From Polyangiales bacterium (lineage in GTDB: Bacteria > Myxococcota_A > Polyangia > Polyangiales > Polyangiaceae): a stretch of DNA of 64,000 nt. The notes under the pieces are model-generated. The model had not been told where the DNA came from, made no database searches, and was given only the letters and a program-made list of their open reading frames with translations. A program made the translations under genes and the position numbers. Where the stretch lies: contig JBBRLQ010000029.1 of assembly GCA_038231275.1 (NCBI GenBank), positions 1-64,000 of the forward strand, read 5' to 3'. Numbering within the stretch: position 1 is the first letter of the stretch; every line of letters begins with the position of its first letter. Shown one piece after another: positions 1-64,000 of the stretch.

Positions 1-854
1 CCAGCTACGACCCGGATTTCTGGCCCGACAACAAGGCCTTCATGTTCCAGGGCGGCACGAAGTTCTGCGCGCAGAGCCTCCTCGAGAAGGCGTCGACCAC
101 GTTGGTCACGTTCGGCGAGCCAGAGTGCTCGAGCCTCAGCGCCGCGGCCGGCCTCTACCAGACCGTCGGTCAGACGCTCGGCGACAACTCGATCGGCGAT
201 CGCTTCATCCTCTACAGCATCTGGGCCGGCGACTCCGGGCAGTACAGCGCGGCGGCGCGTGACACCGCTCCGCGCGCGGGCGCCGACGCGGCGATCAACG
301 TGTTCGTCGCCGTCGCAAAGGGCAACGACGTCACGGACGGCTACCAAATCAAGGGCGACGGCTTCAAGCTCGACACGCCGTACCAGGGCGACACCATGAT
401 GGCGCGCTCCGGCAAGATCATCGGGAGCCGCGTCGCCGGCGAGCACGGCGCGCTCGGCTACGCGATCCAGAAGCTGAACCCGACCGTGTCGAACGGGAGC
501 TACCGCTTCGCGCTCGGCGATCTCGGCAAAGTCTGCATGAAGGGGAACAAGGCGAACCTCTCGTTCGACGAGCGCTTCCTCGTCACGCACCACTACAACG
601 AGCCCGCCGATTACGACGCCAGCGACGATCCCGCGTACCACGACAAAGGCTCGAGCGACGTCTACATGGCCGACTTCGTCACCGGGAAAAAGACGCGCAT
701 CACCAAGATGGGCCCGGGCCAGTTCGCGCTCTATCCGCACTTCCGGTCCGACGGGTGGCTCTACTTCCTCGTCGTCGATCACGCGAACGGTCACTACTAC
801 GTGACGGCGTCCGACTGGGCGGTGCGGCAGGTCGAGACGACCCCGACCCCGTGA
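1..854 (+). CDS. Partial (5'-truncated) TolB/PD40-like beta-propeller protein
   Basis: Frame is open from the window edge (SYDPDFWPDNKAFMFQ...). PD40-like motifs YDPDFWPDNK, ANLSFDERFL and LYPHFRSDGWLYF. Stop TGA at 852-854. Confidence 0.5.
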   Translation, partial: SYDPDFWPDNKAFMFQGGTKFCAQSLLEKASTTLVTFGEPECSSLSAAAGLYQTVGQTLGDNSIGDRFILYSIWAGDSGQYSAAARDTAPRAGADAAINVFVAVAKGNDVTDGYQIKGDGFKLDTPYQGDTMMARSGKIIGSRVAGEHGALGYAIQKLNPTVSNGSYRFALGDLGKVCMKGNKANLSFDERFLVTHHYNEPADYDASDDPAYHDKGSSDVYMADFVTGKKTRITKMGPGQFALYPHFRSDGWLYFLVVDHANGHYYVTASDWAVRQVETTPTP

Positions 855-862
855 TCAGGACC

Positions 863-2287
863 ATGCGCTCCCTTCACGTGAAAATCGCGGCGTTCGTGGC
901 CGTCCTCGGCGTCGCCGCGGGCTGCTCGTCCGCGCGCGGCAACGCCGAAGGGACGGGCAGCGCGATTCGCGAGCTCGAGCGCCGCGCCGTCGGCAAGGCG
1001 CAGCCCTACGCCGCGGAGACGTACTCGGTGGACGTCGCGGCGCGCTTCGCGTCGTCGAAGAAGGCGCGGCGCGAGCTGGGGTGGAAGGTCCTCGCGAAGA
1101 TCCTCCGGCCCGTCACGATCGCCGCCGCGCAAGACGTCGACGCCGGCGGCAAGACGACGATCCCGCTCTTTCGCACGTGGCTCGGCGGCGACGAGCTCGA
1201 TCGCATGTTCGGCAAGATGTACGGCGACTTCGGCAAAGACCGCCGCGTCGCGCACGCGTTGCCGACCGACGCGGAGGTCTCCGGCCTCTTCGACTGGAAC
1301 GCGACGTCGCTCGGCCAAAACAGCGAAGCAGCCTATTTCGCGCGCCTCGCGCAGCTGAGCGATCCGACCGCCGTCGACGGTCTCGGCGGCAACCCGCGCA
1401 CCGCGTACAGCCCGGGCTACGCGCGGCAATACTTCGTCGACTATCCGAGCATCGCCGGGTGCGACGGCAAGACCGGCACCTTCACGTTCCAGACGCCGGG
1501 CGGTTCGGTGACGAATTTCACCGACTGCTTCTCCCACGAGTTCGGCAAAGACGCGGCGGTCGTGAAGGCGTCTTGGCGACGCAACGACGCGCTCGTCACC
1601 GATGGCCTGCCCGTCGCCGACACGAGCGCCGAGACGCTGCGCCAACGCCTCGCGGGCAAGCTCGACGACGGCGGATGGCCGCAAAAAGACATGCCGATGG
1701 TGCAGGCCGGCCCCGAGGACGCGTACACGATCGAGCTCCAGGGCGGCGAGAAGTACTCGCTCGTCGGGCTCCACATCATCACCAAAGAGCTCCGCCACTG
1801 GGTGTGGACGACGATCTGGTTCTCGCCGAAGGCCGACGTCGACTTCGGTCAGGATCGCCCCGAAGCGATCACGAGCCTCGGCGGGCCGTGGAAGAACTAC
1901 AAGATGTGCGCGGTGACCGACTTCGAGGAGAAGGATCCGGATCCGCGCGGCGGCTACGACGGCTCGCTCGGCGACGCGCTCGAGGCGGTGCACGGCCCCG
2001 AGACGTGGTGCTCCAACGCGTTCATCGAGAAGGGCGCCCACAACGCGCGGACCAACTGCATCGGGTGCCATCAGCACGCCGGCGACACGACGGGTCTCGC
2101 GCCGATCATCAACGACGAGTCACGCTTCCCCAGCACCGGCCGCACGAAGGTGCGCGAGAGCTTCCCCGCCGACTACAGCTGGGCGTTCGCGACGCCCGAC
2201 TCGCCGGATCAGAAAGATCGCCTCATGCGCACGATCGTGACGCGCATGAAGTCGTACGAGCACCAGGACGGCACCGCGACGCAGTAG
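863..2287 (+). CDS. Lipoprotein with a C-terminal monoheme cytochrome c motif
   Basis: ATG at 863 after AGGA. Signal peptide with lipobox AAGC. LVGLHIITKELRHWVWTT motif and CIGCH near the C-terminus. Confidence 0.7.
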   Translation: MRSLHVKIAAFVAVLGVAAGCSSARGNAEGTGSAIRELERRAVGKAQPYAAETYSVDVAARFASSKKARRELGWKVLAKILRPVTIAAAQDVDAGGKTTIPLFRTWLGGDELDRMFGKMYGDFGKDRRVAHALPTDAEVSGLFDWNATSLGQNSEAAYFARLAQLSDPTAVDGLGGNPRTAYSPGYARQYFVDYPSIAGCDGKTGTFTFQTPGGSVTNFTDCFSHEFGKDAAVVKASWRRNDALVTDGLPVADTSAETLRQRLAGKLDDGGWPQKDMPMVQAGPEDAYTIELQGGEKYSLVGLHIITKELRHWVWTTIWFSPKADVDFGQDRPEAITSLGGPWKNYKMCAVTDFEEKDPDPRGGYDGSLGDALEAVHGPETWCSNAFIEKGAHNARTNCIGCHQHAGDTTGLAPIINDESRFPSTGRTKVRESFPADYSWAFATPDSPDQKDRLMRTIVTRMKSYEHQDGTATQ

Positions 2288-2323
2288 CGCGATCGCAGCG
2301 CCTGGCGGGCGCGGAACTGGTTC

Positions 2324-3313
2324 CTACGCGTCGTCGAGGACGATGCGGTTCTCGAGGCGGCCGAGGCCGTCGACCTCGAGCGCGACCTGATCGCCGTGGT
2401 GCAGCCACTGGTTGTTCGTGATCTTGGAGCCGTTCAGCTCGAGGAAGCAGCCGGTGCCGCAGGTGCCCGAGCCGATGACGTCGCCGGGGTAGAGCGTGAC
2501 GCCGTAGCTCGCGCGCTCGAGGATCTGCGCGAAGGTCCAGTTCATGTCGCTCACGTTGCCCTGCGACACCTGCGTGCCGTTCACGTACGCGCGCATCTGA
2601 AGATCGAACGTGGCGCCCTTCGGGGTCTTCGTGGTCTTCGCGGCGAGCTCGTCCAGCGTGACGAGGTAGGGGCCGAGGCTCGTCGCGAAGTCTTTCCCCT
2701 TCGCGGGGCCGAGCGACATCTTCATCTCCTCCATCTGAAGGGCGCGCGCGGACCAGTCGTTCATGATGGTCAGGCCGAAGATCGCTTCGTCGGCGTTCGC
2801 GGCCGTGAGATCGCGCGCCTCGATGCCGACGACGATGGCCGCTTCGAGCTCGAAATCGAGGCGATCGGTGTGGAGCTTGCGCACGTGCACGTCGCCGGGA
2901 CCGGTCACCGCTTGGTGGTTGGTGAAGTAGAAGACCGGGAACATGTCGAACTCGGGGATCATCTCGAGGCCGCGGTTCTTGCGCGCGGTCTCGACGTGCT
3001 GGCGGAACGCGTAGCCGTCGCGCATCGACGGCGGGCGCGGGATTGGCGAGAGCAGGCGCGTGGCCTTCGCGTCGACGGTGACCTTTCCCCCCGCGAAGAC
3101 GTCGGGGAGCTTCTTCGCGGCGTAGGCATCCAGCGCCTCGCGCGCCGCGTCGAGACCGCGCGCGCCTTCACGCACGAGGCCGAGCACGCTGGCGCCGTCG
3201 ACCGACCGCCCGAGAAAGCCGAACGCGCGCGCGACATCCACGATCGTATCGCCGTCGAGGAGGCCGGCCCGGGAGTCGTGCGACGGGCCCAGGGAGTAGG
3301 TCACGAGCTTCAT
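2324..3313 (-). CDS. Fumarylacetoacetate hydrolase family protein
   Basis: Starts MKLVTYS. Motifs LDFELEAA, IMNDWSARALQ, GPAKGKDFATSLGP, PGDVIGSGT. Confidence 0.9.
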   Translation of the reverse strand: MKLVTYSLGPSHDSRAGLLDGDTIVDVARAFGFLGRSVDGASVLGLVREGARGLDAAREALDAYAAKKLPDVFAGGKVTVDAKATRLLSPIPRPPSMRDGYAFRQHVETARKNRGLEMIPEFDMFPVFYFTNHQAVTGPGDVHVRKLHTDRLDFELEAAIVVGIEARDLTAANADEAIFGLTIMNDWSARALQMEEMKMSLGPAKGKDFATSLGPYLVTLDELAAKTTKTPKGATFDLQMRAYVNGTQVSQGNVSDMNWTFAQILERASYGVTLYPGDVIGSGTCGTGCFLELNGSKITNNQWLHHGDQVALEVDGLGRLENRIVLDDA

Positions 3314-3357
3314 GACCGGGCCTTGTACCACGGCCGGCGTAGGGCTACGCGGTGGCG

Positions 3358-3719
3358 ATGGCCGCGATGGCGCTCGGGATCTTGCGGTACGTGCTGGCCG
3401 CCCTGATGGTGCTCGCGGGCGTCGCAAGCTCGACGTCGAGGCCGAGGACGACGTGGCGCCCGACGCGCTCACGACGGCGACCGTGTCCGTCTCGTACCAG
3501 GACACGGAGTGGGCGGTCCTCGTGCGCCTGAAGGACGGCACCACCGCGCTCGGCGGCGCCGACCAGCTGTCGATCGTCCCCGCGGGTCTCGGCAAGACCG
3601 GCTCCGTCAATGGCGCCGTCTTCTCGTTCTCGCCGCAGAAGAACCACGTCACCGGCACCGTGACCGGAACCGTCGGCGCCGCATCGATCTCGCTCCCGCT
3701 CTCCATCGCCACGAAATAG
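3358..3719 (+). pseudogene. Probable frameshifted or internally deleted small secreted protein
   Basis: Signal-peptide-like MAAMALGILRYVLAALMVLAGVA starts at ATG 3358 in one frame. The protein-like C-terminal part (KLDVEAEDD...SIATK*) is in another frame from about 3427. Confidence 0.35.
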
Positions 3720-3775
3720 CGGCGGCACGACCAGGGCTTGTTCCTCGGCGAGCCCCGGGGTACGCGAAGGGAGCG

Positions 3776-4261
3776 ATGCGCATCTCTCCGCTCGGGATCC
3801 TGCCCAAAGGGGCGCTCGTGATCCTCAAGGAGGCGCTGCGTCACATCCTTCGGCGGCCGGTCGTCGGCATCTGCGCCGCCGCGCGCACCGAAGAGGGACG
3901 CTGGCTCCTCATCCGGCGCGCCGACACCGGCACGTGGGCCCTCCCTGGCGGCACGCTGGAGTGGGGCGAGACGCTGCGCGACGGCCTGCGCCGCGAGATG
4001 GAAGAAGAGGCCGGTGTGCTGTCGTGCGAGGTGCAGCGCGTCGTCGGCGTCTACTCGAAGCCCGAGCGCGATCCGCGATTTCATGCGGTGACCATCGTCG
4101 TCGCGTGCGCAATCGCGGCGCCGACGAAGGCCCCCTCGAACCCGCTCGAGATCCTCGAGGCGCGCCTCTTCGCAGAGAGCGAGCTGCCGGCGGACATGGC
4201 GATGGGCATGCGGGATTTTCTCGACGACGCACGCGCGGCGCGGGACGCCGTGCTGGAGTAG
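3776..4261 (+). CDS. NUDIX hydrolase
   Basis: Nudix box WALPGGTLEWGETLRDGLRREMEEEAG. ATG at 3776 after GGAG. Confidence 0.9.
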   Translation: MRISPLGILPKGALVILKEALRHILRRPVVGICAAARTEEGRWLLIRRADTGTWALPGGTLEWGETLRDGLRREMEEEAGVLSCEVQRVVGVYSKPERDPRFHAVTIVVACAIAAPTKAPSNPLEILEARLFAESELPADMAMGMRDFLDDARAARDAVLE

Positions 4262-4265
4262 CGGC

Positions 4266-5759
4266 GTGTCGGGGGACGAATTCGGGCTCGTCGGTACCAC
4301 GATCGCCGGAAAATACCGGATCGATCGCGTGATCGGCGAAGGCGGATACGGCGTCGTTTACGCTGGCGCGCACACGCTGATCTCGCAGCCGGTCGCGATC
4401 AAGTGCCTGAAGTCGATGGGCGGCGCCGACGACGAGGCCGCGCGCGCGGTGTTCCTCCGCGAGGCGCGCGTCTTGTTCGATCTGACGCACCCGCGGATCG
4501 TCCGCCTCTACGACGTCGGCGTCGCGACGTGCGCGGCCGGCGAAGTGCCGTACGCCGTCCTCGAGCTCCTCGATGGGACGCCGCTCGATCGCGAAATCTC
4601 CGCGCGTCGAAAGAGCGCGCGGCCCTTCACGCTGGCGGAGATCGCCGGCATCCTCGATGCGGTGCTCGAGGGCCTGGCCTTCGCGCACGCGCGCGGGATC
4701 GCGCACCGCGACATGAAGCCGTCGAACGTGATGCTGGTCGCCTCGGGCGGCGCGAAGGTGCTCGACTTCGGCACCGCGCGTGTCGGGGCGGCGTCGACGG
4801 CCGGCATGACCGGCTTCACGCCGATGTACGCGGCGCCGGAGCAGTGGGACTCCGGTCGCTATGGGCCAACGGGGGTGCGCACCGACGTGTTCGCGCTCGG
4901 CTTGCTCGTCGCCGAGATGGCGACGCTGTCGCTGCCGTTCGAGGCGCAGGGGATCCGCGATTTGATGGCGGCGTCCATGAACGACGCGCAGCGCCCGCGG
5001 CTCGCCGCCATGCGGCCCGAGCTCCCCGCGGCGATGGAGCGCTTCATGGTGCGGGCGACGCGCGCGAACCCCGCCGAGCGCTTCGCGAACGCCGACGAGA
5101 TGCGACGCGCGCTGCATGGGCTGATGCGCCAGGTCGGCGCGCCGCTGCCTCGCGCGCCGGGGCGTCGTTCGATCGCGGGGACCGTCGCGGTCACGGTCGC
5201 GAGCCTCGCAGCGCTCGGCGGAGCGTTCGCCGCCGTGCTGTTCGTCGGCAGAGCGGCGACCCACACGCGACCTCGCGTGGCCGCAGCGGCGCCCGTCGCG
5301 ACGACGACCGCGACCCCGGACACGACTCCGACTCCGACTCCGACTCCGACTCCGACTCCGACTCCGACTCCGGACCCGACCGCGACTCCGACTCCGACTC
5401 CGACTCCGACTCCGACTCTGCCCCTCAACCCTCAATTTTCAATCGAGCGGCGCCAAGGGCATTTTCAGGGTCCCGAGGCCGACGCGTTCCTCGCGGAGCA
5501 CAAGCCCGATCTCGTCGCCTGCTATCGCACGGCGCTCGAGGCCGAGCCGACCCTGGAGGGGAGGCTGACGTGGACGGTCACCGACGATCATGAGGCGACG
5601 TGCGAGGTCGATCGGCCGGGAGCTGTGCGTCACGCCTTTTGCGACTGCGTGTCCACGCGCTCGCGCGAGTACGAGCTGCCGCCGCACAAGCAGGCGTTCA
5701 TCGGTTCGGTGCCGGTGTCGACGGCGCTGCGTCTGGAGCTGCGGTTTCGTCCGCGGTGA
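4266..5759 (+). CDS. Membrane Ser/Thr protein kinase with Thr-Pro linker and C-terminal AgmX/PglI-like extracytoplasmic domain
   Basis: GEGGYG, VAIK, HRDMKPSN, DFG, YAAPE motifs; TM helix; (TP)n linker; LVACYRTALEAEPTLEGRL...CDCV. Confidence 0.9.
   Translation: MSGDEFGLVGTTIAGKYRIDRVIGEGGYGVVYAGAHTLISQPVAIKCLKSMGGADDEAARAVFLREARVLFDLTHPRIVRLYDVGVATCAAGEVPYAVLELLDGTPLDREISARRKSARPFTLAEIAGILDAVLEGLAFAHARGIAHRDMKPSNVMLVASGGAKVLDFGTARVGAASTAGMTGFTPMYAAPEQWDSGRYGPTGVRTDVFALGLLVAEMATLSLPFEAQGIRDLMAASMNDAQRPRLAAMRPELPAAMERFMVRATRANPAERFANADEMRRALHGLMRQVGAPLPRAPGRRSIAGTVAVTVASLAALGGAFAAVLFVGRAATHTRPRVAAAAPVATTTATPDTTPTPTPTPTPTPTPTPDPTATPTPTPTPTPTLPLNPQFSIERRQGHFQGPEADAFLAEHKPDLVACYRTALEAEPTLEGRLTWTVTDDHEATCEVDRPGAVRHAFCDCVSTRSREYELPPHKQAFIGSVPVSTALRLELRFRPR
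5325..5420 (+). repeat. (ACTCCG)n hexanucleotide tandem repeat, 8 + 5 copies, encoding the Thr-Pro linker
   Basis: Read directly: 8 copies at 5325-5372, interruption GACCCGACCGCG, 5 copies at 5385-5414, then ACTCTG. Confidence 0.95.
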
Positions 5760-5812
5760 GGGCGAGGGGAGCAGAGGGAGCGGTCGGAGGCGACTCGGTG
5801 TAGGCTCTGTCG

Positions 5813-7537
5813 GTGGATCCGTTTGGCGTCGTGGGGACGGCGATCGCGGGGAAGTACCGCGTCGATCGGGTCATCGGCGAGGGGGGCTTCGGCGTCGTCT
5901 ACGCGGGGTTCCATCAAGTGATCGGGCAGCCCGTGGCGATCAAGCTGATGAAGCCCGCAGGGGACATCGCCGATCGCGCGCGCAACGCGGACGCCTTCCT
6001 CCGTGAGGCGCGCGTGCTGTTCGATCTCGCGCACCCGTCGATCGTGCGCCTCTACGACGTCGGGATGACGACGACGCGGATCGGCGAAGTGCCGTACGTC
6101 GTCCTCGAGCTCATCGCCGGAGTGTCGCTCGCCGAAGAAATTCGGAGACGCGCGCGCAGAGAGGCGCCGCCGTTCTCTGCGGCGGAGATCTTCGCGATTT
6201 TCGACGGGCTGCTCGATGGTCTCGCGGCGGCGCACGCGCGGGGCGTCGCGCACCGAGATCTGAAGCCGTCCAACGTGATGCTGACGCGCGATCCGGCGGG
6301 GGCCATCACGGCGAAGGTGCTCGATTTCGGGACGGCGCGCGCGGGCGGGGGCGTCGCCTCGATGGGGCCTGCGGGGTTCACGCCGCTCTATGCTGCGCCC
6401 GAGCAGTGGGACGCGCGCTTCGGAGCGACGGGGCCAGCGACCGATGTGTTCGCGGCGGGTCTCCTGCTCGCAGAGACGGCGCTCCTCACGCCGCCGCTCG
6501 CGGGGGAGGGGATCGCGCAGATCGCGGGCGCCGCGATGGATGCGTCGCGGCGCCCGAGCATCACCGCGCGCCGCTCCGACGTGCCGCGCGAGCTCGACGC
6601 CGTGGTCCTCCGCGCGACGCGCCCCGCGCCCGCCGAGCGCTTCGCCGACGCCGCCCAGATGCGTGCGGCCCTGCGCGCGGCGTTCGGGACGAGCATCGCG
6701 GGCGCGATGGCACCGGCGCCGCTCGCGTTCACGGTCGCGCCGCCGATGTCTCCTTCAGGGCCACCCGGAACGAGCCCGTTTCCTGGGACCGAGCCGGTGT
6801 ACGGCGCCGGACCTCCGGGGGCGCCCGGTGGAGCCATGATCATGGTCGGCGGGCCTCCTCCGCGCGGTGCGCTCACGACGAACGCGCCGGTTCAGCAAAC
6901 GACGCTGCCCTCTGCGTCGCCGTCAACGGGCCCGCACCCGCTCTCGATCGTCGCGCTGGTGGTCGGCCTCGCGGCGCTCGGCGCGGTGCTCGCGTTCAGC
7001 GTGGTGCTCGTCATCTACCTGCGGAGAGAGGACGCCGCTGCAACGGCTTCCCCCACCGCCGCACCTCCCGCCGCACCTCCCGCTCCGACGAAAGAGCCGA
7101 CGCGTCCCGGCGCCTCACCCACGCCGACCTCACCCGCGCCGGCCCCCCCGCACGGCGCGACGACGGACGCCGGTGCCGTCACGCCGCCACCGCCTACGCC
7201 CCGACCCGCCGGCGACCCGCGCATCACAATCGGAACGCAGATGACGGGCGCATTCGACGCCGCCGAGCTGAAGCGCCTCGCGGAGTCTCACCGCGGCGAG
7301 CTCGTCACCTGCTACCGCGAGTCGCTCGCCCACGATCCGACCTTCCGCGCGACCGCCACGGTCACGGTCATGAGCACGCTCGGTCCGAGCGACTGCCACT
7401 TCGACGTGCGCAAGGACGACGAGGCAGACGCGATGTGCAGCTGCCTCAAGGCGACGATGTCGTCTTGGAAGATCCCGAAAGCCAACAATATTTGGGGCTC
7501 GTCGCTGTTCGAGTACGTGATCTTCTTCTCTCCGTAG
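5813..7537 (+). CDS. Membrane Ser/Thr protein kinase, tandem paralog of 4266..5759
   Basis: Near-identical N-terminus (GTAIAGKYRVDRVIGEGGFG); HRDLKPSN, DFGTAR, YAAPEQW; TM; Pro-rich linker; LVTCYRESLAHDP C-terminal domain. Confidence 0.9.
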   Translation: MDPFGVVGTAIAGKYRVDRVIGEGGFGVVYAGFHQVIGQPVAIKLMKPAGDIADRARNADAFLREARVLFDLAHPSIVRLYDVGMTTTRIGEVPYVVLELIAGVSLAEEIRRRARREAPPFSAAEIFAIFDGLLDGLAAAHARGVAHRDLKPSNVMLTRDPAGAITAKVLDFGTARAGGGVASMGPAGFTPLYAAPEQWDARFGATGPATDVFAAGLLLAETALLTPPLAGEGIAQIAGAAMDASRRPSITARRSDVPRELDAVVLRATRPAPAERFADAAQMRAALRAAFGTSIAGAMAPAPLAFTVAPPMSPSGPPGTSPFPGTEPVYGAGPPGAPGGAMIMVGGPPPRGALTTNAPVQQTTLPSASPSTGPHPLSIVALVVGLAALGAVLAFSVVLVIYLRREDAAATASPTAAPPAAPPAPTKEPTRPGASPTPTSPAPAPPHGATTDAGAVTPPPPTPRPAGDPRITIGTQMTGAFDAAELKRLAESHRGELVTCYRESLAHDPTFRATATVTVMSTLGPSDCHFDVRKDDEADAMCSCLKATMSSWKIPKANNIWGSSLFEYVIFFSP

Positions 7538-7583
7538 AGTCGTAGATCGACGCGCCACCTCGTGCGTAAAAGGAAGAACCTCC

Positions 7584-8765
7584 ATGGAGCGAATCGGCGA
7601 GTACCTCATCAAGCGCCTGGTCGGCGAAGGCGGCATGGGCAAGGTCTACGAGGCCGAGGAGCGGCTCTCGAAGCGCAAGGTCGCCCTTAAAGTTCTGCGA
7701 CCCGAGCTGTCGCGCAGCGAGGATGGCCGGCGGCTGTTCTTGAACGAGATGCAGATCCTGGCGCACCTCGAGCACCCGAACATCGTCCGGAGCCTCGCGT
7801 CGATGGAGGAGGGCGGGCAGCTCGTGCTCGTGCTCGAGTACCTGAACGGACGCACGCTGCGTGACGAGATCACCGCGCGCGGGAAGCTGCCGTGGCCGGA
7901 GGCGGTGGAGATCGGCGTCCAGATCGCGCGTGCGCTGGAGGTCGCGCACACCCAGGCGCCGCCGATCGTGCACCGTGACCTGAAGCCCGAGAACGTGATG
8001 CTGATGGGCGAGGGGACCAGCGAGCTGAAGGTCATGGATTTCGGCATCGCGAAGGTGCTCGAAGCCGTGCACGCGACGAACACGCAGAGCATCGGCACGC
8101 TGCAGTACATGAGCCCCGAGCAGATCGACGCCAAGACGATCGACGCGCGAAGCGATCTGTATTCGCTGGGGCTCATGCTCTACGAGATGATCTCGGGGCG
8201 ACCGCCCTTCCGCTCGGCGTCGCCACGCGAGCTCTTGAACATGCAGTGCACGCAGCAGCCGCCCGAGCTGGAGGACGACGTGCGGGCGACGCTGCCGCGC
8301 GGTGTGGAGGAGCTCGTGTACGCGCTGCTCGAGAAGGCGCCGGACGCGCGGCCGAAGACCGCGGTCGAGGTCGCGGCGCAGCTGCAGCCGTTCCGGCCCG
8401 CAGAGGGGCGCGTGCCGAGGACCTCGCGAATGGGGCGGCCGTCCGCGCCGTCGGACGGGCCGCGCACCGATCCGCTGCCGGGCGTAGCGCGCGTGTCGCG
8501 CGAGCCGCGTGAGGCCTCGCGCCCGTCGTCGAGCGAAGCGGAGCGCCCCGCCGCGTCCCCAAAGCTCGACACTGTGGCGCTGGTCGAAAAGGCGACCGCG
8601 CCGAAAGAGATCCCGACGTTGATCGCGGTCCTCGTGATCGTTGCGCTGTCGCTGGTGGCTGGGCTCGCCACGTACGTCGTGCGCGCGCGGACCGGCACGA
8701 CGGTGGAGCCCGCGGGGACGGGAACGACGACCGCCGCGCGTGCGACGGACGGCAAGCGACCCTAG
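7584..8765 (+). CDS. Ser/Thr protein kinase with C-terminal TM anchor
   Basis: GEGGMG, VALK, HRDLKPEN, DFG, GTLQYMSPE, SDLYSLG. TM LIAVLVIVALSLVAGLATYVV followed by a very short tail. Confidence 0.92.
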   Translation: MERIGEYLIKRLVGEGGMGKVYEAEERLSKRKVALKVLRPELSRSEDGRRLFLNEMQILAHLEHPNIVRSLASMEEGGQLVLVLEYLNGRTLRDEITARGKLPWPEAVEIGVQIARALEVAHTQAPPIVHRDLKPENVMLMGEGTSELKVMDFGIAKVLEAVHATNTQSIGTLQYMSPEQIDAKTIDARSDLYSLGLMLYEMISGRPPFRSASPRELLNMQCTQQPPELEDDVRATLPRGVEELVYALLEKAPDARPKTAVEVAAQLQPFRPAEGRVPRTSRMGRPSAPSDGPRTDPLPGVARVSREPREASRPSSSEAERPAASPKLDTVALVEKATAPKEIPTLIAVLVIVALSLVAGLATYVVRARTGTTVEPAGTGTTTAARATDGKRP

Positions 8766-8774
8766 CCGCAGACC

Positions 8775-11700
8775 ATGACCGAGCTTTCGAAGGCCCCACG
8801 ACCGGTCGCGAGCGAGGCGCTCGAGGGGATCGGGCGTGCGGCGCGCGCGCGAGGAGAAGCGGGCGAAGTGTGGGCCCTCGGAGCGGCGGACGCTGCGCTG
8901 GCGGCGCGGCTCCTCACGTTCGGGGAGGCAGGTCTCGGCGGATTTTCGCGTGGCGGGCTGGACGACGACGGCGTGTGGCTCGTGCGGAGGTCGGTCTCGC
9001 GGACCCTCGACGGGCTCGCGCGCGGGGAGCGGCTCCCGTGGTCGCAGGGCCTCGGCGTCGTGCGCGCGCTCGCGGGTGCGCTCGCGGCGGCCGAAGGGGC
9101 GGGGCTCTTCCCGGGTGCGCTGCGCCCCGCGGAGATTGCGCTCTCCGACGACGGGGCGTTCTTCCTCGCCGAGCCCCTCGTGCGCGCGCTGGTCGGCGCC
9201 GCGAAGGACGCGCGCGGTACGAGCGCGCCGTCCCCGCGGTGGACACCTCCCGAGCAGACCGGCGGCGCTCCGTGGGATGCGGCCGCCAACCGCTACGTGC
9301 TCGGCCTTGTCGCGTACCGGCTCCTCGCGGGCGGCATGCCGTTCGGTGGCGCGGGCCTTCGTCACGCGATGCGCGAGCAAGGCGAGGCGGCGGCGCCGTT
9401 CGAGGAGGCCATCGCGCGCGAGCTCAAGCCCGGCGTGCAGAGCTTCGTCCTGCGCCTCCTCGATCCCGACGTGCGGCAGCGACCTTCCTCGGCCGCCGCG
9501 CTCGCGTCGCTGTGCGCGGAGCTCCTCGGCGAACGACGTCCGCGTGAGAGCCCGTTGCCCACGCGCGCGGCGAAGTCGGCGTCGGCGGCGGCGCCAGCGG
9601 GCGCGATCGCTCCACCCGCGCCGGCGACCGCGTCGCCCGCGCGTTCGCCATCTGCGACCCGCGCGGGGACGAAGAAGCCGGCGACGCCGCGCCCGCGGTG
9701 GTACGCGGCGATCCCCGTGGGGGTAGGGATCGCGCTCGGCGGCGCGCTCTTCGCCGCCGCGGCACCTCGGACGGCGGCTCCTCGCGCCGACGCGCCGACA
9801 GCGATTCGCCCGAGCCCGCCGCTCACGTCGGCGGTGTCGCAGGAGTGCACGTCGTGCCACGCCCGTCAGGTCGCCGAGTGGCAACGGAGCGTGATGGCAC
9901 ACGCCCTCCGAAGTCCGCTTTATGGCGCGCTCGAGAGCGTCGTCGAGGAGCAAATCGGGAGAGACGAGCGATGCCCCAACGGCGCCGGCATTCTCCGGAA
10001 AGCCGGCGGCGACACGTGTCGCGATGAAAAGACCGGTCTCACCATCACCGGCACCGGCGGCGAGCTGTGGTGCGTGAACTGCCACGCGCCCGCCGAGAAC
10101 CTGAAGGCCGCGTCGATGCCGGCGTGGAGCGCGCTCGGCGATCGCCGCGCCCGCGCGCCCATCCGCGATCTCGTCAGCGGCGCGTCGCTCGAGGGAATCA
10201 GCTGCGCGGGCTGTCATACGACGATCGGCCCGGTCGGTGGCCGCGGCAGCTTCACCGGAGCCGGCGCCCGCTACGAGGGCAACCCCACGTGGACGTCGTT
10301 CCTCACCGGGCAGACGTTCCGCTCGCGACCCGAGGACGGGCAGGGGCGGCTCGGGATCGCGAACAGCGGGTACCAGCTCGACGGCCGCTCCTTCTTTGGC
10401 GCGTCGCTTGGAAATGGCGAGCCGATCGTCCACCGCCGCGCCTCGAGCGAGACGCGCGCATACCTCTCGTCGAGCGAGTTCTGCGGCGCCTGCCACGACG
10501 TCCGCCTCTTCGGTACCGACGTCCTCGGCGTCCGCGAGCGCGGCGATCACTTCAAGCGCCTCCGCAACGGCTACAGCGAGTGGCGCGAGTGGTCGGAGTC
10601 CGAGAAGCGCAGCGGCCGCGCGGCGCCGACGTGCCAGGGCTGCCACATGAGCCTCTACCCCGGCGTGTGCGTCGCGGGCGGCGCCAACGCCGCCAACGGA
10701 GCGAAGGGGACCGACGCGTGCCCGACCGGGACGCATTTCGAGCCGCGCCCGGCCGGTGAGTTCCAGCGCGCGCGCATGTCGGCGTCGTCCGACCACGAGG
10801 CGCCCTCGGCGTCGCACTACTTCACCAGCGTGGAGATCCCGCTCGCCACCGAGTTCAAGGACGCGTTCGCCGACGAGACGTCGCTCGATGCCGCCGGAGT
10901 CCCGCTGGGCCTCCGAGCACGCCGCGATCTCCTCCTCGCGCACACGTTCCGCTTCGAACTCGGCGCCGGCCGCCGGAGCGGCGCGCGCCTCGAGGTGCCG
11001 GTCGTCATCCAGAACACCGGCGCGGGGCACCGCGTGCCGGGCGGGTTCAGCCAAGAGCGCGAAGTGTGGGTCGAGCTCACCGTGAAAGACGGGCGCGGCA
11101 ACGTCGTCTACGAGGTCGGGCGCATCGCCGGACCCGACGCCGATCTGCGCGACAAGATCTTCTTGCGCACGACGACGTCCGACGATCTCACCGACGCGCG
11201 CGGGCGACCGCTGGGCCTGTTCGGCGCCGATGTCGTCGACGGCCCCGACGTCCCCGCGTGGAGCCCCAATCCGGCGCGAGGCGGCACCACGTTCCGCGGG
11301 CGCGGCCTCGTGAATCTCCAAAATGGCTTCTTGCGCTGCGTGAAGTGCATCGGCTTCGTCGACGCGGCCGGCCAGTGCCAAGCGCTCCCAGGACAGGGGC
11401 GCACGCGCGCCGATCGCTTCGACGACGGCGCGTACGATCTCGACACCGGCGAGTGCCGCTCGAACCTGACGAGCGGCAACGAGCTCTTCGAGACGTATTT
11501 TCCTGTCGGCGCGCTCGACGCCGAGCGTGGCATCGCGAAGGCGCCCGACGCGATCATCGACACGCGCTCGGCGCCGCCCGGCGTGGTCCTCACCTACACG
11601 TACGATCTCGACGTGGGCGCGCACCCGCCGCCCTTCGAAGTGGACGCGCGCCTGCGTTTTCGGAGCTTCCCGCCGTATTTGATCCGCGCGTTCGCGGCGT

Positions 11701-11816
11701 ACGAGGCGCGCAAGGCGGCGCAGGGGCTGCGGCCGAGCGGTCCCCAGGTGACGCCCGCGATGCTCCGGCGCGTGGAGGTGACGGACGTAGGCGCCGCGCA
11801 CGCGAGGATCCCGTGA
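8775..11816 (+). CDS. Pseudokinase-TM-pentaheme cytochrome c (c554-like) fusion
   Basis: Degenerate kinase C-lobe (FPGALRPAEI, WTPPEQ, ANRYVLGLVAYRLLAGGMPF); TM near 9700-9760. CxxCH at 9846, 10071, 10203, 10482 and 10632. NTGAGHRVPGG motif. Confidence 0.85.
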   Translation: MTELSKAPRPVASEALEGIGRAARARGEAGEVWALGAADAALAARLLTFGEAGLGGFSRGGLDDDGVWLVRRSVSRTLDGLARGERLPWSQGLGVVRALAGALAAAEGAGLFPGALRPAEIALSDDGAFFLAEPLVRALVGAAKDARGTSAPSPRWTPPEQTGGAPWDAAANRYVLGLVAYRLLAGGMPFGGAGLRHAMREQGEAAAPFEEAIARELKPGVQSFVLRLLDPDVRQRPSSAAALASLCAELLGERRPRESPLPTRAAKSASAAAPAGAIAPPAPATASPARSPSATRAGTKKPATPRPRWYAAIPVGVGIALGGALFAAAAPRTAAPRADAPTAIRPSPPLTSAVSQECTSCHARQVAEWQRSVMAHALRSPLYGALESVVEEQIGRDERCPNGAGILRKAGGDTCRDEKTGLTITGTGGELWCVNCHAPAENLKAASMPAWSALGDRRARAPIRDLVSGASLEGISCAGCHTTIGPVGGRGSFTGAGARYEGNPTWTSFLTGQTFRSRPEDGQGRLGIANSGYQLDGRSFFGASLGNGEPIVHRRASSETRAYLSSSEFCGACHDVRLFGTDVLGVRERGDHFKRLRNGYSEWREWSESEKRSGRAAPTCQGCHMSLYPGVCVAGGANAANGAKGTDACPTGTHFEPRPAGEFQRARMSASSDHEAPSASHYFTSVEIPLATEFKDAFADETSLDAAGVPLGLRARRDLLLAHTFRFELGAGRRSGARLEVPVVIQNTGAGHRVPGGFSQEREVWVELTVKDGRGNVVYEVGRIAGPDADLRDKIFLRTTTSDDLTDARGRPLGLFGADVVDGPDVPAWSPNPARGGTTFRGRGLVNLQNGFLRCVKCIGFVDAAGQCQALPGQGRTRADRFDDGAYDLDTGECRSNLTSGNELFETYFPVGALDAERGIAKAPDAIIDTRSAPPGVVLTYTYDLDVGAHPPPFEVDARLRFRSFPPYLIRAFAAYEARKAAQGLRPSGPQVTPAMLRRVEVTDVGAAHARIP

Positions 11817-14002
11817 GCTGGCCGGAGATCGTGTGGAGCGCGGCGGCGCTCCGCCCTCTCGACGCGCGCGCCCGCTCCGAGATCGAGGCCGCGGGCACGC
11901 TCAAGACCTTCGCGCGCGGCGAGCGCGTCTTCGCCGCCGGGCAGCCGGCCGACGCGCTCTTCGTGGTCGCGGCCGGACGGGTCGGCGTTCGCGCGGTTCG
12001 GCGGGGCGAGGTAGATGCGACGGTGCTCCGCGAGATCGCCGAGGGGGAGACGTTCGGCGAGGAGGGCTCGTTTCGTCCCGGGGGCACGCGCCACATGGAC
12101 GCGTCGGCGCTCGCCGAGAGTCGCGTCGCCGAAATCCCGCTGGGCGTCTTTCGCCGCGCGCTCGAACGAGGCGCGGGCAGCGCGGAGCTCGTCCTCCGTC
12201 ACGAGCGTGCGCTTCGGCGAACGGCCACGCGCGACGTCTTGAGGACGCTCGCCTTCGCGCGTCACGTCGACGACCGAGAGCTCGACGCGCTCCTCGATGC
12301 CACCGAGCACGTCGACCTCGCGCGCGGGCAGCTTCTGTTCCGCGAGGGCGAGAAGGCCACGCACGTGTACTTCGTCGCCGACGGAATGCTCCAGATCCAG
12401 ACCGAGGATCTCGGAAAAATTCGCGTCCGCGCGTACGTCGTTCGCGGCGACGTGCTCGGCGACGTCGAGGTCGGGACTGGTGGGGCGCGCGAGGTGAGCG
12501 CGGTCGCGTCCGGCGCGGCGTGGGTCCTCGCGATCCCGCGCACGGCGTTCCTCGGCTTCGCGCGGCGTCACCCTGGCCTGATGGACGGCATCCGCCGCGT
12601 CGCCGAGGAGCGCGAGGAGGCGCAGCACGCCGCCGCCGGCGCGATGCTAACGACGCGCCACATCTTCAAGGACCTCTACCGAATGCAGGTCGCGCGGTCG
12701 CTCCTCGTCATCGACGAAGGCGCCTGCGTGCGGTGCGGCCACTGCGCGTGGAGCTGCGCGTCGTCGCACGACGACGGCGTCTCGCGCCTCGTGCGACGGG
12801 GAGACAAGATCGTGACGCTCGCGGCGTCGGGCGACGACCCGCTCCTCGTCCCCAGCAGCTGCCAACACTGCGACAACCCGGCGTGCATGATCGACTGCCC
12901 GACCGGCGCGATCGGCCGCGATCCCCGCGGCGAGGTGTTCATCCGCGAGGACCTCTGCACGGGCTGCGGCAACTGCGCGAAGGGGTGCCCGTGGGACAAC
13001 ATTCAGATGGCGCCGCGCGCGCGCGCGAAGGGAGCGACGGTCGCCGAGCGCACGCCGGGACGCACGCGCGACGTCGCGGTCAAATGCGATCTCTGCAAAG
13101 GGCGCGACGGCGGGCCCGCGTGCGTGTCGTCGTGCCCGACCGGCGCCATCGCGCGCGTGAACCCCGAAGAGGCGATCCCCGAGGTGGGCGCAGCGCTCGG
13201 CGTGCGCACGAGAACGATCCTCCCTCGCGCGCGCGCAGCGTGGCCGGCCGTGGCCGGGGCCGTTCCAGTCGCCGCGGCGCTGACGTTGCACCGCTCGACG
13301 ACGCGCGCTTCGTACTTGGTGAGCGGCGGCGTGGCGGCGGCACTCCTCCTCGCGCTCGCGGCGTACGCGATCGTGAAGCGCGTCGTCCAGCCTCGCCTCC
13401 GCGTGTGGCTCATCGCGCACTACGCGCTCGGGGTCGTGACGATGGGCGCGATCGTCGCGCACGCAGGCGCGCGCGTCCCGCCGAACGTCGCCGGCGCGCT
13501 CCAACTGGCGTTCTGGGGCACGGCGATCTCCGGCATTTTTGGCGGGATCGTGTACCGGGCGCTCCCGTCACGCCTGTCGCGCGTGGAGCGAAAGGGCGCC
13601 CTGCCGGAGGATCTCGCGCCGCAGCAGCGCCAGCTCGACGAGCGAACGTTCGTCGAGCTCACCGGCAAGAGCGAGGTGCTGAAGACCGTGTGGTCGCGCA
13701 TTCTCCGGCCGTATGCGCGCGCGACGCTCGGCCCGGCCGCGCTGCTGATGTCGGGGCGAACGCTCGGCGGGGAGCAGCGTCACGTGCGCGCGAGGATCGA
13801 AGGGGTCCTCGGGGGGCGCGGGAACGAGAAGCTCCAAGGCCTCGACGCGCTCGTGCGGCTGGCGGTCGAGCGGCGCGCGCTGCCGCTCCAGCGCGTGCTG
13901 CAGGCGGCCCTCCGTGCGTGGATGCCGATGCACGTCGCGCTCACTGCGATCGTGCTCGTGCTGCTCGTCGCGCACGTCTGGCTGGCGACGAGGTACCGAT
14001 GA
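11813..14002 (+). CDS. Two cNMP-binding domains + 4x[4Fe-4S] (DmsB/NrfC-type) + His-bearing membrane (cytochrome b-like) domain
   Basis: GTG start overlaps upstream TGA. cNMP folds (GERVFAAGQPADALFVV..FGE..R; GQLLFREGEKATHVYFV..GD..R). Four Cys groups. Two H-x13-H pairs in hydrophobic helices. Confidence 0.85.
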   Translation: MSWPEIVWSAAALRPLDARARSEIEAAGTLKTFARGERVFAAGQPADALFVVAAGRVGVRAVRRGEVDATVLREIAEGETFGEEGSFRPGGTRHMDASALAESRVAEIPLGVFRRALERGAGSAELVLRHERALRRTATRDVLRTLAFARHVDDRELDALLDATEHVDLARGQLLFREGEKATHVYFVADGMLQIQTEDLGKIRVRAYVVRGDVLGDVEVGTGGAREVSAVASGAAWVLAIPRTAFLGFARRHPGLMDGIRRVAEEREEAQHAAAGAMLTTRHIFKDLYRMQVARSLLVIDEGACVRCGHCAWSCASSHDDGVSRLVRRGDKIVTLAASGDDPLLVPSSCQHCDNPACMIDCPTGAIGRDPRGEVFIREDLCTGCGNCAKGCPWDNIQMAPRARAKGATVAERTPGRTRDVAVKCDLCKGRDGGPACVSSCPTGAIARVNPEEAIPEVGAALGVRTRTILPRARAAWPAVAGAVPVAAALTLHRSTTRASYLVSGGVAAALLLALAAYAIVKRVVQPRLRVWLIAHYALGVVTMGAIVAHAGARVPPNVAGALQLAFWGTAISGIFGGIVYRALPSRLSRVERKGALPEDLAPQQRQLDERTFVELTGKSEVLKTVWSRILRPYARATLGPAALLMSGRTLGGEQRHVRARIEGVLGGRGNEKLQGLDALVRLAVERRALPLQRVLQAALRAWMPMHVALTAIVLVLLVAHVWLATRYR

Positions 14003-16113
14003 AGCCGGACGCGCCGGGCACGCCGAAGGAGCTCGCGACGCTCGACGCCGCCGCCGCGCGTCGAGCGCGAACAGCGCCCCGCGCAGTTGCGACCAGCGAC
14101 GTCACCCGCGTTCGCGACATGGCGATCGCGGCCGGCGCGGGCGCGATCGCGGCGATCGGGGCCCTCGTGCTCGTACCCTCGGGTGCCCCGGAAGCGTCCC
14201 CCGGACCGCTCGCGCGCCCACACGCGCAAGCCAAGCTCCCTTGCACGGCGTGCCACTCGGACAAGGAGGGCGCGCCCGCTCCGCGCGCCGCGTGCGGCGG
14301 CTGCCACGGTGGGCCCGCCCACGCCTCACTCCGCGCCGGACACCGCGCGCTCGCGGCGAAAGGCGAGCTCGGCTGCATCACGTGCCACCCCGCCCACGGC
14401 GACGCGCGCGGCGTCACCTTCGCGAGCGACGGGAGCTACGTGCTTTGGTCGAGCGGCGTCGAGTCTCGGGGCAATGCCGCGCACGCGACGCCCGGCGGCG
14501 CGACGGTACCGCTCGTCCCCGTCGCCGTCTGCGCCAAGTGCCACGACGCGCAAGACCCGCGCGATCCGCTCGCCTCGTGCACGGCCCCCGGCGCCGCAAT
14601 CTCCACGTGCTTCGACGAGCACCAGCGCGCCGACCAGACGACTCCCGCCGGCAATCGCTGCGCCGCGCAGCACGGCCCCGCGCGCTTCGTCGCGTGGGAG
14701 TCCGCGCGTGAGATCGCCCAGGCCGCTCCGGCGCCGGTGCGCGCGAGCGGCGCCGGTCCATTGGGCATCGTCGGCGCAGGTCTCGGCGCGTCCAGCCTCG
14801 CCCTCGTCGCCGCGACCGCACTTCGCCGTCGCCGTCGCCGGGCCGCGCCCGACGCGGAGGCCAAGCTGCCGGCGGGCGCGCGCCTCCGCTTGCCGCAGAT
14901 CGATCCGACGACGTGCATCGGCTGCTACGCGTGCGTGGACGCGTGCCCCTTCGACGTCATCGAGATCGAGCGCTACGTCGCCAAGGTCGTTCGCCCGTCA
15001 GACTGCTGCGGCGTCGTCCTCTGCGAGCAAGTGTGCCCGAATGGCTCTCTTGTGATCGCCGAGGGCGAGCCGATCGCGACGCGTCTCAACCTCGACGACC
15101 GGCTCGAGTCACGCGACGCGCCCGGCGTCTTCGTCGCCGGCGACCTGTCGGGCCTGCCCCTCATCAAGAACGCGATCGTCCAGGGTCGCCGCGTCGTCGA
15201 GCATGTCGCCGCATCGCTCCCCGCGAAGGAGCGCGTCAAGAGCCCGTCCGCGACCGAAGTGGACCTCGTCATCGTCGGAGCGGGACCCGCCGGGATCAGC
15301 GCGTCCCTCCGCGCGCGCGAGCTCGGCCTGTCGTACGTGACCCTCGAGCAAGGGACCGTCGCGTCGAGCGTGAAGAGCTTCCCGCGCAGCAAGCTCGTCT
15401 TCGATCAGCCGCTCGATCTCCCCGTCGAAGGCGAGCTCTGGCTCAAAGAATCGACGAAGGAGGAGCTCCTCGCGCAGTGGACGCGCATCGTCCGCGCGCG
15501 CAAGCTCGCGGTCCGCGAAGGACGACGCGTGGACGCCGTCACCCGCGAGGGAAAGACCCTGATCGTGTCGAGCATCGACGCGACAGGCGGACGCGAGACG
15601 ATCCGCGCCGCGCGCTTGGTCCTCGCGATCGGCAAGCGCGGCACCCCCAAGACCCTCGCATGTCCGATCGCAGCGGCCGCCGAGGGTAAGGTCGCCTATT
15701 CGCTCGCCGACGCGCGCAGCTTCGCCGGCCAGCGCGTCCTCGTGGTCGGCCTCGGGGACACCGCGATGGAGGCGGCGATCGCCCTCGCGCGCCAGCCGGG
15801 CACCGCGGTGACGATCGCGTACCGCGGCGCCGCGTTCCAGCGCGGCAAGGCCCGCAACGTGGCCGAGGTGAAGCGCCTCCTCGCGCGCGGCGCCGTCCGC
15901 ATCCTCTTCGAGAGCCACGTCAGCCGCATAGGCGCCGATGCGGTCACTCTCGAAGGCCCTCGCGGGCGCGAGGATCTGCGCATCGATGCGGTCTTCGTCC
16001 TCATCGGCGGCGTGCCGTCGTGGGATCTGGTCCAGCAGGCCGGAGTCAAAATGACCATCCAAGCACTGGACATCACCTCAGAAATTTCAAAATCCGCGCC
16101 TCCGACGATTTGA
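13999..16113 (+). CDS. Tetraheme cytochrome c + ferredoxin + FAD/NAD(P)H TrxB/YpdA-like oxidoreductase fusion
   Basis: ATG overlaps upstream TGA. CxxCH at 14242, 14293, 14374 and 14530 between two hydrophobic segments. CIGCYACVDACP and CCGVVLCEQVCP. GAGPAG, GLGDTA, YRGAAF. Confidence 0.85.
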   Translation: MKPDAPGTPKELATLDAAAARRARTAPRAVATSDVTRVRDMAIAAGAGAIAAIGALVLVPSGAPEASPGPLARPHAQAKLPCTACHSDKEGAPAPRAACGGCHGGPAHASLRAGHRALAAKGELGCITCHPAHGDARGVTFASDGSYVLWSSGVESRGNAAHATPGGATVPLVPVAVCAKCHDAQDPRDPLASCTAPGAAISTCFDEHQRADQTTPAGNRCAAQHGPARFVAWESAREIAQAAPAPVRASGAGPLGIVGAGLGASSLALVAATALRRRRRRAAPDAEAKLPAGARLRLPQIDPTTCIGCYACVDACPFDVIEIERYVAKVVRPSDCCGVVLCEQVCPNGSLVIAEGEPIATRLNLDDRLESRDAPGVFVAGDLSGLPLIKNAIVQGRRVVEHVAASLPAKERVKSPSATEVDLVIVGAGPAGISASLRARELGLSYVTLEQGTVASSVKSFPRSKLVFDQPLDLPVEGELWLKESTKEELLAQWTRIVRARKLAVREGRRVDAVTREGKTLIVSSIDATGGRETIRAARLVLAIGKRGTPKTLACPIAAAAEGKVAYSLADARSFAGQRVLVVGLGDTAMEAAIALARQPGTAVTIAYRGAAFQRGKARNVAEVKRLLARGAVRILFESHVSRIGADAVTLEGPRGREDLRIDAVFVLIGGVPSWDLVQQAGVKMTIQALDITSEISKSAPPTI

Positions 16114-16159
16114 GCGCTGCGCAGATCGTTTCGGGTTCTTACGCGTACGAACCTGCACG

Positions 16160-17755
16160 ATGAAGATCCGCAGCGTCGCTCTTTGGGCCGTCCTCGGCGT
16201 GGTCGCTTCCAGTGCGGGAGCCCTCGCCATCCCGGTTCCGGCGACGACCGCGCGACCCGTTCAGGTCTCTCCCGAGGGCTGGCTCGGCAAGGAAGACGGT
16301 CAGGTGACCCGCGCCCACTTCACCGCAGGTCAAACGCTCGTCGTCGACGGACGGCTCGGGCATGCGTCGATCGCGAAGACCGGGCGCGGCGAGACGTACT
16401 TCTTCGCGTCGGTGACCGGCGCCGACGCGTCGTCCACCGCCTCGGCGTCGCCGATGAACCTCGCGATCGTGATCGATCGCTCGGGCTCGATGAAGGGCGA
16501 CCGCATCGCCAACGCGATGACCGCCGCCGTCGGCATGGTCGAGCGCATGCGCGAGGGCGACAGCGTCACCGTCGTCAGCTTCGACACCGAGTCCTCGGTC
16601 GTCGTCCCGCCGACGGTCACGACCGCGTCGACCCGCCCGTCGATCGCAGCGGCCATCCGCTCCATCCGCCTCGGCGGCGACACGTGCATCTCGTGCGGCC
16701 TCGAAGAGGGCATGCGCCAGCTCGATCGAACGACGCTCGGCGGCGATCGCGTCAACCGGATGATCCTCCTGTCGGACGGAGCGACCAACCACGGCATCCG
16801 CGACCTCGGCGGTCTACGCGGAATGGCCGGGCACATGCGCGATCGCGGGCTGTCGATCTCGACGATCGGCGTCGATCTCGACTTCGACGAGAAGGTCATG
16901 GCGGCGATCGCGTCGGAGTCGAACGGCCGGCATTATTTCGTCGCGAATCCGTCGGGGCTCCCTGCGATTTTTTCGCAGGAGTTCGACTCGCTGCTCGCTT
17001 CGGTGGCCGGCGACGCGGAGCTCTCCGTGGATCTGCCGCCCGGCGTGGAGGTCGAGCAGGTCTTCGATCGCACGTTCCGTCGCGAGGGCTCGAGGATCAT
17101 CGTGCCGTTCGGGACGTTCAGCGCGAAGCAGGAGAAGACGGTGCTCATGAAGCTCCGCGTGCCCGCCGATCGCGAGGGCCTGCAGCCCATCGTGGACGTG
17201 AAGCTCGCGTACCGGGATCTGGTGCAGAAGACCGACGGGAGCTGCAGCGGCTCGCTGGCCGCGCTCGTCACCGGGGACGCGGACGCGCAGAAGGATCTGG
17301 ACCCGTTCGTCGCGGCCCGCCTCGAGCGGAGCCGCACGGCGCAGACGCTCACCGACGCGAACCTCCTCTTCGAGCAGGGCCGCATCGTCGAAGCGCGTGC
17401 GCGCCTTCGTGGACAGCGCGACGAGCTCGAGAAGAGCAAGGCCGTCGCGCACGCCGCGGCGACCGCACGTCCCACGGTGAACCCGTTCCGCGGCCGTACG
17501 CTCGACGACGACTTCGGCGCGCAGCAGCAAGCGGTCGCGCAGGCCGAAGCGAATTTCGCTACGCCGCCCGCGAAGGTCGCAGGAGGCTCGGCCGCCGGCG
17601 CGGGCTTCGGCGGCCTCGCGAGCGCGACGCCCCGCAACGGTCCGTTCGCCACGCCGCCTGCCGCGCAGCCCGCCGCGCCGCCCGCCGCCGATTCGCGCGA
17701 GGGCAAAGCGGCCCGCAAGGACAACCAGCAGCGCGCGACCGACTTCGCGTTCTGA
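16160..17755 (+). CDS. Secreted von Willebrand factor A domain protein (YfbK-like)
   Basis: Signal peptide; MIDAS DRSGSM; GGDT; LLSDG; STIGVDLDFDE. Confidence 0.85.
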   Translation: MKIRSVALWAVLGVVASSAGALAIPVPATTARPVQVSPEGWLGKEDGQVTRAHFTAGQTLVVDGRLGHASIAKTGRGETYFFASVTGADASSTASASPMNLAIVIDRSGSMKGDRIANAMTAAVGMVERMREGDSVTVVSFDTESSVVVPPTVTTASTRPSIAAAIRSIRLGGDTCISCGLEEGMRQLDRTTLGGDRVNRMILLSDGATNHGIRDLGGLRGMAGHMRDRGLSISTIGVDLDFDEKVMAAIASESNGRHYFVANPSGLPAIFSQEFDSLLASVAGDAELSVDLPPGVEVEQVFDRTFRREGSRIIVPFGTFSAKQEKTVLMKLRVPADREGLQPIVDVKLAYRDLVQKTDGSCSGSLAALVTGDADAQKDLDPFVAARLERSRTAQTLTDANLLFEQGRIVEARARLRGQRDELEKSKAVAHAAATARPTVNPFRGRTLDDDFGAQQQAVAQAEANFATPPAKVAGGSAAGAGFGGLASATPRNGPFATPPAAQPAAPPAADSREGKAARKDNQQRATDFAF

Positions 17756-17771
17756 AAATCGGCGCGAATCG

Positions 17772-17813
17772 TTGGCAAACAGTACTGTACGGATGTACCG
17801 TACGGGTACGGTA
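17772..17813 (+). promoter_or_regulatory. Putative promoter with overlapping palindromic (LexA/SOS-box-like) operators
   Basis: TTGGCA at 17772; TACTGTAcggatgTACCGTA at 17783-17802; perfect inverted repeat TACCGTAC-gg-GTACGGTA at 17796-17813. Confidence 0.5.
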
Positions 17814-19153
17814 TGTCGTCGCTCCTCACGAAGCTCTCGCGCCTCGCGCCGACGCCTCCGAAGGGGGTCGCGGCCGAGGTCGCTCGAGAAGCCACGCAAG
17901 ACGTCTCTCACGGCGGGCCGACTCCGAAGGGGGCGCTCCTCGATGATCTGCGCGCGCGCATGCAGGCGGTCCTCGCGCGCGCCGAGAAGCGTGAGCCGCG
18001 ACCCGAGGCACGCCTCAACGCGCCCGAGCTGCCGTTCGTCACGCACGACTCGCCCCTTGGACCGTTGCACGTGCGTACGTTGCGCTGCTCTCCCGCGCAC
18101 GCGATGGGGCGCGTCGCCGTCTCACCCGGTCGCGACGCGCACGCCGACATCCTCGCGCTGCTCGCGCTCGATCCGTCGCTCGCGTCGTGCGATCCCGCGC
18201 GCGCGCTCTACCTCGACACCGAGACCACGGGACTGTCGGGCGGCGCCGGGACCGTCGCGTTCCTCGTCGGTCTGGCGACGTGGCAACCGGGCCCCGCGGG
18301 CACGTGGGCGCTCGAGCTCGAGCAGCTCCTCGTGCGGAACCTCGGGGAGGAGGCGCCGATGCTGGCGCGCGTCGCCGAGCGCGTGCGGGGCGCCTCGATG
18401 CTCGTGACGTTCAACGGCAAGGCGTTCGACATGCCGCTCCTCCGCGCGCGCTACGTGATGGCGCGCATGGAGGCGCCGATCGAGCCGCCGCACCTCGACC
18501 TCGTGCACGTCGCGCGGCGCCTCCACAAGCCGCGCGGCGTCGAGTGCAAGCTCACGACGCTCGAGCGCACGCTGCTCGGCTTCGAGCGCGTCGACGACGT
18601 TCCGGGAGGAGAGGTAGCGGCCTGTTACCTGCATTTTCTTCGGACCGGCGACACGCGCGCGATGGTCGGCGTCGTCGATCACAACGCGTGGGACGTGATC
18701 GCGATGGCTGCGCTCGTCGGCCTCTACGGCGAGCCGCTCCACGAGTCGCAGCTGATCGCCGACGATCTCGCCGGCCTCGCGCGCACGCTGCGGCGCGCCG
18801 GCGCGCTGGATCAAGCGCGCGACGTCGCCGATCGCGCCGTCGAGTCGTCGGCCAGCGAGCACACGCTGAAGGCCCGCGCGGAGATCGCCAAGGCGCGCGG
18901 CGATCGCGCCCGCGCGCTGGCGGACTTCGAAGCGCTCGCCGCGCAGATCGACTGCGGCAAGGTCCGCCTCGAGCTCGCCAAGCTCTACGAGCATTTCGCG
19001 AAGGATCTCGCGAACGCGAAGTCCGTCGTCGACCGCGGTACCAGCGAAGACTCCGTTCGCGCCGGCCGCCGCGCCGAGCGCCTCGCTGCGAAGATCGCCA
19101 AGAAGCGAGCGTGCGACAACGGCACGTTGCCGCTCGTCGCGAAGGCGAAGTAG
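17813..19153 (+). CDS. YprB/MrfB-like RNase H-fold exonuclease (RNase_H_2) with C-terminal TPR-like helices
   Basis: LYLDTETTGLSGGAGT, VTFNGKAFDMP, HLDL, HNAWDV, LELAKLYEH. Confidence 0.85.
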   Translation: MSSLLTKLSRLAPTPPKGVAAEVAREATQDVSHGGPTPKGALLDDLRARMQAVLARAEKREPRPEARLNAPELPFVTHDSPLGPLHVRTLRCSPAHAMGRVAVSPGRDAHADILALLALDPSLASCDPARALYLDTETTGLSGGAGTVAFLVGLATWQPGPAGTWALELEQLLVRNLGEEAPMLARVAERVRGASMLVTFNGKAFDMPLLRARYVMARMEAPIEPPHLDLVHVARRLHKPRGVECKLTTLERTLLGFERVDDVPGGEVAACYLHFLRTGDTRAMVGVVDHNAWDVIAMAALVGLYGEPLHESQLIADDLAGLARTLRRAGALDQARDVADRAVESSASEHTLKARAEIAKARGDRARALADFEALAAQIDCGKVRLELAKLYEHFAKDLANAKSVVDRGTSEDSVRAGRRAERLAAKIAKKRACDNGTLPLVAKAK

Positions 19154-19212
19154 CGACGTCTGCTCGAGATCGTTCGTGAAATTGGCCGGTTTTGACTATG
19201 GTAGCGCCCACC

Positions 19213-21714
19213 ATGTCCGAGGCCGAGCGTTACACCCCCGCCGAGATCGAGCCCAAGTGGCAGCGCATTTGGGAAGAGCAGAAGACGTTTCGCGCGGTCC
19301 GTCACCCCGGCCGCCCCAAGGCGTACATCCTCGACATGTTCCCGTACCCGTCGGGGTCGGGCCTCCACGTCGGCCATCCCGAGGGTTACACCGCGACGGA
19401 CATCGTCTGCCGCTACAAGCGCATGCGCGGCGTGGACGTGCTCCACCCGATGGGATGGGACGCGTTCGGTCTCCCGGCGGAGCAGCACGCCATCCGCACC
19501 GGCACGCACCCGCGCAAGACGACGCTCGACAACATCTCCACGTTCCGACGCCAGCTCAAAATGCTCGGCTTCTCGTACGACTGGGAGCGTGAGGTCGACA
19601 CGACGGATCCCGACTACGTCCGCTGGACGCAGTGGATCTTCCTCCAGCTGTACAAGCAGGGCCTCGCGTTCCAGCAGTCGGACATGCCGGTCAACTGGTG
19701 CCCGGAGCTCGGCACCGTCCTCGCGAACGACGAGGTGAAGCCGGACGGGACGAGCGAGGTGGGCGGGTTCCCCGTCGAGAAGCTCAAAATCCGCCAGTGG
19801 TCGCTGAAGATCACGGCGTACGCCGACCAGCTCGTCGCCGGGCTTTCCAGCCTCGATTGGCCGGAGACCAAGGGCAAGCAGATCGACTGGATCGGCCGCA
19901 GCGAAGGGGCCATCGTGGATTTTGCGGTCGAGGGTCACCCCAACGTCACGCTCAGCGTCTTCACCACGCGCGTCGACACGCTTGCCGGTGCCACGTACGT
20001 CGTCCTCGCGCCCGAGCACAAGCTCTCCGCGCAGATCGTGACCGACGCCCAGCGCGCCGCGCTGTCCTCGTACGCGATGGCCTCGCAGCTGAAGACCGAC
20101 ATCGATCGCTCCGACATCACGCGCGAGAAGACCGGCGTGCCGCTCGGCGTCTTCGCCATCAACCCGATCAACGGCGAGCGCATCCCCATCTGGGCCGGCG
20201 ACTACGTCATCGCGACCTACGGTACCGGCGCGGTCATGGCAGTCCCCGCGCACGACGATCGCGACCACGCGTTCGCTGTAACCTACACGCTTCCGATCGT
20301 GCAGGTTGTGGCCCCCAAAGACGGCCACGCCATCGACGTGCAGAAGGAGGCCTACTGCGACGACGGCGTCTCCACCGCGCAGAAGTCGAACGCCGGCGTC
20401 CCCGACGGCACGCCGAGCTCCGCCGTCCGTGCGCACGTGACGTCGTGGCTCGAGGCCCAAAAGAAGGGTCGCCCGCGCGTCACCTACCGCCTTCGTGACT
20501 GGGTGTTCTCGCGGCAGCGCTACTGGGGCGAGCCCATCCCGATTTATTTCCCGGTGGACTGCGACGGAGATCCACGAAAAGACGGCGCCACGTTCACCGT
20601 TCGCTACGACCAGCCGATCGCCGTCGAAGAGAGCGCGCTGCCGCTGCTCCTCCCCGAGCTCGAGGACTACAAGCCGAGCGGCGACCCCGAGGGCCCGCTC
20701 GCCCGCGCGCGCGACTGGCGTTTTTTTCAGAAGGCGTCCGAGCCCGGTAAATGGTTCGCGCGCGAGACGAACACGATGCCGCAGTGGGCCGGCTCTTGCT
20801 GGTACTACCTGCGCTACCTCGACCCGCGGAACACCGAGCGCCCGTTCTCGAAGGAGTCGTACGACGCGTGGATGCCCGTCGATCTCTACGTCGGCGGCAA
20901 CGAGCACGCGGTCCTGCACCTCCTCTACGCGCGCTTCTGGCACAAAGTGCTCTTCGACATGGGGGTCGTGAAGGACCCCGAGCCGTTCCTGAAGCTCGTG
21001 CACCAAGGCACGATCTTGGGCGAGGACAACCAGAAGATGAGCAAATCGCGGGGGAACGTCATCAACCCCGACGACGTCGTGAAGAGCCACGGCGCCGATG
21101 CCCTGCGCCTCTACGAGATGTTCATGGGCCCGCTCGAGCAGACCAAGCCGTGGCAGACGAGCGGCATCGAGGGCGTGCGGCGCTTCCTCGATCGCGCGTG
21201 GAACGTCACGACCGGGAAGATCACCGACGACGCCGCGGCGTACGACGACGGGACGAAGAAGATCGTTCACAAGACGATCAAGAAGGTCACCGACGACATC
21301 GAGGCGATGCGCTTCAATACCGCCATCGCGCAGATGATGACGCTCGTGAAGCACCTTGGGCAGATGCCGGCCGGCGTCCCGCGCGAGGCGGCGAAGGCGC
21401 TGGCACTCATCGTGTCGCCGTTCGCGCCGCACCTGGGCGAAGAGGTCTGGCAGCGCCTAGGGAGCAACGCGTCGCTCGCGCACGAGCCGTGGCCCACCTA
21501 CGACGCGAACCTCGTCAGGGACGACGAGGTCGAGCTCGGCGTTCAGGTGAACGGCAAGCTGCGCGGCGTCGTGAAGCTCGCCGTGGCCGCCGACGAAGCG
21601 ACCGCGCGCGCCGCGGCGCTCGCCGATCCGAAGGTCCTCGCGTACGTCGACGGCAAGACGGTGAAAAAATTCATCTACGTCCCCGCGAAGATCATCAACT
21701 TCATCGTCGCGTGA
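19213..21714 (+). CDS. leuS: Leucine--tRNA ligase
   Basis: MFPYPSGSGLHVGH, MGWDAFGLPAE, editing domain (YGTGAVMAVPAHDDRD), KMSKS, QVNGKLR. Confidence 0.98.
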   Translation: MSEAERYTPAEIEPKWQRIWEEQKTFRAVRHPGRPKAYILDMFPYPSGSGLHVGHPEGYTATDIVCRYKRMRGVDVLHPMGWDAFGLPAEQHAIRTGTHPRKTTLDNISTFRRQLKMLGFSYDWEREVDTTDPDYVRWTQWIFLQLYKQGLAFQQSDMPVNWCPELGTVLANDEVKPDGTSEVGGFPVEKLKIRQWSLKITAYADQLVAGLSSLDWPETKGKQIDWIGRSEGAIVDFAVEGHPNVTLSVFTTRVDTLAGATYVVLAPEHKLSAQIVTDAQRAALSSYAMASQLKTDIDRSDITREKTGVPLGVFAINPINGERIPIWAGDYVIATYGTGAVMAVPAHDDRDHAFAVTYTLPIVQVVAPKDGHAIDVQKEAYCDDGVSTAQKSNAGVPDGTPSSAVRAHVTSWLEAQKKGRPRVTYRLRDWVFSRQRYWGEPIPIYFPVDCDGDPRKDGATFTVRYDQPIAVEESALPLLLPELEDYKPSGDPEGPLARARDWRFFQKASEPGKWFARETNTMPQWAGSCWYYLRYLDPRNTERPFSKESYDAWMPVDLYVGGNEHAVLHLLYARFWHKVLFDMGVVKDPEPFLKLVHQGTILGEDNQKMSKSRGNVINPDDVVKSHGADALRLYEMFMGPLEQTKPWQTSGIEGVRRFLDRAWNVTTGKITDDAAAYDDGTKKIVHKTIKKVTDDIEAMRFNTAIAQMMTLVKHLGQMPAGVPREAAKALALIVSPFAPHLGEEVWQRLGSNASLAHEPWPTYDANLVRDDEVELGVQVNGKLRGVVKLAVAADEATARAAALADPKVLAYVDGKTVKKFIYVPAKIINFIVA

Positions 21715-22295
21715 TGCGGCGAAGGTTCGCGTTCACGCTCGTCCTGCACAGTCTGCACAGTCTGGCCGGACCGCTCGTGTTGCTCGCGTCGTCGGCGTGC
21801 GGCTACCGCGCGCTCTACGCCGACGCCGTGGGGGAGCGCCTGCACGTCGCGATGTCGCGCAACCTCGTCGCGGACGCCGTCGCGGCCGACGAGGTGCTCT
21901 CCGGAATCCGTGAGGAGCTCGCGCGCGAAGGGGCGCTGGCGGCAGGGGAGGGGTACCCGCGCGTCGAGGTCGAGGTGCTCCGCGCCGACGAGTCGAGCGA
22001 GGGCATTGGCGCCACTGGCGGCCAGCCGCGCGCGCGCGGGACCGAGGTGGGGCTCGTCGCGCGCGCGTGGATCGTCCGCGCCAAGGACGCCCCCAAGGAG
22101 CGCGACACCGGCGACGTCCACGCCATGGACGCCGTTACGATCGACACGCGCGAAGGCCACCTCGATCCGCGCGCCGACGCCCTCCACCACGACGATGCCC
22201 TCCGCGCCGTCGCGCGCCGCGTCGGAAAGCGCCTCGCCCTCCGGCTCCTCGGCCACCCTGTCGCAGTCGAGGAAGGCATCGGCCGCGAGCGGTGA
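21714..22295 (+). CDS. lptE: LptE-like LPS-assembly lipoprotein
   Basis: Lipobox SSACGY; ATG overlaps the leuS stop; leuS-lptE synteny is well established. The rest of the sequence is divergent. Confidence 0.6.
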   Translation: MRRRFAFTLVLHSLHSLAGPLVLLASSACGYRALYADAVGERLHVAMSRNLVADAVAADEVLSGIREELAREGALAAGEGYPRVEVEVLRADESSEGIGATGGQPRARGTEVGLVARAWIVRAKDAPKERDTGDVHAMDAVTIDTREGHLDPRADALHHDDALRAVARRVGKRLALRLLGHPVAVEEGIGRER

Positions 22296-22299
22296 GTGG

Positions 22300-22319
22300 A
22301 GCGGAGCGAAACGCTCCTG
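22300..22319. repeat. REP-like hairpin element, copy 1
   Basis: AGCGGAGCGAAACGCTCCTG, identical to 59515-59534. Stem GGAGCG/CGCTCC. Confidence 0.7.
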
Positions 22320-22388
22320 AAGAGGCGTGTTTCTCCGCGTCCGCAGGGCTTTGGCCCCTTGCATGCTACACGTGGTAGCCTCCGCGCT

Positions 22389-23078
22389 GTGAAGACTGCC
22401 CCCAAGGCTCCGGAGCTCGTGACCCAGCTCACCATCGGTTGCGCCGGGTTCCCCGTACCTGCGACGCGGTACTTCAAAGAGTTCATGTTCGTGGAGGTGC
22501 AGGAGACGCACCTCGCGACGCCGGGCACCGGGACGATCAAGCGCTGGCGCCGGGAGGCCCCGCCGGGCTTCGGCTTCTCGCTGCTCGCCCCACGCGAGAT
22601 CGGTCAAGAGGGCTACCGCGAGGGCAAGGTCATCGAGAACGCGCTCAAGATCCTGCTGACCGTCGGCAAGGAGCTGAGCGCCACCACCGCCGTCTTCGTC
22701 GCGCCGCCGGAGTTCACGCCCGGTCGCAACAACAAGAGCGCGGTGAAGGAGTTCCTCGGCAGCGTGAAGAAGCGCTTCGAGAACGTCGTGTGGGAGCCGA
22801 GCCCCGGCTGGGACCCCGGCGAGGCCGCGCAAATCGCCGATGACGCCGGCGTCATCGCCGCGCGCGATCCGCTGACCCACGGCGCGCTCAAGGGCGACTT
22901 CGCCTACTACCGCCTCCCCGGACCGGCCGGCCACAAGAGCCGATACGAGGACCCGGCGATCGAGCGCCTCGCCGAGATCGCGCGCACCGCGACGAACCAG
23001 ACGGCGACCTACGTCTTCACCAACGTCGACATGTTCGCCGACGCGAAGCGCTTCAAGAAGGCGCTGAAGCTCGCGTAG
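22389..23078 (+). CDS. DUF72 (YecE-like) family protein
   Basis: IGCAGF, FVEVQET, WRREAPPGFGFSL, YYRLPG, YVFTN..MFADAKRF. Start uncertain (GTG 22389). Confidence 0.8.
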   Translation: MKTAPKAPELVTQLTIGCAGFPVPATRYFKEFMFVEVQETHLATPGTGTIKRWRREAPPGFGFSLLAPREIGQEGYREGKVIENALKILLTVGKELSATTAVFVAPPEFTPGRNNKSAVKEFLGSVKKRFENVVWEPSPGWDPGEAAQIADDAGVIAARDPLTHGALKGDFAYYRLPGPAGHKSRYEDPAIERLAEIARTATNQTATYVFTNVDMFADAKRFKKALKLA

Positions 23079-23178
23079 TCGAGCGGTTTGCGCTCAGACG
23101 GACAAAACGCAAAACGGGCCGGCCGCCGCTCCATCGAGGAGCGCAGGCCGACCCGTCTCGCGCGAAGCGAGACTCAGC

Positions 23179-23712
23179 TCACTGGCAAGCGCCGGTGCCG
23201 CCCTCGGCGCCGCACTTGTCGGCGACGCACTGGTCCCACGCCGCCCAGACGCTGGTCGACGACGTGTGCGCAGCCGCGCAGTCGTTGACGCAGGTCTTCT
23301 CCGCCGCCGCGCCGCCGTCCGCCTGGAGGCAGCCCTGGATGCAGTCGTCGAGGAGCTGACAGTCGCAGCCGACCGCCGATGTGTCCTTGAAGCACGCGTC
23401 GATCGGGGTTTGGCAGTTCGTGTGCGCGCACGCGTCGCACGTCGGGTTCTGCAGCTGGATGTTGACGGCCTTGCATGCGCCGCCGTCGCCGCTGCTGGAG
23501 CCGCTCGATCCGCTGGAGCCACTCGATCCGCTGGAGCCACTCGACCCGCTCGTGCCGCTGGTTCCACTCGTGCCGCTGGTCCCGCTGGTTCCACACGTGC
23601 CTCTGCTGCTGCCGCCGTCACCGGTGTTCGACGTCGTCGACGTGACCGTACACGCCGCCAAGAGGAAGCCGATCGCTCCCGTCACCACAAGCTTGTTCTT
23701 CAAAGCAACCAT
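23179..23712 (-). CDS. Cys-rich lipoprotein with Gly/Ser/Thr linker
   Basis: RBS AGGAGGAG; lipobox LAAC; (GTS)/(GSS) repeats; Cys-rich C-terminal domain. Confidence 0.8.
   Translation of the reverse strand: MVALKNKLVVTGAIGFLLAACTVTSTTSNTGDGGSSRGTCGTSGTSGTSGTSGTSGSSGSSGSSGSSGSSGSSSGDGGACKAVNIQLQNPTCDACAHTNCQTPIDACFKDTSAVGCDCQLLDDCIQGCLQADGGAAAEKTCVNDCAAAHTSSTSVWAAWDQCVADKCGAEGGTGACQ
23491..23601 (-). repeat. Degenerate 9-bp tandem repeat encoding (GTS)n(GSS)n
   Basis: Protein GTSGTSGTSGTSGSSGSSGSSGSSGSS with synonymous codon variation. Confidence 0.75.
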
Positions 23713-23859
23713 CGTCTTCTCCTCCTGGGTGCGCGAGCACCACGCGCAAATTCGGACGTCAAACCTTCTACGCGGAATCCCTCATCGTCAAGTATCTCGT
23801 CAAAACCGCGACAGCGTTGTCATGGTGAGCATGTCGGGCAATCGTCTCGAGGACGCGGA

Positions 23860-24636
23860 TCAAAATCCGCAGGCGTCCTTGCAGTTGGTGACCGTGCAGG
23901 CCTCGAGCGCCTGCGACGCCGTCTTTCCGGTCGGGTGCGCGGACTCGCACGCCGCGATGCACGCGCTGTCGTTGCACGCCGCGAGGCACAGCGTGTAGGC
24001 CTCGCACTCCGACGCCGGGCCACACCCGGATTTTTCTGCAGAGCACTTTCCGCCGATGCAGCCGGTGCAGTCCTGGACGACCGCCGCGTCGGTCGGCGGC
24101 ACGCCGGCGTCGGTCACGACGACGGCCGCGTCCGTGTCGGCGTCCGCGGCGGCCGCGTCTTCGGTGCTGCCCGCGTCGCTCGTGGCGCCGCAAACGTCAC
24201 GTACAATCACGCCGGGCGCGGTGCACGACGATGCGGCCGGCGAGCACTTCGCGTTGCAGCCGCCGCACGAGTACACCGAGTCGCACGCGGCGAGGGCGAC
24301 GTATGCGTTTTGTCCGGACGGGTGGCTGCAGAAGCAGGAGTTGATGCACGCCTGACCGCCCCCACTGGTGCCGCAGCCGATCGCGCAGGAGTAGATCGCG
24401 AAGCACTCGCTTTGGTTCTGGCAGACCGCCCAGTTGCCCGAGCACTGCTGGAACAAGCACTCGTTGCACGCGGTGGCGCCGGTGGCGGCGTCGAAGTTGC
24501 CGTCGAAGTCGCCGCCGTCGAGCGGCGCGTCGCTGAGGACGACCGTGCAGCCTTGGGCGCCGAGCGCGGCGACGAACGCCGCCACCATCGGCGCCACGAG
24601 GAGCGGCGCTCCCAATCCAAGCCAACGACGAACCAT
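23860..24636 (-). CDS. Cys-rich lipoprotein with two copies of a Cys-rich module
   Basis: Lipobox AQGC; two CxxCx4C...CxxxCxxxHPxG...C modules joined by a DA-rich linker. Confidence 0.8.
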   Translation of the reverse strand: MVRRWLGLGAPLLVAPMVAAFVAALGAQGCTVVLSDAPLDGGDFDGNFDAATGATACNECLFQQCSGNWAVCQNQSECFAIYSCAIGCGTSGGGQACINSCFCSHPSGQNAYVALAACDSVYSCGGCNAKCSPAASSCTAPGVIVRDVCGATSDAGSTEDAAAADADTDAAVVVTDAGVPPTDAAVVQDCTGCIGGKCSAEKSGCGPASECEAYTLCLAACNDSACIAACESAHPTGKTASQALEACTVTNCKDACGF

Positions 24637-24726
24637 AAAGACTCCCTGGGCCAGATTCGGACCGGCACCCGTTGGACGTTGTCGGGAATGAATTGTTCAA
24701 TCCCCCACGCCGGAGCCTTTTTACCG

Positions 24727-26310
24727 TCAGTTCGCGCGCTTGTCGCCCTTTTCTGCGGTCGCGCTCGCGCCGTTCCGTCGGCGACGGAACGCCATGACCC
24801 CGACCGCGACCGTCGCGAGCCACCACGGGCCGTCGCCGAACGTCTCGTAGACCGTGTGCGCGCGCATCCAGTGGATCCTCTCGCGAAGCGTCTCCTGCTG
24901 GAACGTCTTGGTGTGCGACATCACGCGGCCGACCGGATCGACGATCGCCGACACACCACTGTTGGTGCTGCGGACCAGGTAACGACGGTGCTCGATCGCG
25001 CGGAGCTGCGCCAGGGCGAGGTGCTCCCACGGCTCGCTCGAGTCGCCGAACCACGCGTCGTTGGTCATGTTGACGAGCAGCTCGCTCTCGCCGTTCGAGG
25101 CGCGCACCGCGGCGTTGGTGAACGCAGGCAGGATGTCCTCGTAGCAGATGAGCGTCGTGACCTTGTGCGTGACGCCGGCCTTGTCCTCGATGAGGAGCGG
25201 GTCGAGCGTCGTGCCCGAGCTAAATTTGCCGCTGTTCGGCGACCACTCGTAGAGGATCGGGAACGTGTCGCCGAAGGGAAGGTACTCGCCGAACGCGAGC
25301 AGGTACTCCTTGTCGTAGCGCGACGTGACCTCGCCCTTGCCGTTGGTCGCGAGCGCGCTGTTGTAGAGGACGTACTGGCGCGGGCCGCTCACCGGCTCGA
25401 TGAGCACCGAGCCGATGATCGACGGGACGCCGAGGCGCCGGCCGACCGCGTCGCGGACCGAGGTCTTGTACGTCGTCGAGCGCTCGGCCCGCATGACGCT
25501 CGTCTCGCTCCAAACGACGAGATCCACGCCGTCCGCCTTCAGCTTGTTGGTCATTGCGAGGTGGCGGTTCAGCCCCTCGTCGAACGAGCTGCGCTTCTCG
25601 AAGAGGCCCATGTTCGCCTGCACGGTGCCGACGGTGAGCTCCGGAGAGGCGGCCGCGCGCGCGTCGACGACGCGGCTCATGATGAGCCCGTACACGAGAT
25701 CGATCGCGAGGACGCCGGCGCCGAGCACCATGAAGCGGCGGTCGATTTTGCGCTCGCTCATGTGCGCGAGGATCGGCTCCGCGATCGCGAGGTTGACCAC
25801 ACACATCATGACGCCGAGCAGGATCGGGCCGCCGAGATCCGACGCTTGCGCCATCGAAGGCACGTCGTGGAGGCTCGCGCCGAAGTACCACGGGAAGAGC
25901 AGCGGGAAGACGAGCTCGCTCGCCGCGAACGCGAGGAGGAACACGACGCGCGCGGACCAGCCGCGGGCCGTCGCGCGCGCGTAGAGCCACCCCATGAAGG
26001 CGAGGCGACCGCCCTGATACGTGCACACGACGAGCACGAAAAACATGCACGCGACGGTCGGAAATCCGCTGAACGTCTTCAGCATCGTGAGCAGCCACGA
26101 GAAGCCGAACACGTTCATCGTCGTGCCGGTGATGAGCCCCGCGACGAGCGCGACCCGCGGCGTCTGGCCCTGAAGCGCGATCCAGAGCGGCACGAACGCG
26201 ATGAAGGAGCACGGCCACACCTCCATGCCCGGGAAGCCGAGCCAATAGAGGAGACCGCTCACGAACGCGAGCGCGTAGGTGATGCGGCGAGGCAGCGGGA
26301 ACGTCGTCAT
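24727..26310 (-). CDS. lnt: Apolipoprotein N-acyltransferase
   Basis: TM-rich N-terminus; VQAN, VVWSET, YNSA, YDKEYLLAFGEYLP, LICYED, MTNDAWFG, RSTNSGVS. Confidence 0.95.
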   Translation of the reverse strand: MTTFPLPRRITYALAFVSGLLYWLGFPGMEVWPCSFIAFVPLWIALQGQTPRVALVAGLITGTTMNVFGFSWLLTMLKTFSGFPTVACMFFVLVVCTYQGGRLAFMGWLYARATARGWSARVVFLLAFAASELVFPLLFPWYFGASLHDVPSMAQASDLGGPILLGVMMCVVNLAIAEPILAHMSERKIDRRFMVLGAGVLAIDLVYGLIMSRVVDARAAASPELTVGTVQANMGLFEKRSSFDEGLNRHLAMTNKLKADGVDLVVWSETSVMRAERSTTYKTSVRDAVGRRLGVPSIIGSVLIEPVSGPRQYVLYNSALATNGKGEVTSRYDKEYLLAFGEYLPFGDTFPILYEWSPNSGKFSSGTTLDPLLIEDKAGVTHKVTTLICYEDILPAFTNAAVRASNGESELLVNMTNDAWFGDSSEPWEHLALAQLRAIEHRRYLVRSTNSGVSAIVDPVGRVMSHTKTFQQETLRERIHWMRAHTVYETFGDGPWWLATVAVGVMAFRRRRNGASATAEKGDKRAN

Positions 26311-26843
26311 TCCGTGCGCTGAATCACGTGGAAGCCGAAGCCGGTCTCGACGATGTCGCTGATCTGGCCGACCTTGAGCGAGAAGACGACCTCGTCGAAC
26401 TGCTTCACCATCTGCCCGCGCCCGAAGAGGCCGAGCGATCCCCCGCGGGCCGCCGCGTTCGGCTCGTCCGAATACTCGACGGCGAGGCGCGAGAAGTCTT
26501 CGCCCGCGCGCGCGCGCCGGAGGACCTCTTCGGCGACCTTGCGCGCCTGCTCGCGCGTGCGCACGACGGACGCCGCGGCACGCTCGGAGTTCATCCACTG
26601 GATGAGCACGTGACGCGCGCCGACCTTCGCCGGTTTGGACTTCGCAGCTCCCGTATCGTTCGCCCCGTCGGTCGTGTTCGTGGTGGCGGTCGCGGCCGTG
26701 GTGGCGGTCGCGGTCGTGGTGGCGGTCGTGGTCGGCGTCGCGGTCGTCGCCTCCGGCGGATGCGGCGCCGGTGCAGTGCTCCCACAGGCGATCCCCGCGA
26801 GCGCGAGCGCGACGACAACGGTCTTGGCGGGACGGGCCTTCAC
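26307..26843 (-). CDS. Parvulin-type peptidyl-prolyl isomerase lipoprotein
   Basis: Lipobox GIAC; ARHVLI, FSRLAVEYSD, GGSLG, MVKQF, ETGFGFHVI. Confidence 0.92.
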   Translation of the reverse strand: MKARPAKTVVVALALAGIACGSTAPAPHPPEATTATPTTTATTTATATTAATATTNTTDGANDTGAAKSKPAKVGARHVLIQWMNSERAAASVVRTREQARKVAEEVLRRARAGEDFSRLAVEYSDEPNAAARGGSLGLFGRGQMVKQFDEVVFSLKVGQISDIVETGFGFHVIQRTE

Positions 26844-27379
26844 TTCTTGATCTCGAGGAGCTCGACCTCGAACAGGAGAGTCGAGTTCGGCGGAATCGAT
26901 CCCGCGCCGCGATCCCCGTAGCCGAGCGACGGCGGGATCGTCAGCTTACGCTTGCCGCCGACCTTCATGCCGGCGACGCCCTGGTCCCACCCCTTGATGA
27001 CGCGCCCCTGTCCCAGCGGGAAATTGAACGGCTGGCCGCGCTTTCGGGACTGATCGAACTCTTTGCCGTCCGTGAGCGTGCCTACGTAGTGGACGCTCAC
27101 CACGTCCCCCGCCTTGGCCTCCTGGCCCTTGCCGACGACGACGTCCTGAATTCCGACCTTCGCGTCGGGCTGGCTCGGCGCGGCGGGGGCCGGCGTCGGA
27201 GTCGGCGCGGGCCTTGGCGCGGGCGCGGAGCCTCGGGCTTGCGGCGCGGCCGCGGTTGCCGCGGTGGTCGTGTCGGTCGAGATTTGCTCGGGCGGCGCGG
27301 TGAGCTTGGCGCAGGCGACGCCGAGGACGCTGACGCCGCCGAGCAGGCAAAGGAGCAGACGAGGGGCAAGGACCTTCAT
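26840..27379 (-). CDS. FKBP-type peptidyl-prolyl isomerase lipoprotein
   Basis: Lipobox GVAC; VHYVGTL, FDQS, VIKGWDQG, IPPSLGYG, IPPNSTLLFEVELL. Confidence 0.95.
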   Translation of the reverse strand: MKVLAPRLLLCLLGGVSVLGVACAKLTAPPEQISTDTTTAATAAAPQARGSAPAPRPAPTPTPAPAAPSQPDAKVGIQDVVVGKGQEAKAGDVVSVHYVGTLTDGKEFDQSRKRGQPFNFPLGQGRVIKGWDQGVAGMKVGGKRKLTIPPSLGYGDRGAGSIPPNSTLLFEVELLEIKK

Positions 27380-27508
27380 GCGAGGGCGAACCGTAGTCGG
27401 CTCCCTGGGGAAGTAAAGTGCCTGGCGCGAGGGTGGTGCGGAGGTACGCGAGAGAACTGGGGCCTTTTGCGCTAAGGTTCGGGTTGGGTCTCCCCCCGAG
27501 ATTGGACA

Positions 27509-28729
27509 ATGCCGCGCGTCCTCCACATCGAAGACGATCCCCGTAACCGGCTCCTGGTCCGCAAGCTGCTCGCGTCCGACGGGATCGACGTGATCGACGC
27601 GGCAGACGGCCTCGATGGCGTTCGACAGGCCCTGGCCCAGCGGCCCGATCTCATCCTCGTCGATCTCAACATCCCCGGCCTCGACGGCTACGAGGTCACG
27701 CTGCGGCTGCGAAGTGAGAACGCGCTAAAGGGCGTGCCGATCATCGCGATCACCGCGGAGGGCGACAAGGAGACGAGCTTCGCGGTCGGCTGCGACGGGT
27801 TCCTCCAGAAGCCGATCGACGCACGGCAGTTCGCGCGGCAGGTCCGTCAGTTCTTGGGGGGGCACCGCGAGCGATTGAACTCCAGCGCGGACGCGACGGG
27901 CGAGCGCCTCCGCATGCAGAGCGGGCGTATCGTCGGTCACCTCGAGGAGAAGGTCGCCGAGCTCAGCGCCGCCAACGATCGCCTGCGCGACATGGATCGC
28001 CTGCGCACCGAGTTCTACCGCAACATCTCGCACGAGCTCGCGACGCCGCTGACGCCGATTGTCGGTTACCTGCGGATGCTCATGGATGAGGAGCTCGGAC
28101 CGGTCACCAACTCGCAGCGAAAAGCGCTTCGGGCGATGGACGATTGCGTCCGTCGCCTCCGCGGAACGCTCGACAACCTCATCGACGTGACGGGCCTCGA
28201 GACCGGGAGGATGCGCTTTTTCCACAAGGACTACGATTTCTTGGACACCGTGCGCCGCGCGGTCGCGCAGCAGGCCGATCACTTCGCCGAGCGGCGGATC
28301 ACGCTGCTCGAGGAGTTCCCGCGCGGGGGCATGCCGGCATACGGCGACTCCGATCGCCTCATGCGCGCGATCGGGCAGCTCCTCGACAACGCCGCGAAGT
28401 TCACGCCGGAGGGGGGAACCGTCGGCGTGCTGGTTCGCCCGCTCGAAGCCACGTACGAGCTGTTCATCGCCGACAACGGCCCCGGCATCCCCCCCGATCG
28501 CGCCGAGCGCATTTTCGAGCCGTTTCTCCAGCTGGACGGCTCGCCCACGCGCGCGCACGGCGGCGTCGGCGTCGGCCTCGCGATCGTTCGTCGCGTCGCG
28601 CGCGGCCTCGGCGGAGACGCGCGCGTCACCGGCGGGATGACGATCGAAGGGCGTTACCTCTCGGGCGCGGCCTTCTGCCTGAGCGTCGCGAAGCGCGCGC
28701 CTACGGTCGTCCTCGAGGCGACGAACTAG
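27509..28729 (+). CDS. Hybrid response regulator-histidine kinase (REC-HisKA-HATPase)
   Basis: REC (IEDD, DLNIPGLDG, QKP); H-box SHELATPL; LLDNAAKFT; DNGPGI; GGVGVGLAI. Confidence 0.92.
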   Translation: MPRVLHIEDDPRNRLLVRKLLASDGIDVIDAADGLDGVRQALAQRPDLILVDLNIPGLDGYEVTLRLRSENALKGVPIIAITAEGDKETSFAVGCDGFLQKPIDARQFARQVRQFLGGHRERLNSSADATGERLRMQSGRIVGHLEEKVAELSAANDRLRDMDRLRTEFYRNISHELATPLTPIVGYLRMLMDEELGPVTNSQRKALRAMDDCVRRLRGTLDNLIDVTGLETGRMRFFHKDYDFLDTVRRAVAQQADHFAERRITLLEEFPRGGMPAYGDSDRLMRAIGQLLDNAAKFTPEGGTVGVLVRPLEATYELFIADNGPGIPPDRAERIFEPFLQLDGSPTRAHGGVGVGLAIVRRVARGLGGDARVTGGMTIEGRYLSGAAFCLSVAKRAPTVVLEATN

Positions 28730-29847
28730 TGCTCTATTTCGACTGGAACGCGACCGCGCCGCCGCTGCCCGCGGTCCTCGACGCCATGCGCGTCGCGGGC
28801 GAGCGGGGATGGGGGAACCCTTCGAGCATCCACGCCCGCGGACGCGCCGCGCGGAGCATCGTCGAAGACGCACGCGAGGCCGTCGGTCTCTTGACCGGTC
28901 GCGACGCGCGCGATGTCACGCTGACGGCAGGCGGTACCGAAGCGAACAACCTCGCCGTGCGGTCCGCGTTCGACGAAGGTGCGATCGGCGGCGTTCTCGT
29001 GACGAGCCGCCTCGAGCACCCGTCCGTCGCCAAGGTCGCCGAAGCGCTCGAGCGCGAGGGCAAGGCGCGCGTTCGGTGGGTGGACGTCCGCCCCGACGGC
29101 GCCGTGGATCTGACCGATTTCGATCGCGCGATGGACGATCCCGACGTGCGCCTCGTCGCCGTGCAGGCGGTCAACGGGGAGACCGGGGTGATCCAGCCGC
29201 TCGCCGAGATCTTCGCGCGAACGGGGAAACACCCCAAAAACCCTCGTGTCCACGTCGACGCCGTGCAAGCGTTCGGGAAGCTCAGCGATCTCTCGGTGCT
29301 CGCGCAGGCCGACACGCTCGCCGTCGCGGCCCACAAATTCCGCGGCCCCAAGAGCATCGGCGCCCTCGTCGCCCGTCCTGGCGCGCGCGTCACGCCCGTC
29401 CTCCTCGGCGGCTCGCAAGAGCGTGGGCTGCGTCCCGGCACGGTCGACCCGATCGGCGCCGCCGGCCTCGCGGTCGCCGCACGCCACGCCTGTACGTCTC
29501 CCGCCCGCTACGCCGATCTCGCCGCGCTCCGCGACCGGCTGGAGGCCGGCTTGCTCGCCCGCGGCGCGCGTCGGGTCGGCGAAGGGCCTCGCGTCCCTCA
29601 CGTCGCCAACCTGTCCTTCCGCGGGTGGGTCGGCGGCGAGCTCGTCGCCGCGCTCGACCTCGACGGCCTCTGCGTCTCGAGCGGCAGCGCCTGCAGCGCC
29701 GGGACGGTGGAGCCGTCGGTAGTCGTGTCCGCGATGCTCGGCCCCGAGATCGCCGTCACGTGCGTCCGCTTCTCGATGGGTGAAGCGACGACGCCTGCGG
29801 AGATCGACGAGGCCCTCGCGATCACGTCGCGCGTCCTCCTCCGTTGA
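28729..29847 (+). CDS. Cysteine desulfurase (IscS/NifS group I-like)
   Basis: YFDWNAT, GNPSSIH, GGTEANN, HVDAVQ, AHKFRGPK, SSGSACS. GTG overlaps upstream TAG. Confidence 0.92.
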   Translation: MLYFDWNATAPPLPAVLDAMRVAGERGWGNPSSIHARGRAARSIVEDAREAVGLLTGRDARDVTLTAGGTEANNLAVRSAFDEGAIGGVLVTSRLEHPSVAKVAEALEREGKARVRWVDVRPDGAVDLTDFDRAMDDPDVRLVAVQAVNGETGVIQPLAEIFARTGKHPKNPRVHVDAVQAFGKLSDLSVLAQADTLAVAAHKFRGPKSIGALVARPGARVTPVLLGGSQERGLRPGTVDPIGAAGLAVAARHACTSPARYADLAALRDRLEAGLLARGARRVGEGPRVPHVANLSFRGWVGGELVAALDLDGLCVSSGSACSAGTVEPSVVVSAMLGPEIAVTCVRFSMGEATTPAEIDEALAITSRVLLR

Positions 29848-30024
29848 GACTTTGGGTGAGGCGACACGTCGATCGCTGGCCCCTGGGGTCAGCTGTCATC
29901 GACAACGTGGCGTGATCGCTTTCGCTTCGCGTGCAGCGATCGATCGTGATACGCGTTCGTTTGAAAAGAGATCGTGAGGCCCGTGCCTGAACGCGCGTTC
30001 AACTCGTCGAATTTACTTCAATGA

Positions 30025-31878
30025 CTACTCGTAGAGTCTTGAATTCGGTGCAGAAGCCGCCGCAGCCCCGCCACCGAGCGAGATCGGAAGCCAGAAGGCC
30101 TTGATGCGCGAGTAGCTGCCCGAACGATCGTAACCCGCGAGGCCGAAGAGGACGTTCCACCAGTACCCCGTCGGATTTTCACCATACGAGAAGAGCGGCA
30201 GAAGGTGAAATTGCCAGTCGGTTCCGCCCGCGACTTTGCGCTCCATGTAGAGCGTGTTGCCTGCGACTTGGGTGAGCGAGCCGGCCTCGGTGTCGGCGAA
30301 GCGCCAGAAGACCGGGAAGCCGATCGTCGTTCGGCCTTTCTTGCTCGCGAAGTCCCAAAAGATCGGCGCGAGGACGGTGTGCGAGCTGTCGTCATTGCGA
30401 CCGAGGTAGACGAGCGGATGGATGTCGGTCTCCCAGCCGTGCAGGTCGCTCGACAGCGTGATGTTCGGGAAGAACCAGTACGAGCGCGAGACGCCGTAGC
30501 TCTCCCAGCGGCCGAAGAGCGGCGTCAGGATGCTCCAGCCGGTCGGGCCGCCGGTACCGAAGTAGAACGGCAGGATGCCGGTCGCGTGGTAGCCGATGTC
30601 GCGGTCCTTGTAGCCGTAGTAGACGGGCGCGAGCGGGCCGAACATCGTGAGCGACGTCGCCCCGTTGCGCGTGGTCGCGTGGGTCACGAACGGCGTGATG
30701 AGCGTGTCGGCGGTCTGCGTGACCCGCCGGAGGTACCCCGGCAGGACGAAGAGCGACTGCTTGTCGGTGTACCCGTAGTGGAAGAACGGGAAGAGCGTCG
30801 TGTGGCTCTCTCGAATGCCGCCCGTCTCCGGCGTGCCGCGAATCGTGAAAAGAAGAGGGGCGACGTCGAAGATGCGGCGCTTCGGCGTGCTCGCCGAGAT
30901 GACCGGCCCGATGACGGTGAGCGCGCTCTCGTCGAGCTCTCGCTCGCGATGGAAGTAGAGGAGGGGCGGGATGAGCGTGTAGGTCTTGCGCGCGCCGTCG
31001 GCGTTGCCGTTGTCGCCGTGGAACACGAACGGGGCGACGCCCCAATCCACGTCGCTGCCGGTCCGATCGCGGAAGTACGGCCCTGCCAGTGTGAACGCGC
31101 CTTTTTCGCCCCAGTGCGAGGTGGTGAGGAGCGCCGGCAAGTGAAGGTACCCGCCGTCCTTTCGCGAGCCCTCGAAGACGAGGGGCGCCGCCCAGTTGTC
31201 GTGCTCGTTCGGCGCCTCTCGATGGGCGAGGGGCCCCAGCACGAGCACGTGATTCTCGCGGTCGCGGACGCGCCAGGCGAGCGGGAACACGATGTCGGCG
31301 TCCATCTTCGGGGACCGGCGCCGGTAATAGAGGAGGCCCGTGAGCGACTCGGTGTCCTCTTGCGCCGTCCCTTCGCCGCGCGTGTGCTCGAGGTAGAGCG
31401 GCGGGATCATCCGGAACCTGTAGTCGCCGCGCCGCTCCTGGTAATACGGGAAATACTGGCGTTCGAGCTCGCCCGTCGGGGGCGGGAGGCGCAGATCGGA
31501 GTCGGTCCCGATCTTCTTCTTGGCCTCGGGCGGGATTTCGAGCGGATCGGCGGGGGCCTGGGCGACGGGCTCGGCGCGCTGGGTGACCTGGATGCGCGCC
31601 GCGTCGTCGTCGTCGCCGCCGCTGCGCGGGCCCACGGTCTTGTTCTGCGTCGGAGAGGACTGCGTAGGGGCCCGCTGCGCGGGGTTGCCTGCGCCGCCGC
31701 GCCCGCCGAGCTGCGCATAGGCAGACGACGACGCGAGCATGAGCGACATGGCAACGCCGAACCGGAAGCCAGCCCGCTCGAACGTCCGACGAAAGGCGTG
31801 CTCCACCTTGTGCCCGCGCGCGATCTCGCCCGGCAAGATGTCGTTCATTCCTTTGACGGCACGCAGCTGTGTCTTCAA
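30025..31878 (-). CDS. Secreted or outer-membrane protein with many aromatic-Pro repeats (xxFPxFW-like); N-terminus resembles the start of HisS
   Basis: Signal peptide FGVAMSLMLASSSAYA-Q; repeats IPPLYL, VFPLAW, IPPLLY, LFPFFH, LAPIFW, GFPVFW. Start uncertain (31878 TTG, 31848 ATG or 31749 ATG). Confidence 0.7.
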   Translation of the reverse strand: MKTQLRAVKGMNDILPGEIARGHKVEHAFRRTFERAGFRFGVAMSLMLASSSAYAQLGGRGGAGNPAQRAPTQSSPTQNKTVGPRSGGDDDDAARIQVTQRAEPVAQAPADPLEIPPEAKKKIGTDSDLRLPPPTGELERQYFPYYQERRGDYRFRMIPPLYLEHTRGEGTAQEDTESLTGLLYYRRRSPKMDADIVFPLAWRVRDRENHVLVLGPLAHREAPNEHDNWAAPLVFEGSRKDGGYLHLPALLTTSHWGEKGAFTLAGPYFRDRTGSDVDWGVAPFVFHGDNGNADGARKTYTLIPPLLYFHRERELDESALTVIGPVISASTPKRRIFDVAPLLFTIRGTPETGGIRESHTTLFPFFHYGYTDKQSLFVLPGYLRRVTQTADTLITPFVTHATTRNGATSLTMFGPLAPVYYGYKDRDIGYHATGILPFYFGTGGPTGWSILTPLFGRWESYGVSRSYWFFPNITLSSDLHGWETDIHPLVYLGRNDDSSHTVLAPIFWDFASKKGRTTIGFPVFWRFADTEAGSLTQVAGNTLYMERKVAGGTDWQFHLLPLFSYGENPTGYWWNVLFGLAGYDRSGSYSRIKAFWLPISLGGGAAAASAPNSRLYE

Positions 31879-32000
31879 GTCGCCGGGTCTTATCGCCTTT
31901 TCCGACGAAGGGAGCAAGCTGCGATGTGCCTTCCCGCGCAACCACGTGGCACGAGGGAATGCTGGCGGATCCGGCGCGGGCGCGCTAAGCGTTTTGGCCC

Positions 32001-32441
32001 GTGGTGAGGGGACGCACGATTGCGCTGGATTTGGGGAGCGTCCGGGTCGGCGTCGCGATCGACGACGAGCTCGGCAGCATGGCCCACCCGCGCGGCGTCC
32101 TCGACGGCAAGGACCGCGGAAAGCTGATGCGCTCGCTCAAAGACCTCGTCGCCGCCGAGAACGTGGTGCGCTTCGTCGTCGGCCTCCCGCTCGACATGAG
32201 CGGAGGGGAGGGGGACGCCGCGCAGAAGGCCCGCGCGATCGCGCAGCAGATCGCCGACGCCACCGGCTGCGACGTCGAGCTCTGGGACGAGCGCCTCTCC
32301 ACCGTGCAAGCTGCGCGAGAGCTCCGCGCGAGCGAGGTTCGTGGGAAGAAGGCCAAGGCCCGAATCGACGAGGCGGCGGCGTGCATGATCCTCCAAGCGT
32401 GGCTCGATCAGCCGCGCGCGCGCGCCGGCGGGGACACGTGA
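32001..32441 (+). CDS. ruvX: YqgF/RuvX family nuclease
   Basis: IALDLGSVRVGVA, VVGLP, WDERLST, IDEAAACMILQAWL; directly upstream of mltG. Confidence 0.93.
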   Translation: MVRGRTIALDLGSVRVGVAIDDELGSMAHPRGVLDGKDRGKLMRSLKDLVAAENVVRFVVGLPLDMSGGEGDAAQKARAIAQQIADATGCDVELWDERLSTVQAARELRASEVRGKKAKARIDEAAACMILQAWLDQPRARAGGDT

Positions 32442-33670
32442 CCGAGACCTCTTCCCCTATCAGCAGCGGCAGCGGCAGCAGCGGCGGCGGCGACGCAGGC
32501 GACCAAGAGCCGCGGCGACGGCGACGACGCAAGAAGCGCCGGTCCCGCAAGAGCAACCCCAACGAGCCGGCGCCGCTCTCGCCCCGCGAGCGCTCGCTTC
32601 GACGCGCAGGGTGGGCGGCGCTCACGATCCTCTGCGTGCTCCTCCTCGGCGGCGCGCTCCTCACGATCGTCTACCCGTCGCGCCATGGACCGGGCAGCGG
32701 ACGCGACGTCGAGCTCACCGTCGTCGGCGACGAGACGCCGGCAGCGCTCGCCGGTCGCCTCCACGCCGCCGGCCTCATCGCCAACCCCTCGCTCTTCGCC
32801 GCGTACGTTCGCCTGTCCGGCGCGGACGGCCACGTCGCGCGGGGACCGCACCTCCTCACCGACGATCTCTCGCCGCGCGAGGTGCTGAACCGCCTCGAGC
32901 GCCGCGGCGCCGCGACCCACGTGCGCGTCACGTTCCCCGAGGGATGGACGCGCTGGGACCTCGGCAAGCGCCTCCAGGCAAACCACGTCTGCACGCAGCG
33001 CGCGTTCCTCGACGCGACCGAGGACAAGGCGCTCCTCGACGAGCTGCACGTCGAAGGCCCGAGCATCGAGGGTTTCCTCTTCCCGGCGACCTACGAGCTC
33101 GCGACCGACTCGGAGGGGGCCGACGTCGTGCGCCGCCTGAAGGCCGAGTTCGACAAGCGCTGGTTCTCCCTCGAGCAGCGCCACCCCTACGGCGTCCTCG
33201 ATCTGTCGCAGACCCTCCACTGGGGAATGCGCGAGGTCGTGATCCTCGCGTCGATCATCGAGAAGGAGGCGGCGGTCGAGGACGAGCGGCGCATCATCGC
33301 CAGCGTCTTTCTCAACCGCATGCGCGACCCCAACTTCAAGAAGAAGGTGCTCCAGTCGGACCCGAGCGCCGGCTACGGCTGCCTCCTCTTGAAGGACAAG
33401 CTCGCGTCGTGTGCAAACTACACGGGTCGCATCACGCACGACGTGAACGTGGACCCCGACAACCCGTACAGCACGTACACCCACGAAGGCCTGCCCCCCG
33501 GCCCCATCTGCAACCCCGGCGCGCACTCGATCGAGGCCGTCATGAGCCCGGCGGTGACGCACTACCTCTATTTCGTCGCGAAGGGCGAGGGGCGCCACAC
33601 CTTCAGCGACACGTACGAAGGGCACGTCGCGGCGGTCAAGGACAGCGGGCCTCGGAGCCCGCCGAAGTGA
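32438..33670 (+). CDS. mltG: Endolytic peptidoglycan transglycosylase MltG
   Basis: N-terminal TM; VTFPEG, EGFLFPATY, LASIIEKE, SVFLNR, LQSDP, GLPPGPICNPG, YLYFVA. Confidence 0.93.
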   Translation: MTETSSPISSGSGSSGGGDAGDQEPRRRRRRKKRRSRKSNPNEPAPLSPRERSLRRAGWAALTILCVLLLGGALLTIVYPSRHGPGSGRDVELTVVGDETPAALAGRLHAAGLIANPSLFAAYVRLSGADGHVARGPHLLTDDLSPREVLNRLERRGAATHVRVTFPEGWTRWDLGKRLQANHVCTQRAFLDATEDKALLDELHVEGPSIEGFLFPATYELATDSEGADVVRRLKAEFDKRWFSLEQRHPYGVLDLSQTLHWGMREVVILASIIEKEAAVEDERRIIASVFLNRMRDPNFKKKVLQSDPSAGYGCLLLKDKLASCANYTGRITHDVNVDPDNPYSTYTHEGLPPGPICNPGAHSIEAVMSPAVTHYLYFVAKGEGRHTFSDTYEGHVAAVKDSGPRSPPK

Positions 33671-33733
33671 GCGAATTCGCGCCGCCAAGATGCCCTTGGC
33701 GTCTGCCGGCGCGGTGGTAACGTGTTCGTCCTC

Positions 33734-34273
33734 ATGAAGCGCTCGATCTTCGCCGTCGTCTGCTTGCTCTTCGTCACCCTCGCCGCCAGCGCGTGGGCGC
33801 TCGATCCCGACAAGAACGGCTGGTACTTCACCGGCAGCGGCGTCCGGACCAAGAGCGTCGCGTTCGTCAGCGTGAAGGTCTACGCCATCCGCCACGACAT
33901 GAAGGCGCTGCCGCCGAGCAAGTCGAAGCAGGCGATCGTCGAGGCCGACGTCGACAAGAAAATAACCTTCCGCATGCTCCGCGACGTCGACGCCGAGAAG
34001 ATCCAGGACGCCCTCAAGGACGCCTACAAGATGAACGGCTGGTCCGACGGCAGCAAGACGGGCCCCTTCCTCGGCGCCATGAACAAAGAGCTGAAGGAGG
34101 GGACGTACGTGACCATCTCGTACAACGCCGGGAGCAAGACGACGTCGATCAGCGTGTCGAACGGCGGCAACGCGAGCGTCGCGGGCATCGACTTCATGAA
34201 GGCGACGTGGAGCATCTGGTTCGGCAAGATCGATCAGCCGTCGCTCGGCGACGCGATGATGGGCAACCTGTAG
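33734..34273 (+). CDS. Secreted chalcone-isomerase-like fold protein
   Basis: Signal peptide; GSGVRTKSVAFVSVKVYA; FMKATWSIWFG. Confidence 0.75.
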   Translation: MKRSIFAVVCLLFVTLAASAWALDPDKNGWYFTGSGVRTKSVAFVSVKVYAIRHDMKALPPSKSKQAIVEADVDKKITFRMLRDVDAEKIQDALKDAYKMNGWSDGSKTGPFLGAMNKELKEGTYVTISYNAGSKTTSISVSNGGNASVAGIDFMKATWSIWFGKIDQPSLGDAMMGNL

Positions 34274-34283
34274 AGCGGAAACG

Positions 34284-35276
34284 ATGATCCTCGCGGGCGA
34301 CGTCGGCGGGACGAACGCGCGCTTCGCGCTCTTCGACGTCAGCGGGCAGAGGCGCGTACGGCAAGAGTCGCTCGCCAGCGCCGACTACCGCAGCTTGGAG
34401 GACGCGATCCGTGCGTTCCTCGGCAAAGATCCCCCGCGCGTCGAGGCGGCGACGTTCGGCATCGCCGGGCCGGTCGTGAACGGAAAGGCGACGCTCACGA
34501 ACCTCGGCTGGCAGGTGGAGGCGCGCGCGCTCGGCGCATCGCTCGGCATCCCGCGCGTGGCGCTCCTGAACGATCTCGTCGCGCTCGCGTTCGGCGCGTT
34601 GGCGGTGCCGCGCGAGAAGCTCCGTCCGCTGCGCGGCGACGCGGTCCCCCAACAAACCGGCGCCAACGTCGCGGTCATCGCGGCCGGCACCGGTCTCGGG
34701 GAGGCGTCCTTGGTGTGGGACGGCGAGAGGCACGTGCCGTGCGCAACGGAGGGCGGACACGTCGACTTCGCGCCGCGCGATCGGCTGGAGTTCGAGCTGC
34801 TCGAGTACCTGCAAGCGCGGTTCGGCGGGCACGTGAGCTACGAGCGCATCGTGGCCGGCCCGGGCATCGGCAACCTGTACGACTTCTTCGTCTCGGTGAA
34901 GGGCCTCGCGGATCCGCCGGAGATCGCCGAGCGCATCGCCGCCGCCGCCGACCGCAACAAAGAGATCTTCGCACAGGCGGTCGCCGGTGCGAGTCCGGTC
35001 GGCGAGCAGGTCCTCGGCCGCTTCGCGAGCCTCTACGGCGCCGAGGCAGGGAACCTCGCGCTGAAGACGCTCGCGACCGGCGGCGTCTTCGTGTGCGGCG
35101 GGATCGCCGCGCACTACTCGGACGAGCTCGTTCGTCGCGGCTTCGTCGAGGCGTTCGTCGCGAAGGGCCGCTTCGCCGGCCTCCTCGAGCGCGTGCCCGT
35201 CGCGGTCGTGCTCGACACCGACATCGGTCTCTCGGGCAGCGCGTCCTACGCCGCTCGTGCTGCGCGAAGCGGCTGA
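34284..35276 (+). CDS. glk: Glucokinase
   Basis: ILAGDVGGTNARFA, LTNLGW, LLND, AGTGLGE, TEGGHVDFAP, GGVFVCGGIA. Confidence 0.95.
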   Translation: MILAGDVGGTNARFALFDVSGQRRVRQESLASADYRSLEDAIRAFLGKDPPRVEAATFGIAGPVVNGKATLTNLGWQVEARALGASLGIPRVALLNDLVALAFGALAVPREKLRPLRGDAVPQQTGANVAVIAAGTGLGEASLVWDGERHVPCATEGGHVDFAPRDRLEFELLEYLQARFGGHVSYERIVAGPGIGNLYDFFVSVKGLADPPEIAERIAAAADRNKEIFAQAVAGASPVGEQVLGRFASLYGAEAGNLALKTLATGGVFVCGGIAAHYSDELVRRGFVEAFVAKGRFAGLLERVPVAVVLDTDIGLSGSASYAARAARSG

Positions 35277-35364
35277 AAAAGGCGCCTTTCCGCGCGCCGC
35301 CGCCCGTCGTCGCCGAGGCAAGTCCTGTGATATGCCAAGGGCCCATCTCACCCGAGGAAACGCC

Positions 35365-37359
35365 ATGCCGCGCGACTACGATCCGAAGACCATCCAGCTC
35401 GCCGTCGACACCATCAAGACGCTTTCGATCGACGGCGTCGAGAAGGCCAACAGCGGCCACCCGGGCACGCCGATGGGCCTGTCGAACATCGCGTTCGAGC
35501 TCTGGACGCGCTACCTCCGCTACGATCCGAAGGATCCGCAGTGGCCGGGGCGCGATCGGTTCGTCCTCTCGTGCGGCCACGCGTCGATGCTCCTCTATTC
35601 GATGCTCCACCTCTCGGGGTACGACCTGCCGCTCGCGCAGCTGCAGCAGTTCCGTCAGTGGGACAGCAAGACGCCGGGGCACCCCGAGCACGGCCTCACG
35701 CCGGGCGTAGAGACGACCACCGGCCCCCTCGGCGCCGGCGTCAGCAACATCGTCGGCTTCGCGCTCGCCGCCAAGATGCACGCGGCGCGCTTCGGCGAGC
35801 CGACCAAGGGCGTGCGCATCTTCGGCCTCTGCTCGGACGGCGACCTGATGGAAGGCATCAGCCACGAGGCCGCGAGCATCGCGGGGCACCTCGGGCTCGG
35901 CAACATCGTCCTCATCTACGACGACAACCACATCACGATCGAGGGCGACACCGAGCTCGCGTACACCGACGACGCCGCCAAGCGCTTCGAGAGCTACGGC
36001 TGGTTCTCGCAGAAGATCGACGGCCACGATCACGCGCAAATTCGCGCGGCGATCGACAAGGCGCTCGCGCAGAACAAGCCCGCGTTCATCCAAGCCCGCA
36101 CGCACATCGCGAACGGCGCGCCCAAGGCGCACGACACGGCGGAAGCGCACGGCGCGCCGCTCGGCAAAGAAGAGATCGCCGCCACCAAGAAGGCGATGGG
36201 CTGGGATCCCGACAAGACCTTCTACGTTCCCGAGCAAGTCTACGCGCTCTTCAAGGATCGCGCGGCCGACAACCAGAAGGAGCACGCCGCGTGGCAAACG
36301 CGCGTGGACGCGTGGGCGAAGGCCAACCCCGAGCTGGCCGCGCAAGAGAAGGCGTTCATGTCGCGTGCGATGCCGAAGGATCTCTTCGAGCAGCTCCTGA
36401 AGGCGATCCCCGAGAAGGACGACGCGACGCGCAACCTCTCGAACGCGATCCAGCAGGCGGCGGCGACGCTCGTCCCGTCGCTCGTCGGCGGCTCGGCCGA
36501 CCTCGCGCCGTCCACCAAGACGCTCATCAAGAACGGCGGCAGCGTGAACACCGCCGAGTTCGCGGGCAGAAACCTCCACTTCGGCATCCGCGAGCACGGG
36601 ATGGGCGGTGTGGTGAACGGCATGGCGCTGTTCGGCGGGTTCATCCCCTATGGCTCGACGTTCCTCATCTTCAGTGACTACATGCGCCCGGCGATTCGCC
36701 TCTCGTCGCTCATGGAGCTGCCGTGCATCTGGATCTACACGCACGACTCGATCATGCTCGGCGAGGACGGGCCGACGCATCAGCCGATCGAGCAGCTGTG
36801 GGCGCTGCGGCTCATCCCGCACCTCCACGTCGTCCGCCCCGCCGACGGGCTCGAGTGCGCCGCCGCGTGGACGATGGCGCTCGAGCGCAAGAACGGCCCC
36901 ACGCTGTTCGCGCTGTCGCGCCAGAAGCTCCCGACGATCAAGCGTGACGCCGGCTTCGATCCGAGGAGCGCCCTCCGCGGCGCGTACATCGCGCAGGAGG
37001 CCACGGGCGGGAAGCCCGAGATCGTGATCATCGCGACGGGCGGCGAGGTCGGCCTCGCGATGGGCGCGCGAGAGCGCCTGGAGAAGGACGGCCGCAAGGT
37101 CCGCGTCGTCTCGGCGCCCTGCCTCGAGCAGTTCGCGGAGCAGGATCAGGCCTACCGCGATCAGGTCCTCCCGCCGGGCGTGCGGCGCGTGTCGATCGAG
37201 GCGGGCCGCTCGGATCCGTGGCGCATCTGGGTCGGCGACACCGGTCTCCCGATCGGCATCGATCGCTTCGGCGCGAGCGCGCCCGACAAGGTGCTCGCGG
37301 AGAAGCTCGGCATGAGCGTCGACAACGTCGTCGCGCGCATCGGCGCCTGGCTGAAGTAA
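35365..37359 (+). CDS. tkt: Transketolase
   Basis: NSGHPG, RDRFVLSCGH, ETTTGPLG, SDGDLMEG, FGIREHGM, THDSIMLGEDGPTHQP. Confidence 0.97.
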   Translation: MPRDYDPKTIQLAVDTIKTLSIDGVEKANSGHPGTPMGLSNIAFELWTRYLRYDPKDPQWPGRDRFVLSCGHASMLLYSMLHLSGYDLPLAQLQQFRQWDSKTPGHPEHGLTPGVETTTGPLGAGVSNIVGFALAAKMHAARFGEPTKGVRIFGLCSDGDLMEGISHEAASIAGHLGLGNIVLIYDDNHITIEGDTELAYTDDAAKRFESYGWFSQKIDGHDHAQIRAAIDKALAQNKPAFIQARTHIANGAPKAHDTAEAHGAPLGKEEIAATKKAMGWDPDKTFYVPEQVYALFKDRAADNQKEHAAWQTRVDAWAKANPELAAQEKAFMSRAMPKDLFEQLLKAIPEKDDATRNLSNAIQQAAATLVPSLVGGSADLAPSTKTLIKNGGSVNTAEFAGRNLHFGIREHGMGGVVNGMALFGGFIPYGSTFLIFSDYMRPAIRLSSLMELPCIWIYTHDSIMLGEDGPTHQPIEQLWALRLIPHLHVVRPADGLECAAAWTMALERKNGPTLFALSRQKLPTIKRDAGFDPRSALRGAYIAQEATGGKPEIVIIATGGEVGLAMGARERLEKDGRKVRVVSAPCLEQFAEQDQAYRDQVLPPGVRRVSIEAGRSDPWRIWVGDTGLPIGIDRFGASAPDKVLAEKLGMSVDNVVARIGAWLK

Positions 37360-37365
37360 CGGCCG

Positions 37366-38394
37366 CTACCCGAACTGTATGCGAATCGACGCGTCGGCGT
37401 TCATGTGGACGACGAGGCGTCGAAGCGCGCCGTTTCCTGCGTGATCCTCGAGGAGGAGCAGGTCGTTGACCGCCTCGCGCAGGTGCGAGGATGGCTCGAA
37501 CGCGTGCAGCTCGCCGTCGCCGTCCGTGGCCATCACGTCCACCGTGACGGCGCGCGACCGGTCGCCGACCACGTTCACCAGCAGGACGGCGGCGCGCACG
37601 CGCTCGAGGACGGTGGCGAGGTCCTTGAAGACGATCTGCGCGACCGGCAAGACCCTCGAGAGCTCGGGCATCCGCGCGGGCGCCGCGAGGAGCGCGCGGT
37701 CCACGCCGGGAGGGACCGGCGTGAGGACGGTCACGGCGATGACCGACTCCTCGCGCGGCACGTCCCCCTCGCTCTCCTCGCGTGGGATCGGGCGCGTCGT
37801 GATCCTCGGGAGCCGAAACGACTGAAGCGTCTCCCCGAGCTTGCCCGAGCGACCGGGCCGCTGCGGCAGCGCGCCCTCGAAGACGGCGTAGAAGATCGTC
37901 GCCCCGCCACGCTCCTCACGGAAGAGGCCGTCGGCCTCGTAGAGGTGGAGCGCGAACATCAGGATGGCGTCGACGTCGGCGGTGCGCGTGCGAAGGGTGG
38001 CGATCTCGCCGAGAAGCAGCGCGTGGAGGCCGAGGCTCGTGAGCATGTTGCGGGCGGTGTCGACGCGCGGCGTCGGGGGGAGCGCAGAGGGGTGCTGGCG
38101 CCACGCGAAGGTGAGCACGCCGTCCTCGCCGAGGCGGGCCATCTCCTCGACCCCGCCGCTGAACAGCGTGTCGTCTCCGCAGCGGTACGCGATGCGCCCG
38201 GTGATCTCGTCGAACGCGAGGTGGTCGCATGTGGCGACGCGCGCCTCGTACGCCGCGAGGAGACGCTTCACATCGGGCGCCACCTTCGCCGCGATCGTCA
38301 TCATGCGCTCGTCGAGCGCAGGGGACCGCGCGCGCACCGTCGAGTCGGGCTCGTAGGCGAAATCCGGAGGGCCACTGACGCCCTTACCCCTCAT
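37366..38394 (-). CDS. Hypothetical protein
   Basis: Long ORF with normal composition filling the gap between tkt and pgl. Start ambiguous (38394 or 38304). Confidence 0.6.
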   Translation of the reverse strand: MRGKGVSGPPDFAYEPDSTVRARSPALDERMMTIAAKVAPDVKRLLAAYEARVATCDHLAFDEITGRIAYRCGDDTLFSGGVEEMARLGEDGVLTFAWRQHPSALPPTPRVDTARNMLTSLGLHALLLGEIATLRTRTADVDAILMFALHLYEADGLFREERGGATIFYAVFEGALPQRPGRSGKLGETLQSFRLPRITTRPIPREESEGDVPREESVIAVTVLTPVPPGVDRALLAAPARMPELSRVLPVAQIVFKDLATVLERVRAAVLLVNVVGDRSRAVTVDVMATDGDGELHAFEPSSHLREAVNDLLLLEDHAGNGALRRLVVHMNADASIRIQFG

Positions 38395-38532
38395 GTCCTT
38401 CAGTAGTCCCCCGACGGCGGCGGGTTTCAAGTATTTCCTGCGAGAAGCGGCATTTGGACCACATTCGGCCACCCTGGAGGGGCGCGGGGCGCGGGGTGCG
38501 CGTGGGCCGAGCGCTTGCCTGTCGGACGGCGC

Positions 38533-39270
38533 TCAGCCCATTCCGCCGGCCGCGCGGTCGATCACCCATGTGATCGCGCCGCGCACGTCGCGCACGAGGC
38601 GCGCGGGCGTCTCATTCTTGCTGCCCGACACCTGCCAGACGCGCTCGAGCGGTTCGTGCTTCGCCTTTCCGAGTGCCATCACCATGACGTGCCGCGCGGC
38701 CTCGATGACCGGCGCCGTCAGCGTGATGCGCGGCTCGAGGCCGGCGTGCGCGGGGACGGAGACGACGAGGCGATCGGTGATCTCGACCTCCGGCCTGCCC
38801 GGAAACAGCGACGCGGTGTGCCCATCGTCGCCCACGCCGAGGACGATGAGATCGAACGCCGGCGGCGCCCCGGTGCGGACCGTCTTCCGGACGAGCGCTT
38901 CGTAGTCGCGCGCGGCCTGCTCGAGATCGCTCGCCTCGCCGTGCATGCGAAAGACGTGGTCGTCGGCGATCTTCGCCGGCTCGAGCAGCGCCTCGCGCAC
39001 CATGCGGAAGTTCGAGCGATCGCTCGTCGGAGGTACCGCCCGCTCGTCGACGAAGAAGACGTCGACGCGCGACCAGTCGATCTTCGGATCTTTTGCGATC
39101 ATCGCGTAGGCGGGGCGCGGCGTATTTCCCCCCGAGAGAGCGATCGCCGCGCGTCCGCGGGCGCTCACGGCGTCGCGGATCGATCGCGCCATTCGCGCGC
39201 CCGCCTCCTTGTACGCTTGCTCCGCGTCGGGCGTGGCGATCAGGATGCCAGGGACCACCTTCGTCGTCAT
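38533..39270 (-). CDS. pgl: 6-phosphogluconolactonase
   Basis: IALSGGNTP, FVDERAVP, RSN, LGVGDDGHTASLFPG, RITLT. Confidence 0.95.
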   Translation of the reverse strand: MTTKVVPGILIATPDAEQAYKEAGARMARSIRDAVSARGRAAIALSGGNTPRPAYAMIAKDPKIDWSRVDVFFVDERAVPPTSDRSNFRMVREALLEPAKIADDHVFRMHGEASDLEQAARDYEALVRKTVRTGAPPAFDLIVLGVGDDGHTASLFPGRPEVEITDRLVVSVPAHAGLEPRITLTAPVIEAARHVMVMALGKAKHEPLERVWQVSGSKNETPARLVRDVRGAITWVIDRAAGGMG

Positions 39271-40418
39271 GTGCAGACCACCCCGTCTTCGAACACTTCT
39301 TCGGCGAACACGACCGACTCGGTGAGGGCAGGGTCCTCGGTCGGACGGTGCAGCGTGCGCTCGAGCACCATCGCTCCCTTGTTGGCGCTCAGGCGCACGC
39401 GCTGCTCGATCGTCTGCTTGCCGGCGACGTCGAGGCGCCAGACGAGGACGTCGGCGTCGGGGGTCGAGCCCGCGAGACCGCTCCCGAGCTCGCGCTCGAT
39501 CGTGCCCTTCAACCGCACGCCGCCGGCCTCCGCTTCGATCGTGACGCCGGCCAGCGTCGTCGGCGCGACCTCGGCGGGCCGCTGCACGGTGCCGAGGTGC
39601 AGGCCAACGATGCCGCCGTCGGGGCGCTTGAAGCGGAGCGCGCCGCCGAGACGCGACGTCTTCCACCCGAGGCGCGTCGCCATCCACCCGAGCAAGAGAG
39701 CGCCCTCGGAACCCAGGCGCGTCCCTGGCTCCGAGGCCTGGCGCAAGCTGACGCGGGTCACGGCGTGCGCGTGGGGGCAGAGGCTCGTGTCGTCGAAGAA
39801 GCGCGCGCAGAGCTCCTGCCACGTGGTCAGGCGCGTCCACGCCAGATCCGCGATGTGGGGACGAGTCACGTCCTGCCGCGCCCAGCGCGCCAGGTGGAGG
39901 AGGCTCGTGAGCGACGTGTAGTCGGTGTCGAGGACGATGCGCTGCGCGTTCATGGCGAGCGAGAGGAACACCGGATCGTCGACGTGCACGCGCCCCAACC
40001 ACACGAGCGTCGTCGGGATTTCGGGGACGCAAAGCGCTTCGACGGCGCTGCCGACGCGGTCGCACACGCCGCCCAGCGCCACCAGGCGCACGCGCTCGGA
40101 GCAGACGATCTGCCCTGCCTCGCCTTTCACGCACACCGCGGTCGTGTCGGCCTCGAGGGCGTTGGCCTGCGCGTCGGGATCGAGCGCGACGATGATCGCC
40201 CGCGCGGGGATTCCGCGGGTCACGTCGTCGACCACGGGCGTGTAGAGCGCGGCGATCTCGCGCTCGCCGGCGACGACGACGAGGTTCATGGTGCACGCGC
40301 GCGCCTTGGGCGCCTCGCTGGGGCTCGTGGGCGGCGACCAGATCTCGAGCAGCTCCTTCTCGATGCGGGTGAGGACCGCGCTCGCCGGCGCCGGCGGCGA
40401 GATGCTCGTCGCGCTCAC
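39267..40418 (-). CDS. opcA: Glucose-6-phosphate dehydrogenase assembly protein OpcA
   Basis: RACTMNLVV, PARAI, CSERVRL, PTTLVW, DLAWTRLTTWQE; lies between zwf and pgl. Confidence 0.88.
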   Translation of the reverse strand: MSATSISPPAPASAVLTRIEKELLEIWSPPTSPSEAPKARACTMNLVVVAGEREIAALYTPVVDDVTRGIPARAIIVALDPDAQANALEADTTAVCVKGEAGQIVCSERVRLVALGGVCDRVGSAVEALCVPEIPTTLVWLGRVHVDDPVFLSLAMNAQRIVLDTDYTSLTSLLHLARWARQDVTRPHIADLAWTRLTTWQELCARFFDDTSLCPHAHAVTRVSLRQASEPGTRLGSEGALLLGWMATRLGWKTSRLGGALRFKRPDGGIVGLHLGTVQRPAEVAPTTLAGVTIEAEAGGVRLKGTIERELGSGLAGSTPDADVLVWRLDVAGKQTIEQRVRLSANKGAMVLERTLHRPTEDPALTESVVFAEEVFEDGVVCT

Positions 40419-41956
40419 GGCTTCCTCCAGCGCCTGCCGTCGCGCGCGAGGAGATCGTCCGACTGCTCGGGGCCCCACGAGCCCGACGGGTACACGGGCG
40501 GCGGTGTGTTGCCCTCGCTCGCCCACGCGTCGAAGACGCGATCGATGTACTCCCACTGCTCTTCGACCTCGTCGCGCCGCGTGAAGAGCGTGGCCTCACC
40601 TCGCATCGAGTCCAGGAGCAGTCGCTCGTAGGCCTCGGGCGTGTTCGAGCCGAACGCCGAGCCGTAGCGAAAATCCATCGAGACGTCGCGCAGGATGGTC
40701 TGCTGCCCCGGCTCCTTGCTGGTGAAGCGCAGCGCGATGCCCTCGTCGGGCTGGATGCGGAGCGTCAGCACGTTCGGCGTGATGCCGCCATCGGGCGCAT
40801 GGAACAGGCTGTGCGGCACCTTCTTGAACTGCACGCTGATCTCGGTCACGCGCCTCGCGAGGCGCTTGCCGGCGCGGACGTAGAAGGGAACGCCGCCCCA
40901 CCGCCAGTTCTCGATCTCGACCTTCATCGCGACGTACGTGTCGATGCACGAGAGGCGATCGACGTCGGGCTCTTCGCGGTACGCCGGCACCTCGTCGGCG
41001 CGGACGAAGCCGCGGCCGTACTGCCCGCGGATGACGTTCTGCGCCACCATCGAGCGCTCCATCGGGCGGAGCGAGCGCAGGACCTTCACCTTCTCGTCGC
41101 GCACCGCGTCGGCCGCGAGCGAGATGGGCGGCTCCATCGCCGTGAGGCAGAGCAGCTGCATCAGGTGGTTCTCGACGATGTCCTTCGTGACGCCGGTCTG
41201 CTCGTAGAACTTGCCGCGCCCCTCGACGCCGATCTCTTCGGCGACGGTGATTTGAACGTGATCAACGTGCTCCCGGTTCCAGATCGGCTCCCATAGGCTG
41301 TTCGCGAAGCGGAAGACGAGGAGGTTCTGGACGGTCTCCTTGCCGAGGTAGTGGTCGATGCGGAAGACCTGGGACTCGTGGAAGACGCCCGCGATCGTGT
41401 CGTTCAGCTCGCGCGCGCTCTCGAGGTCGTGGCCGAACGGCTTCTCGAAGACGACGCGCGACCACGGACCGGTCTTCGCGCCCGCGGCGGCCACGAGCTC
41501 GGCGCCCTTCAGCCCGTTGACGATGGTGCCGAACTCCGACGGCGGCACCGCGAAGTAAAAGAGGCGATTTCCCCGCGTGCCGCGCTCGCGATCCAGCTCG
41601 GCGAGGTGCTCCTTCAACTTGGTGTACGTCTGCGCGTCCTCGAAGGAGCCGGCGACATAGCTGACGCCGCGCTCGAAGTCCTTCCACACCGCCTCGTCGA
41701 GCGGCTTGCGGCGAGAGAACTTGGAGATCCCTTCGCGCATCTCGGCGCGGAATTGCTCGTGCGTCTTCTCGCGCCGCGCTTGCCCGACGACGGCGAATCC
41801 GCCGGGCAGAGCGCGGCTGACCGCGAGGTTGTAGAGTGCAGGCATCAGCTTGCGGCGGGTCAGGTCCCCCGACGCGCCGAAGATGACGACGGCGCACGCG
41901 TCGCCGGTCCGATCGTCCACGAGCCCCTTGCGGAGCGGATTCGCATTCGCCGTCAT
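40415..41956 (-). CDS. zwf: Glucose-6-phosphate 1-dehydrogenase
   Basis: IFGASGDLTRRKL, EKPFG, RIDHYLGKE, WGGVPFY, EAYERLL. Confidence 0.97.
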   Translation of the reverse strand: MTANANPLRKGLVDDRTGDACAVVIFGASGDLTRRKLMPALYNLAVSRALPGGFAVVGQARREKTHEQFRAEMREGISKFSRRKPLDEAVWKDFERGVSYVAGSFEDAQTYTKLKEHLAELDRERGTRGNRLFYFAVPPSEFGTIVNGLKGAELVAAAGAKTGPWSRVVFEKPFGHDLESARELNDTIAGVFHESQVFRIDHYLGKETVQNLLVFRFANSLWEPIWNREHVDHVQITVAEEIGVEGRGKFYEQTGVTKDIVENHLMQLLCLTAMEPPISLAADAVRDEKVKVLRSLRPMERSMVAQNVIRGQYGRGFVRADEVPAYREEPDVDRLSCIDTYVAMKVEIENWRWGGVPFYVRAGKRLARRVTEISVQFKKVPHSLFHAPDGGITPNVLTLRIQPDEGIALRFTSKEPGQQTILRDVSMDFRYGSAFGSNTPEAYERLLLDSMRGEATLFTRRDEVEEQWEYIDRVFDAWASEGNTPPPVYPSGSWGPEQSDDLLARDGRRWRKP

Positions 41957-41987
41957 TCGATTCGCTCTCCGATGCCTTGGATGCTCG

Positions 41988-42884
41988 TCAGGCTTTCTTC
42001 ACGGCGTGACCGCCGAACTCGTTGCGGAGCGCGGCGAGCACACGCATTGCGAAGCTGTTGTCCTGGCGCGACGAGAAGCGCGCGAAGAGCGACGCCGCGA
42101 TGGTCGGGACGGGGACCGCGTGCGCGATCGCCTCGTTCACCGTCCATCGACCCTCGCCGGAATCGTCGACGTACGGCTTCAGATCCTTCAGCTCCGGATC
42201 GCGCTTGAACGCGTCCTCGGCGAGCTCGCAGAGCCAGGAGCGGACGACCGACCCGTGGTTCCACACGCCCGTGACCTGGCGCAGGTCGTAGCCGAAGTCG
42301 GTCGCCTTCATGAGCTCGAAGCCCTCGGCGTACGCCTGCATCATCGCGTACTCGATCCCGTTGTGGACCATCTTGCAGAAGTGCCCGGCGCCGGCCTTGC
42401 CGAAGTAGCCCAAGCCGTCCTTCGGCGCGAGCGTGGTGAGCGCGGGGAGGCAAATCTCGTAGGCGCTCTTGTCGCCGCCGACCATGAGCGAGTAGCCGTT
42501 CTCGAGACCCCAGACGCCGCCGGACGTACCCGCGTCCAAAAAGCGAAGCTTCTTGGTCGCAAGCTCCGCGCTCCGTCGCTGCGAGTCGTGGAAGTTGGAG
42601 TTGCCGCCGTCGATGACGATGTCTCCCTCCTTCATCAGCTTCGCGAGCTCCTGGATCGTCGACTCCGTGGGGGTTCCCGACGGCACCATGACCCACACGG
42701 CGCGCGGGCCCTCCATCTTCGAGACGAGATCCGCGAGCGAGCTGGCGCCGGTGGCCCCGTCCTTGGACAAGCGCTCGACGGCCGCGGGGTCGCGGTCATA
42801 GGCGACGACCTTGTGCCCCCCGCCGAGGAGCCGCTTGACCATGTTCCCGCCCATCTTGCCAAGTCCAATGATCGCGATCTGCAT
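41988..42884 (-). CDS. gnd: 6-phosphogluconate dehydrogenase, decarboxylating (short type)
   Basis: IGLGKMG, DGGNS, DAGTSGG, KMVHNGIEY, DSGEGRWT, LRNEFGGH. Confidence 0.95.
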   Translation of the reverse strand: MQIAIIGLGKMGGNMVKRLLGGGHKVVAYDRDPAAVERLSKDGATGASSLADLVSKMEGPRAVWVMVPSGTPTESTIQELAKLMKEGDIVIDGGNSNFHDSQRRSAELATKKLRFLDAGTSGGVWGLENGYSLMVGGDKSAYEICLPALTTLAPKDGLGYFGKAGAGHFCKMVHNGIEYAMMQAYAEGFELMKATDFGYDLRQVTGVWNHGSVVRSWLCELAEDAFKRDPELKDLKPYVDDSGEGRWTVNEAIAHAVPVPTIAASLFARFSSRQDNSFAMRVLAALRNEFGGHAVKKA

Positions 42885-43171
42885 CGGCGTCCCTCTCTCT
42901 GTGAACTGTGTCTTCCGGTGTCTGCTCCGTGCGTTCACGCACCCCATGACGCGCGCGCCGCACGTGCCCATGGCGCTTTGGCCACGGGAAGGCGCGAGGA
43001 TACACCCCTGCGGAGGCCGCGAAAGCCCCAACTCCGCGCGTCCGTCGCAACCACGCTGCCCGGAATCGCTCGCCAGTCTCGTGCGTTGGCGATGCTCATC
43101 CGCCGTCGTCACGTGCCCGTCACAGGACGCGCGAGACCTCGGCGTTTCCGATCGCGCGATGCCTCACGCCA

Positions 43172-43187
43172 TTGGCCCGCACCTTGC
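43172..43187 (+). promoter_or_regulatory. Putative sigma-54 (-24/-12) promoter
   Basis: TTGGCCCGCACCTTGC has GG-N10-GC with TGGC and TTGC, about 105 bp upstream of the 43292 ATG. Confidence 0.55.
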
Positions 43188-43291
43188 CATGCGACACGTG
43201 GTGCTTACGTTTTGCATCACATCCGACTGAGTGGAGAAGGAAAGCCTGCCCAATGCGAGACCGCAATCAAACGTCTACTACCGGAGGAGCG

Positions 43292-43570
43292 ATGCAGTCC
43301 TCGCGACTGCTTGGCTTCGTGCAAGTGCACGTAGGGTCGCGGACCGTGGCGCTCCCCGTCCAGTCCGTCCCCTTCGCCACGAACGACGACGCCCGTGTGA
43401 ACGAACGTAAAGACCCGGAAGGAAATCCGCAGGCTGGAGGTCTCTTCGAGGAGGGTGGCCAGTTCGGCATTCTCGTGGACGAAGACGCCTCGGACGCCGA
43501 AGTTCAAGCGCAAATCGTAAAAGCCTCCGAAGAGGCCGTGCGGCAGCTGTCGAAGCGCTACCTCAACTAG
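43292..43570 (+). CDS. Small hypothetical protein
   Basis: Strong RBS GGAGGA before ATG 43292; 92 aa, protein-like composition. Confidence 0.65.
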   Translation: MQSSRLLGFVQVHVGSRTVALPVQSVPFATNDDARVNERKDPEGNPQAGGLFEEGGQFGILVDEDASDAEVQAQIVKASEEAVRQLSKRYLN

Positions 43571-43673
43571 ACATCGAGCATCAGACGTTACGGAAGTGTT
43601 CAGACCACCATTTAACTGCAGAACCTTTTCCGCCCTCAATCGTTAGTAACCTCGAGAGGCATGAGAGCAGGCC

Positions 43674-44006
43674 ATGAACGACCACACCACGACCATGCAT
43701 AGCGCCACCGATTCGCAGAAGCCCACCCAAGCCGTTTCGCAGGCCGTCTCGCATACCCAGGCCGCTCCGCCGGCAGGTGACGCGCAGACGGAGCCGCGGC
43801 CCAAGCAGCGCCGCGGGTTTGCCGCGATGGATCCGCGTCTTGTCGCGGAAATCGCGAGCAAGGGGGGCAAAGCGGCCCACGCCGCCGGCACCGCCCACGA
43901 GTTCACGGCCGACGAAGCTCGCGCCGCCGGTCGCAAGGGCGGCCTGGCCCCGCACACGCGCCGCCGTCCCGGCAGCCAGCCGCCCCAAGCGCCTCCGGCG
44001 ACCTGA
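43674..44006 (+). CDS. KGG-repeat general stress protein (YciG/Con-10-like)
   Basis: RGFAAMDPRLVAEIASKGGKAAH..AHEFTADEARAAGRKGG. Confidence 0.88.
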   Translation: MNDHTTTMHSATDSQKPTQAVSQAVSHTQAAPPAGDAQTEPRPKQRRGFAAMDPRLVAEIASKGGKAAHAAGTAHEFTADEARAAGRKGGLAPHTRRRPGSQPPQAPPAT

Positions 44007-44068
44007 GCGGGGTTGATCCGGCAGGGTCGGGGTTGACCCCCGGCCCGAAAAAGGCGACCAATTCCTTC

Positions 44069-44410
44069 GTGGGCGCGTTTCCGCCGGTGCTTGTCGCGCA
44101 CCCTCACGTGGAGGTGCGAGAAGATCTGCTCTCGGGCAGCCCCGTCGTTCGCGGGACGCGCATCCCCGTTCGCCGCCTATGGTCCTGGCATCGGCGGGGC
44201 ATCACGGTAGAGACGTTGCTGAAGCGCTACCCGCAGCTCGGGCCGGCGCGGGTGCTCTGCGCGCTGGCCTTCGCCTACGACAATGAAGCGCTCATGGATG
44301 CCGATCTCGCGCGTGAACGTGCGCTGGTCGGCCCCGCCGCCGACGACATCCCGGGCGCGATGAAGCAAGAGAGCCTCTTCGACCCCGGCGCGAAGAAGCC
44401 AGGGACGTGA
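44069..44410 (+). CDS. DUF433 domain protein
   Basis: SGSPVVRGTRIPV...GITVETLLKRYPQL...ALAFAYDN. Start uncertain. Confidence 0.82.
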   Translation: MGAFPPVLVAHPHVEVREDLLSGSPVVRGTRIPVRRLWSWHRRGITVETLLKRYPQLGPARVLCALAFAYDNEALMDADLARERALVGPAADDIPGAMKQESLFDPGAKKPGT

Positions 44411-44463
44411 TCCAAAGCACGACGTGATCCAGATCACGAACGAAAGCGATCTTTGGCAGGCCG

Positions 44464-46695
44464 CTAGAAGACCGCCAGTGTGGTGCTCGGCGCGCCCGTC
44501 GACAGCGTCGGCGGAACGACGCCCTCGGCGTTCGACAAGAAGAGACCATAGAAGCGCTCGGTCCCGATCCTCTGCTGGACGACGAAGCGCTGCGTGTAGA
44601 GAAAGAGCGGCCGGTAGAACGCGAGGCCGAGCGCGGGCGTCGTCGAGACGAGCTTCTCGTTCGGGTCGACGAGCGTAGGCCAGATCGGCGGCCGCTTCAC
44701 CACGCGCGAGCGAACGACGTAGCTCGCGTCGACCGCGAAGTAGTTCGTTCCCACGTACCAGAGCAAGGTCATCACTTGTGGCGGGCCGTCCTCGACGCGA
44801 ACGCCGAGGAGGTGCAGATCGTTCGAGTAGTCGCGCGGCACGCGATCGGTGAGCTGCGCTTCGATCGACTCGCGCAGCGCGGCCGCGCGGACGCCGTCGC
44901 CACGGAGGATCGCGGCGTTGTGGGCGATGCGCCGGTCCTCGAACGTCACAGGCTCTCCCTGCGGCGCGTTCGCGAGCTGACCGAGGTGGACCCGCCACTC
45001 CCAGGTCGCCCACGGATCGTCCTCGCCGGAGACGGTGCGGATCAGATCCGTCGCGAGGCCAAGACGCTCGGCGCCGACCGGAAGCCGCTCGTCGAGCCTC
45101 TTTGCGACGAGCGCGGCCCACGCCATGCTGCGATCGACGAACCAGAAGGGACCCATCGCGGTGATCGCGTACCGTGACGCGACGGTCCGCAAATCCGACG
45201 CCGAGAGCTTGCGGGCGTCGATGACGAGGAGACCCTCGTGCACGTCCTTGGGCGGAGGGTCCCACGGCTTGTCGATGAAGGCGATCGGACGATCGGCGGC
45301 GTAGGCGACCGCGGGCGTGTAGATGACGCTCGCCGAGACCACCACGCTGGACGTGCGAGGTAGCGACGACGCAGCCCATTGTATCGCGAGGGCCTTGTCA
45401 CGCTCGCTCTCCGTGGTTCGCCCTCCCTCGTCGAAGCGCCCCGCCGTGAGGCGCGCTTGCCAGAGGAGCGGCGCCGCGACGCGCGCCATCAGCGCGAGGG
45501 GGAGGAGGACGACGATCCCGACGACCAGCGCAGTCCCTTGCGTGGCGCGCTGCGCACGCGAAGCCTCCGTGCGCGCGATGGTCCGCTCCCTTGCCTTCAA
45601 GAGCGCGTCGGCGAGCGTCGCGGCGCCGAGCGCGATGCCGACACTGGCGACGTGCGGCCAGAAAATGTGCGTGTCCGCCCCTTGCTTGAAGACGAAATAC
45701 TCGAACGCCGCCGCCGCCGCCCACGCCGGCAAGACGATCGCGAGCGGATCTCGTCGGAGGAGCCTGGACGTTGCGACGACGAGCCCCAGACCACCGGCCC
45801 ACAGACCGATCGGCGTCAGCATCCAGTAGAGCCAGAGGAGTCGCCGCCCGCGGAGCACCTGCACGATCGGAGTTTCCACCCCGGTCGTGCGGTTGTTGTA
45901 GCTGTCGAGGAGATCCTGCATCCGTCCGAGCTTCGAGAAGAGCGCGACGTAAAAGAGGACGCTGCCGACCGTCACGAACACCGTGAACGCGAACCACCGC
46001 GCGTGCGGCCGCTCTTTGATCCGTCCGAACCAGCGTCGCGGCAACACGTAGGCGCGCGCGAACGAGAAGACGACGAACGACGCGACGAGGACCGCGCCGT
46101 CCCAGTCGATCTGCGTAACGAGGAGCGCGCCCGCGACCGAGAGCCACATCGGCCGCGCCTTCCACGTCTGCCAGAAGCGGATCGTACCGAGCGTGAACAC
46201 CAGCCCGAAGAAGATCGTCGGCACCTCGAGGTTCCAGAAATTCGAGAACGCGAGGTCAATCGGCACGAGCACGAAGACGACGCTGGCGACGGACGAAGGG
46301 ACCACACCGAAGAGCGTTCGCGCGACCCGATAGAGGAGCGGTGGCGTCATCGCGCTCACGAGCACCGCGGGGAGCCGCGTCGCGAGCCAGCCGTGGCCGA
46401 CGATCTTGTAAAGGAGCGCCGAGATGATCGTTAGACCCCACGGGTGATGCGCGTAGGCGACCTCGGGGCCCGGCGTGGTCGGGTAGTAGTTGAAGACCGT
46501 GGTGAAGCTCTTCCACCGCGCCATCTCCTCGCCCCCGATCACGAACGAGGCTCCGGCGGCGTGATGGCCTGCGGCGAGGGGTGCGGTAATTTCCCACAAT
46601 CCCACACACGCAAAGGTCACCCAGGCGACGACGGCCACCTGAAATGCGGTCCGCTCGACCGCCGCGGCGCTCGGGAGCTCGAACGATCGACTCAA
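44464..46695 (-). CDS. Multi-TM glycosyltransferase (GT-C fold, ArnT/PMT_2-like)
   Basis: YAHHPWG, ATRLPAV, many TM helices and a C-terminal soluble domain. Start uncertain (TTG 46695). Confidence 0.7.
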   Translation of the reverse strand: MSRSFELPSAAAVERTAFQVAVVAWVTFACVGLWEITAPLAAGHHAAGASFVIGGEEMARWKSFTTVFNYYPTTPGPEVAYAHHPWGLTIISALLYKIVGHGWLATRLPAVLVSAMTPPLLYRVARTLFGVVPSSVASVVFVLVPIDLAFSNFWNLEVPTIFFGLVFTLGTIRFWQTWKARPMWLSVAGALLVTQIDWDGAVLVASFVVFSFARAYVLPRRWFGRIKERPHARWFAFTVFVTVGSVLFYVALFSKLGRMQDLLDSYNNRTTGVETPIVQVLRGRRLLWLYWMLTPIGLWAGGLGLVVATSRLLRRDPLAIVLPAWAAAAAFEYFVFKQGADTHIFWPHVASVGIALGAATLADALLKARERTIARTEASRAQRATQGTALVVGIVVLLPLALMARVAAPLLWQARLTAGRFDEGGRTTESERDKALAIQWAASSLPRTSSVVVSASVIYTPAVAYAADRPIAFIDKPWDPPPKDVHEGLLVIDARKLSASDLRTVASRYAITAMGPFWFVDRSMAWAALVAKRLDERLPVGAERLGLATDLIRTVSGEDDPWATWEWRVHLGQLANAPQGEPVTFEDRRIAHNAAILRGDGVRAAALRESIEAQLTDRVPRDYSNDLHLLGVRVEDGPPQVMTLLWYVGTNYFAVDASYVVRSRVVKRPPIWPTLVDPNEKLVSTTPALGLAFYRPLFLYTQRFVVQQRIGTERFYGLFLSNAEGVVPPTLSTGAPSTTLAVF

Positions 46696-46794
46696 AACGC
46701 GCCGGAGCGTATCGCGGAACTGCCGCCGAGAGAGATCGTTTGCCCGGGTGACCCGTCTTGAGGCGGACGGAGTACCGTCGATGGTGGAGGCCAC

Positions 46795-47301
46795 GTGATG
46801 CACGCAGAGCGGCCGGACGGCGGCACGACGGGAGCGCGTGAGGAAGACGCGCTGCTCCAGGAGCACGGAGAGGCGATCGGCCGGGCGTGCATGGCCTGGC
46901 TGGGCGATCTGGCGGCGGCGCAGGCGGCGGTCGAGGAGATCGTGGTGATGGCGCTCGAGGGACAGGCGCAGCGCGGGACCGAGGGGACGACGCGCGGCTG
47001 GCTGTTCGGCATCGTTCAGCGCGTCTGCGCGCGGCGCGTCGAGTCGGCGGTCAACGTGACGAAGCCGCTGGGCGACGATTTCGCGGACACGCAGCGCGCG
47101 CCGGGGACGGCCTTCGATAGAACGCGACGCGCGCTCGGGGAGCTGCCTCCCACCGAGCGTGACGCGACGATCCTCCGCTTCGTCGCCGGGCTCACTCTGG
47201 CGGACGCGGCGCAAGCGGCGCGCGTCGACGAACGAACGGCGCGCGAGCGCATCGGCAAGGGTCTCTCCAAGCTGCGGGCGCTGCTCGCGGGGGAAAAGTA
47301 G
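46795..47301 (+). CDS. ECF-type RNA polymerase sigma factor (divergent)
   Basis: Region 2 (LLQEHG...WLFGI) and region 4 (LPPTERDATILRFVAGLTLADAA..TARERI..LR); directly upstream of an HxxxCxxC anti-sigma. Confidence 0.78.
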   Translation: MMHAERPDGGTTGAREEDALLQEHGEAIGRACMAWLGDLAAAQAAVEEIVVMALEGQAQRGTEGTTRGWLFGIVQRVCARRVESAVNVTKPLGDDFADTQRAPGTAFDRTRRALGELPPTERDATILRFVAGLTLADAAQAARVDERTARERIGKGLSKLRALLAGEK

Positions 47302-47303
47302 TC

Positions 47304-50300
47304 ATGGGCTGCACGCGAATCGACGAAGATCTCCTCGGTGTTCTCGACGGCACCGCGCACCCCGACCTGATCGCCCACGTCGCCGAGTGCGACGCCTGCC
47401 GCGACGCCCGGCACGAGGCCGGCCGCATCGGGCGCGAGATCGCCCGCGCCGGATCGGACTACACGCCGCTCCCCGACGTCGCCCGACGCATCGAGGCCCG
47501 CCTCGGTGAGGCGCACGGACGCGAGAGCCACGCGCGCCTCCGCACCGTTACCAAGGCACCCGACGTCGTCATCACGCCCGCCGCCGGTCCGGCGCGCACG
47601 CTCCACTGGAAATCCGCGATCCTCGGCTTCGCGGCGGTCCTCGGCATCTCCGCGGGCGTCACCGTCGGCGTGAAAGCGGCGGACTGGCAGAAGAGCCCTC
47701 GCGCCGCCGCGTCACGCGCGTGGCACGGCAAGGTTGGCAAGGTCACGCGCAGCGGCGCAGACAAGACCGGCGGGCTCACGGCGACGCTCCTGAACGGCAA
47801 GCAGGCGCCGCTCGTCGAAGGGGCAGAAATCAAGGCCGGCTGGCACGTCGTCACCGATCCCCGCACGCGCGCGCGCATCGATCTCGACGACGGCACGCAG
47901 ATCATCCTCGATCGCGCGACCGATCTCGAGATCGGCCAGGCGCCGCGCACCGCGTCGCTGAAGGACGGATCGATCATCGCCGACGTCGCCCACCTCGACG
48001 GCGCGCCGAGCGCCAAGCTGATCGTGCCCGTGGGCAGCGTGAACGTCCTCGGCACCAAGCTGACCGTCACGGCGACCGACGATCGCGCGAGCGTCGAGGT
48101 CTTGCGCGGCGTCGTCGAGGTGACCGACACGGCCGGCGCCGTGGCGCAGGTGACCGCAGGCCAAGAGGCCCAGCTCGCCCGCGGCGCGCGCACCGACGTG
48201 ACGCCCGCCAACGATCTCGCGCAGCGCGTGGCGTTCGAGGGCGAGCTCGGCAGCGGGCTCGGCCACAACGAGGACACGGACGGCTCGGTGAGCGGCCTCG
48301 GCGAGCTCCGAGCGAAGAAGCCGGGCAGCACGACGGAGAAAGACCGCGCAGTTCGCCTGACCAGCCACTCGGCCAAAATCCGCGTCGTCGGCAACGTCGC
48401 GCGCACTGAGGTGGACGAAGTCTTCACGAACGACACCGACGACGTGCTCGAGGGCATCTACCGCTTCCCGCTGCCCCCCGGCGCGCAGATCGAGCGGCTC
48501 GCGCTGGAGGTCGACGGCAAGCTCCTCGACGGCGAGTTCGTCGACAAGGCCAAGGCCGCGGCGATTTGGCGCGGCGCGATCCAGAACGCTGCCCCGAAGG
48601 CGCCGCGCCCGCGCGAGGAGATCATCTGGGTGCCTGGCCCGTGGCACGATCCGGCGCTGCTCGAGTGGCAGCGCGGCGGACGCTTCGAGCTGCGGATCTT
48701 CCCGATCCCCAAGCACGGGTCGCGCCGCATCGTGATCGCGTACACCGAGACGGTCGCGCCGGTCGCCGGCGTGCGGCGGTACACGTATCCGCTGCCGCAG
48801 TCGACGGCGAGCGACATGAAGATCGACACCTTCGCGCTCGACGTCCAGGTGACGGGCGCCGACCCCAAGGCCGGCGTGAAGGTGCGAGGTTACGAGCTCG
48901 CGCGCTCACAAGGCGGCAGCGACAGCGCGCCCGGGACCGAGCGCTTCGCGCAGACGATGACCGGATTCACGCCGTCGGGCGATCTCACGCTCGAATACGC
49001 GCTGGCCGATCGGGCCACCGACGCCAGCGCCTACGGCTTCGCGGACGGCACCGCGAAGACGAAGGAAGACGGCTTCGTGGCCATCGCGCTGCGGCCCAAG
49101 CTCCCGAAGTGGGCGGACACGAGGCCGCGCGATCAGGTCATCGTCGTCGACTCCGGGCGCTCGATGTTCGGCGAGCGCTTCAAGCGCGCGCGGCAGCTCG
49201 CGGTTCAGGTGATCCAGGAGATGGACCGGCGCGATCGCGTCACGGTCCTCGCGTGCGACGTGACGTGCCGCGCGATGCCGGGCGGCTTCAAGGCGCCGGG
49301 CTCGGGCGCCGCGCACGATGCGGATGCGTTCATGGCGGGCGTGACGCCGGACGGCGCGAGCGACGTCGTAGGCGCGGTGCGAGCGGCGGCCGCGTCGACG
49401 GGACACGACGCGGCGCGCGACCTTCGCGTGGTCCTCGTCTCCTCGGGGCTCGCGTCTGCGGGCTACCGGCGCGCCTCTGCGATCGCTCCCGAGGTCAGCG
49501 AGGCCCTGCCCGACGGCCGCGCCGAAGTCGTCACCGTGCCCATCGGTGCGGACGCCGATCTCGTCATGCTCGAGGAGATCGCGCGCGGGGGAGGCGGCGT
49601 GCTGGTGCCGTACCAGCCCGGCGAGCGGCTCGAGACCGCTGCGCTCGACGTCTTGAACGCCACGTACGGGACGACGCTCCGCGACGTCACGCTGGAGCTC
49701 CCTGCGGGCCTCCACGACTCCGCGCCGACCCTGCTCGCGCCCATCCGCGCCGGAGAAGAGCGCATCGTGGTCGCGCGTGTGACCGGCGATCGGGTGCAAG
49801 GCGACGCGACCCTCAAGGGCAAGGTCGGCGGGGAGCCGTTCGAGGCGAAATACCCGCTCGACGTGCGCGTCGTAGGCGACGCGGGCAACGCGTTCGTGCC
49901 GCGCCTCTACGCAGCCGCCCGCATCGCCGACAAGGAGCGCGACGGCGGCGAGGGCGCTCGCGCGGAGCTCGTGACCCTCTCGCGCCGCCACGCCGTTCCC
50001 AGCCGCTTCACGTCGCTCCTCGTGCTCGAGAGCGAGGCGATGTTCCAAGCGTTCGGGATCGACCGCGCCACGCGCGCACAGACATGGACCGGCGATCTGG
50101 CCGCGACCGGCACCGACGTCGCGACCCTCGCCCCCGCAACGCCGGCCGACGAGGCGCAGGCGCTGAACAGCGGCGGGCTTGGGCTCGGTCACGGTTACGG
50201 CGTCGGCGCAAGCAAAGGCGCGGGCGCAGGCGGCTCGGCACCTGCCGGCGATCTCTCGGATCCACTTCGTTCGGCGTCCGGCGCTCCCGCCACTCAACCC

Positions 50301-51746
50301 GCTCCGCCGCCGGCCCCGCCCGCCAGGCCAAAGCCGTCGAACAAGATCGACAACGCCGATCCGTTCGCGGCCGAAGACGCGCCGCGCGACAAGAAAGAGA
50401 TCCCGCGCGCGATCACGGCGCCGACGGCGACCGCGAGCCCCGACTGGGCGGGTCGCAGGGCGATCCCTCGGCAGCGTGGCGGACAGTTCATGAAGCGCGT
50501 GTGGTTCCGCAAGGCGCAGATCTTCGCGGACGGCGCCCCGGCCGTCGCGGGAGACCGCCTCGCCGCCGCGCGTACCGCCCTCCAGGCCGCGCCTGACGAG
50601 CGCGGACGCCACCGCGAGCTCGCGCGCCTCCTCGCCGTCAGCGGTCAGCTCGACGAGCTCTCCGATCTGCTCGCAAAATGGTCGACGCGCGATCCGCTCG
50701 ACGCCGACGCCATCGCCGCGCGTGCCGACCTCACCGCCCGCCAAGGCGACCGCGAGGCCGCGCTGCGTATCCTGGGTGGCGCGCTCGCCGCCCCCGCGCT
50801 CTCGACGGCTGATGCCGCGACGTTGGCCGCAACTGTGGCCAGCGCGCACGAACGCGCAGGAAAGAGCGAGGCGTGCGCGTTCCGCATCGCCGCCGCCGAG
50901 CTCCGGCCGGCCGATCCGGACTCCGTCGCGCGCGCCGTGCTCTGCGAGCGCTCACGCGGCCGTGGCGCCGCCGCCGAACGCTGGCTCGCCGGCCTCAAGG
51001 ACGACGCGACGCGGACGCTCGTGGCCGCTGCCGCCGCCAAGGTCGACGCCACCGCGACCAAGCCCGACACGGTCAACGGCGATTTCGTCGTGACCGCCAC
51101 GTGGGACGGCGGCGCCGACGCGGACCTCGACGTTTCGATCCTCGACCCCAACGGGACCCGCGCCGCGTGGGCGAGCCGCGCCAAGGGCGTGCGCGTCGAC
51201 GGCGCGACCAGCAAGACACGCGAGTCGTTGTCGCTCTCTTCGGGCGGCACCGGGCCGTTCGTCGTCGAGCTCGTCCGCGCGAGCGGCGGCACCGGCACGG
51301 TGAGCGGCTCCCTCGCGATCCGCGCGCTGGGCGTCACGCAGAACGTGCCGTTCACGATCCCTTCGGGCACGAGCCGCGTCCAGCTCGCCCGCGTCGACGT
51401 CCGCATGGACTCGAACCTGGTCCCGGTGGACGACGTCTCGAACGACGCCATCGTCGTCGGTGCGGCTCCCTTCGATCGCGGCGGCGCGGCGCGTGTCCTC
51501 GCCGGCGCGGCCAGCTCCGCGCGCAGCTGCGTCGACGAAAACGGGCCCACGGGTCAGGGCAGGGCCCTCGTGACGTTCTCACCCACGGGCTCCGTCACGC
51601 GCGTGTCGATCGACGCGCCGTTCGCCGGCACGCCGGTCGGCACCTGCGTCCTCGGGCGCTTCCGCTCGCTGCGCCTCGCCCCCTTCGCGGGCGGCGAGGT
51701 CACCGTCAGCAAGTCCTTCGTGATCGACGGCTTCCCGTCGCAGTAG
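47304..51746 (+). CDS. Anti-sigma (zf-HC2)-TM-FecR-VIT-vWA-TPR-like-AgmX/PglI-like multidomain protein
   Basis: HVAECDACR; TM; FecR-like (IDLDDGT..VNVLGT..VEVLRGVVEV); VIT (ARTEVDEVFTN..EGIYRFPLP..DPALLEW); vWA (VVDSGRSM); TSLLVLE; C-terminal C..G.G...VTFSPTG...GTPVGTCV. Confidence 0.82.
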   Translation: MGCTRIDEDLLGVLDGTAHPDLIAHVAECDACRDARHEAGRIGREIARAGSDYTPLPDVARRIEARLGEAHGRESHARLRTVTKAPDVVITPAAGPARTLHWKSAILGFAAVLGISAGVTVGVKAADWQKSPRAAASRAWHGKVGKVTRSGADKTGGLTATLLNGKQAPLVEGAEIKAGWHVVTDPRTRARIDLDDGTQIILDRATDLEIGQAPRTASLKDGSIIADVAHLDGAPSAKLIVPVGSVNVLGTKLTVTATDDRASVEVLRGVVEVTDTAGAVAQVTAGQEAQLARGARTDVTPANDLAQRVAFEGELGSGLGHNEDTDGSVSGLGELRAKKPGSTTEKDRAVRLTSHSAKIRVVGNVARTEVDEVFTNDTDDVLEGIYRFPLPPGAQIERLALEVDGKLLDGEFVDKAKAAAIWRGAIQNAAPKAPRPREEIIWVPGPWHDPALLEWQRGGRFELRIFPIPKHGSRRIVIAYTETVAPVAGVRRYTYPLPQSTASDMKIDTFALDVQVTGADPKAGVKVRGYELARSQGGSDSAPGTERFAQTMTGFTPSGDLTLEYALADRATDASAYGFADGTAKTKEDGFVAIALRPKLPKWADTRPRDQVIVVDSGRSMFGERFKRARQLAVQVIQEMDRRDRVTVLACDVTCRAMPGGFKAPGSGAAHDADAFMAGVTPDGASDVVGAVRAAAASTGHDAARDLRVVLVSSGLASAGYRRASAIAPEVSEALPDGRAEVVTVPIGADADLVMLEEIARGGGGVLVPYQPGERLETAALDVLNATYGTTLRDVTLELPAGLHDSAPTLLAPIRAGEERIVVARVTGDRVQGDATLKGKVGGEPFEAKYPLDVRVVGDAGNAFVPRLYAAARIADKERDGGEGARAELVTLSRRHAVPSRFTSLLVLESEAMFQAFGIDRATRAQTWTGDLAATGTDVATLAPATPADEAQALNSGGLGLGHGYGVGASKGAGAGGSAPAGDLSDPLRSASGAPATQPAPPPAPPARPKPSNKIDNADPFAAEDAPRDKKEIPRAITAPTATASPDWAGRRAIPRQRGGQFMKRVWFRKAQIFADGAPAVAGDRLAAARTALQAAPDERGRHRELARLLAVSGQLDELSDLLAKWSTRDPLDADAIAARADLTARQGDREAALRILGGALAAPALSTADAATLAATVASAHERAGKSEACAFRIAAAELRPADPDSVARAVLCERSRGRGAAAERWLAGLKDDATRTLVAAAAAKVDATATKPDTVNGDFVVTATWDGGADADLDVSILDPNGTRAAWASRAKGVRVDGATSKTRESLSLSSGGTGPFVVELVRASGGTGTVSGSLAIRALGVTQNVPFTIPSGTSRVQLARVDVRMDSNLVPVDDVSNDAIVVGAAPFDRGGAARVLAGAASSARSCVDENGPTGQGRALVTFSPTGSVTRVSIDAPFAGTPVGTCVLGRFRSLRLAPFAGGEVTVSKSFVIDGFPSQ

Positions 51747-51758
51747 GTGCGCGCGGGA

Positions 51759-52178
51759 TCAGCCGAGCGCGCGGGCGAGGACGTCGAGCGCCTCGAGGAC
51801 CCGCGCGCGCTCGGCGCGGGGCAGCTTCTCGAGCAGGAGCGAGAGCGCCTGGATGGCCTCGTCGTTCACTGTATCGGCCGTGCGCTTTCCGCGCGGCGTG
51901 AGGCGAACGTCGGTCTGCCGGCCGTCGTCGGTGCCCTTCTTGCGCGTGATGAGGCCGGCGCGCTCGAGTCCCGAGAGGTTGCGGCTCGCCGTCGAGGGGT
52001 CGATCCCCAACATCACGGCGAGCGTCGAGGTCGACACCGCTCCGCGTTCGAGAATGAGCTGCAGGGTCTCCGCTTGCTGGGCGGTAACCTCACCCGCGCG
52101 GGCGCGCTCACGACTGATGCGCCCGAGGCCTCGGGCCACCGTCTGAACCGCGCGCGCGAACCTATCCGTGTCGGCCAT
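51759..52178 (-). CDS. MarR family transcriptional regulator
   Basis: VTAQQAETL..LAVMLGIDPSTASRNLSGLERAGLI..DGR..VRLTPRG. Confidence 0.92.
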   Translation of the reverse strand: MADTDRFARAVQTVARGLGRISRERARAGEVTAQQAETLQLILERGAVSTSTLAVMLGIDPSTASRNLSGLERAGLITRKKGTDDGRQTDVRLTPRGKRTADTVNDEAIQALSLLLEKLPRAERARVLEALDVLARALG

Positions 52179-52486
52179 GGGAGGGCCTGTACTCTACAAC
52201 TTATGTCTCCGCGTCAAGCCCGCGCTTTCGTGCACCGCAAAAAAGTGAACGGTGAAGGGCGCTTGTGCGCGGCAAAAAAATCGAGCGATCGGCCCGCGAG
52301 CGACCGCGCGCCAACGTCGCCTGCAACGACCCACGCGCCAACCTTGACGGTCAGGGCGAAGAGCCGCACAGAACGAAGCAGGATGAGGACGAATTCGCGG
52401 CACGCGGGGCGGCCTCGGCCGCGACTAGCCGTGCGAAAGCGCCTTTTCGAAACGGCCCCGATGTGTCAAAACGGGGCCGCACGGGA

Positions 52487-53239
52487 ATGAACGACTCGAT
52501 GAACGACTCCATGAGCCCGCGCGGGGGCACGGCGAACCGCGGCGGCGGGTTCTGGGCGATGCCCACCAAGCCGCCCAAGTCCGGCGGCACCTGCCGCATG
52601 TTCGAGAGCGATCTCGTCGAGCGCTTCTCGCGCATCCACCCGATCATGCCGTTCGTCGCGTGGGTGCCCGTCGCGTCCTTTGTCATTTTCCGGAGCGCGA
52701 CGCGCCATGATCTGCCGTACCTCGGCGTCGCCGGCATGGTCGCGCTGGGCGTCCTCGCGTGGACGCTCGCGGAGTACGTGCTGCACCGCTACGTCTTTCA
52801 CTGGATGAAGGACACGGCGGCCGGCCGGCGTATCCACTTCCTCCTGCACGGCGTCCACCACGACTTCCCGAACGACGGCGATCGCCTGGTGATGCCGCTC
52901 GGCTTCAGCATCCCGCTGTCGGTCGTCTTCTATTCGCTCTTCTTCGCCGCGCTCGGAGGACTACGTCTCTCCGAGCCGTTCTTCGCCGGCTTCGTGCTCG
53001 GCTACCTGATGTACGACGGCACGCACTACGCGGTGCACCACTTCAAGCAGCGGACCCGCCTCGGCAAGTGGGTGAAGCGTCACCACATGCTGCACCACCA
53101 CCTCGACCACGCCGGCGGCTTCGGCGTGTCGTCTCCGCTCTGGGACCTCGTGTTCCGCACGATGCCGCAGCCCAAGCGTCCTGTGCGCGCCCGAGCCGGC
53201 GGCGCGCGCGGCGCCAGCGAGAGCGCGAAGACGGGCTGA
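52487..53239 (+). CDS. Fatty acid hydroxylase/sterol desaturase family protein (FA2H/Scs7-like)
   Basis: His boxes HRYVFH, HGVHH, HYAVHH, HHMLHH; RLVMP; GFGVSSPLWD. Confidence 0.9.
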   Translation: MNDSMNDSMSPRGGTANRGGGFWAMPTKPPKSGGTCRMFESDLVERFSRIHPIMPFVAWVPVASFVIFRSATRHDLPYLGVAGMVALGVLAWTLAEYVLHRYVFHWMKDTAAGRRIHFLLHGVHHDFPNDGDRLVMPLGFSIPLSVVFYSLFFAALGGLRLSEPFFAGFVLGYLMYDGTHYAVHHFKQRTRLGKWVKRHHMLHHHLDHAGGFGVSSPLWDLVFRTMPQPKRPVRARAGGARGASESAKTG

Positions 53240-53250
53240 GCTACTTCGAG

Positions 53251-53430
53251 CTACTTGGACTTGGCGATGGCGGCCTGCAGCGCCGGCATCGGGATGCGAG
53301 CGACCGTCATTTGGGAGGTCTGACCGTCGAGCGCCGCACCTGCGCGCGCACCCATGGCGAACGCGGAGAGGACGCCGACGACGGCGAGGGCGGTTACAGC
53401 GAGCGACCGACGGAGCTTCGTGCTGTGCAT
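53251..53430 (-). CDS. Small (59 aa) secreted or membrane protein
   Basis: RBS AGGAGGT upstream; basic-hydrophobic-AxA signal-like N-terminus. Confidence 0.6.
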   Translation of the reverse strand: MHSTKLRRSLAVTALAVVGVLSAFAMGARAGAALDGQTSQMTVARIPMPALQAAIAKSK

Positions 53431-53710
53431 CGAGGACCTCCTGGGTGTTGCTTGGGGGGGCCAGTCTGGGTGTGATCTTCGTGTCGTGCCCAATCCCAAC
53501 CATTGCAGAGTAACGCCGGGCCGGCGTCGAGGCAGGGCCAAAGTCAGGGTCGCACGTGCTTTTGTCCCACCTCTGAAACGGGCTGAAACCATTCGCGGTT
53601 TTCGGGAAACGGGTCTGATCCGAGTGTCAGCGTGTACGCAAAAGTTGCATCGTGCCCACCTCGCCCCACGCGGCCAGGCAGCCGCCGGCTCGGGGTGATA
53701 GCCTTCGGCC

Positions 53711-54163
53711 ATGTCTGGGCTGAACAAGGACGTGTTCGTGGCGCTCGCGGCCGTGGGGTGGGCAGACGGATCGCTCGACGCGGAGGAGGCTGACGCCATC
53801 GTGCGGGCCGCCGTCGACGAGGGGCTCGATCTGGCAGAGATCGGCGAGATCGAAACCGCGACCCGCGAGAAGATCGATCTCGGCGTCGTCGATCGTTCCC
53901 AGATGACGAAAGGGGACCGCGTCTTCGTCTACGCCGTCGCGTGCTGGATCGCGGGCATCGACGCGAAGGTCACCGACGAGGAGACCGCGGCTCTCGCGAA
54001 GCTTGGCGAGCGCCTCGGCGTCCCCGAGCGACTGCGCGCGTACGCCGAGTCCGTGGCGCGCGAGGTGGCGGCCCTCCCGGACGGAGACCGGCCACATCGG
54101 TACGATCTGGCCAAGGTGCGGCGCCTCCTCGGCGAGCGTCTGGATCAAGCAAAGCAGGGCTGA
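53711..54163 (+). CDS. TerB-like helical protein
   Basis: Two (A)DG-x-x-x-x-EE type motifs: WADGSLDAEE and GIDAKVTDEE..LGERLGV. Confidence 0.7.
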   Translation: MSGLNKDVFVALAAVGWADGSLDAEEADAIVRAAVDEGLDLAEIGEIETATREKIDLGVVDRSQMTKGDRVFVYAVACWIAGIDAKVTDEETAALAKLGERLGVPERLRAYAESVAREVAALPDGDRPHRYDLAKVRRLLGERLDQAKQG

Positions 54164-54242
54164 TCTTGACGCGGCAGCTGTTAGACTGCCGACCAGTTTG
54201 CCTAAACCCGGGACTGACCGAAGACGAGTGTGAGAGAGAGGA

Positions 54243-57200
54243 ATGTCCCAAGGGGATAAACCGCCCGAGTCGCGGAAGTCGATGCCGCCGAGCGAGATCG
54301 GATCGCTCCTGGCGAACCGCTACGAGGTCGTGCGCGAGCTCGGTCGTGGCGGCATGGGCATCGTGTACCTCTGCAAGGACATCGTCACCGGCGAGCGCGT
54401 CGCGCTGAAGCGCCTGCGCACGCCGGAAGAGGGCAAAGGCTCGCAGCGCGCGGAGGAGAGCTGGTGGTTCCACCAGGAGGCGCGCGCCGTCGCGTCGCTC
54501 GATCATCCGGCGATCGTTCGCGCTCGCGATTTCGGATCGCTCGCCGACGGCAGTCCGTACCTGGTGATGGACGCGCTGCCAGGGCGCAGCGTGCACGAGT
54601 GGATGCACACGACGACGATCCCGTGGTCCGTCGTCTGGGCCATGGTCGATCAGGTGCTCGCGGGGCTCGCGCACGCGCACGCGCGGGGGATCATCCATGG
54701 AGATCTCAAGCCGTCGAACGTGATGCTCGATCTCGCGTCGACGGGACGCGGGCCGCGCGCGTACGTGCTCGATCTCGGGCTCGCGTGGTTGCGTCAGTCG
54801 CGGCACGATCCGCGGCTCGACGGCTCGCCCGAACCGGAGCTCGCGACGCACTCGGGCGCCGGCACCGTCGGGTGGGTCGCCCCGGAGCAGATCCGCAAGG
54901 CGGCGCCTCACGTCGGCCCGCCGACGGACATGTACGCGCTCGGCTGCATCGTGTACCGCGTGCTCACCGGCAAGGAGGTCTTCGAGGGCAACGCGCAGGA
55001 GGTCCTCCGCGCGCACAAGAGGACTCCCGTGCCGCCGCTTAAGCTCGCGGATGGCGTGCCGCCGGGCGTCGGGCCGTACGTGCAGAAGCTCCTCGCGAAG
55101 AAGCCGTGGCAGCGCTTCGAGCTCGCCGCCGACGCGCGACGCGCCTGGGGGCAGCTGCGACCGACCCACGCGCCCACGCTCGAAGAGACGATGGCCTCGA
55201 CTCCGCTCCCGATGCCGGGCGTGCCGATGCCCGCGTCGTCGAGCCCGGCGATGGGTCGCGCCGTCGCGCAAGCGCGCTCGCTCGCGCCGGGGCTCCTCTC
55301 CATGCGCCCGTCGCCGACCATCGCTCGCGACTCCGAGCGTCGCGAGCTGATGAGCGTCGTCGACCAGATCAACAGCGGCGTGGGGCCGCCGCAGCGCATG
55401 ATCGCGGTGCTCGGAGAGGCAGGCGTCGGCAAGAGCCACCTCGCCCAGTGGTTCTGCGAGCAGGTGCACGAGACCGGTCGCATGTGGCCGCTCCGCGCGC
55501 GCTACGGCCGCATCCCGACGCCGCTCGACGGCGTGACCGGCGCGGTCAACAACTTCTTCGGCCTCCAAGGCGCCGACAGAGCCCTCGTGGAGCAGACCTT
55601 TCTCAATCGATGGGAGGTCGCCAAGGACGACGAGGACGGCCTCACGTGGGTCGCCGCGATCGCCGAGTGGCTTCGGCCCACGCCGCCGGGGACGGTGGCT
55701 CCGCTAGGCCCCACCGGGAAGCGCTTCGTCCTCGACACGGCCGAGCTCCGTCAGGTCGTCGTCCGAAAAATTTTGGAGCGCATCGCGCACGATCGGCCGG
55801 TGCTCATCTGGTTCGACGATCTGCACCTCGCGAGCCCCAACACGTTCGAGATGCTCGCGAGCCTGCGCCGCGACGCGCCGCGCCTGCGCATCCTGATCCT
55901 CGCGACGGCGCGCAGCGAGGCGCTCGAGACCGATCTCGACGCCGCGCTGCGCATGGAGTCGACGCGCGCCGACTGGAACGGGCGCGTCCTCGAGATGAAA
56001 CCGCTCTCGAGCGAAGAGACCGAAGCGCTCTTGCGCGCGACGCTGCCGCTCCATGACGACGCCGTGGTCGGCGCGACCGCGCAGTCGCGCGGCAACCCGC
56101 TCTTCGCGCTGCAGCTCCTTCACGCGTGGGCGGGTGGCGGCTACCTCACGCTCGACAAGGGGCGCTACCGCGTGCCCGACGAGGCACTGCAAGGACGCGC
56201 CATCACCACCTCGGAGCTGTGGGACGAGCGCCTGCGCGCAGTGCCGACCGATCTGCGCCTCGCGGCCTACGCCGCCGCGGCGCTGGGAGAGGACATTCGC
56301 GGCGTCGTCCTGAAGGCGCTGTGCGCGGCGCTCGGCCTGGACGCGCGCGACGCGATGGTCGCCCTGACACGCGCGCAGATCCTCCTCGCGAGCGGCAACG
56401 ATCAGTTCCGCTGGGCGCACGCGCTCCTCCAAGAGCACCTGCTCGCGCGCGTCCACGAACGGAGCGACGCGCCGGCCGTCTTCCGCCTCGCCGCCAACGC
56501 GCTCGCGAAGCACCCCGCCGTCGGCTCGCGCCGCATCATGAAGCACCGCGTGACGAACCTGCTCAAGGCGGGCGACGACGATCTGGCGGCGCAGCTCATG
56601 TTCCGGCACATCGATGGGTCGTGGCGGCGCGGTCGCGACACCGCAGCGACGCTGCGCGATCTCGAGCTCCTCGACGGCCACGTCTCCGGCGCGGCCGCCG
56701 CCGAGTACTCGTACTGGCGCGCCGAAGCGATGCGCCACACCGGCCGCCTCGAGGAGGCGAAGGAGAACGCCGAGCTCGCGCGGAAGGCGTTCGAGCACAA
56801 CGGCGATCGAACCCGGGAGGCGCAGGCGCTTCGGCTTCTCGGCCACCTGATGAGCGACGTGGGCCAGCCCGCGCAGGGGCGCGTCCTCGTCGAAAAGGCG
56901 CTCGGCCGGTTCGAGGAGATCGGCGACGAAGCCGGCCGCGCGCAGACGCTCGTCGTCCTCGGCGAGATCGACTACTTGCTCGGCGAGCACTCGCGCGCGC
57001 GTCAGGTCCTCAACGACGCGCGCGCACGCTGCACCATCGTCGGCGACGCGCTCGGCCGCGCCCAGACGCAGATCCTCCTGGCGATGATCGAGACCGCCGT
57101 CGGCGGCTACCAGCGCGCGCGCAGCCTGCTGATGGAGGGCCGCGCCGAGTTCGACAGCATCGGCTACCGCCTCGGCATCGCGCAGTGCGACGTCGTGCTC

Positions 57201-57791
57201 GGCCACGCCGATCACCGCGCCGGCGAGATGGACGCGGCGAGGCAGCGCGCGCTCACCGCCCGCTCGGCCTTCCGCGAGCTCGTGAACCCTCGCGGTGAGG
57301 CGGCGTGCGAGCGTCTCCTCGGCATGATCGCCATCGACACCGGCGACTACGCGGCCGGCGAGGCGCACGCCCAGATCGCGCGCAAGCTCTACGAGCGCCT
57401 CCAAGACCCTTGGGGCGATGTCGAGGCGCGCCTCCTCATCGCCCAGGTCGCGCTCGCGCGGGACGACGACGGCGCGCGCGAGATCCTCTCGGAGTGCGAT
57501 CGCATCCAGCTCGACGAGGCGGAGCCCCGCCAGCACCGCCACCTGACCCTCGCGTGGCTCGCCCAGAAGGACTCGCGCTGGGGCGACGCGGCGGGCGAGA
57601 TCGAGAAGGCGCGCGTGGCGTTCGGCGACCGGGCCCGCTGCGGCGATCACACCCCGCAGCTCCTCCAGCGCTTCGCGCGCATGGTCTGGCTCGGCCCCGC
57701 GCTGCCGAAGATCGACGCGTGGCTGGGGGTCATCGAGGGGGTGAACCCCGACACCCCCATTTCTTCGCAGTGGCCGCTCAGCAAAAGGTGA
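54243..57791 (+). CDS. Ser/Thr kinase + AAA/STAND ATPase + TPR protein
   Basis: GRGGMG, VALK, HGDLKPSN, DLG, WVAPE; Walker A GEAGVGKS; Walker B IWFDDLH; GNPLF; TPR-like repeats. Confidence 0.9.
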   Translation: MSQGDKPPESRKSMPPSEIGSLLANRYEVVRELGRGGMGIVYLCKDIVTGERVALKRLRTPEEGKGSQRAEESWWFHQEARAVASLDHPAIVRARDFGSLADGSPYLVMDALPGRSVHEWMHTTTIPWSVVWAMVDQVLAGLAHAHARGIIHGDLKPSNVMLDLASTGRGPRAYVLDLGLAWLRQSRHDPRLDGSPEPELATHSGAGTVGWVAPEQIRKAAPHVGPPTDMYALGCIVYRVLTGKEVFEGNAQEVLRAHKRTPVPPLKLADGVPPGVGPYVQKLLAKKPWQRFELAADARRAWGQLRPTHAPTLEETMASTPLPMPGVPMPASSSPAMGRAVAQARSLAPGLLSMRPSPTIARDSERRELMSVVDQINSGVGPPQRMIAVLGEAGVGKSHLAQWFCEQVHETGRMWPLRARYGRIPTPLDGVTGAVNNFFGLQGADRALVEQTFLNRWEVAKDDEDGLTWVAAIAEWLRPTPPGTVAPLGPTGKRFVLDTAELRQVVVRKILERIAHDRPVLIWFDDLHLASPNTFEMLASLRRDAPRLRILILATARSEALETDLDAALRMESTRADWNGRVLEMKPLSSEETEALLRATLPLHDDAVVGATAQSRGNPLFALQLLHAWAGGGYLTLDKGRYRVPDEALQGRAITTSELWDERLRAVPTDLRLAAYAAAALGEDIRGVVLKALCAALGLDARDAMVALTRAQILLASGNDQFRWAHALLQEHLLARVHERSDAPAVFRLAANALAKHPAVGSRRIMKHRVTNLLKAGDDDLAAQLMFRHIDGSWRRGRDTAATLRDLELLDGHVSGAAAAEYSYWRAEAMRHTGRLEEAKENAELARKAFEHNGDRTREAQALRLLGHLMSDVGQPAQGRVLVEKALGRFEEIGDEAGRAQTLVVLGEIDYLLGEHSRARQVLNDARARCTIVGDALGRAQTQILLAMIETAVGGYQRARSLLMEGRAEFDSIGYRLGIAQCDVVLGHADHRAGEMDAARQRALTARSAFRELVNPRGEAACERLLGMIAIDTGDYAAGEAHAQIARKLYERLQDPWGDVEARLLIAQVALARDDDGAREILSECDRIQLDEAEPRQHRHLTLAWLAQKDSRWGDAAGEIEKARVAFGDRARCGDHTPQLLQRFARMVWLGPALPKIDAWLGVIEGVNPDTPISSQWPLSKR

Positions 57792-57808
57792 GGTAAATCC
57801 TCGCCCCC

Positions 57809-57994
57809 ATGACTACCCCGCAGGATTCGCCGAGGCGCAAGAAGCAGAAGATCCGTCGTGCCAACCAGCTCGCCAAGTGGCGCGAGAAGCAGGCGGTGTC
57901 GGGCAAGACGTCAGCGCCGAAGAAGGCCGCCACCGAGAAGAAGACCGAGAAGAAGACCGAGAAGAAGACCGAGAAGAAGGCCGCGAAGAAGTGA
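57809..57994 (+). CDS. Small Lys-rich (histone-like tail) protein
   Basis: RBS GAGGT; RRKKQKIRR..KW; (TEKK)4; stop overlaps the next start (GTGA). Confidence 0.7.
   Translation: MTTPQDSPRRKKQKIRRANQLAKWREKQAVSGKTSAPKKAATEKKTEKKTEKKTEKKAAKK
57932..57979 (+). repeat. (ACCGAGAAGAAG)4 tandem repeat
   Basis: Four perfect 12-bp copies read directly. Confidence 0.95.
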
Positions 57995-58500
57995 GCGGAG
58001 AGCTGCAGCGCCCGGAGCGCGTGCAGAGCCTCCAGGAGCGCTACTCGCCGAAGGGGGAGTGCTTCGGGTGCGGGCCGGCGAACGTCAAGGGCCTCCGCAT
58101 CCGCAGCCTCCCGCCCGCGAGCCCGGCCGAGGACGGATCTGGCGAGGTGACGTGCGAGTGGAAGGCCGAGCCCCACCACCTCGCGTTTCCCGGGATGCTG
58201 AACGGCGGGATCTGCGGCGCGCTGCTCGACTGCCACTCGAACTGGACCGCCGCGTACCACCTGATGAAGCGCGCGGGGCTCGAGGCACCTCCGTGCACCG
58301 TGACGTCGGAGTTCGCGGTGAAGCTGAAGCGCCCAACGCCCATCGATGCGACGCTGCACCTGGCCGCGCACGTCGTGACGCTCGAGGGAGACCGCGCGAC
58401 GGTGGAGGCGACGCTCACCGCGAACGGGAAGATCACCGCCACGTGCCGCGGGATCTTCGTCGCGGTCAAGGAAGGCCACCCGGCGTTCCACCGCTGGTAG
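57991..58500 (+). CDS. PaaI-family hotdog-fold thioesterase
   Basis: CFGCGPANVKGL, FPGMLNGGICGALLDCH, VKLKRPTP. Confidence 0.88.
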   Translation: MSGELQRPERVQSLQERYSPKGECFGCGPANVKGLRIRSLPPASPAEDGSGEVTCEWKAEPHHLAFPGMLNGGICGALLDCHSNWTAAYHLMKRAGLEAPPCTVTSEFAVKLKRPTPIDATLHLAAHVVTLEGDRATVEATLTANGKITATCRGIFVAVKEGHPAFHRW

Positions 58501-58525
58501 ATGCCGGATCTGCTACCGTCGATAG

Positions 58526-59500
58526 GTGGCGAGGAGCAGGCGTTTCTGGCTCGTATCGGCCGCGGTCGCCCTGTCCGTGGGGGACCTCGGCATGGTGGCG
58601 TGCTCTGGCGATTTACCGACGGCGACTCCCGTCGACGCGGCAGCCGACGCGCCTCCGCCCGACGACGCGGCAGCTCTCGACGCGGCGGACGAAGGCCGAG
58701 GACCAGGCGTCGACGCCGGCACGCTCGGAGCCGCATGCCGCGCGGACGCGGACTGCGCCGCGGGCCTCTCCTGCTGGTCCGCCGCGACCCAGGGCACATT
58801 CTGGCCGCAGCACTTCCCCGCGCTCGGAATGTGCACGGCGCACTGCTCGACCGATTCGGCCTGCAAGGCGCTTTCTCCGAGCGCAAAGTGCGATCCTTCG
58901 AGCCACGCGTGCTTCGAGGGCTGCACGTTCGGCGGCGCGTTGGGCACGTTCGACCCCGCCAAGTGTCACGGGCGCGCCGAGCTCGCGTGCAACCTCGGCA
59001 ATCCTGCGCTTTGCGCGCCGAGCTGCAACGCAGACGAGGATTGCCCGAAGGGCGCCGGCTGCGAGGGGCTCCAGGGGACGTGCGGCGTGAACGTGGGGCC
59101 TAGCAACTTCGCGGCTGTCATCGGTCACAACGCCGACGCTGCCGCCGGCTGCGGCAGCGGCTTTGCGCTCAACGTGTTTCGGCCCGACGCGGGCCGCTTC
59201 ATCTACTGCACGGCGGTGTGCACGGTCGGCGCGCCGCGCTCGTGCGGGTGGGATGGCAAGACGCTCCCCGCGCCGACGATGTGCGTTCCGGTGCCCGGGC
59301 ACCCGGAGACGAGCGCCGGCGACCTCGGCGAGTGCGCGCGATTGTGCGAGTGTGACGCCGATTGCGACGGGCTCCTGTCGTGCGTCCCGCTCGATCCCGC
59401 GCTCGCCGCCAAGGCGGGGCACCGCGGGGCGTGCGCGGATGCCATCAAATTCCCCGATGCCGGGACCCTGGCGTGCGCGACCGACGCGGGCCCCGGCTGA
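58526..59500 (+). CDS. Cys-rich lipoprotein
   Basis: Lipobox MVAC; repeated C-x-x-D-x-D-C motifs (CRADADC, CSTDSAC, CNADEDC, CECDADC). Confidence 0.75.
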   Translation: MARSRRFWLVSAAVALSVGDLGMVACSGDLPTATPVDAAADAPPPDDAAALDAADEGRGPGVDAGTLGAACRADADCAAGLSCWSAATQGTFWPQHFPALGMCTAHCSTDSACKALSPSAKCDPSSHACFEGCTFGGALGTFDPAKCHGRAELACNLGNPALCAPSCNADEDCPKGAGCEGLQGTCGVNVGPSNFAAVIGHNADAAAGCGSGFALNVFRPDAGRFIYCTAVCTVGAPRSCGWDGKTLPAPTMCVPVPGHPETSAGDLGECARLCECDADCDGLLSCVPLDPALAAKAGHRGACADAIKFPDAGTLACATDAGPG

Positions 59501-59514
59501 GTGAAGCGAAGCGC

Positions 59515-59534
59515 AGCGGAGCGAAACGCTCCTG
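59515..59534. repeat. REP-like hairpin element, copy 2 (between convergent genes)
   Basis: Identical 20-mer to 22300-22319. Confidence 0.7.
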
Positions 59535-59543
59535 CCTCGAGAA

Positions 59544-60401
59544 TCAGGACACCTTGACGTCGACCATCGCGCGGCTGACCTCGTCGAGCGACTCGTTGGT
59601 GCTCTCGACGTTCTTGAGCGCGGCGTCGTCGAGGCCGAGCTCGGCGGCGCGCACGGTGTCGACCGCGGTGTAGGCGCGCGAGAGCGCGGTGACGTGATCT
59701 CCGATCTTGGCGTCGACCATCTTGACGACGGCCTCGGCGGGCGACGGACCGCCCAGGAGCCGGACGGTGCGCGTGCGCTCGAGGCGAACGCGCGCCTCGG
59801 CGAGCCGGAGGAGCGCCTGCCAGGTCTTCTGCACGTGCTTCACCGACTCGCGATCGAGCGGGATGTCGCGCACGTTGCGTCGGAGCTCGGCGCCGTCGGC
59901 GAGCGCGCTCTTCGCGGGGTCGGGGAGGAGCGCGGCGGTGCCTGCGAGGGCGTGGGCGATCGGATCGTCCGCGTCGACGAGGAGGGGCAGCGCGACGAGG
60001 ACGCCGGCGACCACGACCGCCACGAGGCGAACAGCGAGGGGAGCGAAGAGGTACGCGCTCGAGAGGCTCGCCGCCATCGCGCCTCCAAGGACCGCGGCTC
60101 CGACATGAATCAAACGAGCCGGCGCCGTGCGGACGCGCACGGTTCGTTCGGCAAACGCGAGGCCGACGAGGACGGCGCCGCCGACCATCGGCGACACGCT
60201 CCCGAGGACGGTCCCCGCGAAGGCGCCCGCCGCGCCGCCCGCGAGCGCGAGCGAGTGAAGCCCGCCGCTCGCCGCAACGGCGAGGAGCAGCGCGAGGGCG
60301 AGGAGGGCGAGCGAGCCGCCGACATGCCCGAGGCTGCCGATGTAGGGAGCGGCGCCGAACGCGCACGCCGCGGCGATGAGGACAGAGAGCTTGCGCATCA
60401 T
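59544..60401 (-). CDS. Membrane protein with C-terminal helical domain
   Basis: About six hydrophobic segments then an amphipathic helical tail; starts 7 bp after the vWA gene stop. Confidence 0.72.
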   Translation of the reverse strand: MMRKLSVLIAAACAFGAAPYIGSLGHVGGSLALLALALLLAVAASGGLHSLALAGGAAGAFAGTVLGSVSPMVGGAVLVGLAFAERTVRVRTAPARLIHVGAAVLGGAMAASLSSAYLFAPLAVRLVAVVVAGVLVALPLLVDADDPIAHALAGTAALLPDPAKSALADGAELRRNVRDIPLDRESVKHVQKTWQALLRLAEARVRLERTRTVRLLGGPSPAEAVVKMVDAKIGDHVTALSRAYTAVDTVRAAELGLDDAALKNVESTNESLDEVSRAMVDVKVS

Positions 60402-60408
60402 GATCCCC

Positions 60409-61845
60409 TCACCACGCCACGCGGCCGAGGTTGTTGTTGTCTTCGGCGACGGCCTTCTTCGCGGCGATGTTTCCGGCCTGCGTCCCCGGCTTGGCCATCA
60501 TCGGCCGCCGCGACTTGTACTCGGCGGATTGCTTGAAGATCGATGTCGCCATGGCCGGCGGCGCGACGGCAGCGGCGCGATCGAGATCCTTCTCGCTCTT
60601 GTCCATGAGCGTTTGCGCGCGGAGGGCGTCTCCCTTCGCGTAGGCCTCGGCGGCCTCGAGCTGGAGCTGCGACGCCTGCACGCTGGTGGCGCTGGCGAGG
60701 ACGCGCCCGTCGCGCGCGCCGTTGACGTCGGCGAGATCGGTCACGCCCGCGAGCGCGAGATCCCCGAACCCGGCCTCGACCGGCGCGCCGCCGATGCGCG
60801 ACCACGCCGCGTTGCCGCGAATGCGCTGCACGTCGGAGACCCCGATCGAAGCGTCGAGCTCGACGATGGCGCGGCGCTCGTCGCCGGCGAACATCGAGCC
60901 CATCCGAAGCGTGACGGTGTTGCCTGACGTCGACTGCACGTCGGCGCCGCTGGCGCGGACGAAGTGCACGCCCGGCGGGAGATCGAGGCGCACCGTGGCA
61001 TTCTCGATCGTCGTCGTCGCCGTCTCCACGAGCTCACGCTTCAGGAAGCCTGCCAGCGCCGACGCGTCCTTGACGAACGCGAAGTTTCCGTGACCCGAGC
61101 GGGCGACGCCGCCCATGTACCCCTCGTCGAAATCGAGGCCGATGCCCATCGACGACACGGTGATGCCGCGCTCGAAGGCGCCAGACGCCAGGCCCTCGGC
61201 CGCTTGCCGCGTGGAGTCGAGGCCGTCGCTGGCGAGCACGACGCGTCGAACGCGCGCGCGCGACGCCATGTCGAGCTGCGTGAGCGCCGCGGAGAGCCCG
61301 CGGGGGATCGCGGTGCCGCCCCCGGCGTGGATGCTCCGGATCTCGGAGATCAGCGTCTCGCGCACGGCGCCGACGCGGGCGAGCGATTGAACGACCTCGG
61401 CCTCGTCGGCGTAGCGAATGAACGCGACCTCGTCGTCGTCGCGCATGTCGCGGACGAGGCGGACGGCGGCGTCTTTCGCCTCTTGGATCTTGTCGCCCTC
61501 CATCGAGCCCGACGTGTCGAGCACGATGGCCAGCGACAATGGCGCGCGCTCCACGCCCTGCGCGGCCGCGTCGGCAACGACACGGACCTCCGCGAACACC
61601 TGCGTGGGCGTCCCGCCGAGCACCTTGGCGTGGCTGAGGGCGACTTGACCATGCGCGCCAGGGCCAGCGAATTGCGCGAGGTTGTTCCCTTGGCCGAGCG
61701 GCACAGTGTGCACCACGAACGGTTGGCCGGGCGCCGCGCCCGCCGGAGCCCGGAAGAGAATGAGGCCGCCGGCGGCGAGGACGATGGCGCTCGCGGCGAG
61801 ACCGCGGCGAATGCGGGGCGTGCGCAGCCAGGTGACGATGGACAT
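60409..61845 (-). CDS. Secreted or anchored vWA domain protein (paralog of 16160..17755)
   Basis: RBS AGGAG; hydrophobic N-terminus; MIDAS DTSGSM; GGGT; LASDG; SSMGIGLDFDE. Confidence 0.85.
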   Translation of the reverse strand: MSIVTWLRTPRIRRGLAASAIVLAAGGLILFRAPAGAAPGQPFVVHTVPLGQGNNLAQFAGPGAHGQVALSHAKVLGGTPTQVFAEVRVVADAAAQGVERAPLSLAIVLDTSGSMEGDKIQEAKDAAVRLVRDMRDDDEVAFIRYADEAEVVQSLARVGAVRETLISEIRSIHAGGGTAIPRGLSAALTQLDMASRARVRRVVLASDGLDSTRQAAEGLASGAFERGITVSSMGIGLDFDEGYMGGVARSGHGNFAFVKDASALAGFLKRELVETATTTIENATVRLDLPPGVHFVRASGADVQSTSGNTVTLRMGSMFAGDERRAIVELDASIGVSDVQRIRGNAAWSRIGGAPVEAGFGDLALAGVTDLADVNGARDGRVLASATSVQASQLQLEAAEAYAKGDALRAQTLMDKSEKDLDRAAAVAPPAMATSIFKQSAEYKSRRPMMAKPGTQAGNIAAKKAVAEDNNNLGRVAW

Positions 61846-62079
61846 GGAGGTCTCCTGTCGCCGGGGCAAAATGAGCGCCGGCGGTGAACGTTGGCGGGCG
61901 AAAGGCGCCGCTCCCCCGTCTCTACGCAGCAAAAGGACGAACGATCTGAATAACCGCCCCGGCGCGTGTACAGGGCCTCCGCGCACCGTGGCGCACCTTG
62001 GGCGAGAAACGTTTTCCCGCGACGCCGAGTTGAGAAGACTCCAGCGGGCTCCCGCGGTACCTTTATGCATCCGCGCGTG

Positions 62080-62775
62080 ATGCCCCGACCGTCACCTTTC
62101 CCGCCGCTCGAGCTCGACCTCGACGACATGTCGCCGTCCGGGCTTCGTCCGTCGCCTACCGTCGATGCCTCCGCCAAGGCGCCGGCCGACAAGCGGAATA
62201 CCGCTCCGCCGGAGTTCGACCTCGAGACGTTCGCGAAGGAGGTCATGGCCGAGGGACTCGACGCGCCTGGCCACCCCGGCGACCAGCCCGGCCTGCCGGA
62301 TCCCCCGGAGAGCGAGGTCCGCGCGGTGAGCGACACCGCGAAGACCGGCCCGCCGCCCGCGACGTCGCTCTATCCCGAGAAGAGCGACAGCCAGCGGACC
62401 GCCCCCTCCATCCACGCCGAGCTCGACGACCTGCTCGCGAGCCGCGATCACCGCGCCGCGATCGTCGTCGCCGAGCAGATCCTCGCCGACGATCCCGACG
62501 ACATCCGCGCCAAGGCCGGCGTTCAGCGCTGCCACGCCGCGCTCGAGGAGATGTACGTGCTACGCCTTGGCTCGCTCGAGGGCGTCCCGCGCGTCGCGAT
62601 CACGCGCGAGGAGATCACCGGCCTCGCCCTCGACCACCGCTCCGGCTTTGTCTTCGCGCTCATCGACGGCATCTGCACCCTCGAGATGATCCTCGACATG
62701 GCGAGCATGCCGCGCCTCGACGCGCTCCGGGTCTTGCTCGAGCTCGTCCAGCAGGGCACCGTCGCCCTCGACTGA
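62080..62775 (+). CDS. Hypothetical protein: disordered N-terminus, TPR-like helix, C-terminal wHTH-like domain
   Basis: LDHRSGFVFALIDG..TLEMILDMASMPRLDALRVLLELVQQG. Start 62065 or 62080. Confidence 0.65.
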   Translation: MPRPSPFPPLELDLDDMSPSGLRPSPTVDASAKAPADKRNTAPPEFDLETFAKEVMAEGLDAPGHPGDQPGLPDPPESEVRAVSDTAKTGPPPATSLYPEKSDSQRTAPSIHAELDDLLASRDHRAAIVVAEQILADDPDDIRAKAGVQRCHAALEEMYVLRLGSLEGVPRVAITREEITGLALDHRSGFVFALIDGICTLEMILDMASMPRLDALRVLLELVQQGTVALD

Positions 62776-62800
62776 TCGATCGGCGCGGTCGAAACGAGCC

Positions 62801-63787
62801 TCACGGATCCTTGGCCGGCGTCCGATCGTGATCGGTCACCGGGTTCTCGCGCTGCGCCGGCAACGTGTCCTTCACGGGCTTCGCCGGCGGGCTCCCGGTA
62901 CCCGGGCGCGGCGAGATGAGCACGCTGGCCGACGGCGCGGCGATGATGAGGTTCCCGTTCGCCCCCGCCTGCCGGTAGATCTCCGGCAGCTTCGTCTGCA
63001 TGTCGTACTGGAGGTATTCGGGGTTCTTCTTGAGCGCCGCGCCGATCTTGTCGATGCGCGCCGCCACCACTTCGCCTTCCTTCTCGGCCAGGTCGCGCTT
63101 CATGGTCGCCGTCTGGATCTCCGCCGTCACGCGCTCGCGCTCGGCGATCGCTTTGTCCTTGAGCACCGCCTGCACCGCCCGGTCCACGTTCGCCGCGTCC
63201 ATCGCGTCGGGGAAGTCGAGGTTCGACAGGTTCACCTCGTACACCTTGATGATGTGCTTCTCGCGCGCGTTCATGATCTCCTGGAACTCCTTGCGGATGC
63301 CGTTCAGGACCTCTTCGCGCTTCTCGTTCAAGTCGTTCGCGCGGTACGGCGAGACCACCTGGCGCACCGCCTCGCCCACCGCGGGACGGACGAGCCCGTT
63401 GTAGAGCCGCTCCGCGCTGATCGTGTTGCCCTTGTCGGGCGTGCCGCTGGCGAGAAGCTGCTCGACCGTCTTGTCGTCGCAGTCGGCCGAGAATCGCACG
63501 TAGATGTCGAGGCCGAACTGAACGCCGTCCTTCGTGAGCGCCGTCAGCGGCTCGCGCACCGTCAGCACCGAGCAGTCGACCATGAAGATCTCGTTGTAGG
63601 TCCCCGTGAAATAGGTGCCTGGTCCGAGCACGGGGCCGGTGAAGCCCTTGTCGCCCATGTAGAGGGCGAGCGCGCCGGTGCGGCTGAACATCCTCCCCTT
63701 GTGGGCCTGCGGCACGTCCATGCTGGCGCAGCCGAGGAAGGACGCGGAGAAACAGACCATCGAAAAGGCGAGGATGGGGGTACGCAT
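62801..63787 (-). CDS. SPFH/Band 7 domain lipoprotein
   Basis: Lipobox FLGC; VPQAHKG, LGPGTY, LTKDG, VNLSNLDFP, coiled C-terminus. Confidence 0.85.
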   Translation of the reverse strand: MRTPILAFSMVCFSASFLGCASMDVPQAHKGRMFSRTGALALYMGDKGFTGPVLGPGTYFTGTYNEIFMVDCSVLTVREPLTALTKDGVQFGLDIYVRFSADCDDKTVEQLLASGTPDKGNTISAERLYNGLVRPAVGEAVRQVVSPYRANDLNEKREEVLNGIRKEFQEIMNAREKHIIKVYEVNLSNLDFPDAMDAANVDRAVQAVLKDKAIAERERVTAEIQTATMKRDLAEKEGEVVAARIDKIGAALKKNPEYLQYDMQTKLPEIYRQAGANGNLIIAAPSASVLISPRPGTGSPPAKPVKDTLPAQRENPVTDHDRTPAKDP

Positions 63788-63876
63788 GGGCTCCGCCCTA
63801 GCACTCGCCGTGCCGACCGAAAATGCTAAGGTGCTCGCGTTTCGAAAGCAGACCAGAGGCTCGGGAGGCCATCTCA

Positions 63877-64000
63877 ATGGGCGACGCGATGTGGGCGCTT
63901 ACGTACGACCGAAAGATGGACCCCTGGGGCAAGACCACCGGCCTCCGGAAGACCGAAGTGGAGAAGCCGGTCCTCGACGAGTCGCGCGACTACAAGGATA
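63877..64000 (+). CDS. Partial CDS (5' end), possibly a zinc-dependent dehydrogenase
   Basis: RBS GGAGG, ATG at 63877, MGDAMWALTYDRKMDPWGKTTGLRKTEVEKPVL... runs off the window. Family call is a guess. Confidence 0.45.
   Translation, partial: MGDAMWALTYDRKMDPWGKTTGLRKTEVEKPVLDESRDYKD

What the first reader, a model, noticed from the sequence alone, without database searches (positions are those of the whole stretch)
7584..16113. Candidate kinase- and cyclic-nucleotide-controlled transmembrane electron-transfer system
Seen: four tightly coupled genes (9-nt gap, then GTGA and ATGA overlaps). They encode (1) an intact membrane Ser/Thr kinase, (2) pseudokinase-TM-5xCxxCH, (3) 2x cNMP + 16-Cys Fe-S + membrane His pairs, and (4) 4xCxxCH-TM-ferredoxin-FAD/NAD(P)H reductase. 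Established: these are the parts of a redox wire (NAD(P)H, FAD, Fe-S, heme b, periplasmic heme c). Inference: they form one complex moving electrons between cytoplasmic NAD(P)H and about nine extracytoplasmic hemes, gated by cNMP and coupled to phosphorylation signalling. No molybdopterin or other standard respiratory catalytic subunit is present. I know of no characterised system with this layout.
Basis: partly seen in the sequence, partly recalled or inferred. Interest (0 to 1): 0.9.

Follow-up and report, generated by a model that had tools for sequence, protein, structure and literature searches.

The report
Kinase-linked NAD(P)H-to-periplasm heme wire
Soil and marine myxobacteria of the Polyangia group carry a conserved, uncharacterised gene set that looks built to pass electrons from NAD(P)H inside the cell across the membrane to nine hemes outside it, with a protein kinase and cyclic-nucleotide sensors fused to the same proteins.

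Summary
Four tightly coupled genes sit at 7584-16113 (9-nt gap, then GTGA and ATGA overlaps). They encode:
- P1: an intact membrane Ser/Thr kinase.
- P2: pseudokinase, one TM helix, five CxxCH.
- P3: two cNMP domains, 16-Cys four-cluster Fe-S domain, 5-TM domain with four invariant His.
- P4: TM, four CxxCH, TM, ferredoxin, FAD/NAD(P)H reductase.

The set is not a chance neighbourhood. 183 species genomes encode a P3 relative and 80 loci were kept. P4 follows P3 in 61 of 61 testable loci. P2 precedes P3 in 61 of 62. A P1-type kinase precedes P2 in 54 of 56. Every titled locus is from Myxococcota.

All cofactor ligands are invariant, and topology puts hemes c outside and flavin/Fe-S inside.

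P2's outer part belongs to a broad uncharacterised pentaheme family, distantly related to the polysulfide reductase MccSep/ExtKL.

Seven full-text searches found no description of the system.

Not shown: physical assembly (the complex predictor was unavailable), direction of electron flow, the acceptor, and any gating.

Verdict: a real, conserved, new variant of transmembrane redox complexes. Interest 0.75.

The parts
7584..8765 (+). P1: active Hanks-type Ser/Thr kinase (aa 1-280), linker, one TM (aa 343-361), about 30 aa outside
   Evidence: Pfam Pkinase E 1.2e-56. TM. Catalytic motifs kept in 53 sequences. A P1-type kinase lies just upstream of P2 in 54 of 56 loci.
8775..9704 (+). P2 N-terminal cytoplasmic pseudokinase (aa 1-310)
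   Evidence: PADLOC kinase model E 4.4e-20 over aa 57-307. BLASTP to P1 E 4e-9. HRD replaced by PG[PA], no G-loop or Lys, C-lobe motifs kept, in 58 sequences. Fused in frame in 55 of 58 loci.
9705..9761 (+). P2 single TM helix (aa 311-329), preceded by a Lys/Arg-rich stretch
   Evidence: Hydropathy scan; sequence.
9765..11813 (+). P2 periplasmic pentaheme domain (aa 331-1013). Five CxxCH. A beta-rich part carries an invariant GAGH..P.GFSQERE motif. A Cys-rich insertion carries C855, C858, C868 and C894.
   Evidence: Heme Cys/His 40 of 40. hhalign to a stand-alone multiheme family: probability 100%, E 2.9e-99, 481 columns. Weak collinear match to PDB 5ze8. ExtKL model 20.8 bits against a cut-off of 250.
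11813..12637 (+). P3 tandem cyclic-nucleotide-binding domains CNB-A and CNB-B (aa 1-275), cytoplasmic
   Evidence: Pfam cNMP_binding E 2.1e-30, two stretches. The AF2 model is confident here, and Foldseek matches the tandem CNB of PKA-R and PKG at E 4.5e-15. Signature counts.
12701..13162 (+). P3 four-cluster [4Fe-4S] ferredoxin domain (aa 297-450, 16 Cys), cytoplasmic
   Evidence: Fer4_11 41.6 bits against a cut-off of 26.2. HydN, NrfC, DmsB and DsrO models hit below cut-off. PDB HycB3 9.8e-22, FdnH 4.7e-15. 16 Cys invariant.
13235..13999 (+). P3 membrane domain (aa 475-729). Five TM helices and a cytoplasmic helical insert of about 115 aa. H536 and H550 lie on TM3, H707 and H721 on TM5.
   Evidence: Family-averaged hydropathy and K+R counts. 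Four His invariant. AF2 gives helices with block pLDDT mostly 69-92, one block at 61. No PDB sequence relative. Ferric_reduct only 14.1 bits against a cut-off of 28.
13999..14823 (+). P4 N-terminal part: Arg-rich cytoplasmic tail with a conserved T-S-D-V-T-R motif, TM1 (aa 41-59), periplasmic c3-like tetraheme domain (aa 60-256), TM2 (aa 257-275)
   Evidence: CxxCH x4 and TMs. Cytochrom_c3_2 25.5 bits against a cut-off of 25 on the excised domain. Cytochrome c3 3cyr E 0.1. Four motifs plus H75, H115, H133 and H208 invariant in 35 sequences.
14893..15045 (+). P4 cytoplasmic 2x[4Fe-4S]-type ferredoxin domain (aa 299-349, eight invariant Cys)
   Evidence: Pfam Fer4, Fer4_7 and Fer4_10. Invariance.
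15097..16110 (+). P4 cytoplasmic FAD/NAD(P)H flavoprotein (aa 367-704), of TrxR-like FNR/YpdA type. The 'GD' FAD segment sits before the GxGxxG motif.
   Evidence: Pyr_redox_3 E 5.8e-31. YpdA model 128 bits against a cut-off of 340, covering profile positions 1-264 of 316. PDB Bdr 7a7b 8.4e-38, FNR 3ab1 3.3e-26. The GD segment aligns to C-terminal segments of LpdA, GltD and glutathione amide reductase.
16160..17755 (+). Fifth gene: secreted VWA-domain protein (531 aa) with signal peptide, intact MIDAS motif and a conserved TCxSCG
   Evidence: Pfam VWA E 6.8e-20. Follows P4 within 2.8 kb in 38 of 56 loci, and lies elsewhere in the locus in 7 more. MIDAS residues at 90% or more in 46 sequences.

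Best explanation
The genes encode one inner-membrane redox module found so far only in Polyangia-type myxobacteria.

PROPOSED ELECTRON PATH
1. P4's cytoplasmic flavoprotein takes electrons from NAD(P)H and passes them to its own ferredoxin clusters.
2. They move to the four [4Fe-4S] clusters of P3.
3. They cross the membrane through two b-type hemes. These are held by H536 and H707 on the inner side and by H550 and H721 on the outer side.
4. They reach P4's membrane-tethered c3-like tetraheme domain.
5. They reach the five hemes of P2, whose large periplasmic domain is the likely exit or catalytic end. The acceptor is unknown.

ENERGETICS (MY REASONING)
Moving electrons outward from NAD(P)H dissipates membrane potential. 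The module would therefore be a regulated reductive or signalling device, not a coupling site.

PROPOSED CONTROL
- P3's PKA-R-like tandem cNMP domains.
- The P1 kinase, acting with P2's pseudokinase as docking or allosteric partner.

SHOWN
Domain make-up, ligand conservation, sidedness, gene order, translational coupling, co-inheritance.

INFERRED
Assembly into one complex, the b-hemes themselves, direction of flow, the acceptor, and both control layers.
For: DOMAINS AND MOTIFS
-.

LIGAND INVARIANCE
- P3: 16 Cys and 4 His in 25 sequences.
- P2: 5 CxxCH in 40 of 40. Spare ligand candidates are H553, H681, H752, M374 and M625 (all 40 of 40), H376 (37 of 40) and H592 (35 of 40).
- P4: 4 CxxCH, at least 4 further His, 8 Fd Cys, and the GxGxxG and GxGD motifs in 35 sequences.

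SIDEDNESS
- P3 has five family-averaged TMs. Mean K+R is 4.0, 6.3 and 24.5 in the loops placed inside, and 0.8, 0.8 and 1.0 in those placed outside. Both His-bearing helices therefore run from inside to outside.
- The AF2 model gives the same helices at block pLDDT mostly 69-92.
- P4 carries Arg-rich stretches on the cytoplasmic side of both its TMs.

P4 CANNOT CARRY ELECTRONS ACROSS ALONE
- It has only two TM helices, and no invariant His lies in either TM segment, 41-59 or 257-275.

SYNTENY (80 LOCI KEPT OF 183 GENOMES)
- P4 heme part 65 of 65, Fd 64 of 64, reductase 61 of 61.
- P2 C-terminal part 69 of 70; P2 heme part 61 of 62.
- All four genes in 46 of 50 full-context loci.
- Refined counts: P1 54 of 56, pseudokinase 55 of 58.
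- A P3/P4 4-nt overlap is possible in at least 45 of 61 loci.

CO-INHERITANCE
- Patristic-distance correlations of 0.63-0.75 among P1-P4 in 47 loci. The maximum in 500 label shuffles was 0.21.

NO OTHER PARTNER
- No other near-universal neighbour gene was found.

FLAVOPROTEIN AND CNB RELATIVES
- The nearest solved flavoproteins are NADPH enzymes: Bdr, and the ferredoxin-NADP reductase 3ab1.
- The CNB pair folds like PKA-R and PKG.
Against:
- The P3 membrane domain matches no known heme-b family. Ferric_reduct scores 14.1 bits against a cut-off of 28. The Atlas lead scores 0.83, below the 0.9 level the tool calls a lead only. No PDB sequence hit.
- Model coordinates could not be read, so His-His geometry was not measured.
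- The Fe-S domain of the model is poor, with pLDDT below 50.
- The kinase layer is not universal: L063, L055, L065 and L067 depart from it, and P0138 is a P2 form without pseudokinase.
- CNB-B has Asp in place of the signature Glu in 21 of 25 sequences and His in place of Arg in 5 of 25.
- Nothing indicates the acceptor or the direction of flow.
- The mirror-tree correlations have no species-tree control. Shared descent alone can produce them.
Confidence: 0.5

Rival explanations
1. Primarily a redox sensor. P2's periplasmic hemes report the outside redox state, or a ligand, through the pseudokinase to the P1 kinase. P3 and P4 only set a reference by poising those hemes against cytoplasmic NAD(P)H and cNMP. 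Electron flux is small and the output is phosphorylation.
For: - P1 has no sensor domain of its own, only about 30 aa outside. It sits next to a pseudokinase-TM-heme protein in 54 of 56 loci.
- P1's catalytic motifs are strictly kept.
- There are enough invariant His and Met for all five P2 hemes to be six-coordinate, which suits electron transfer or sensing rather than catalysis.
- No acceptor-specific gene is conserved nearby.
Against: - The P3-P4 pair is the most conserved part. It exists without P1 and P2 next to it in Minicystis rosea.
- Haliangium keeps P1 but drops the pseudokinase.
- A 15-cofactor chain is a large investment for a reference electrode.
- P2's outer domain belongs to a family of stand-alone secreted cytochromes that carry no signalling domain.
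Confidence: 0.2
2. A quinone-linked respiratory enzyme. P3's membrane domain is a quinone/quinol site, as in FdnI, NarI or DsrM. The module is then either an NAD(P)H:quinone reductase or a quinol:cytochrome c reductase, and not a direct wire from the cytoplasm to the periplasm.
For: - P3's Fe-S domain is of the type that wires catalytic subunits to quinone-reactive membrane subunits. The FdnH, NrfC, DmsB, DsrO and HybA models all hit, though below cut-off, as does PDB FdnH at 4.7e-15.
- Diheme b subunits such as DsrM react with quinone (PMC10861901, passages read).
Against: - No sequence match to any quinone-reactive b-subunit family at E up to 10.
- The fused periplasmic tetraheme and the pentaheme partner would have no role in an NAD(P)H:quinone enzyme.
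- A quinone site cannot be seen or excluded from sequence.
Confidence: 0.15
3. Inward flow. P2 oxidises a low-potential periplasmic donor, for example a reduced sulfur species, and the chain delivers electrons to ferredoxin or NAD(P)+ in the cytoplasm. This would be like the Tmc and Hmc complexes of sulfate reducers, and would build membrane potential.
For: - The layout of an outer c3-like cytochrome, membrane b-hemes and a cytoplasmic Fe-S protein resembles that of Tmc, Hmc and DsrMKJOP. These are described as transmembrane complexes of similar architecture in PMC10861901.
- P2's only characterised distant relative acts on sulfur compounds (preprint 10.1101/2025.11.18.688581).
Against: - Reducing NAD(P)+ needs a donor near or below about -320 mV (my knowledge).
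- No hydrogenase, formate dehydrogenase or sulfur-oxidation gene is conserved nearby.
- No HdrD-like CCG domain is present.
- From my knowledge, the cultured carriers are aerobes.
Confidence: 0.1
4. The genes are merely neighbours with unrelated functions.
For: Myxobacterial genomes hold very many kinases. Three stand in a row here, and two of them are clearly not part of the set.
Against: - Order, strand and overlaps are kept across families down to 37-60% identity.
- P4's two halves lie on opposite sides of the membrane and have no route between them without a partner.
Confidence: 0.03

Closest known systems
Tmc / Hmc / DsrMKJOP transmembrane redox complexes of sulfate reducers
   Same: A periplasmic c-type cytochrome (c3-like in Tmc and Hmc), membrane b-hemes and a cytoplasmic Fe-S protein link the two sides of the inner membrane. 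The architecture is described in PMC10861901 (passages read). P4's outer domain is c3-like.
   Different: - No HdrD-like CCG catalytic subunit and no NrfD-type subunit.
- The cytoplasmic end here is an NAD(P)H flavoprotein with a ferredoxin.
- The b-heme domain is fused to a four-cluster ferredoxin placed in the cytoplasm.
- cNMP, kinase and pseudokinase domains are built in.
- Found in Polyangia, not in sulfate reducers.
NADPH oxidase / ferric reductase family (NOX, FRE, MsrQ-type)
   Same: - Same logic: NADPH, then FAD, then two bis-His b-hemes stacked across the membrane, then an outside acceptor.
- Two His per helix on two helices, 14 apart. The likeness to NOX spacing is recalled.
- Regulation by phosphorylation and second messengers in eukaryotic NOX is recalled.
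- Two weak leads point to Ferric_reduct.
   Different: - Pfam Ferric_reduct is far below cut-off, 14.1 bits against 28.
- The flavoprotein is TrxR/YpdA-like, not of the FNR-fold NOX dehydrogenase type.
- Six Fe-S clusters and nine c-hemes are added.
- The parts are split over three proteins.
MccSep (ExtKL) pentaheme polysulfide reductase and Thermochromatium tepidum pentaheme c552 (PDB 5ze8)
   Same: - Five CxxCH in a helical cap followed by a beta-sandwich part.
- P2 hits the ExtKL model at aa 736-784. Stand-alone relatives of P2 hit it at E 1e-8 to 1e-15.
- Four collinear weak stretches align with 5ze8.
- The MccSep description comes from passages of preprint 10.1101/2025.11.18.688581.
   Different: - Score of 20.8 bits against a cut-off of 250.
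- P2 has no Cys or Sec between aa 650 and 854, the stretch that holds the beta-rich part.
- P2 is about 260 aa longer, with four insertions.
- P2 is membrane-anchored and fused to a pseudokinase.
Formate dehydrogenase-N FdnH/FdnI and related four-cluster ferredoxin plus diheme-b pairs
   Same: A 16-Cys four-cluster domain next to a diheme-type membrane domain.
   Different: - The Fe-S domain is cytoplasmic, not exported by Tat. It follows two cytoplasmic CNB domains and has no signal peptide.
- It is fused in one chain with the membrane domain.
- His are placed two plus two on two helices, not spread over three helices as in FdnI (recalled).
- No molybdopterin subunit.
PKA regulatory subunit / PKG tandem CNB-A/B
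   Same: P3 aa 1-275 folds as a tandem CNB pair. Foldseek gives E 4.5e-15 to 5j3u, with 2qcs_B and 4z07 close behind. HMM hits. A Ser/Thr kinase is encoded in the same operon.
   Different: - No inhibitor or pseudosubstrate segment before CNB-A. Only about 10 residues precede it.
- The residue after the signature Arg is Gln or His (20 of 25), not Ser, Thr or Ala.
- Fused to a redox membrane protein.

Membership tests
Hanks-type Ser/Thr protein kinase (P1) | Pfam Pkinase above the gathering score | tested here: met
   192.5 bits against 31.7.
Hanks-type Ser/Thr protein kinase (P1) | Catalytic motifs: G-loop, VAIK Lys, HRD, DFG, APE-like | tested here: met
   Present in the window protein. HRDLKPEN is 53 of 53, DFG 52-53 of 53, Lys 52 of 53.
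Pseudokinase (P2 N-terminus) | Kinase fold with the catalytic residues lost | tested here: met
   Kinase models match aa 57-307 at E 4.4e-20. HRD is replaced by PG[PA], there is no G-loop or Lys, and the Asn position varies, in 58 sequences. The fold itself was not modelled.
MccSep / ExtKL pentaheme selenoprotein (NCBIfam NF040886) | Score above the curated cut-off | tested here: not met
   20.8 bits against 250.
MccSep / ExtKL pentaheme selenoprotein (NCBIfam NF040886) | Five CxxCH motifs | tested here: met
MccSep / ExtKL pentaheme selenoprotein (NCBIfam NF040886) | Catalytic Sec/Cys on the Ig-like domain, and a Cys ligand to heme 2 | tested here: inconclusive
   P2 has no Cys between aa 650 and 854, so a Sec/Cys in the beta-rich part is unlikely. 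No residue-level alignment to MccSep could be made: its sequence was not to hand and the P2 fold job failed.
Four-cluster ferredoxin of the FdnH/HybA/DmsB/NrfC/HycB kind (P3 aa 297-450) | Four Cys groups binding four [4Fe-4S] clusters; Pfam Fer4_11 | tested here: met
   16 invariant Cys. Fer4_11 41.6 bits against 26.2.
Four-cluster ferredoxin of the FdnH/HybA/DmsB/NrfC/HycB kind (P3 aa 297-450) | Membership of any named equivalog (HydN, NrfC, DmsB, DsrO and others) | tested here: not met
   All are below cut-off, for example HydN 59.5 against 260 and NrfC 59.1 against 377.6.
Cyclic-nucleotide-binding domain (PF00027) | Pfam score, and the phosphate-binding cassette Gly-Glu ... Arg | tested here: met
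   105 bits against 27.5, two stretches. CNB-A has G82, E83 and R93 in 25 of 25. CNB-B has G216 in 25 of 25, Asp at 217 in 21 of 25 and R226 in 20 of 25.
Cyclic-nucleotide-binding domain (PF00027) | Actual binding of cAMP or cGMP | not testable with these tools
   Needs ITC or a similar assay.
Ferric-reductase-like diheme membrane domain (PF01794; NOX, MsrQ) | Pfam score above cut-off | tested here: not met
   14.1 bits against 28, E 0.051. The Atlas nearest cluster is named ferric reductase-like at score 0.83, a lead only.
Ferric-reductase-like diheme membrane domain (PF01794; NOX, MsrQ) | Two His pairs on two parallel helices, positioned for two stacked hemes | tested here: inconclusive
   H536/H550 and H707/H721 are invariant, 14 apart, on helices of the same orientation. 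Geometry was not measurable because no coordinates were available.
TrxR-like ferredoxin-NADP reductase / YpdA (Bdr) flavoproteins (P4 C-terminus) | Pyr_redox fold with FAD and NAD(P) Gly motifs | tested here: met
   Pyr_redox_3 108.3 bits against 30. G427, G429, G432 and G584, G586, D587 are invariant. PDB 7a7b 8.4e-38.
TrxR-like ferredoxin-NADP reductase / YpdA (Bdr) flavoproteins (P4 C-terminus) | YpdA equivalog cut-off and the canonical order of segments | tested here: not met
   128.3 bits against 339.9. Only profile positions 1-264 of 316 are matched, and the protein ends there. The GD segment lies upstream of GxGxxG.
Class III (c3-type) tetraheme cytochrome (P4 aa 60-256) | Four CxxCH with bis-His ligation; Pfam c3 model | tested here: met
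   Cytochrom_c3_2 25.5 bits against 25 on the excised domain, which is marginal. Four motifs plus H75, H115, H133 and H208 invariant. Bis-His ligation itself is inferred.
Tmc/Hmc/DsrMK-type complexes | Cytoplasmic HdrD-like subunit with a CCG motif | tested here: not met
   No CCG or HdrD-type hit in P1-P4.
Known anti-phage defence systems (PADLOC) | A system-specific protein model beyond generic domains | tested here: not met
   Only generic kinase hits (P1, P2) and CNB-domain hits (P3). Nothing for P4 or the VWA protein.

The most novel reading that the evidence does not exclude
A bacterial counterpart of regulated NADPH oxidases, built from unrelated parts. The module would be a dissipative, NAD(P)H-fuelled electron gun that delivers low-potential electrons to the periplasm or cell surface only on command. 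Possible targets are O2, metals or sulfur species, for attack, defence or mineral chemistry.

The command would come from a PKA-like switch carried on the wire itself. The tandem CNB domains of P3 would hold or release the P1 kinase/P2 pseudokinase pair in response to cAMP or cGMP. Phosphorylation would then open or close electron flow, for example at the conserved T-S-D-V-T-R tail of P4.

This would be the first respiratory-type redox chain with second-messenger and Ser/Thr-kinase control built into its own subunits.
Probability: 0.2. Interest if true: 0.92.

Novelty: new variant of a known kind. Interest (0 to 1): 0.75.

Why it matters
Known routes that carry electrons across the bacterial inner membrane take them from the quinone pool or from thiol relays. 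They are controlled mainly through gene expression.

This module would draw directly on NAD(P)H. It carries its own cyclic-nucleotide sensors and a kinase/pseudokinase pair, so electron export could be switched after translation.

At least 183 species-level genomes of an ecologically important predatory and degradative group encode its P3 subunit, and 46 of 50 full-context loci hold all four genes. Cultured strains among the carriers include Labilithrix luteola DSM 27648 and Paraliomyxa miuraensis, so the idea can be tested directly.

It also gives a first context for a large family of uncharacterised pentaheme cytochromes. An Atlas lead places many of its look-alike clusters in Acidobacteriota.

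Tried and rejected
TOOLS THAT DID NOT RUN
- Complex prediction for P3 aa 285-729 with P4 aa 30-420 was unavailable and nothing was folded. No contact evidence exists in either direction.
Two jobs were interrupted. Only P3 was finally modelled. P2's periplasmic domain was never modelled.

FOLD AND SEQUENCE SEARCHES THAT GAVE LITTLE
- The fold search of the whole P3 model returned only CNB matches. It said nothing about the membrane domain, because no region can be selected.
- Model coordinates are not exposed to scripts.
- PDB sequence and profile searches gave nothing meaningful for the P3 membrane domain (best E 0.75, judged spurious) or for the P2 outer domain (best E 0.044 and 0.12).
- A search for stand-alone relatives of the P3 membrane domain found only 12 fragments of orthologues. 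P0283 is a truncated, frameshifted call.

NEIGHBOURHOOD CHECKS
- Unbiased neighbour clustering found no further near-universal gene. It was noisy: antisense ORFs passed the filter, and many P3 and P4 ORFs were dropped by it.
- The upstream kinases at 4266-5759 and 5813-7537 were considered as members and rejected. Their tails match only L001.
- Promoter and terminator scan: 0 promoters, and 5 terminator-like sites against 5.0 expected.
- Rfam: no hit in 1-24000.
- PADLOC: generic hits only.

LITERATURE
- Searches returned nothing on this system. Only listings (titles and starts of abstracts) were seen.

NOT SEARCHED
I could not check whether P1 and P2 lie elsewhere in Minicystis rosea, or what flanks the stand-alone pentaheme relatives.

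Full report
WHAT IS THERE

The window is about 70% G+C. On the + strand lie four genes:
- P1, 7584-8765
- P2, 8775-11816
- P3, 11813-14002
- P4, 13999-16113

I read the junctions directly. There is a 9-nt gap, then a GTGA overlap, then an ATGA overlap.

THE FOUR PROTEINS

P1 is a complete Hanks-type kinase.
- Pkinase E 1.2e-56.
- One TM helix and only about 30 residues beyond it.
- Its catalytic motifs are kept in 53 sequences.

P2 begins with a kinase-like domain.
- PADLOC kinase model E 4.4e-20 over aa 57-307. 27% identity to P1's C-lobe.
- The catalytic loop reads P-G-[PA] in place of HRD, and there is no glycine loop or Lys. This holds across 58 sequences, so it is a conserved pseudokinase.
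- One TM follows, then a 683-aa periplasmic part with five CxxCH.
- All five are invariant in 40 sequences. H553, H681, H752, M374 and M625 are also invariant.

P3 has three parts.
- Two cNMP-binding domains.
- A 16-Cys four-cluster ferredoxin domain, of the kind found in HycB, FdnH and NrfC.
- A membrane domain.
- All 16 Cys and four His (H536, H550, H707, H721) are invariant in 25 sequences.

P4 runs, in order:
- an Arg-rich tail,
- TM1,
- a c3-like tetraheme domain,
- TM2 followed by six Arg,
- an eight-Cys ferredoxin,
- an FAD/NAD(P)H flavoprotein. Its nearest solved relatives are bacillithiol-disulfide reductase (7a7b, 8.4e-38) and the ferredoxin-NADP reductase 3ab1 (3.3e-26).

SIDEDNESS

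Family-averaged hydropathy gives P3 five TM helices. Mean K+R is 4.0, 6.3 and 24.5 in the three loops placed inside, and 0.8, 0.8 and 1.0 in those placed outside.

TM3 and TM5 therefore both run from inside to outside. H536 and H707 are level near the inner face. H550 and H721 are level near the outer face. This is the pattern expected for two stacked bis-His b-hemes.

The AF2 model (mean pLDDT 71.8, pTM 0.46) shows the same helices at block pLDDT mostly 69-92 and a cytoplasmic helical insert. Its Fe-S part is poor, below 50.

c-type hemes are attached outside the cytoplasm, and Fe-S and flavin domains without export signals stay inside (established knowledge). P4's two halves therefore sit on opposite sides of the membrane. 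Its two TM segments hold no invariant His, so it needs a partner such as P3 to connect them.

CONSERVATION

A scan of one genome per species with a P3 profile found 183 genomes with a relative, and 80 loci were kept. Every title that names a taxon names a myxobacterium: Labilithrix, Polyangiaceae, Nannocystaceae, Kofleriaceae, Haliangium, Minicystis, Byssovorax, Polyangium, Paraliomyxa. The rest carry generic labels.

I counted only loci with enough flanking DNA:
- P4 heme part follows P3 in 65 of 65, ferredoxin in 64 of 64, reductase in 61 of 61.
- P2 C-terminal part precedes P3 in 69 of 70, and P2 heme part in 61 of 62.
- All four genes are present in 46 of 50 full-context loci.

A stricter recount:
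- A P1-type kinase lies just upstream of P2 in 54 of 56 loci. The misses are L055 and L065, where MatE, GST and Rce1-like genes sit instead.
- An in-frame pseudokinase is present in 55 of 58 loci. The misses are L017 (broken), L064 (hit in another frame) and L063.

L063 is a Haliangium locus. It has P1 followed by a P2 that starts directly with the TM. A 730-aa database protein shows the same short form.

Minicystis rosea has only P3-P4, between unrelated genes.

A start codon that gives the 4-nt P3/P4 overlap exists in at least 45 of 61 loci.

Trees of the four proteins give patristic-distance correlations of 0.63-0.75 in 47 loci. The maximum in 500 label shuffles was 0.21. This fits joint inheritance, but there is no species-tree control.

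A secreted VWA protein with an intact MIDAS motif follows P4 in 38 of 56 loci. No other neighbour is near-universal. The two upstream kinases are local additions.

WHAT P2'S OUTER DOMAIN IS

A full-library search gave 684 relatives at E up to 0.001. About ten cluster representatives are full-length orthologues. The remainder are fragments or stand-alone multiheme proteins of roughly 370-1670 aa.

A profile of 14 of these aligns with P2's profile over 481 columns, from aa 18 to 682 of the domain (probability 100%, E 2.9e-99). The whole domain therefore belongs to that family. P2 carries four insertions, one of which holds four invariant Cys.

These relatives hit only generic heme Pfam models. 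They hit the NCBIfam ExtKL model below cut-off, at E 1e-8 to 1e-15. P2 itself scores 20.8 bits against 250.

ExtKL is MccSep. It is a periplasmic pentaheme enzyme with a helical heme cap and an Ig-like stem.

P2's profile also gives four collinear weak stretches with PDB 5ze8, a pentaheme c552.

P2 has no Cys in the beta-rich stretch, aa 650-854. It is therefore not a MccSep. It is a distant cousin of unknown activity.

HOW IT MOST LIKELY WORKS

See Best explanation. The cofactor inventory gives a plausible downhill path: NAD(P)H, FAD, two plus four Fe-S clusters, two b-hemes, four plus five c-hemes.

Outward electron movement consumes membrane potential (my reasoning). That argues for a regulated reductive or signalling role, and fits the heavy regulatory decoration.

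The CNB pair folds like the tandem CNB of PKA regulatory subunits and PKG (E 4.5e-15). CNB-A keeps Gly-Glu and Arg in 25 of 25 sequences. CNB-B is degenerate. P3 therefore looks like a PKA regulatory subunit, and a kinase and a pseudokinase are encoded in the same operon. This is suggestive, but there is no inhibitor segment and no contact test.

COMPARISON WITH KNOWN SYSTEMS

- In layout, the nearest are the Tmc, Hmc and DsrMKJOP complexes (PMC10861901; passages read).
- In logic, the nearest are NADPH oxidases (recalled).
- It belongs to neither family; see Membership tests.
- Database names for P3 and P4 relatives are generic only.
- Seven full-text searches found no description (listings only).

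LIMITS

- No protein-protein prediction.
- No model of P2.
- No fold assignment for the P3 membrane domain.
- Only 80 of 183 loci were examined.

VERDICT

A real, conserved, uncharacterised module. It is best filed as a new variant of transmembrane redox complexes with built-in signalling domains.

Noticed in passing
window 16160-17755 (+): A secreted VWA protein (signal peptide, MIDAS DxSxS...T...D, conserved TCxSCG) lies 46 nt after P4. It is conserved downstream in 38 of 56 loci and is probably a fifth member of the set.
   Followed up: partly
window 4266-5759 and 5813-7537 (+): Two further membrane Ser/Thr kinases lie directly upstream. They are 58% identical to each other, so they look like a tandem duplication. 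Their C-terminal parts match only the closest relative, L001, so they are not core.
   Followed up: yes
window 15097-16110 (P4 aa 367-704): The flavoprotein looks circularly permuted. The 'GD' FAD-binding segment, which is C-terminal in LpdA, GltD and glutathione amide reductase, lies before the GxGxxG motif, and the protein ends where the YpdA profile reaches position 264 of 316. The segment alignments are weak (E 0.09-0.5).
   Followed up: partly
window 14092-14109 (P4 aa 32-37): A conserved cytoplasmic juxtamembrane motif T-S-D-V-T-R (Asp and Arg invariant in 35 sequences). It could be a phosphorylation or docking site for P1.
   Followed up: no
L063 6388-9950 (Haliangium sp.); protein P0138: A natural variant in which P2 lacks the pseudokinase and starts at the TM helix, while the P1 kinase is kept.
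   Followed up: yes
L067 (Minicystis rosea DSM 24000) 9944-14460: Only the P3-P4 pair is present, flanked by a short-chain dehydrogenase and a MatE transporter. I could not check whether P1 and P2 lie elsewhere in this 16-Mb genome.
   Followed up: partly
L017 3373-7485; also L015, L062, L070: Some MAGs hold two loci (L015 with L017; L062 with L070). In L017 the P2 region is split into several ORFs and P3 lacks its first ~120 residues. It may be a decaying second copy or an assembly error.
   Followed up: partly
window 11339-11456 (P2 aa 855-894): A Cys-rich insertion with four invariant Cys, absent from the stand-alone relatives of the pentaheme family. It could be a metal site or a pair of disulfides.
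   Followed up: no
window 33671-43163: A cluster of sugar and oxidative pentose-phosphate genes: glucokinase, transketolase, G6PD with OpcA, and 6-phosphogluconate dehydrogenase. These are NADPH-producing enzymes about 20 kb from an NAD(P)H-consuming module. This is probably coincidence.
   Followed up: no
window 47163-51746, 54234-57791, 60409-62091: Further large signalling and adhesion genes: a FecR-VIT-VWA protein of about 1500 aa, a kinase-AAA-TPR protein of about 1185 aa, and a second VWA protein with 33% identity to the one after P4.
   Followed up: no

Follow-up and report, generated by a model that had tools for sequence, protein, structure and literature searches.

The open reading frame at 8775..11816 of the window (by which we mean the whole 64,000-nucleotide stretch of Polyangiales DNA that was analyzed) encodes a protein of 1013 amino acids, in which a pseudokinase is followed by a linker, a transmembrane (TM) helix and a periplasmic pentaheme c-type cytochrome. 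We suggest, with a probability of about one half, that this protein serves as the pentaheme subunit in a transmembrane complex for NAD(P)H-linked electron transfer, with the pseudokinase acting as a docking handle for phospho-regulation. The pentaheme protein would be the PtdA-type component at the periplasmic end of a module of four co-translated genes, and together with the gene 3 and gene 4 products it could carry electrons along a path running between NAD(P)H, FAD, [4Fe-4S] clusters, two hemes b in the membrane, four hemes c and its own five hemes c, ending at a periplasmic acceptor or donor. The pseudokinase would couple the co-encoded, membrane-anchored Ser/Thr kinase to the redox complex; by binding and/or phosphorylating the pseudokinase or its neighbours, the kinase might gate assembly or electron flow, and a second control would come from gene 3's cNMP domains. 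Inferred elements of this scheme are the direction and order in which electrons flow, the substrate, the kinase-pseudokinase contact and the phosphorylation.

Table 1. Features of the pseudokinase-cytochrome gene and its neighbours, with nucleotide positions in the window.
Feature	Position	Strand	Description or basis
Hanks-type Ser/Thr kinase, 393 aa	7584..8765	+	kinase domain aa 1-~270, TM ~aa 345-367, outside tail ~25 aa
Whole ORF	8775..11816	+	1013 aa; 765 homologs found in sequence search
Pseudokinase domain, cytoplasmic, bilobal, aa 1-250	8775..9524	+	AF2 model, PknB Z 20.7, Foldseek
Juxtamembrane linker, Ala/Pro/Ser/Arg-rich, aa 251-308	9525..9698	+	poorly conserved; length and sequence vary in alignment A1
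Single TM helix, aa 309-331	9699..9767	+	hydropathy scan; K300, K301, R306, R308 just before
Heme-binding cap, mainly helical, aa ~350-690, five CxxCH	9822..10844	+	motif counts, profile match to 5ze8/MccSep, VIA-align
CxxCH, aa 358-362, 433-437, 477-481	9846-9860, 10071-10085, 10203-10217	+	within heme cap
CxxCH, aa 570-574, 620-624	10482-10496, 10632-10646	+	within heme cap
Ig-like beta-sandwich stem, C-terminal, aa ~715-1013	10917..11813	+	AF2 secondary structure, structure matches
Invariant stem motif N-x-G-A-G-H-R-V-P-x-G-F-S-Q-E-R-E, aa 747-763	11013-11063	+	aligns to MccSep GHxxPxG(U) loop
Cys-rich stem insertion, family-specific (C855, C858, C868, C894)	11337..11456	+	Cys counts in close vs distant homologs
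Gene 3, 729 aa, cNMP / Fe-S / TM	11813..14002	+	two cNMP-binding domains, 16-Cys four-cluster ferredoxin domain, C-terminal TM domain
Gene 4, 704 aa	13999..16113	+	TM, periplasmic tetraheme c3-like (4 CxxCH), TM, 2x[4Fe-4S] ferredoxin, FAD/NAD(P)H oxidoreductase
Secreted VWA-domain protein	16160..17755	+	VWA 6.8e-20; downstream in 34/54 loci with room

The pseudokinase and its partner kinase

The N-terminal domain has a protein-kinase fold, as judged from its predicted structure, and its homology to kinases is beyond chance. The AF2 model (pLDDT 94.2, pTM 0.90) aligns with PknB 1mru_A over 234 of 269 residues, all 50 of the VIA-align matches listed for it are kinases or pseudokinases, and Foldseek returned PknB/PknA at E 2e-10. 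Sequence searches agree: phmmer against the PDB matched PknA (E 1.8e-8), the family profile matched PDB kinases (E 5.8e-13), and NCBIfam kinase models matched at E 1.2e-10 and 3.7e-8. The Pfam Pkinase model (PF00069; E 2.2e-4) aligned with the C-lobe only, aa 151-244, and its 21.1 bits lie below the gathering cutoff of 31.7, as did the scores of all 16 family representatives scanned. The C-lobe landmarks from which a sequence-only reading had first proposed a kinase-like N-terminus, namely PPEQ (158-161), NRYVLG (172-177), GGMPF and LLDPDVRQRPSSA with R236, were all located, and the fold that it proposed was recovered by both profile and structure searches.

Catalytic positions were mapped through the HMMER alignment with a PDB kinase match and then counted in the family (n=64). 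The HRDLKPxN region reads F112-P-G-A115-L-R-P-A-E120; across the family the HRD Asp position is Pro in 45 members, Ala in 16 and another residue in three, with Asp in 0/64, and the catalytic Asn position is Asn in four of the 64. In the alignment E133 (E-P-L) stands where kinases have the DFG Asp, a position that is Asp in 29 members, Glu in 14 and non-acidic in 21; the Phe and Gly of the motif are lost. Beta3 reads E31-V-W33-A34, and the only Lys ahead of aa 144 is K6; in the family, Lys was absent from either beta3 position in 54 of 54 aligned rows, and the first of these positions is Trp, Phe or Tyr in 50 of them. The Gly loop is reduced to G18-I-G20-R21-A-A (family consensus x-x-G-R-A-x-R-F), which departs from GxGxxG. 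The earlier suspicion that the domain is catalytically dead is thus borne out in the residues themselves. On their evidence the domain inside the cell is a genuine pseudokinase, which has lost the ATP-binding and catalytic residues and whose fold is maintained by purifying selection.

Of 66 related Polyangia loci with room for the domain, 62 encode the pseudokinase, among them complete chromosomes of the cultured strains Labilithrix luteola and Sorangium spp. The fusion is therefore neither strain-specific nor an assembly chimera, two possibilities that the sequence-only reading had named against itself, and it is conserved across the whole family. Values of dN/dS are 0.17 and 0.26 for the pseudokinase, similar for the cytochrome domain (0.14 and 0.26) and higher for the linker region (aa 251-345; 0.39 and 0.51). 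Twenty columns of the pseudokinase are invariant across 62 sequences, and they cluster in the P+1, alphaF and alphaG region, which may be a retained protein-binding surface. One clade, in a single nested loss, is without the pseudokinase and retains both the redox genes and the kinase, the latter directly upstream. The redox core can apparently do without the pseudokinase, therefore, which fits an accessory regulatory role.

The kinase encoded upstream (7584..8765) matches Pkinase at E 1.2e-56, and 15 orthologs show no variation in its GEGGMG, VALK, HRDLKPEN, DFG and SPE motifs. Of 61 loci with room, 59 have an ortholog of this kinase upstream of the cytochrome gene; in two loci (L096 and L105) the pseudokinase is present and no kinase ortholog was found upstream at or above 200 bits. 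From its motifs we take this to be a bona fide active kinase, TM-anchored and sensor-less, and a conserved partner gene, much as had been supposed of an adjacent active kinase with scant external part.

The pentaheme cytochrome domain

A hydropathy scan found one hydrophobic segment in the ORF. There is no N-terminal signal peptide, and the internal TM anchor follows a cytoplasmic part of 308 amino acids. Attachment of c-type heme requires that the heme-carrying part be periplasmic, so the C-terminal, cytochrome side of the TM helix should lie in the periplasm, and the product is best explained as a bitopic inner-membrane protein with its pseudokinase in the cytoplasm.

Beyond the TM helix, the five CxxCH motifs and additional Cys noticed at the outset are all in place: eight further periplasmic Cys occur at 400, 415, 632, 649, 855, 858, 868 and 894, and the ORF contains no CxxCK or CxnCH variants. 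The five motifs are kept in homologs both close (n=30) and distant (n=26), whereas the stem-insertion Cys occur in 30/30 close homologs and in 0-12% of the 26 distant ones. Profile searches with the heme domain matched 5ze8 (E 4.6e-17) and MccSep (E 3.7e-9). For the predicted model, 5ze8 was the sole Foldseek match at E<=1e-3 (E 1.8e-11), and VIA-align against 5ze8_A gave Z 19.1 (rmsd 3.8, 353/385 aligned), the next row being at Z 9.6. The AF2 model is beta-rich from model residue ~390, and Ig-like sandwiches match it at Z 8-9.6 over model residues 389-679. The domain thus has the makeup of the c552-type (PHC) family, with five CxxCH in a helical cap and then an Ig-like beta-sandwich with a GHxxPxG loop.

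The heme domain's distant homologs stand alone, either as lipoproteins or as secreted proteins, and almost all of them have five CxxCH. The free-standing secreted pentaheme homologs, a widespread family, contain no signalling domains, which suggests that the heme family is ancestrally non-signalling and speaks for an electron-transfer role. In the profile alignment M374 falls at the position of a His ligand in solved relatives, and one His/Met heme of higher potential is therefore implied.

The gene cassette and competing explanations

The kinase gene is separated from the pseudokinase-cytochrome gene by 9 nt, a 4-nt GTGA overlap ties the latter to gene 3, and an ATGA overlap ties gene 3 to gene 4. 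All four genes were found together in 15 of 15 fetched loci. In the 80-locus set, counting loci with room, gene 3 was present in 61 of 62, the c3 part of gene 4 in 54 of 55 and its ferredoxin-FAD part in 51 of 55; among 301 genomes, those with a full-length gene 4 ortholog are precisely the 10 sampled genomes (plus G000) that have a cytochrome ortholog. The cassette is translationally coupled and conserved family-wide, and the pseudokinase-cytochrome gene is strictly co-inherited with genes 3 and 4. The VWA-protein gene is a frequent but not constant neighbour, and its membership in the system is uncertain.

Together, genes 3 and 4 appear to encode a complete chain of FAD, Fe-S, TM-His and tetraheme-c elements, with cofactor occupancy predicted from the motifs. 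Gene 3 matches Pfam cNMP_binding (2.1e-30) and Fer4_11 (1.5e-10), and its ferredoxin part is NrfC/HydN-like, with 4x[4Fe-4S]. Its TM domain has two pairs of His at i/i+14 spacing (H536/H550 and H707/H721), kept in every ortholog whose alignment extends over those positions, and is a candidate di-heme-b site; an Atlas lead to "ferric reductase like TM component" is weak (score 0.81), and Pfam and PDB searches gave no match for the gene 3 C-terminus. Gene 4 matches Pyr_redox_3 (5.8e-31), Fer4 and Cytochrom_c3_2, and its oxidoreductase is TrxR/YpdA-like (YpdA-like match 2.7e-37) without CxxC.

A link to phospho-signalling is suggested by a distant Myxococcota cluster, L108. In this single locus an active Ser/Thr kinase adjoins a PtdA-like cytochrome that has no pseudokinase, and two FHA domains (PF00498, E 1.8e-17) stand at the N-terminus of the gene 4 homolog. 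FHA domains bind phospho-Thr. We count this variant, along with the MviN/PknB/FhaA precedent discussed below, in favor of a phospho-regulated electron-transfer complex. Several points count against it, however: the FHA variant is one locus, the hemes b are predicted from four His and the weak 0.81 lead, the ptd porin and decaheme genes are missing from the locus, and the match to ptd is by domain content only. The two loci with a pseudokinase and no upstream kinase ortholog also weigh against it, as does the receptor-like layout of an outside domain, a TM helix and a kinase-like domain beside a sensor-less kinase.

That layout is what led the sequence-only reading to propose a receptor-type redox or ligand sensor, in which the TM helix would relay the state of hemes in the periplasm (heme 2, for instance) to the pseudokinase, and the latter would act as an allosteric switch on the partner kinase and so on downstream targets, with genes 3 and 4 poising or resetting the sensor hemes or being regulated targets. 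We consider this possible but less probable than electron transfer. In its favor, besides the topology and the fact that the conserved partner kinase has so little outside the membrane, are the purifying selection on the pseudokinase and its invariant P+1, alphaF and alphaG surface. A ligand-accessible heme is also conceivable, with G599/Y600 at the position of the MccSep heme-2 distal Cys and no His, Met or Cys near, and the implied His/Met heme at M374 would fit as well. However, most of the heme family consists of free-standing, non-signalling proteins, and nine c-heme motifs (5+4 CxxCH), a putative b-heme pair, 24 Fe-S-type Cys and FAD would be a heavy investment in sensing. The kinase persists directly upstream in the clade that lacks the pseudokinase, so its tie to the module appears independent of any pseudokinase relay. 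Moreover, an equal redox gene set exists in other phyla, and its description mentions no kinase (bioRxiv 10.1101/2023.11.21.568154); the bacterial TM pseudokinases covered in one review (MviN and EssB/YukC) are presented there as scaffolds or receivers (PMC12599244). The original interpretation thus survives in part. A dead kinase fold joined through a TM helix to a pentaheme cytochrome, and conserved with its partner kinase, stands; the non-signalling heme family, the coupling to redox genes, the ptd match and the pseudokinase-less clade point away from a pure sensor.

A purely structural role seems unlikely. Here the pseudokinase would ignore the kinase and bind the cytoplasmic cNMP, Fe-S and FAD parts of genes 3 and 4, thereby keeping the pentaheme subunit aligned with the membrane complex, or it would drive oligomerization. 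Translational coupling and strict co-inheritance with genes 3 and 4 fit such a scaffold, as do the two loci without an upstream kinase ortholog and one sequence (P0147) in which a read-through or fusion joins the cytochrome to the cNMP protein; MccSep is a homotetramer (bioRxiv 10.1101/2025.11.18.688581) and MviN pseudokinase domains are described as dimerizing (PMC12599244). But the kinase is as conserved beside the gene as the redox genes are, it persists where the pseudokinase was lost, and the FHA domains of L108 suggest phospho-dependent interactions. Finally, although lost catalytic residues and a Pfam score under the gathering threshold might recall a decaying, functionless remnant of an active receptor kinase, or an assembly or annotation chimera, this is highly improbable and was rejected, being contradicted by the low dN/dS, the 20 invariant columns, the presence of the domain in nearly all loci including complete chromosomes, the single nested loss and the confident predicted fold.

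Comparison with known systems

The general plan of a cytoplasmic Fe-S or flavin module linked to periplasmic c-hemes by way of membrane b-hemes is familiar from the Tmc, Hmc and DsrMKJOP complexes of sulfate reducers and from NOX and ferric reductases. These belong to other protein families and fusions than the present cassette, although the His pairs of gene 3 resemble those of ferric-reductase domains. We know of none that has a pseudokinase or a dedicated Hanks kinase.

The closest structural relative of the heme domain is c552 of Thermochromatium tepidum (PDB 5ZE8), with which it shares the five-CxxCH helical cap plus, at the C-terminus, the Ig-like beta-sandwich with GHxxPxG. The c552 protein is described as soluble, of ~435 amino acids and of unassigned function (PMC11976967). 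The present protein, in contrast, is TM-anchored, is ~300 amino acids larger through insertions that include the 4-Cys insert, has M374 where c552 has a His ligand candidate, and has gained a cytoplasmic pseudokinase. The same pentaheme cap and Ig-like stem are found in MccSep/ExtKL of Geobacter sulfurreducens (PDB 9WT8, 9WT9), and the NCBIfam ExtKL model matches aa 736-784 at E 1.2e-4. MccSep is described as a periplasmic polysulfide reductase whose active site is formed from heme 2 and the stem loop, and as a soluble protein with a signal peptide and no kinase-like domain (bioRxiv 10.1101/2025.11.18.688581). Its Sec/Cys U325 aligns to F758, a near-invariant Phe in the pseudokinase-cytochrome family, and its heme-2 distal Cys C239 aligns to G599/Y600 (R-L-R-N-G-Y-S-E-W), in an alignment that may be a few residues off; the stretch from C573 to C620 contains no other Cys. 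With these counterparts, the Sec/Cys-heme chemistry is probably absent here.

By domain content only, the cassette matches the ptdABCDEFG cluster of other phyla, reported from Alpha- and Gammaproteobacteria, Nitrospirales and Planctomycetes and described as of unknown function, with no mention of a kinase. Its described parts are a pentaheme protein that has a beta-sandwich (PtdA), the porin PtdB, an FAD/NAD(P) oxidoreductase (PtdC), a periplasmic tetraheme protein (PtdD), a cNMP-binding 4Fe-4S protein (PtdE), a ferric-reductase-like TM protein (PtdF) and a decaheme protein (PtdG) (bioRxiv 10.1101/2023.11.21.568154). Compared with this published description, equivalents of PtdA, PtdC, PtdD and PtdE are encoded together here, and the TM helices and four conserved His of the gene 3 C-terminus, with the weak Atlas lead, make it a possible counterpart of PtdF. 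Neither PtdB nor PtdG was found between 4266 and 19153; a porin candidate from L108 used as query had no match in genome G000 (94% complete), and multiheme matches on other contigs of that genome were weak only. Unlike the cluster as described, the cassette has PtdD and PtdC fused into one gene and PtdE and PtdF into another, its PtdA counterpart has gained a TM helix and a pseudokinase, and it includes an active Ser/Thr kinase.

Among bacterial pseudokinases, the GLW group, as characterized in the review PMC12599244, resembles the present domain in having Trp at beta3 and a TM helix C-terminal to the domain, but F-P-G rather than GLW stands here at the HRD position. The same source describes MviN (MurJ-like) of Mycobacterium tuberculosis, in which PknB phosphorylates the pseudokinase, and this thereafter recruits FhaA (PMC12599244). 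MviN differs in that its pseudokinase is of the ActPs3 (actinobacterial) type, and in being a cell-wall precursor flippase with a carbohydrate-binding outside domain. Nevertheless, it too sits in the membrane and has inside the cell a Hanks-type pseudokinase that has lost ATP binding, and its FHA partner would have a counterpart in the L108 variant.

Topology and gene setting of the fusion

A script scan of the gene 2 product found CxxCH motifs at residues 358, 433, 477, 570 and 620, zero CxxCK motifs, zero longer-spaced heme motif variants and eight additional cysteines C-terminal to the membrane segment, in agreement with the five motifs and many extra cysteines that the sequence-only reading had placed there. 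Residues 309-331 form the sole hydrophobic stretch, and the N-terminus has no signal peptide. The attachment of c-type heme is a periplasmic process, and the N-terminal 308 residues must therefore be cytoplasmic. The stem insertion is found in 30 of 30 close homologs and almost never in distant ones, and its four cysteines may form disulfides or bind a metal.

Nine nucleotides separate the stop of the upstream partner kinase from gene 2, whose own stop overlaps the start of gene 3 (GTGA); the stop of gene 3 overlaps the start of gene 4 (ATGA). The TM domain of gene 3 holds two His pairs spaced i/i+14, kept in all orthologs where the alignment covers them. This region had no match in the PDB, and in the Atlas it pointed weakly to ferric-reductase-like TM proteins (scores 0.81-0.82). 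A promoter and terminator scan of 3500..19500 was uninformative (0 promoter-like elements; 6 terminator-like against 5.7 expected). The G+C content of the window is about 70%.

Features of the window and of L108, a divergent ptd-like cluster in a distant Myxococcota genome (G325:C183); conservation counts refer to loci with room in the 80-locus set unless stated
Feature	Position (strand)	Content	Conservation
Tandem kinases, just upstream of partner kinase	4266..5759 (+); 5813..7537 (+)	Active Hanks kinases (Pkinase E 2e-40, 4e-36); each with TM, Pro/Thr-rich linker and similar Cys-containing C-terminal domain; one with long Thr-Pro repeat	Both kept in same-genus genome L013; one similar gene upstream in locus L019
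Partner kinase	7584..8765 (+)		59/61
Gene 2, pseudokinase-cytochrome	8775..11816 (+)	1013 aa	
Stem insertion of gene 2	11337..11456	C-x2-C-x9-C-x25-C, residues 855-894	
Gene 3	11813..14002 (+)	Two cNMP-binding domains; 16-Cys four-cluster NrfC/HydN-like ferredoxin; C-terminal TM domain	61/62
Gene 4	13999..16113 (+)	TM, tetraheme c3-like, TM, 2x[4Fe-4S] ferredoxin, TrxR/YpdA-like FAD/NAD(P)H without CxxC	c3 part 54/55; Fd-FAD part 51/55
Downstream VWA gene	16160..17755 (+)	Secreted or membrane	After cassette in 34/54
Response-regulator/histidine-kinase hybrid	27509..28729 (+)	Ordinary in myxobacterial genomes	
NADPH-generating sugar metabolism cluster, about 18 kb downstream	34284..43031	Glucokinase, transketolase, OpcA, glucose-6-phosphate dehydrogenase, 6-phosphogluconate dehydrogenase	
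Large Ser/Thr kinase	54243..57791 (+)	With AAA_16 and TPR; ordinary in myxobacterial genomes	
Second VWA-domain protein	60409..61932 (-)	Secreted or membrane	
L108 putative porin		539 aa, no Pfam match, last residue Phe	
L108 multiheme protein		About 12 hemes	
L108 SH3-tetraheme protein and gene 3 homolog			
L108 PtdA-like pentaheme		Lipoprotein without pseudokinase	30% identical
L108 kinase	17897..19900 (+)	Active Ser/Thr kinase with FGE-sulfatase-like ectodomain; adjoins PtdA-like pentaheme	
L108 gene 4 homolog	4138..7098 (-)	Two N-terminal FHA domains (PF00498 E 1.8e-17)	

A dead kinase domain and a pentaheme domain

Pfam Pkinase matched the C-lobe of gene 2 alone and below threshold (E 2.2e-4; 21.1 vs 31.7 bits), and none of 16 cluster representatives scanned with Pfam reached the Pkinase threshold. 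NCBIfam kinase models matched at E 1.2e-10 and 3.7e-8, phmmer found PknA in the PDB over residues 68-262 (E 1.8e-8), and a 62-sequence family profile found bacterial kinases (E 5.8e-13) and the Tribbles-1 pseudokinase (1.4e-7). AlphaFold2 on the 62-sequence alignment gave a model (pLDDT 94.2, pTM 0.90) in which the order of strands and helices is canonical. Foldseek returned at least 500 matches to it at E<=0.001, all of those listed being protein kinases, with PknB/PknA at the top (E 2e-10); VIA-align paired it with PknB (1mru_A) at Z 20.7 and rmsd 6.3 over 234/269 aligned residues, and its best 50 rows were all kinases or pseudokinases. Profile and structure searches thus bear out the kinase fold that had been proposed for the N-terminus.

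Catalytic positions were placed by HMMER alignment to a PDB kinase and counted over 64 related loci. The HRDLKPxN position reads F112-P-G-A115-L-R-P-A-E120, E133 (in E-P-L) sits opposite the DFG Asp, beta3 is E31-V-W33-A34 with no Lys, and the Gly loop is G18-I-G20-R-A-A; APE has become P-P-E-Q and the alphaF Asp N172, and R236 is retained. Asp occupies the HRD-Asp position in 0/64 loci (P 45, A 16, other 3), neither beta3 position held Lys in any of the 54 aligned rows (W/F/Y at the first in 50/54), and the catalytic Asn is retained in 4/64. On these counts the whole family is predicted to be pseudokinases, with a kinase fold unable to catalyse. The earlier claim that HRD, Gly loop and VAIK Lys had been lost, leaving a catalytically dead domain, therefore stands; at the DFG-Asp position, which that claim also counted among the losses, D or E occurs in 43/64 loci. 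Membership of the GLW pseudokinases was rejected, the HRD position being FPG rather than GLW.

NG86 dN/dS against two same-genus orthologs was 0.17 and 0.26 for the pseudokinase, 0.14 and 0.26 for the cytochrome, and 0.39 and 0.51 for the linker; by this measure the pseudokinase domain is not decaying. Over 62 sequences there are 20 invariant columns, clustered in the P+1, alphaF and alphaG region, which may be a retained protein-binding surface.

The heme domain alone gave a single phmmer match in the PDB, cytochrome c554 at E 0.044, so a family profile (30 close and 26 distant homologs) was required for finding its solved relatives. These were the pentaheme c552 of T. tepidum (5ze8; E 4.6e-17), matched in three stretches, namely the heme cap, the GHxxPxG region and the C-terminus, and the G. 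sulfurreducens selenoprotein MccSep (9wt8, 9wt9; E 3.7e-9). An AlphaFold2 model of the periplasmic domain (pLDDT 91.5, pTM 0.92) had one Foldseek match at E<=0.001, again 5ze8 (E 1.8e-11; TM 0.63 on target). VIA-align to 5ze8_A covered model residues 16-678 (Z 19.1, rmsd 3.8 Å, 353/385 aligned, 21% identity), and the rows that followed were generic Ig-like sandwiches at Z <=9.6.

Excerpts of the MccSep preprint (bioRxiv 10.1101/2025.11.18.688581) describe a polysulfide reductase built of an Ig-like stem and a helical cap in which five c-hemes sit; bis-His ligation is given for hemes 1, 3, 4 and 5, and the active site is heme 2, with His/Cys239, into which the stem Sec325 reaches. By HMM alignment, U325 corresponds to F758 of gene 2, in the invariant G-H-R-V-P-G-G-F-S-Q-E-R-E, and C239 to G599/Y600, in R-L-R-N-G-Y-S-E-W; both catalytic residues therefore appear to be absent. 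M374 aligns with a His of both c552 and MccSep, implying one probable His/Met heme; all close homologs (100%) and 69% of the distant ones keep this Met. Outside the heme motifs, H553, H681, H752 and M625 are conserved throughout both groups. We infer that heme 2 may have no obvious distal ligand. One homolog carried a precomputed PF02335 match, and an NrfA-type nitrite reductase was considered and rejected (no CxxCK; weak PDB profile E, 0.007-0.01).

A search of 50%-identity representatives with the heme domain gave 687 matches at E<=1e-3, 71 of them at E<=1e-30. The wider family consists mostly of free-standing five-CxxCH proteins, both of those inspected having lipoprotein-type signal peptides; RCC1, PKD or ricin domains occur on some members, and signalling domains on 0/20 scanned. 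Neighbours in the Atlas were unnamed multiheme proteins of Acidobacteriota, Pseudomonadota and Planctomycetota.

Spread and age of the fusion

A word-indexed search returned 765 homologs of gene 2, named 'hypothetical' or 'PknA'; the 120 best have identities of 54-100%, and almost all of these align over 97-100% of the query. Of 41 related genomes, 25 belong to the same family, and 11 of these gave strong matches; the 16 from other families of the order gave none. The best 80 of 478 relatives, all Polyangia, served as the related-locus set; among them are Labilithrix luteola DSM 27648, Chondromyces apiculatus DSM 436, Polyangium fumosum DSM 14668 and two Sorangium chromosomes (So ce375, So ce726). 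The pseudokinase domain is encoded in 62/66 loci having enough upstream DNA, and a 301-genome sample of the phylum held orthologs (E<1e-230) in 11 genomes (8/23 of family f1 plus the source genome, and 2/3 of f21), with open frames of about 940-1460 aa apart from one of 725 aa interrupted at a contig start. The sequence-only reading had allowed for a strain-specific fusion or an assembly chimera; this breadth contradicts both, and the fusion is old and conserved.

The four exceptions (L049, L058, L069 and L075, all Polyangiaceae MAGs) encode a cytochrome that starts with a short tail and TM alone, directly downstream of a partner kinase ortholog (70-72% identical). FastTree, run on 82 cytochrome domains with distant homologs as the root and with rows whose cytochrome HSPs fell below about 600 query residues excluded, places them in one clade (support 100) inside a 30-row clade (support 97), the other determinable rows all having the pseudokinase. 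Since the clade is nested among pseudokinase-bearing rows, its sequences fit a single secondary loss. A pseudokinase-less database homolog, P0134, was sister to the whole family on a long branch, a placement that we regard as tentative.

Synteny of the kinase and genes 2, 3 and 4 holds in 15/15 fetched loci, two of which are cut by contig ends. The set of sampled genomes with a full-length gene 4 ortholog (E<1e-150) is identical to the set with a cytochrome ortholog, namely ten genomes plus the source genome; a further 90 genomes gave gene 4 matches of E 1e-41 to 1e-87 at best, nearly all rows listed covering the Fd-FAD half only. In a further homolog, P0147 (1028 aa), the cytochrome's C-terminal part is continuous with cNMP-binding domains, either through a fusion of genes 2 and 3 or through a read-through at their 4-nt overlap.

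Possible roles and a putative ptd-type module

Excerpts of a preprint on marine Alphaproteobacteria (bioRxiv 10.1101/2023.11.21.568154) describe a 'ptdABCDEFG operon', its function unassigned there, that encodes a c552-homologous pentaheme with beta-sandwich, a porin, an FAD/NAD(P) oxidoreductase, a periplasmic tetraheme, a cNMP-binding 4Fe-4S protein, a ferric-reductase-like TM protein and a decaheme. Its hosts there are Alpha- and Gammaproteobacteria, Nitrospirales and Planctomycetes; the cluster type is reported as widespread, and ptdAB as highly transcribed in oxygen-deficient waters. Our literature search for ptd-type parts found no other report. Likened by domain content to these excerpts, the Polyangia cassette would be a ptd-type module, because its parts correspond to the published ones apart from the porin and the decaheme, the TM domain of gene 3 being a candidate PtdF.

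We suggest that the cassette encodes a regulated redox complex, with the pseudokinase as a docking or receiver handle, and we give this reading a probability of about 0.5. It is favored because the heme family has a non-signalling ancestry, the electron-supply genes are dedicated to the cassette, ptd clusters elsewhere are kinase-free, one clade dropped the pseudokinase yet kept the kinase and redox genes, and the bacterial TM pseudokinases in excerpts of a review (PMC12599244) are scaffolds or receivers. Set beside these points, a sensor that relays heme redox or ligand state to the partner kinase, as first proposed from the sequence, is a tentative alternative; in its favor are the receptor-like topology, a partner kinase with no sensor of its own and a heme 2 that may be open. 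More doubtful is an extended version, a multiheme 'receptor pseudokinase', in which a dedicated NAD(P)H-linked chain, NOX-like in logic, would feed or drain the five periplasmic hemes, whose redox or ligand state would pass through one TM helix to the dead kinase and so switch the partner Hanks kinase on or off. Ser/Thr phosphorylation and cyclic nucleotides would then both gate transmembrane electron flux and learn of it, and, if true, this would be a previously undescribed wiring of extracytoplasmic electron transfer to eukaryote-like signalling in social, predatory myxobacteria. A kinase-independent scaffold is improbable; two loci with no kinase upstream and the cytochrome-cNMP joining in P0147 point that way. 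Conservation and dN/dS contradict the readings as a relic or a chimera.

Neither the folds nor the module type is new. We found no description, in the literature searched, of a Hanks pseudokinase joined through a TM to a pentaheme PtdA-type cytochrome with a dedicated kinase, and full-text searches gave no bacterial work joining a pseudokinase with a multiheme or c-type cytochrome, the co-mentions being eukaryotic and unrelated. Among the matches listed for multiheme periplasmic sensors, 'Ser Thr kinase' did not occur. The text of PMC12599244 contains zero instances of 'cytochrome', 'heme' or 'Myxococc', and the pseudokinase families in its excerpts are linked to domains other than cytochromes. 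Bacterial pseudokinases have barely been studied; cultured strains carry the gene 2 family, which makes the module's function, and what a receptor-like pseudokinase does in bacteria, directly testable, with the natural pseudokinase-less clade as a built-in comparison.

Compared with ptd, the Polyangia cassette would have PtdD and PtdC fused into one gene and PtdE and a candidate PtdF into another, and its locus holds neither porin nor decaheme. Two elements are extra, a Hanks kinase dedicated to the cassette and the pseudokinase joined to PtdA. The porin candidate of L108 had no match in our source genome, and its 12-heme protein had weak matches elsewhere in that genome. FHA domains read phospho-Thr, and L108, a single locus, hints at a link from a ptd-like module to Ser/Thr signalling through a second, unrelated domain solution. 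In excerpts of PMC12599244, PknB phosphorylates the MviN pseudokinase, to which FhaA then binds. The ptd-type cluster would thus be tied to Ser/Thr phospho-signalling twice independently, by a pseudokinase on PtdA in Polyangia and by FHA domains on the PtdD/C homolog of L108.
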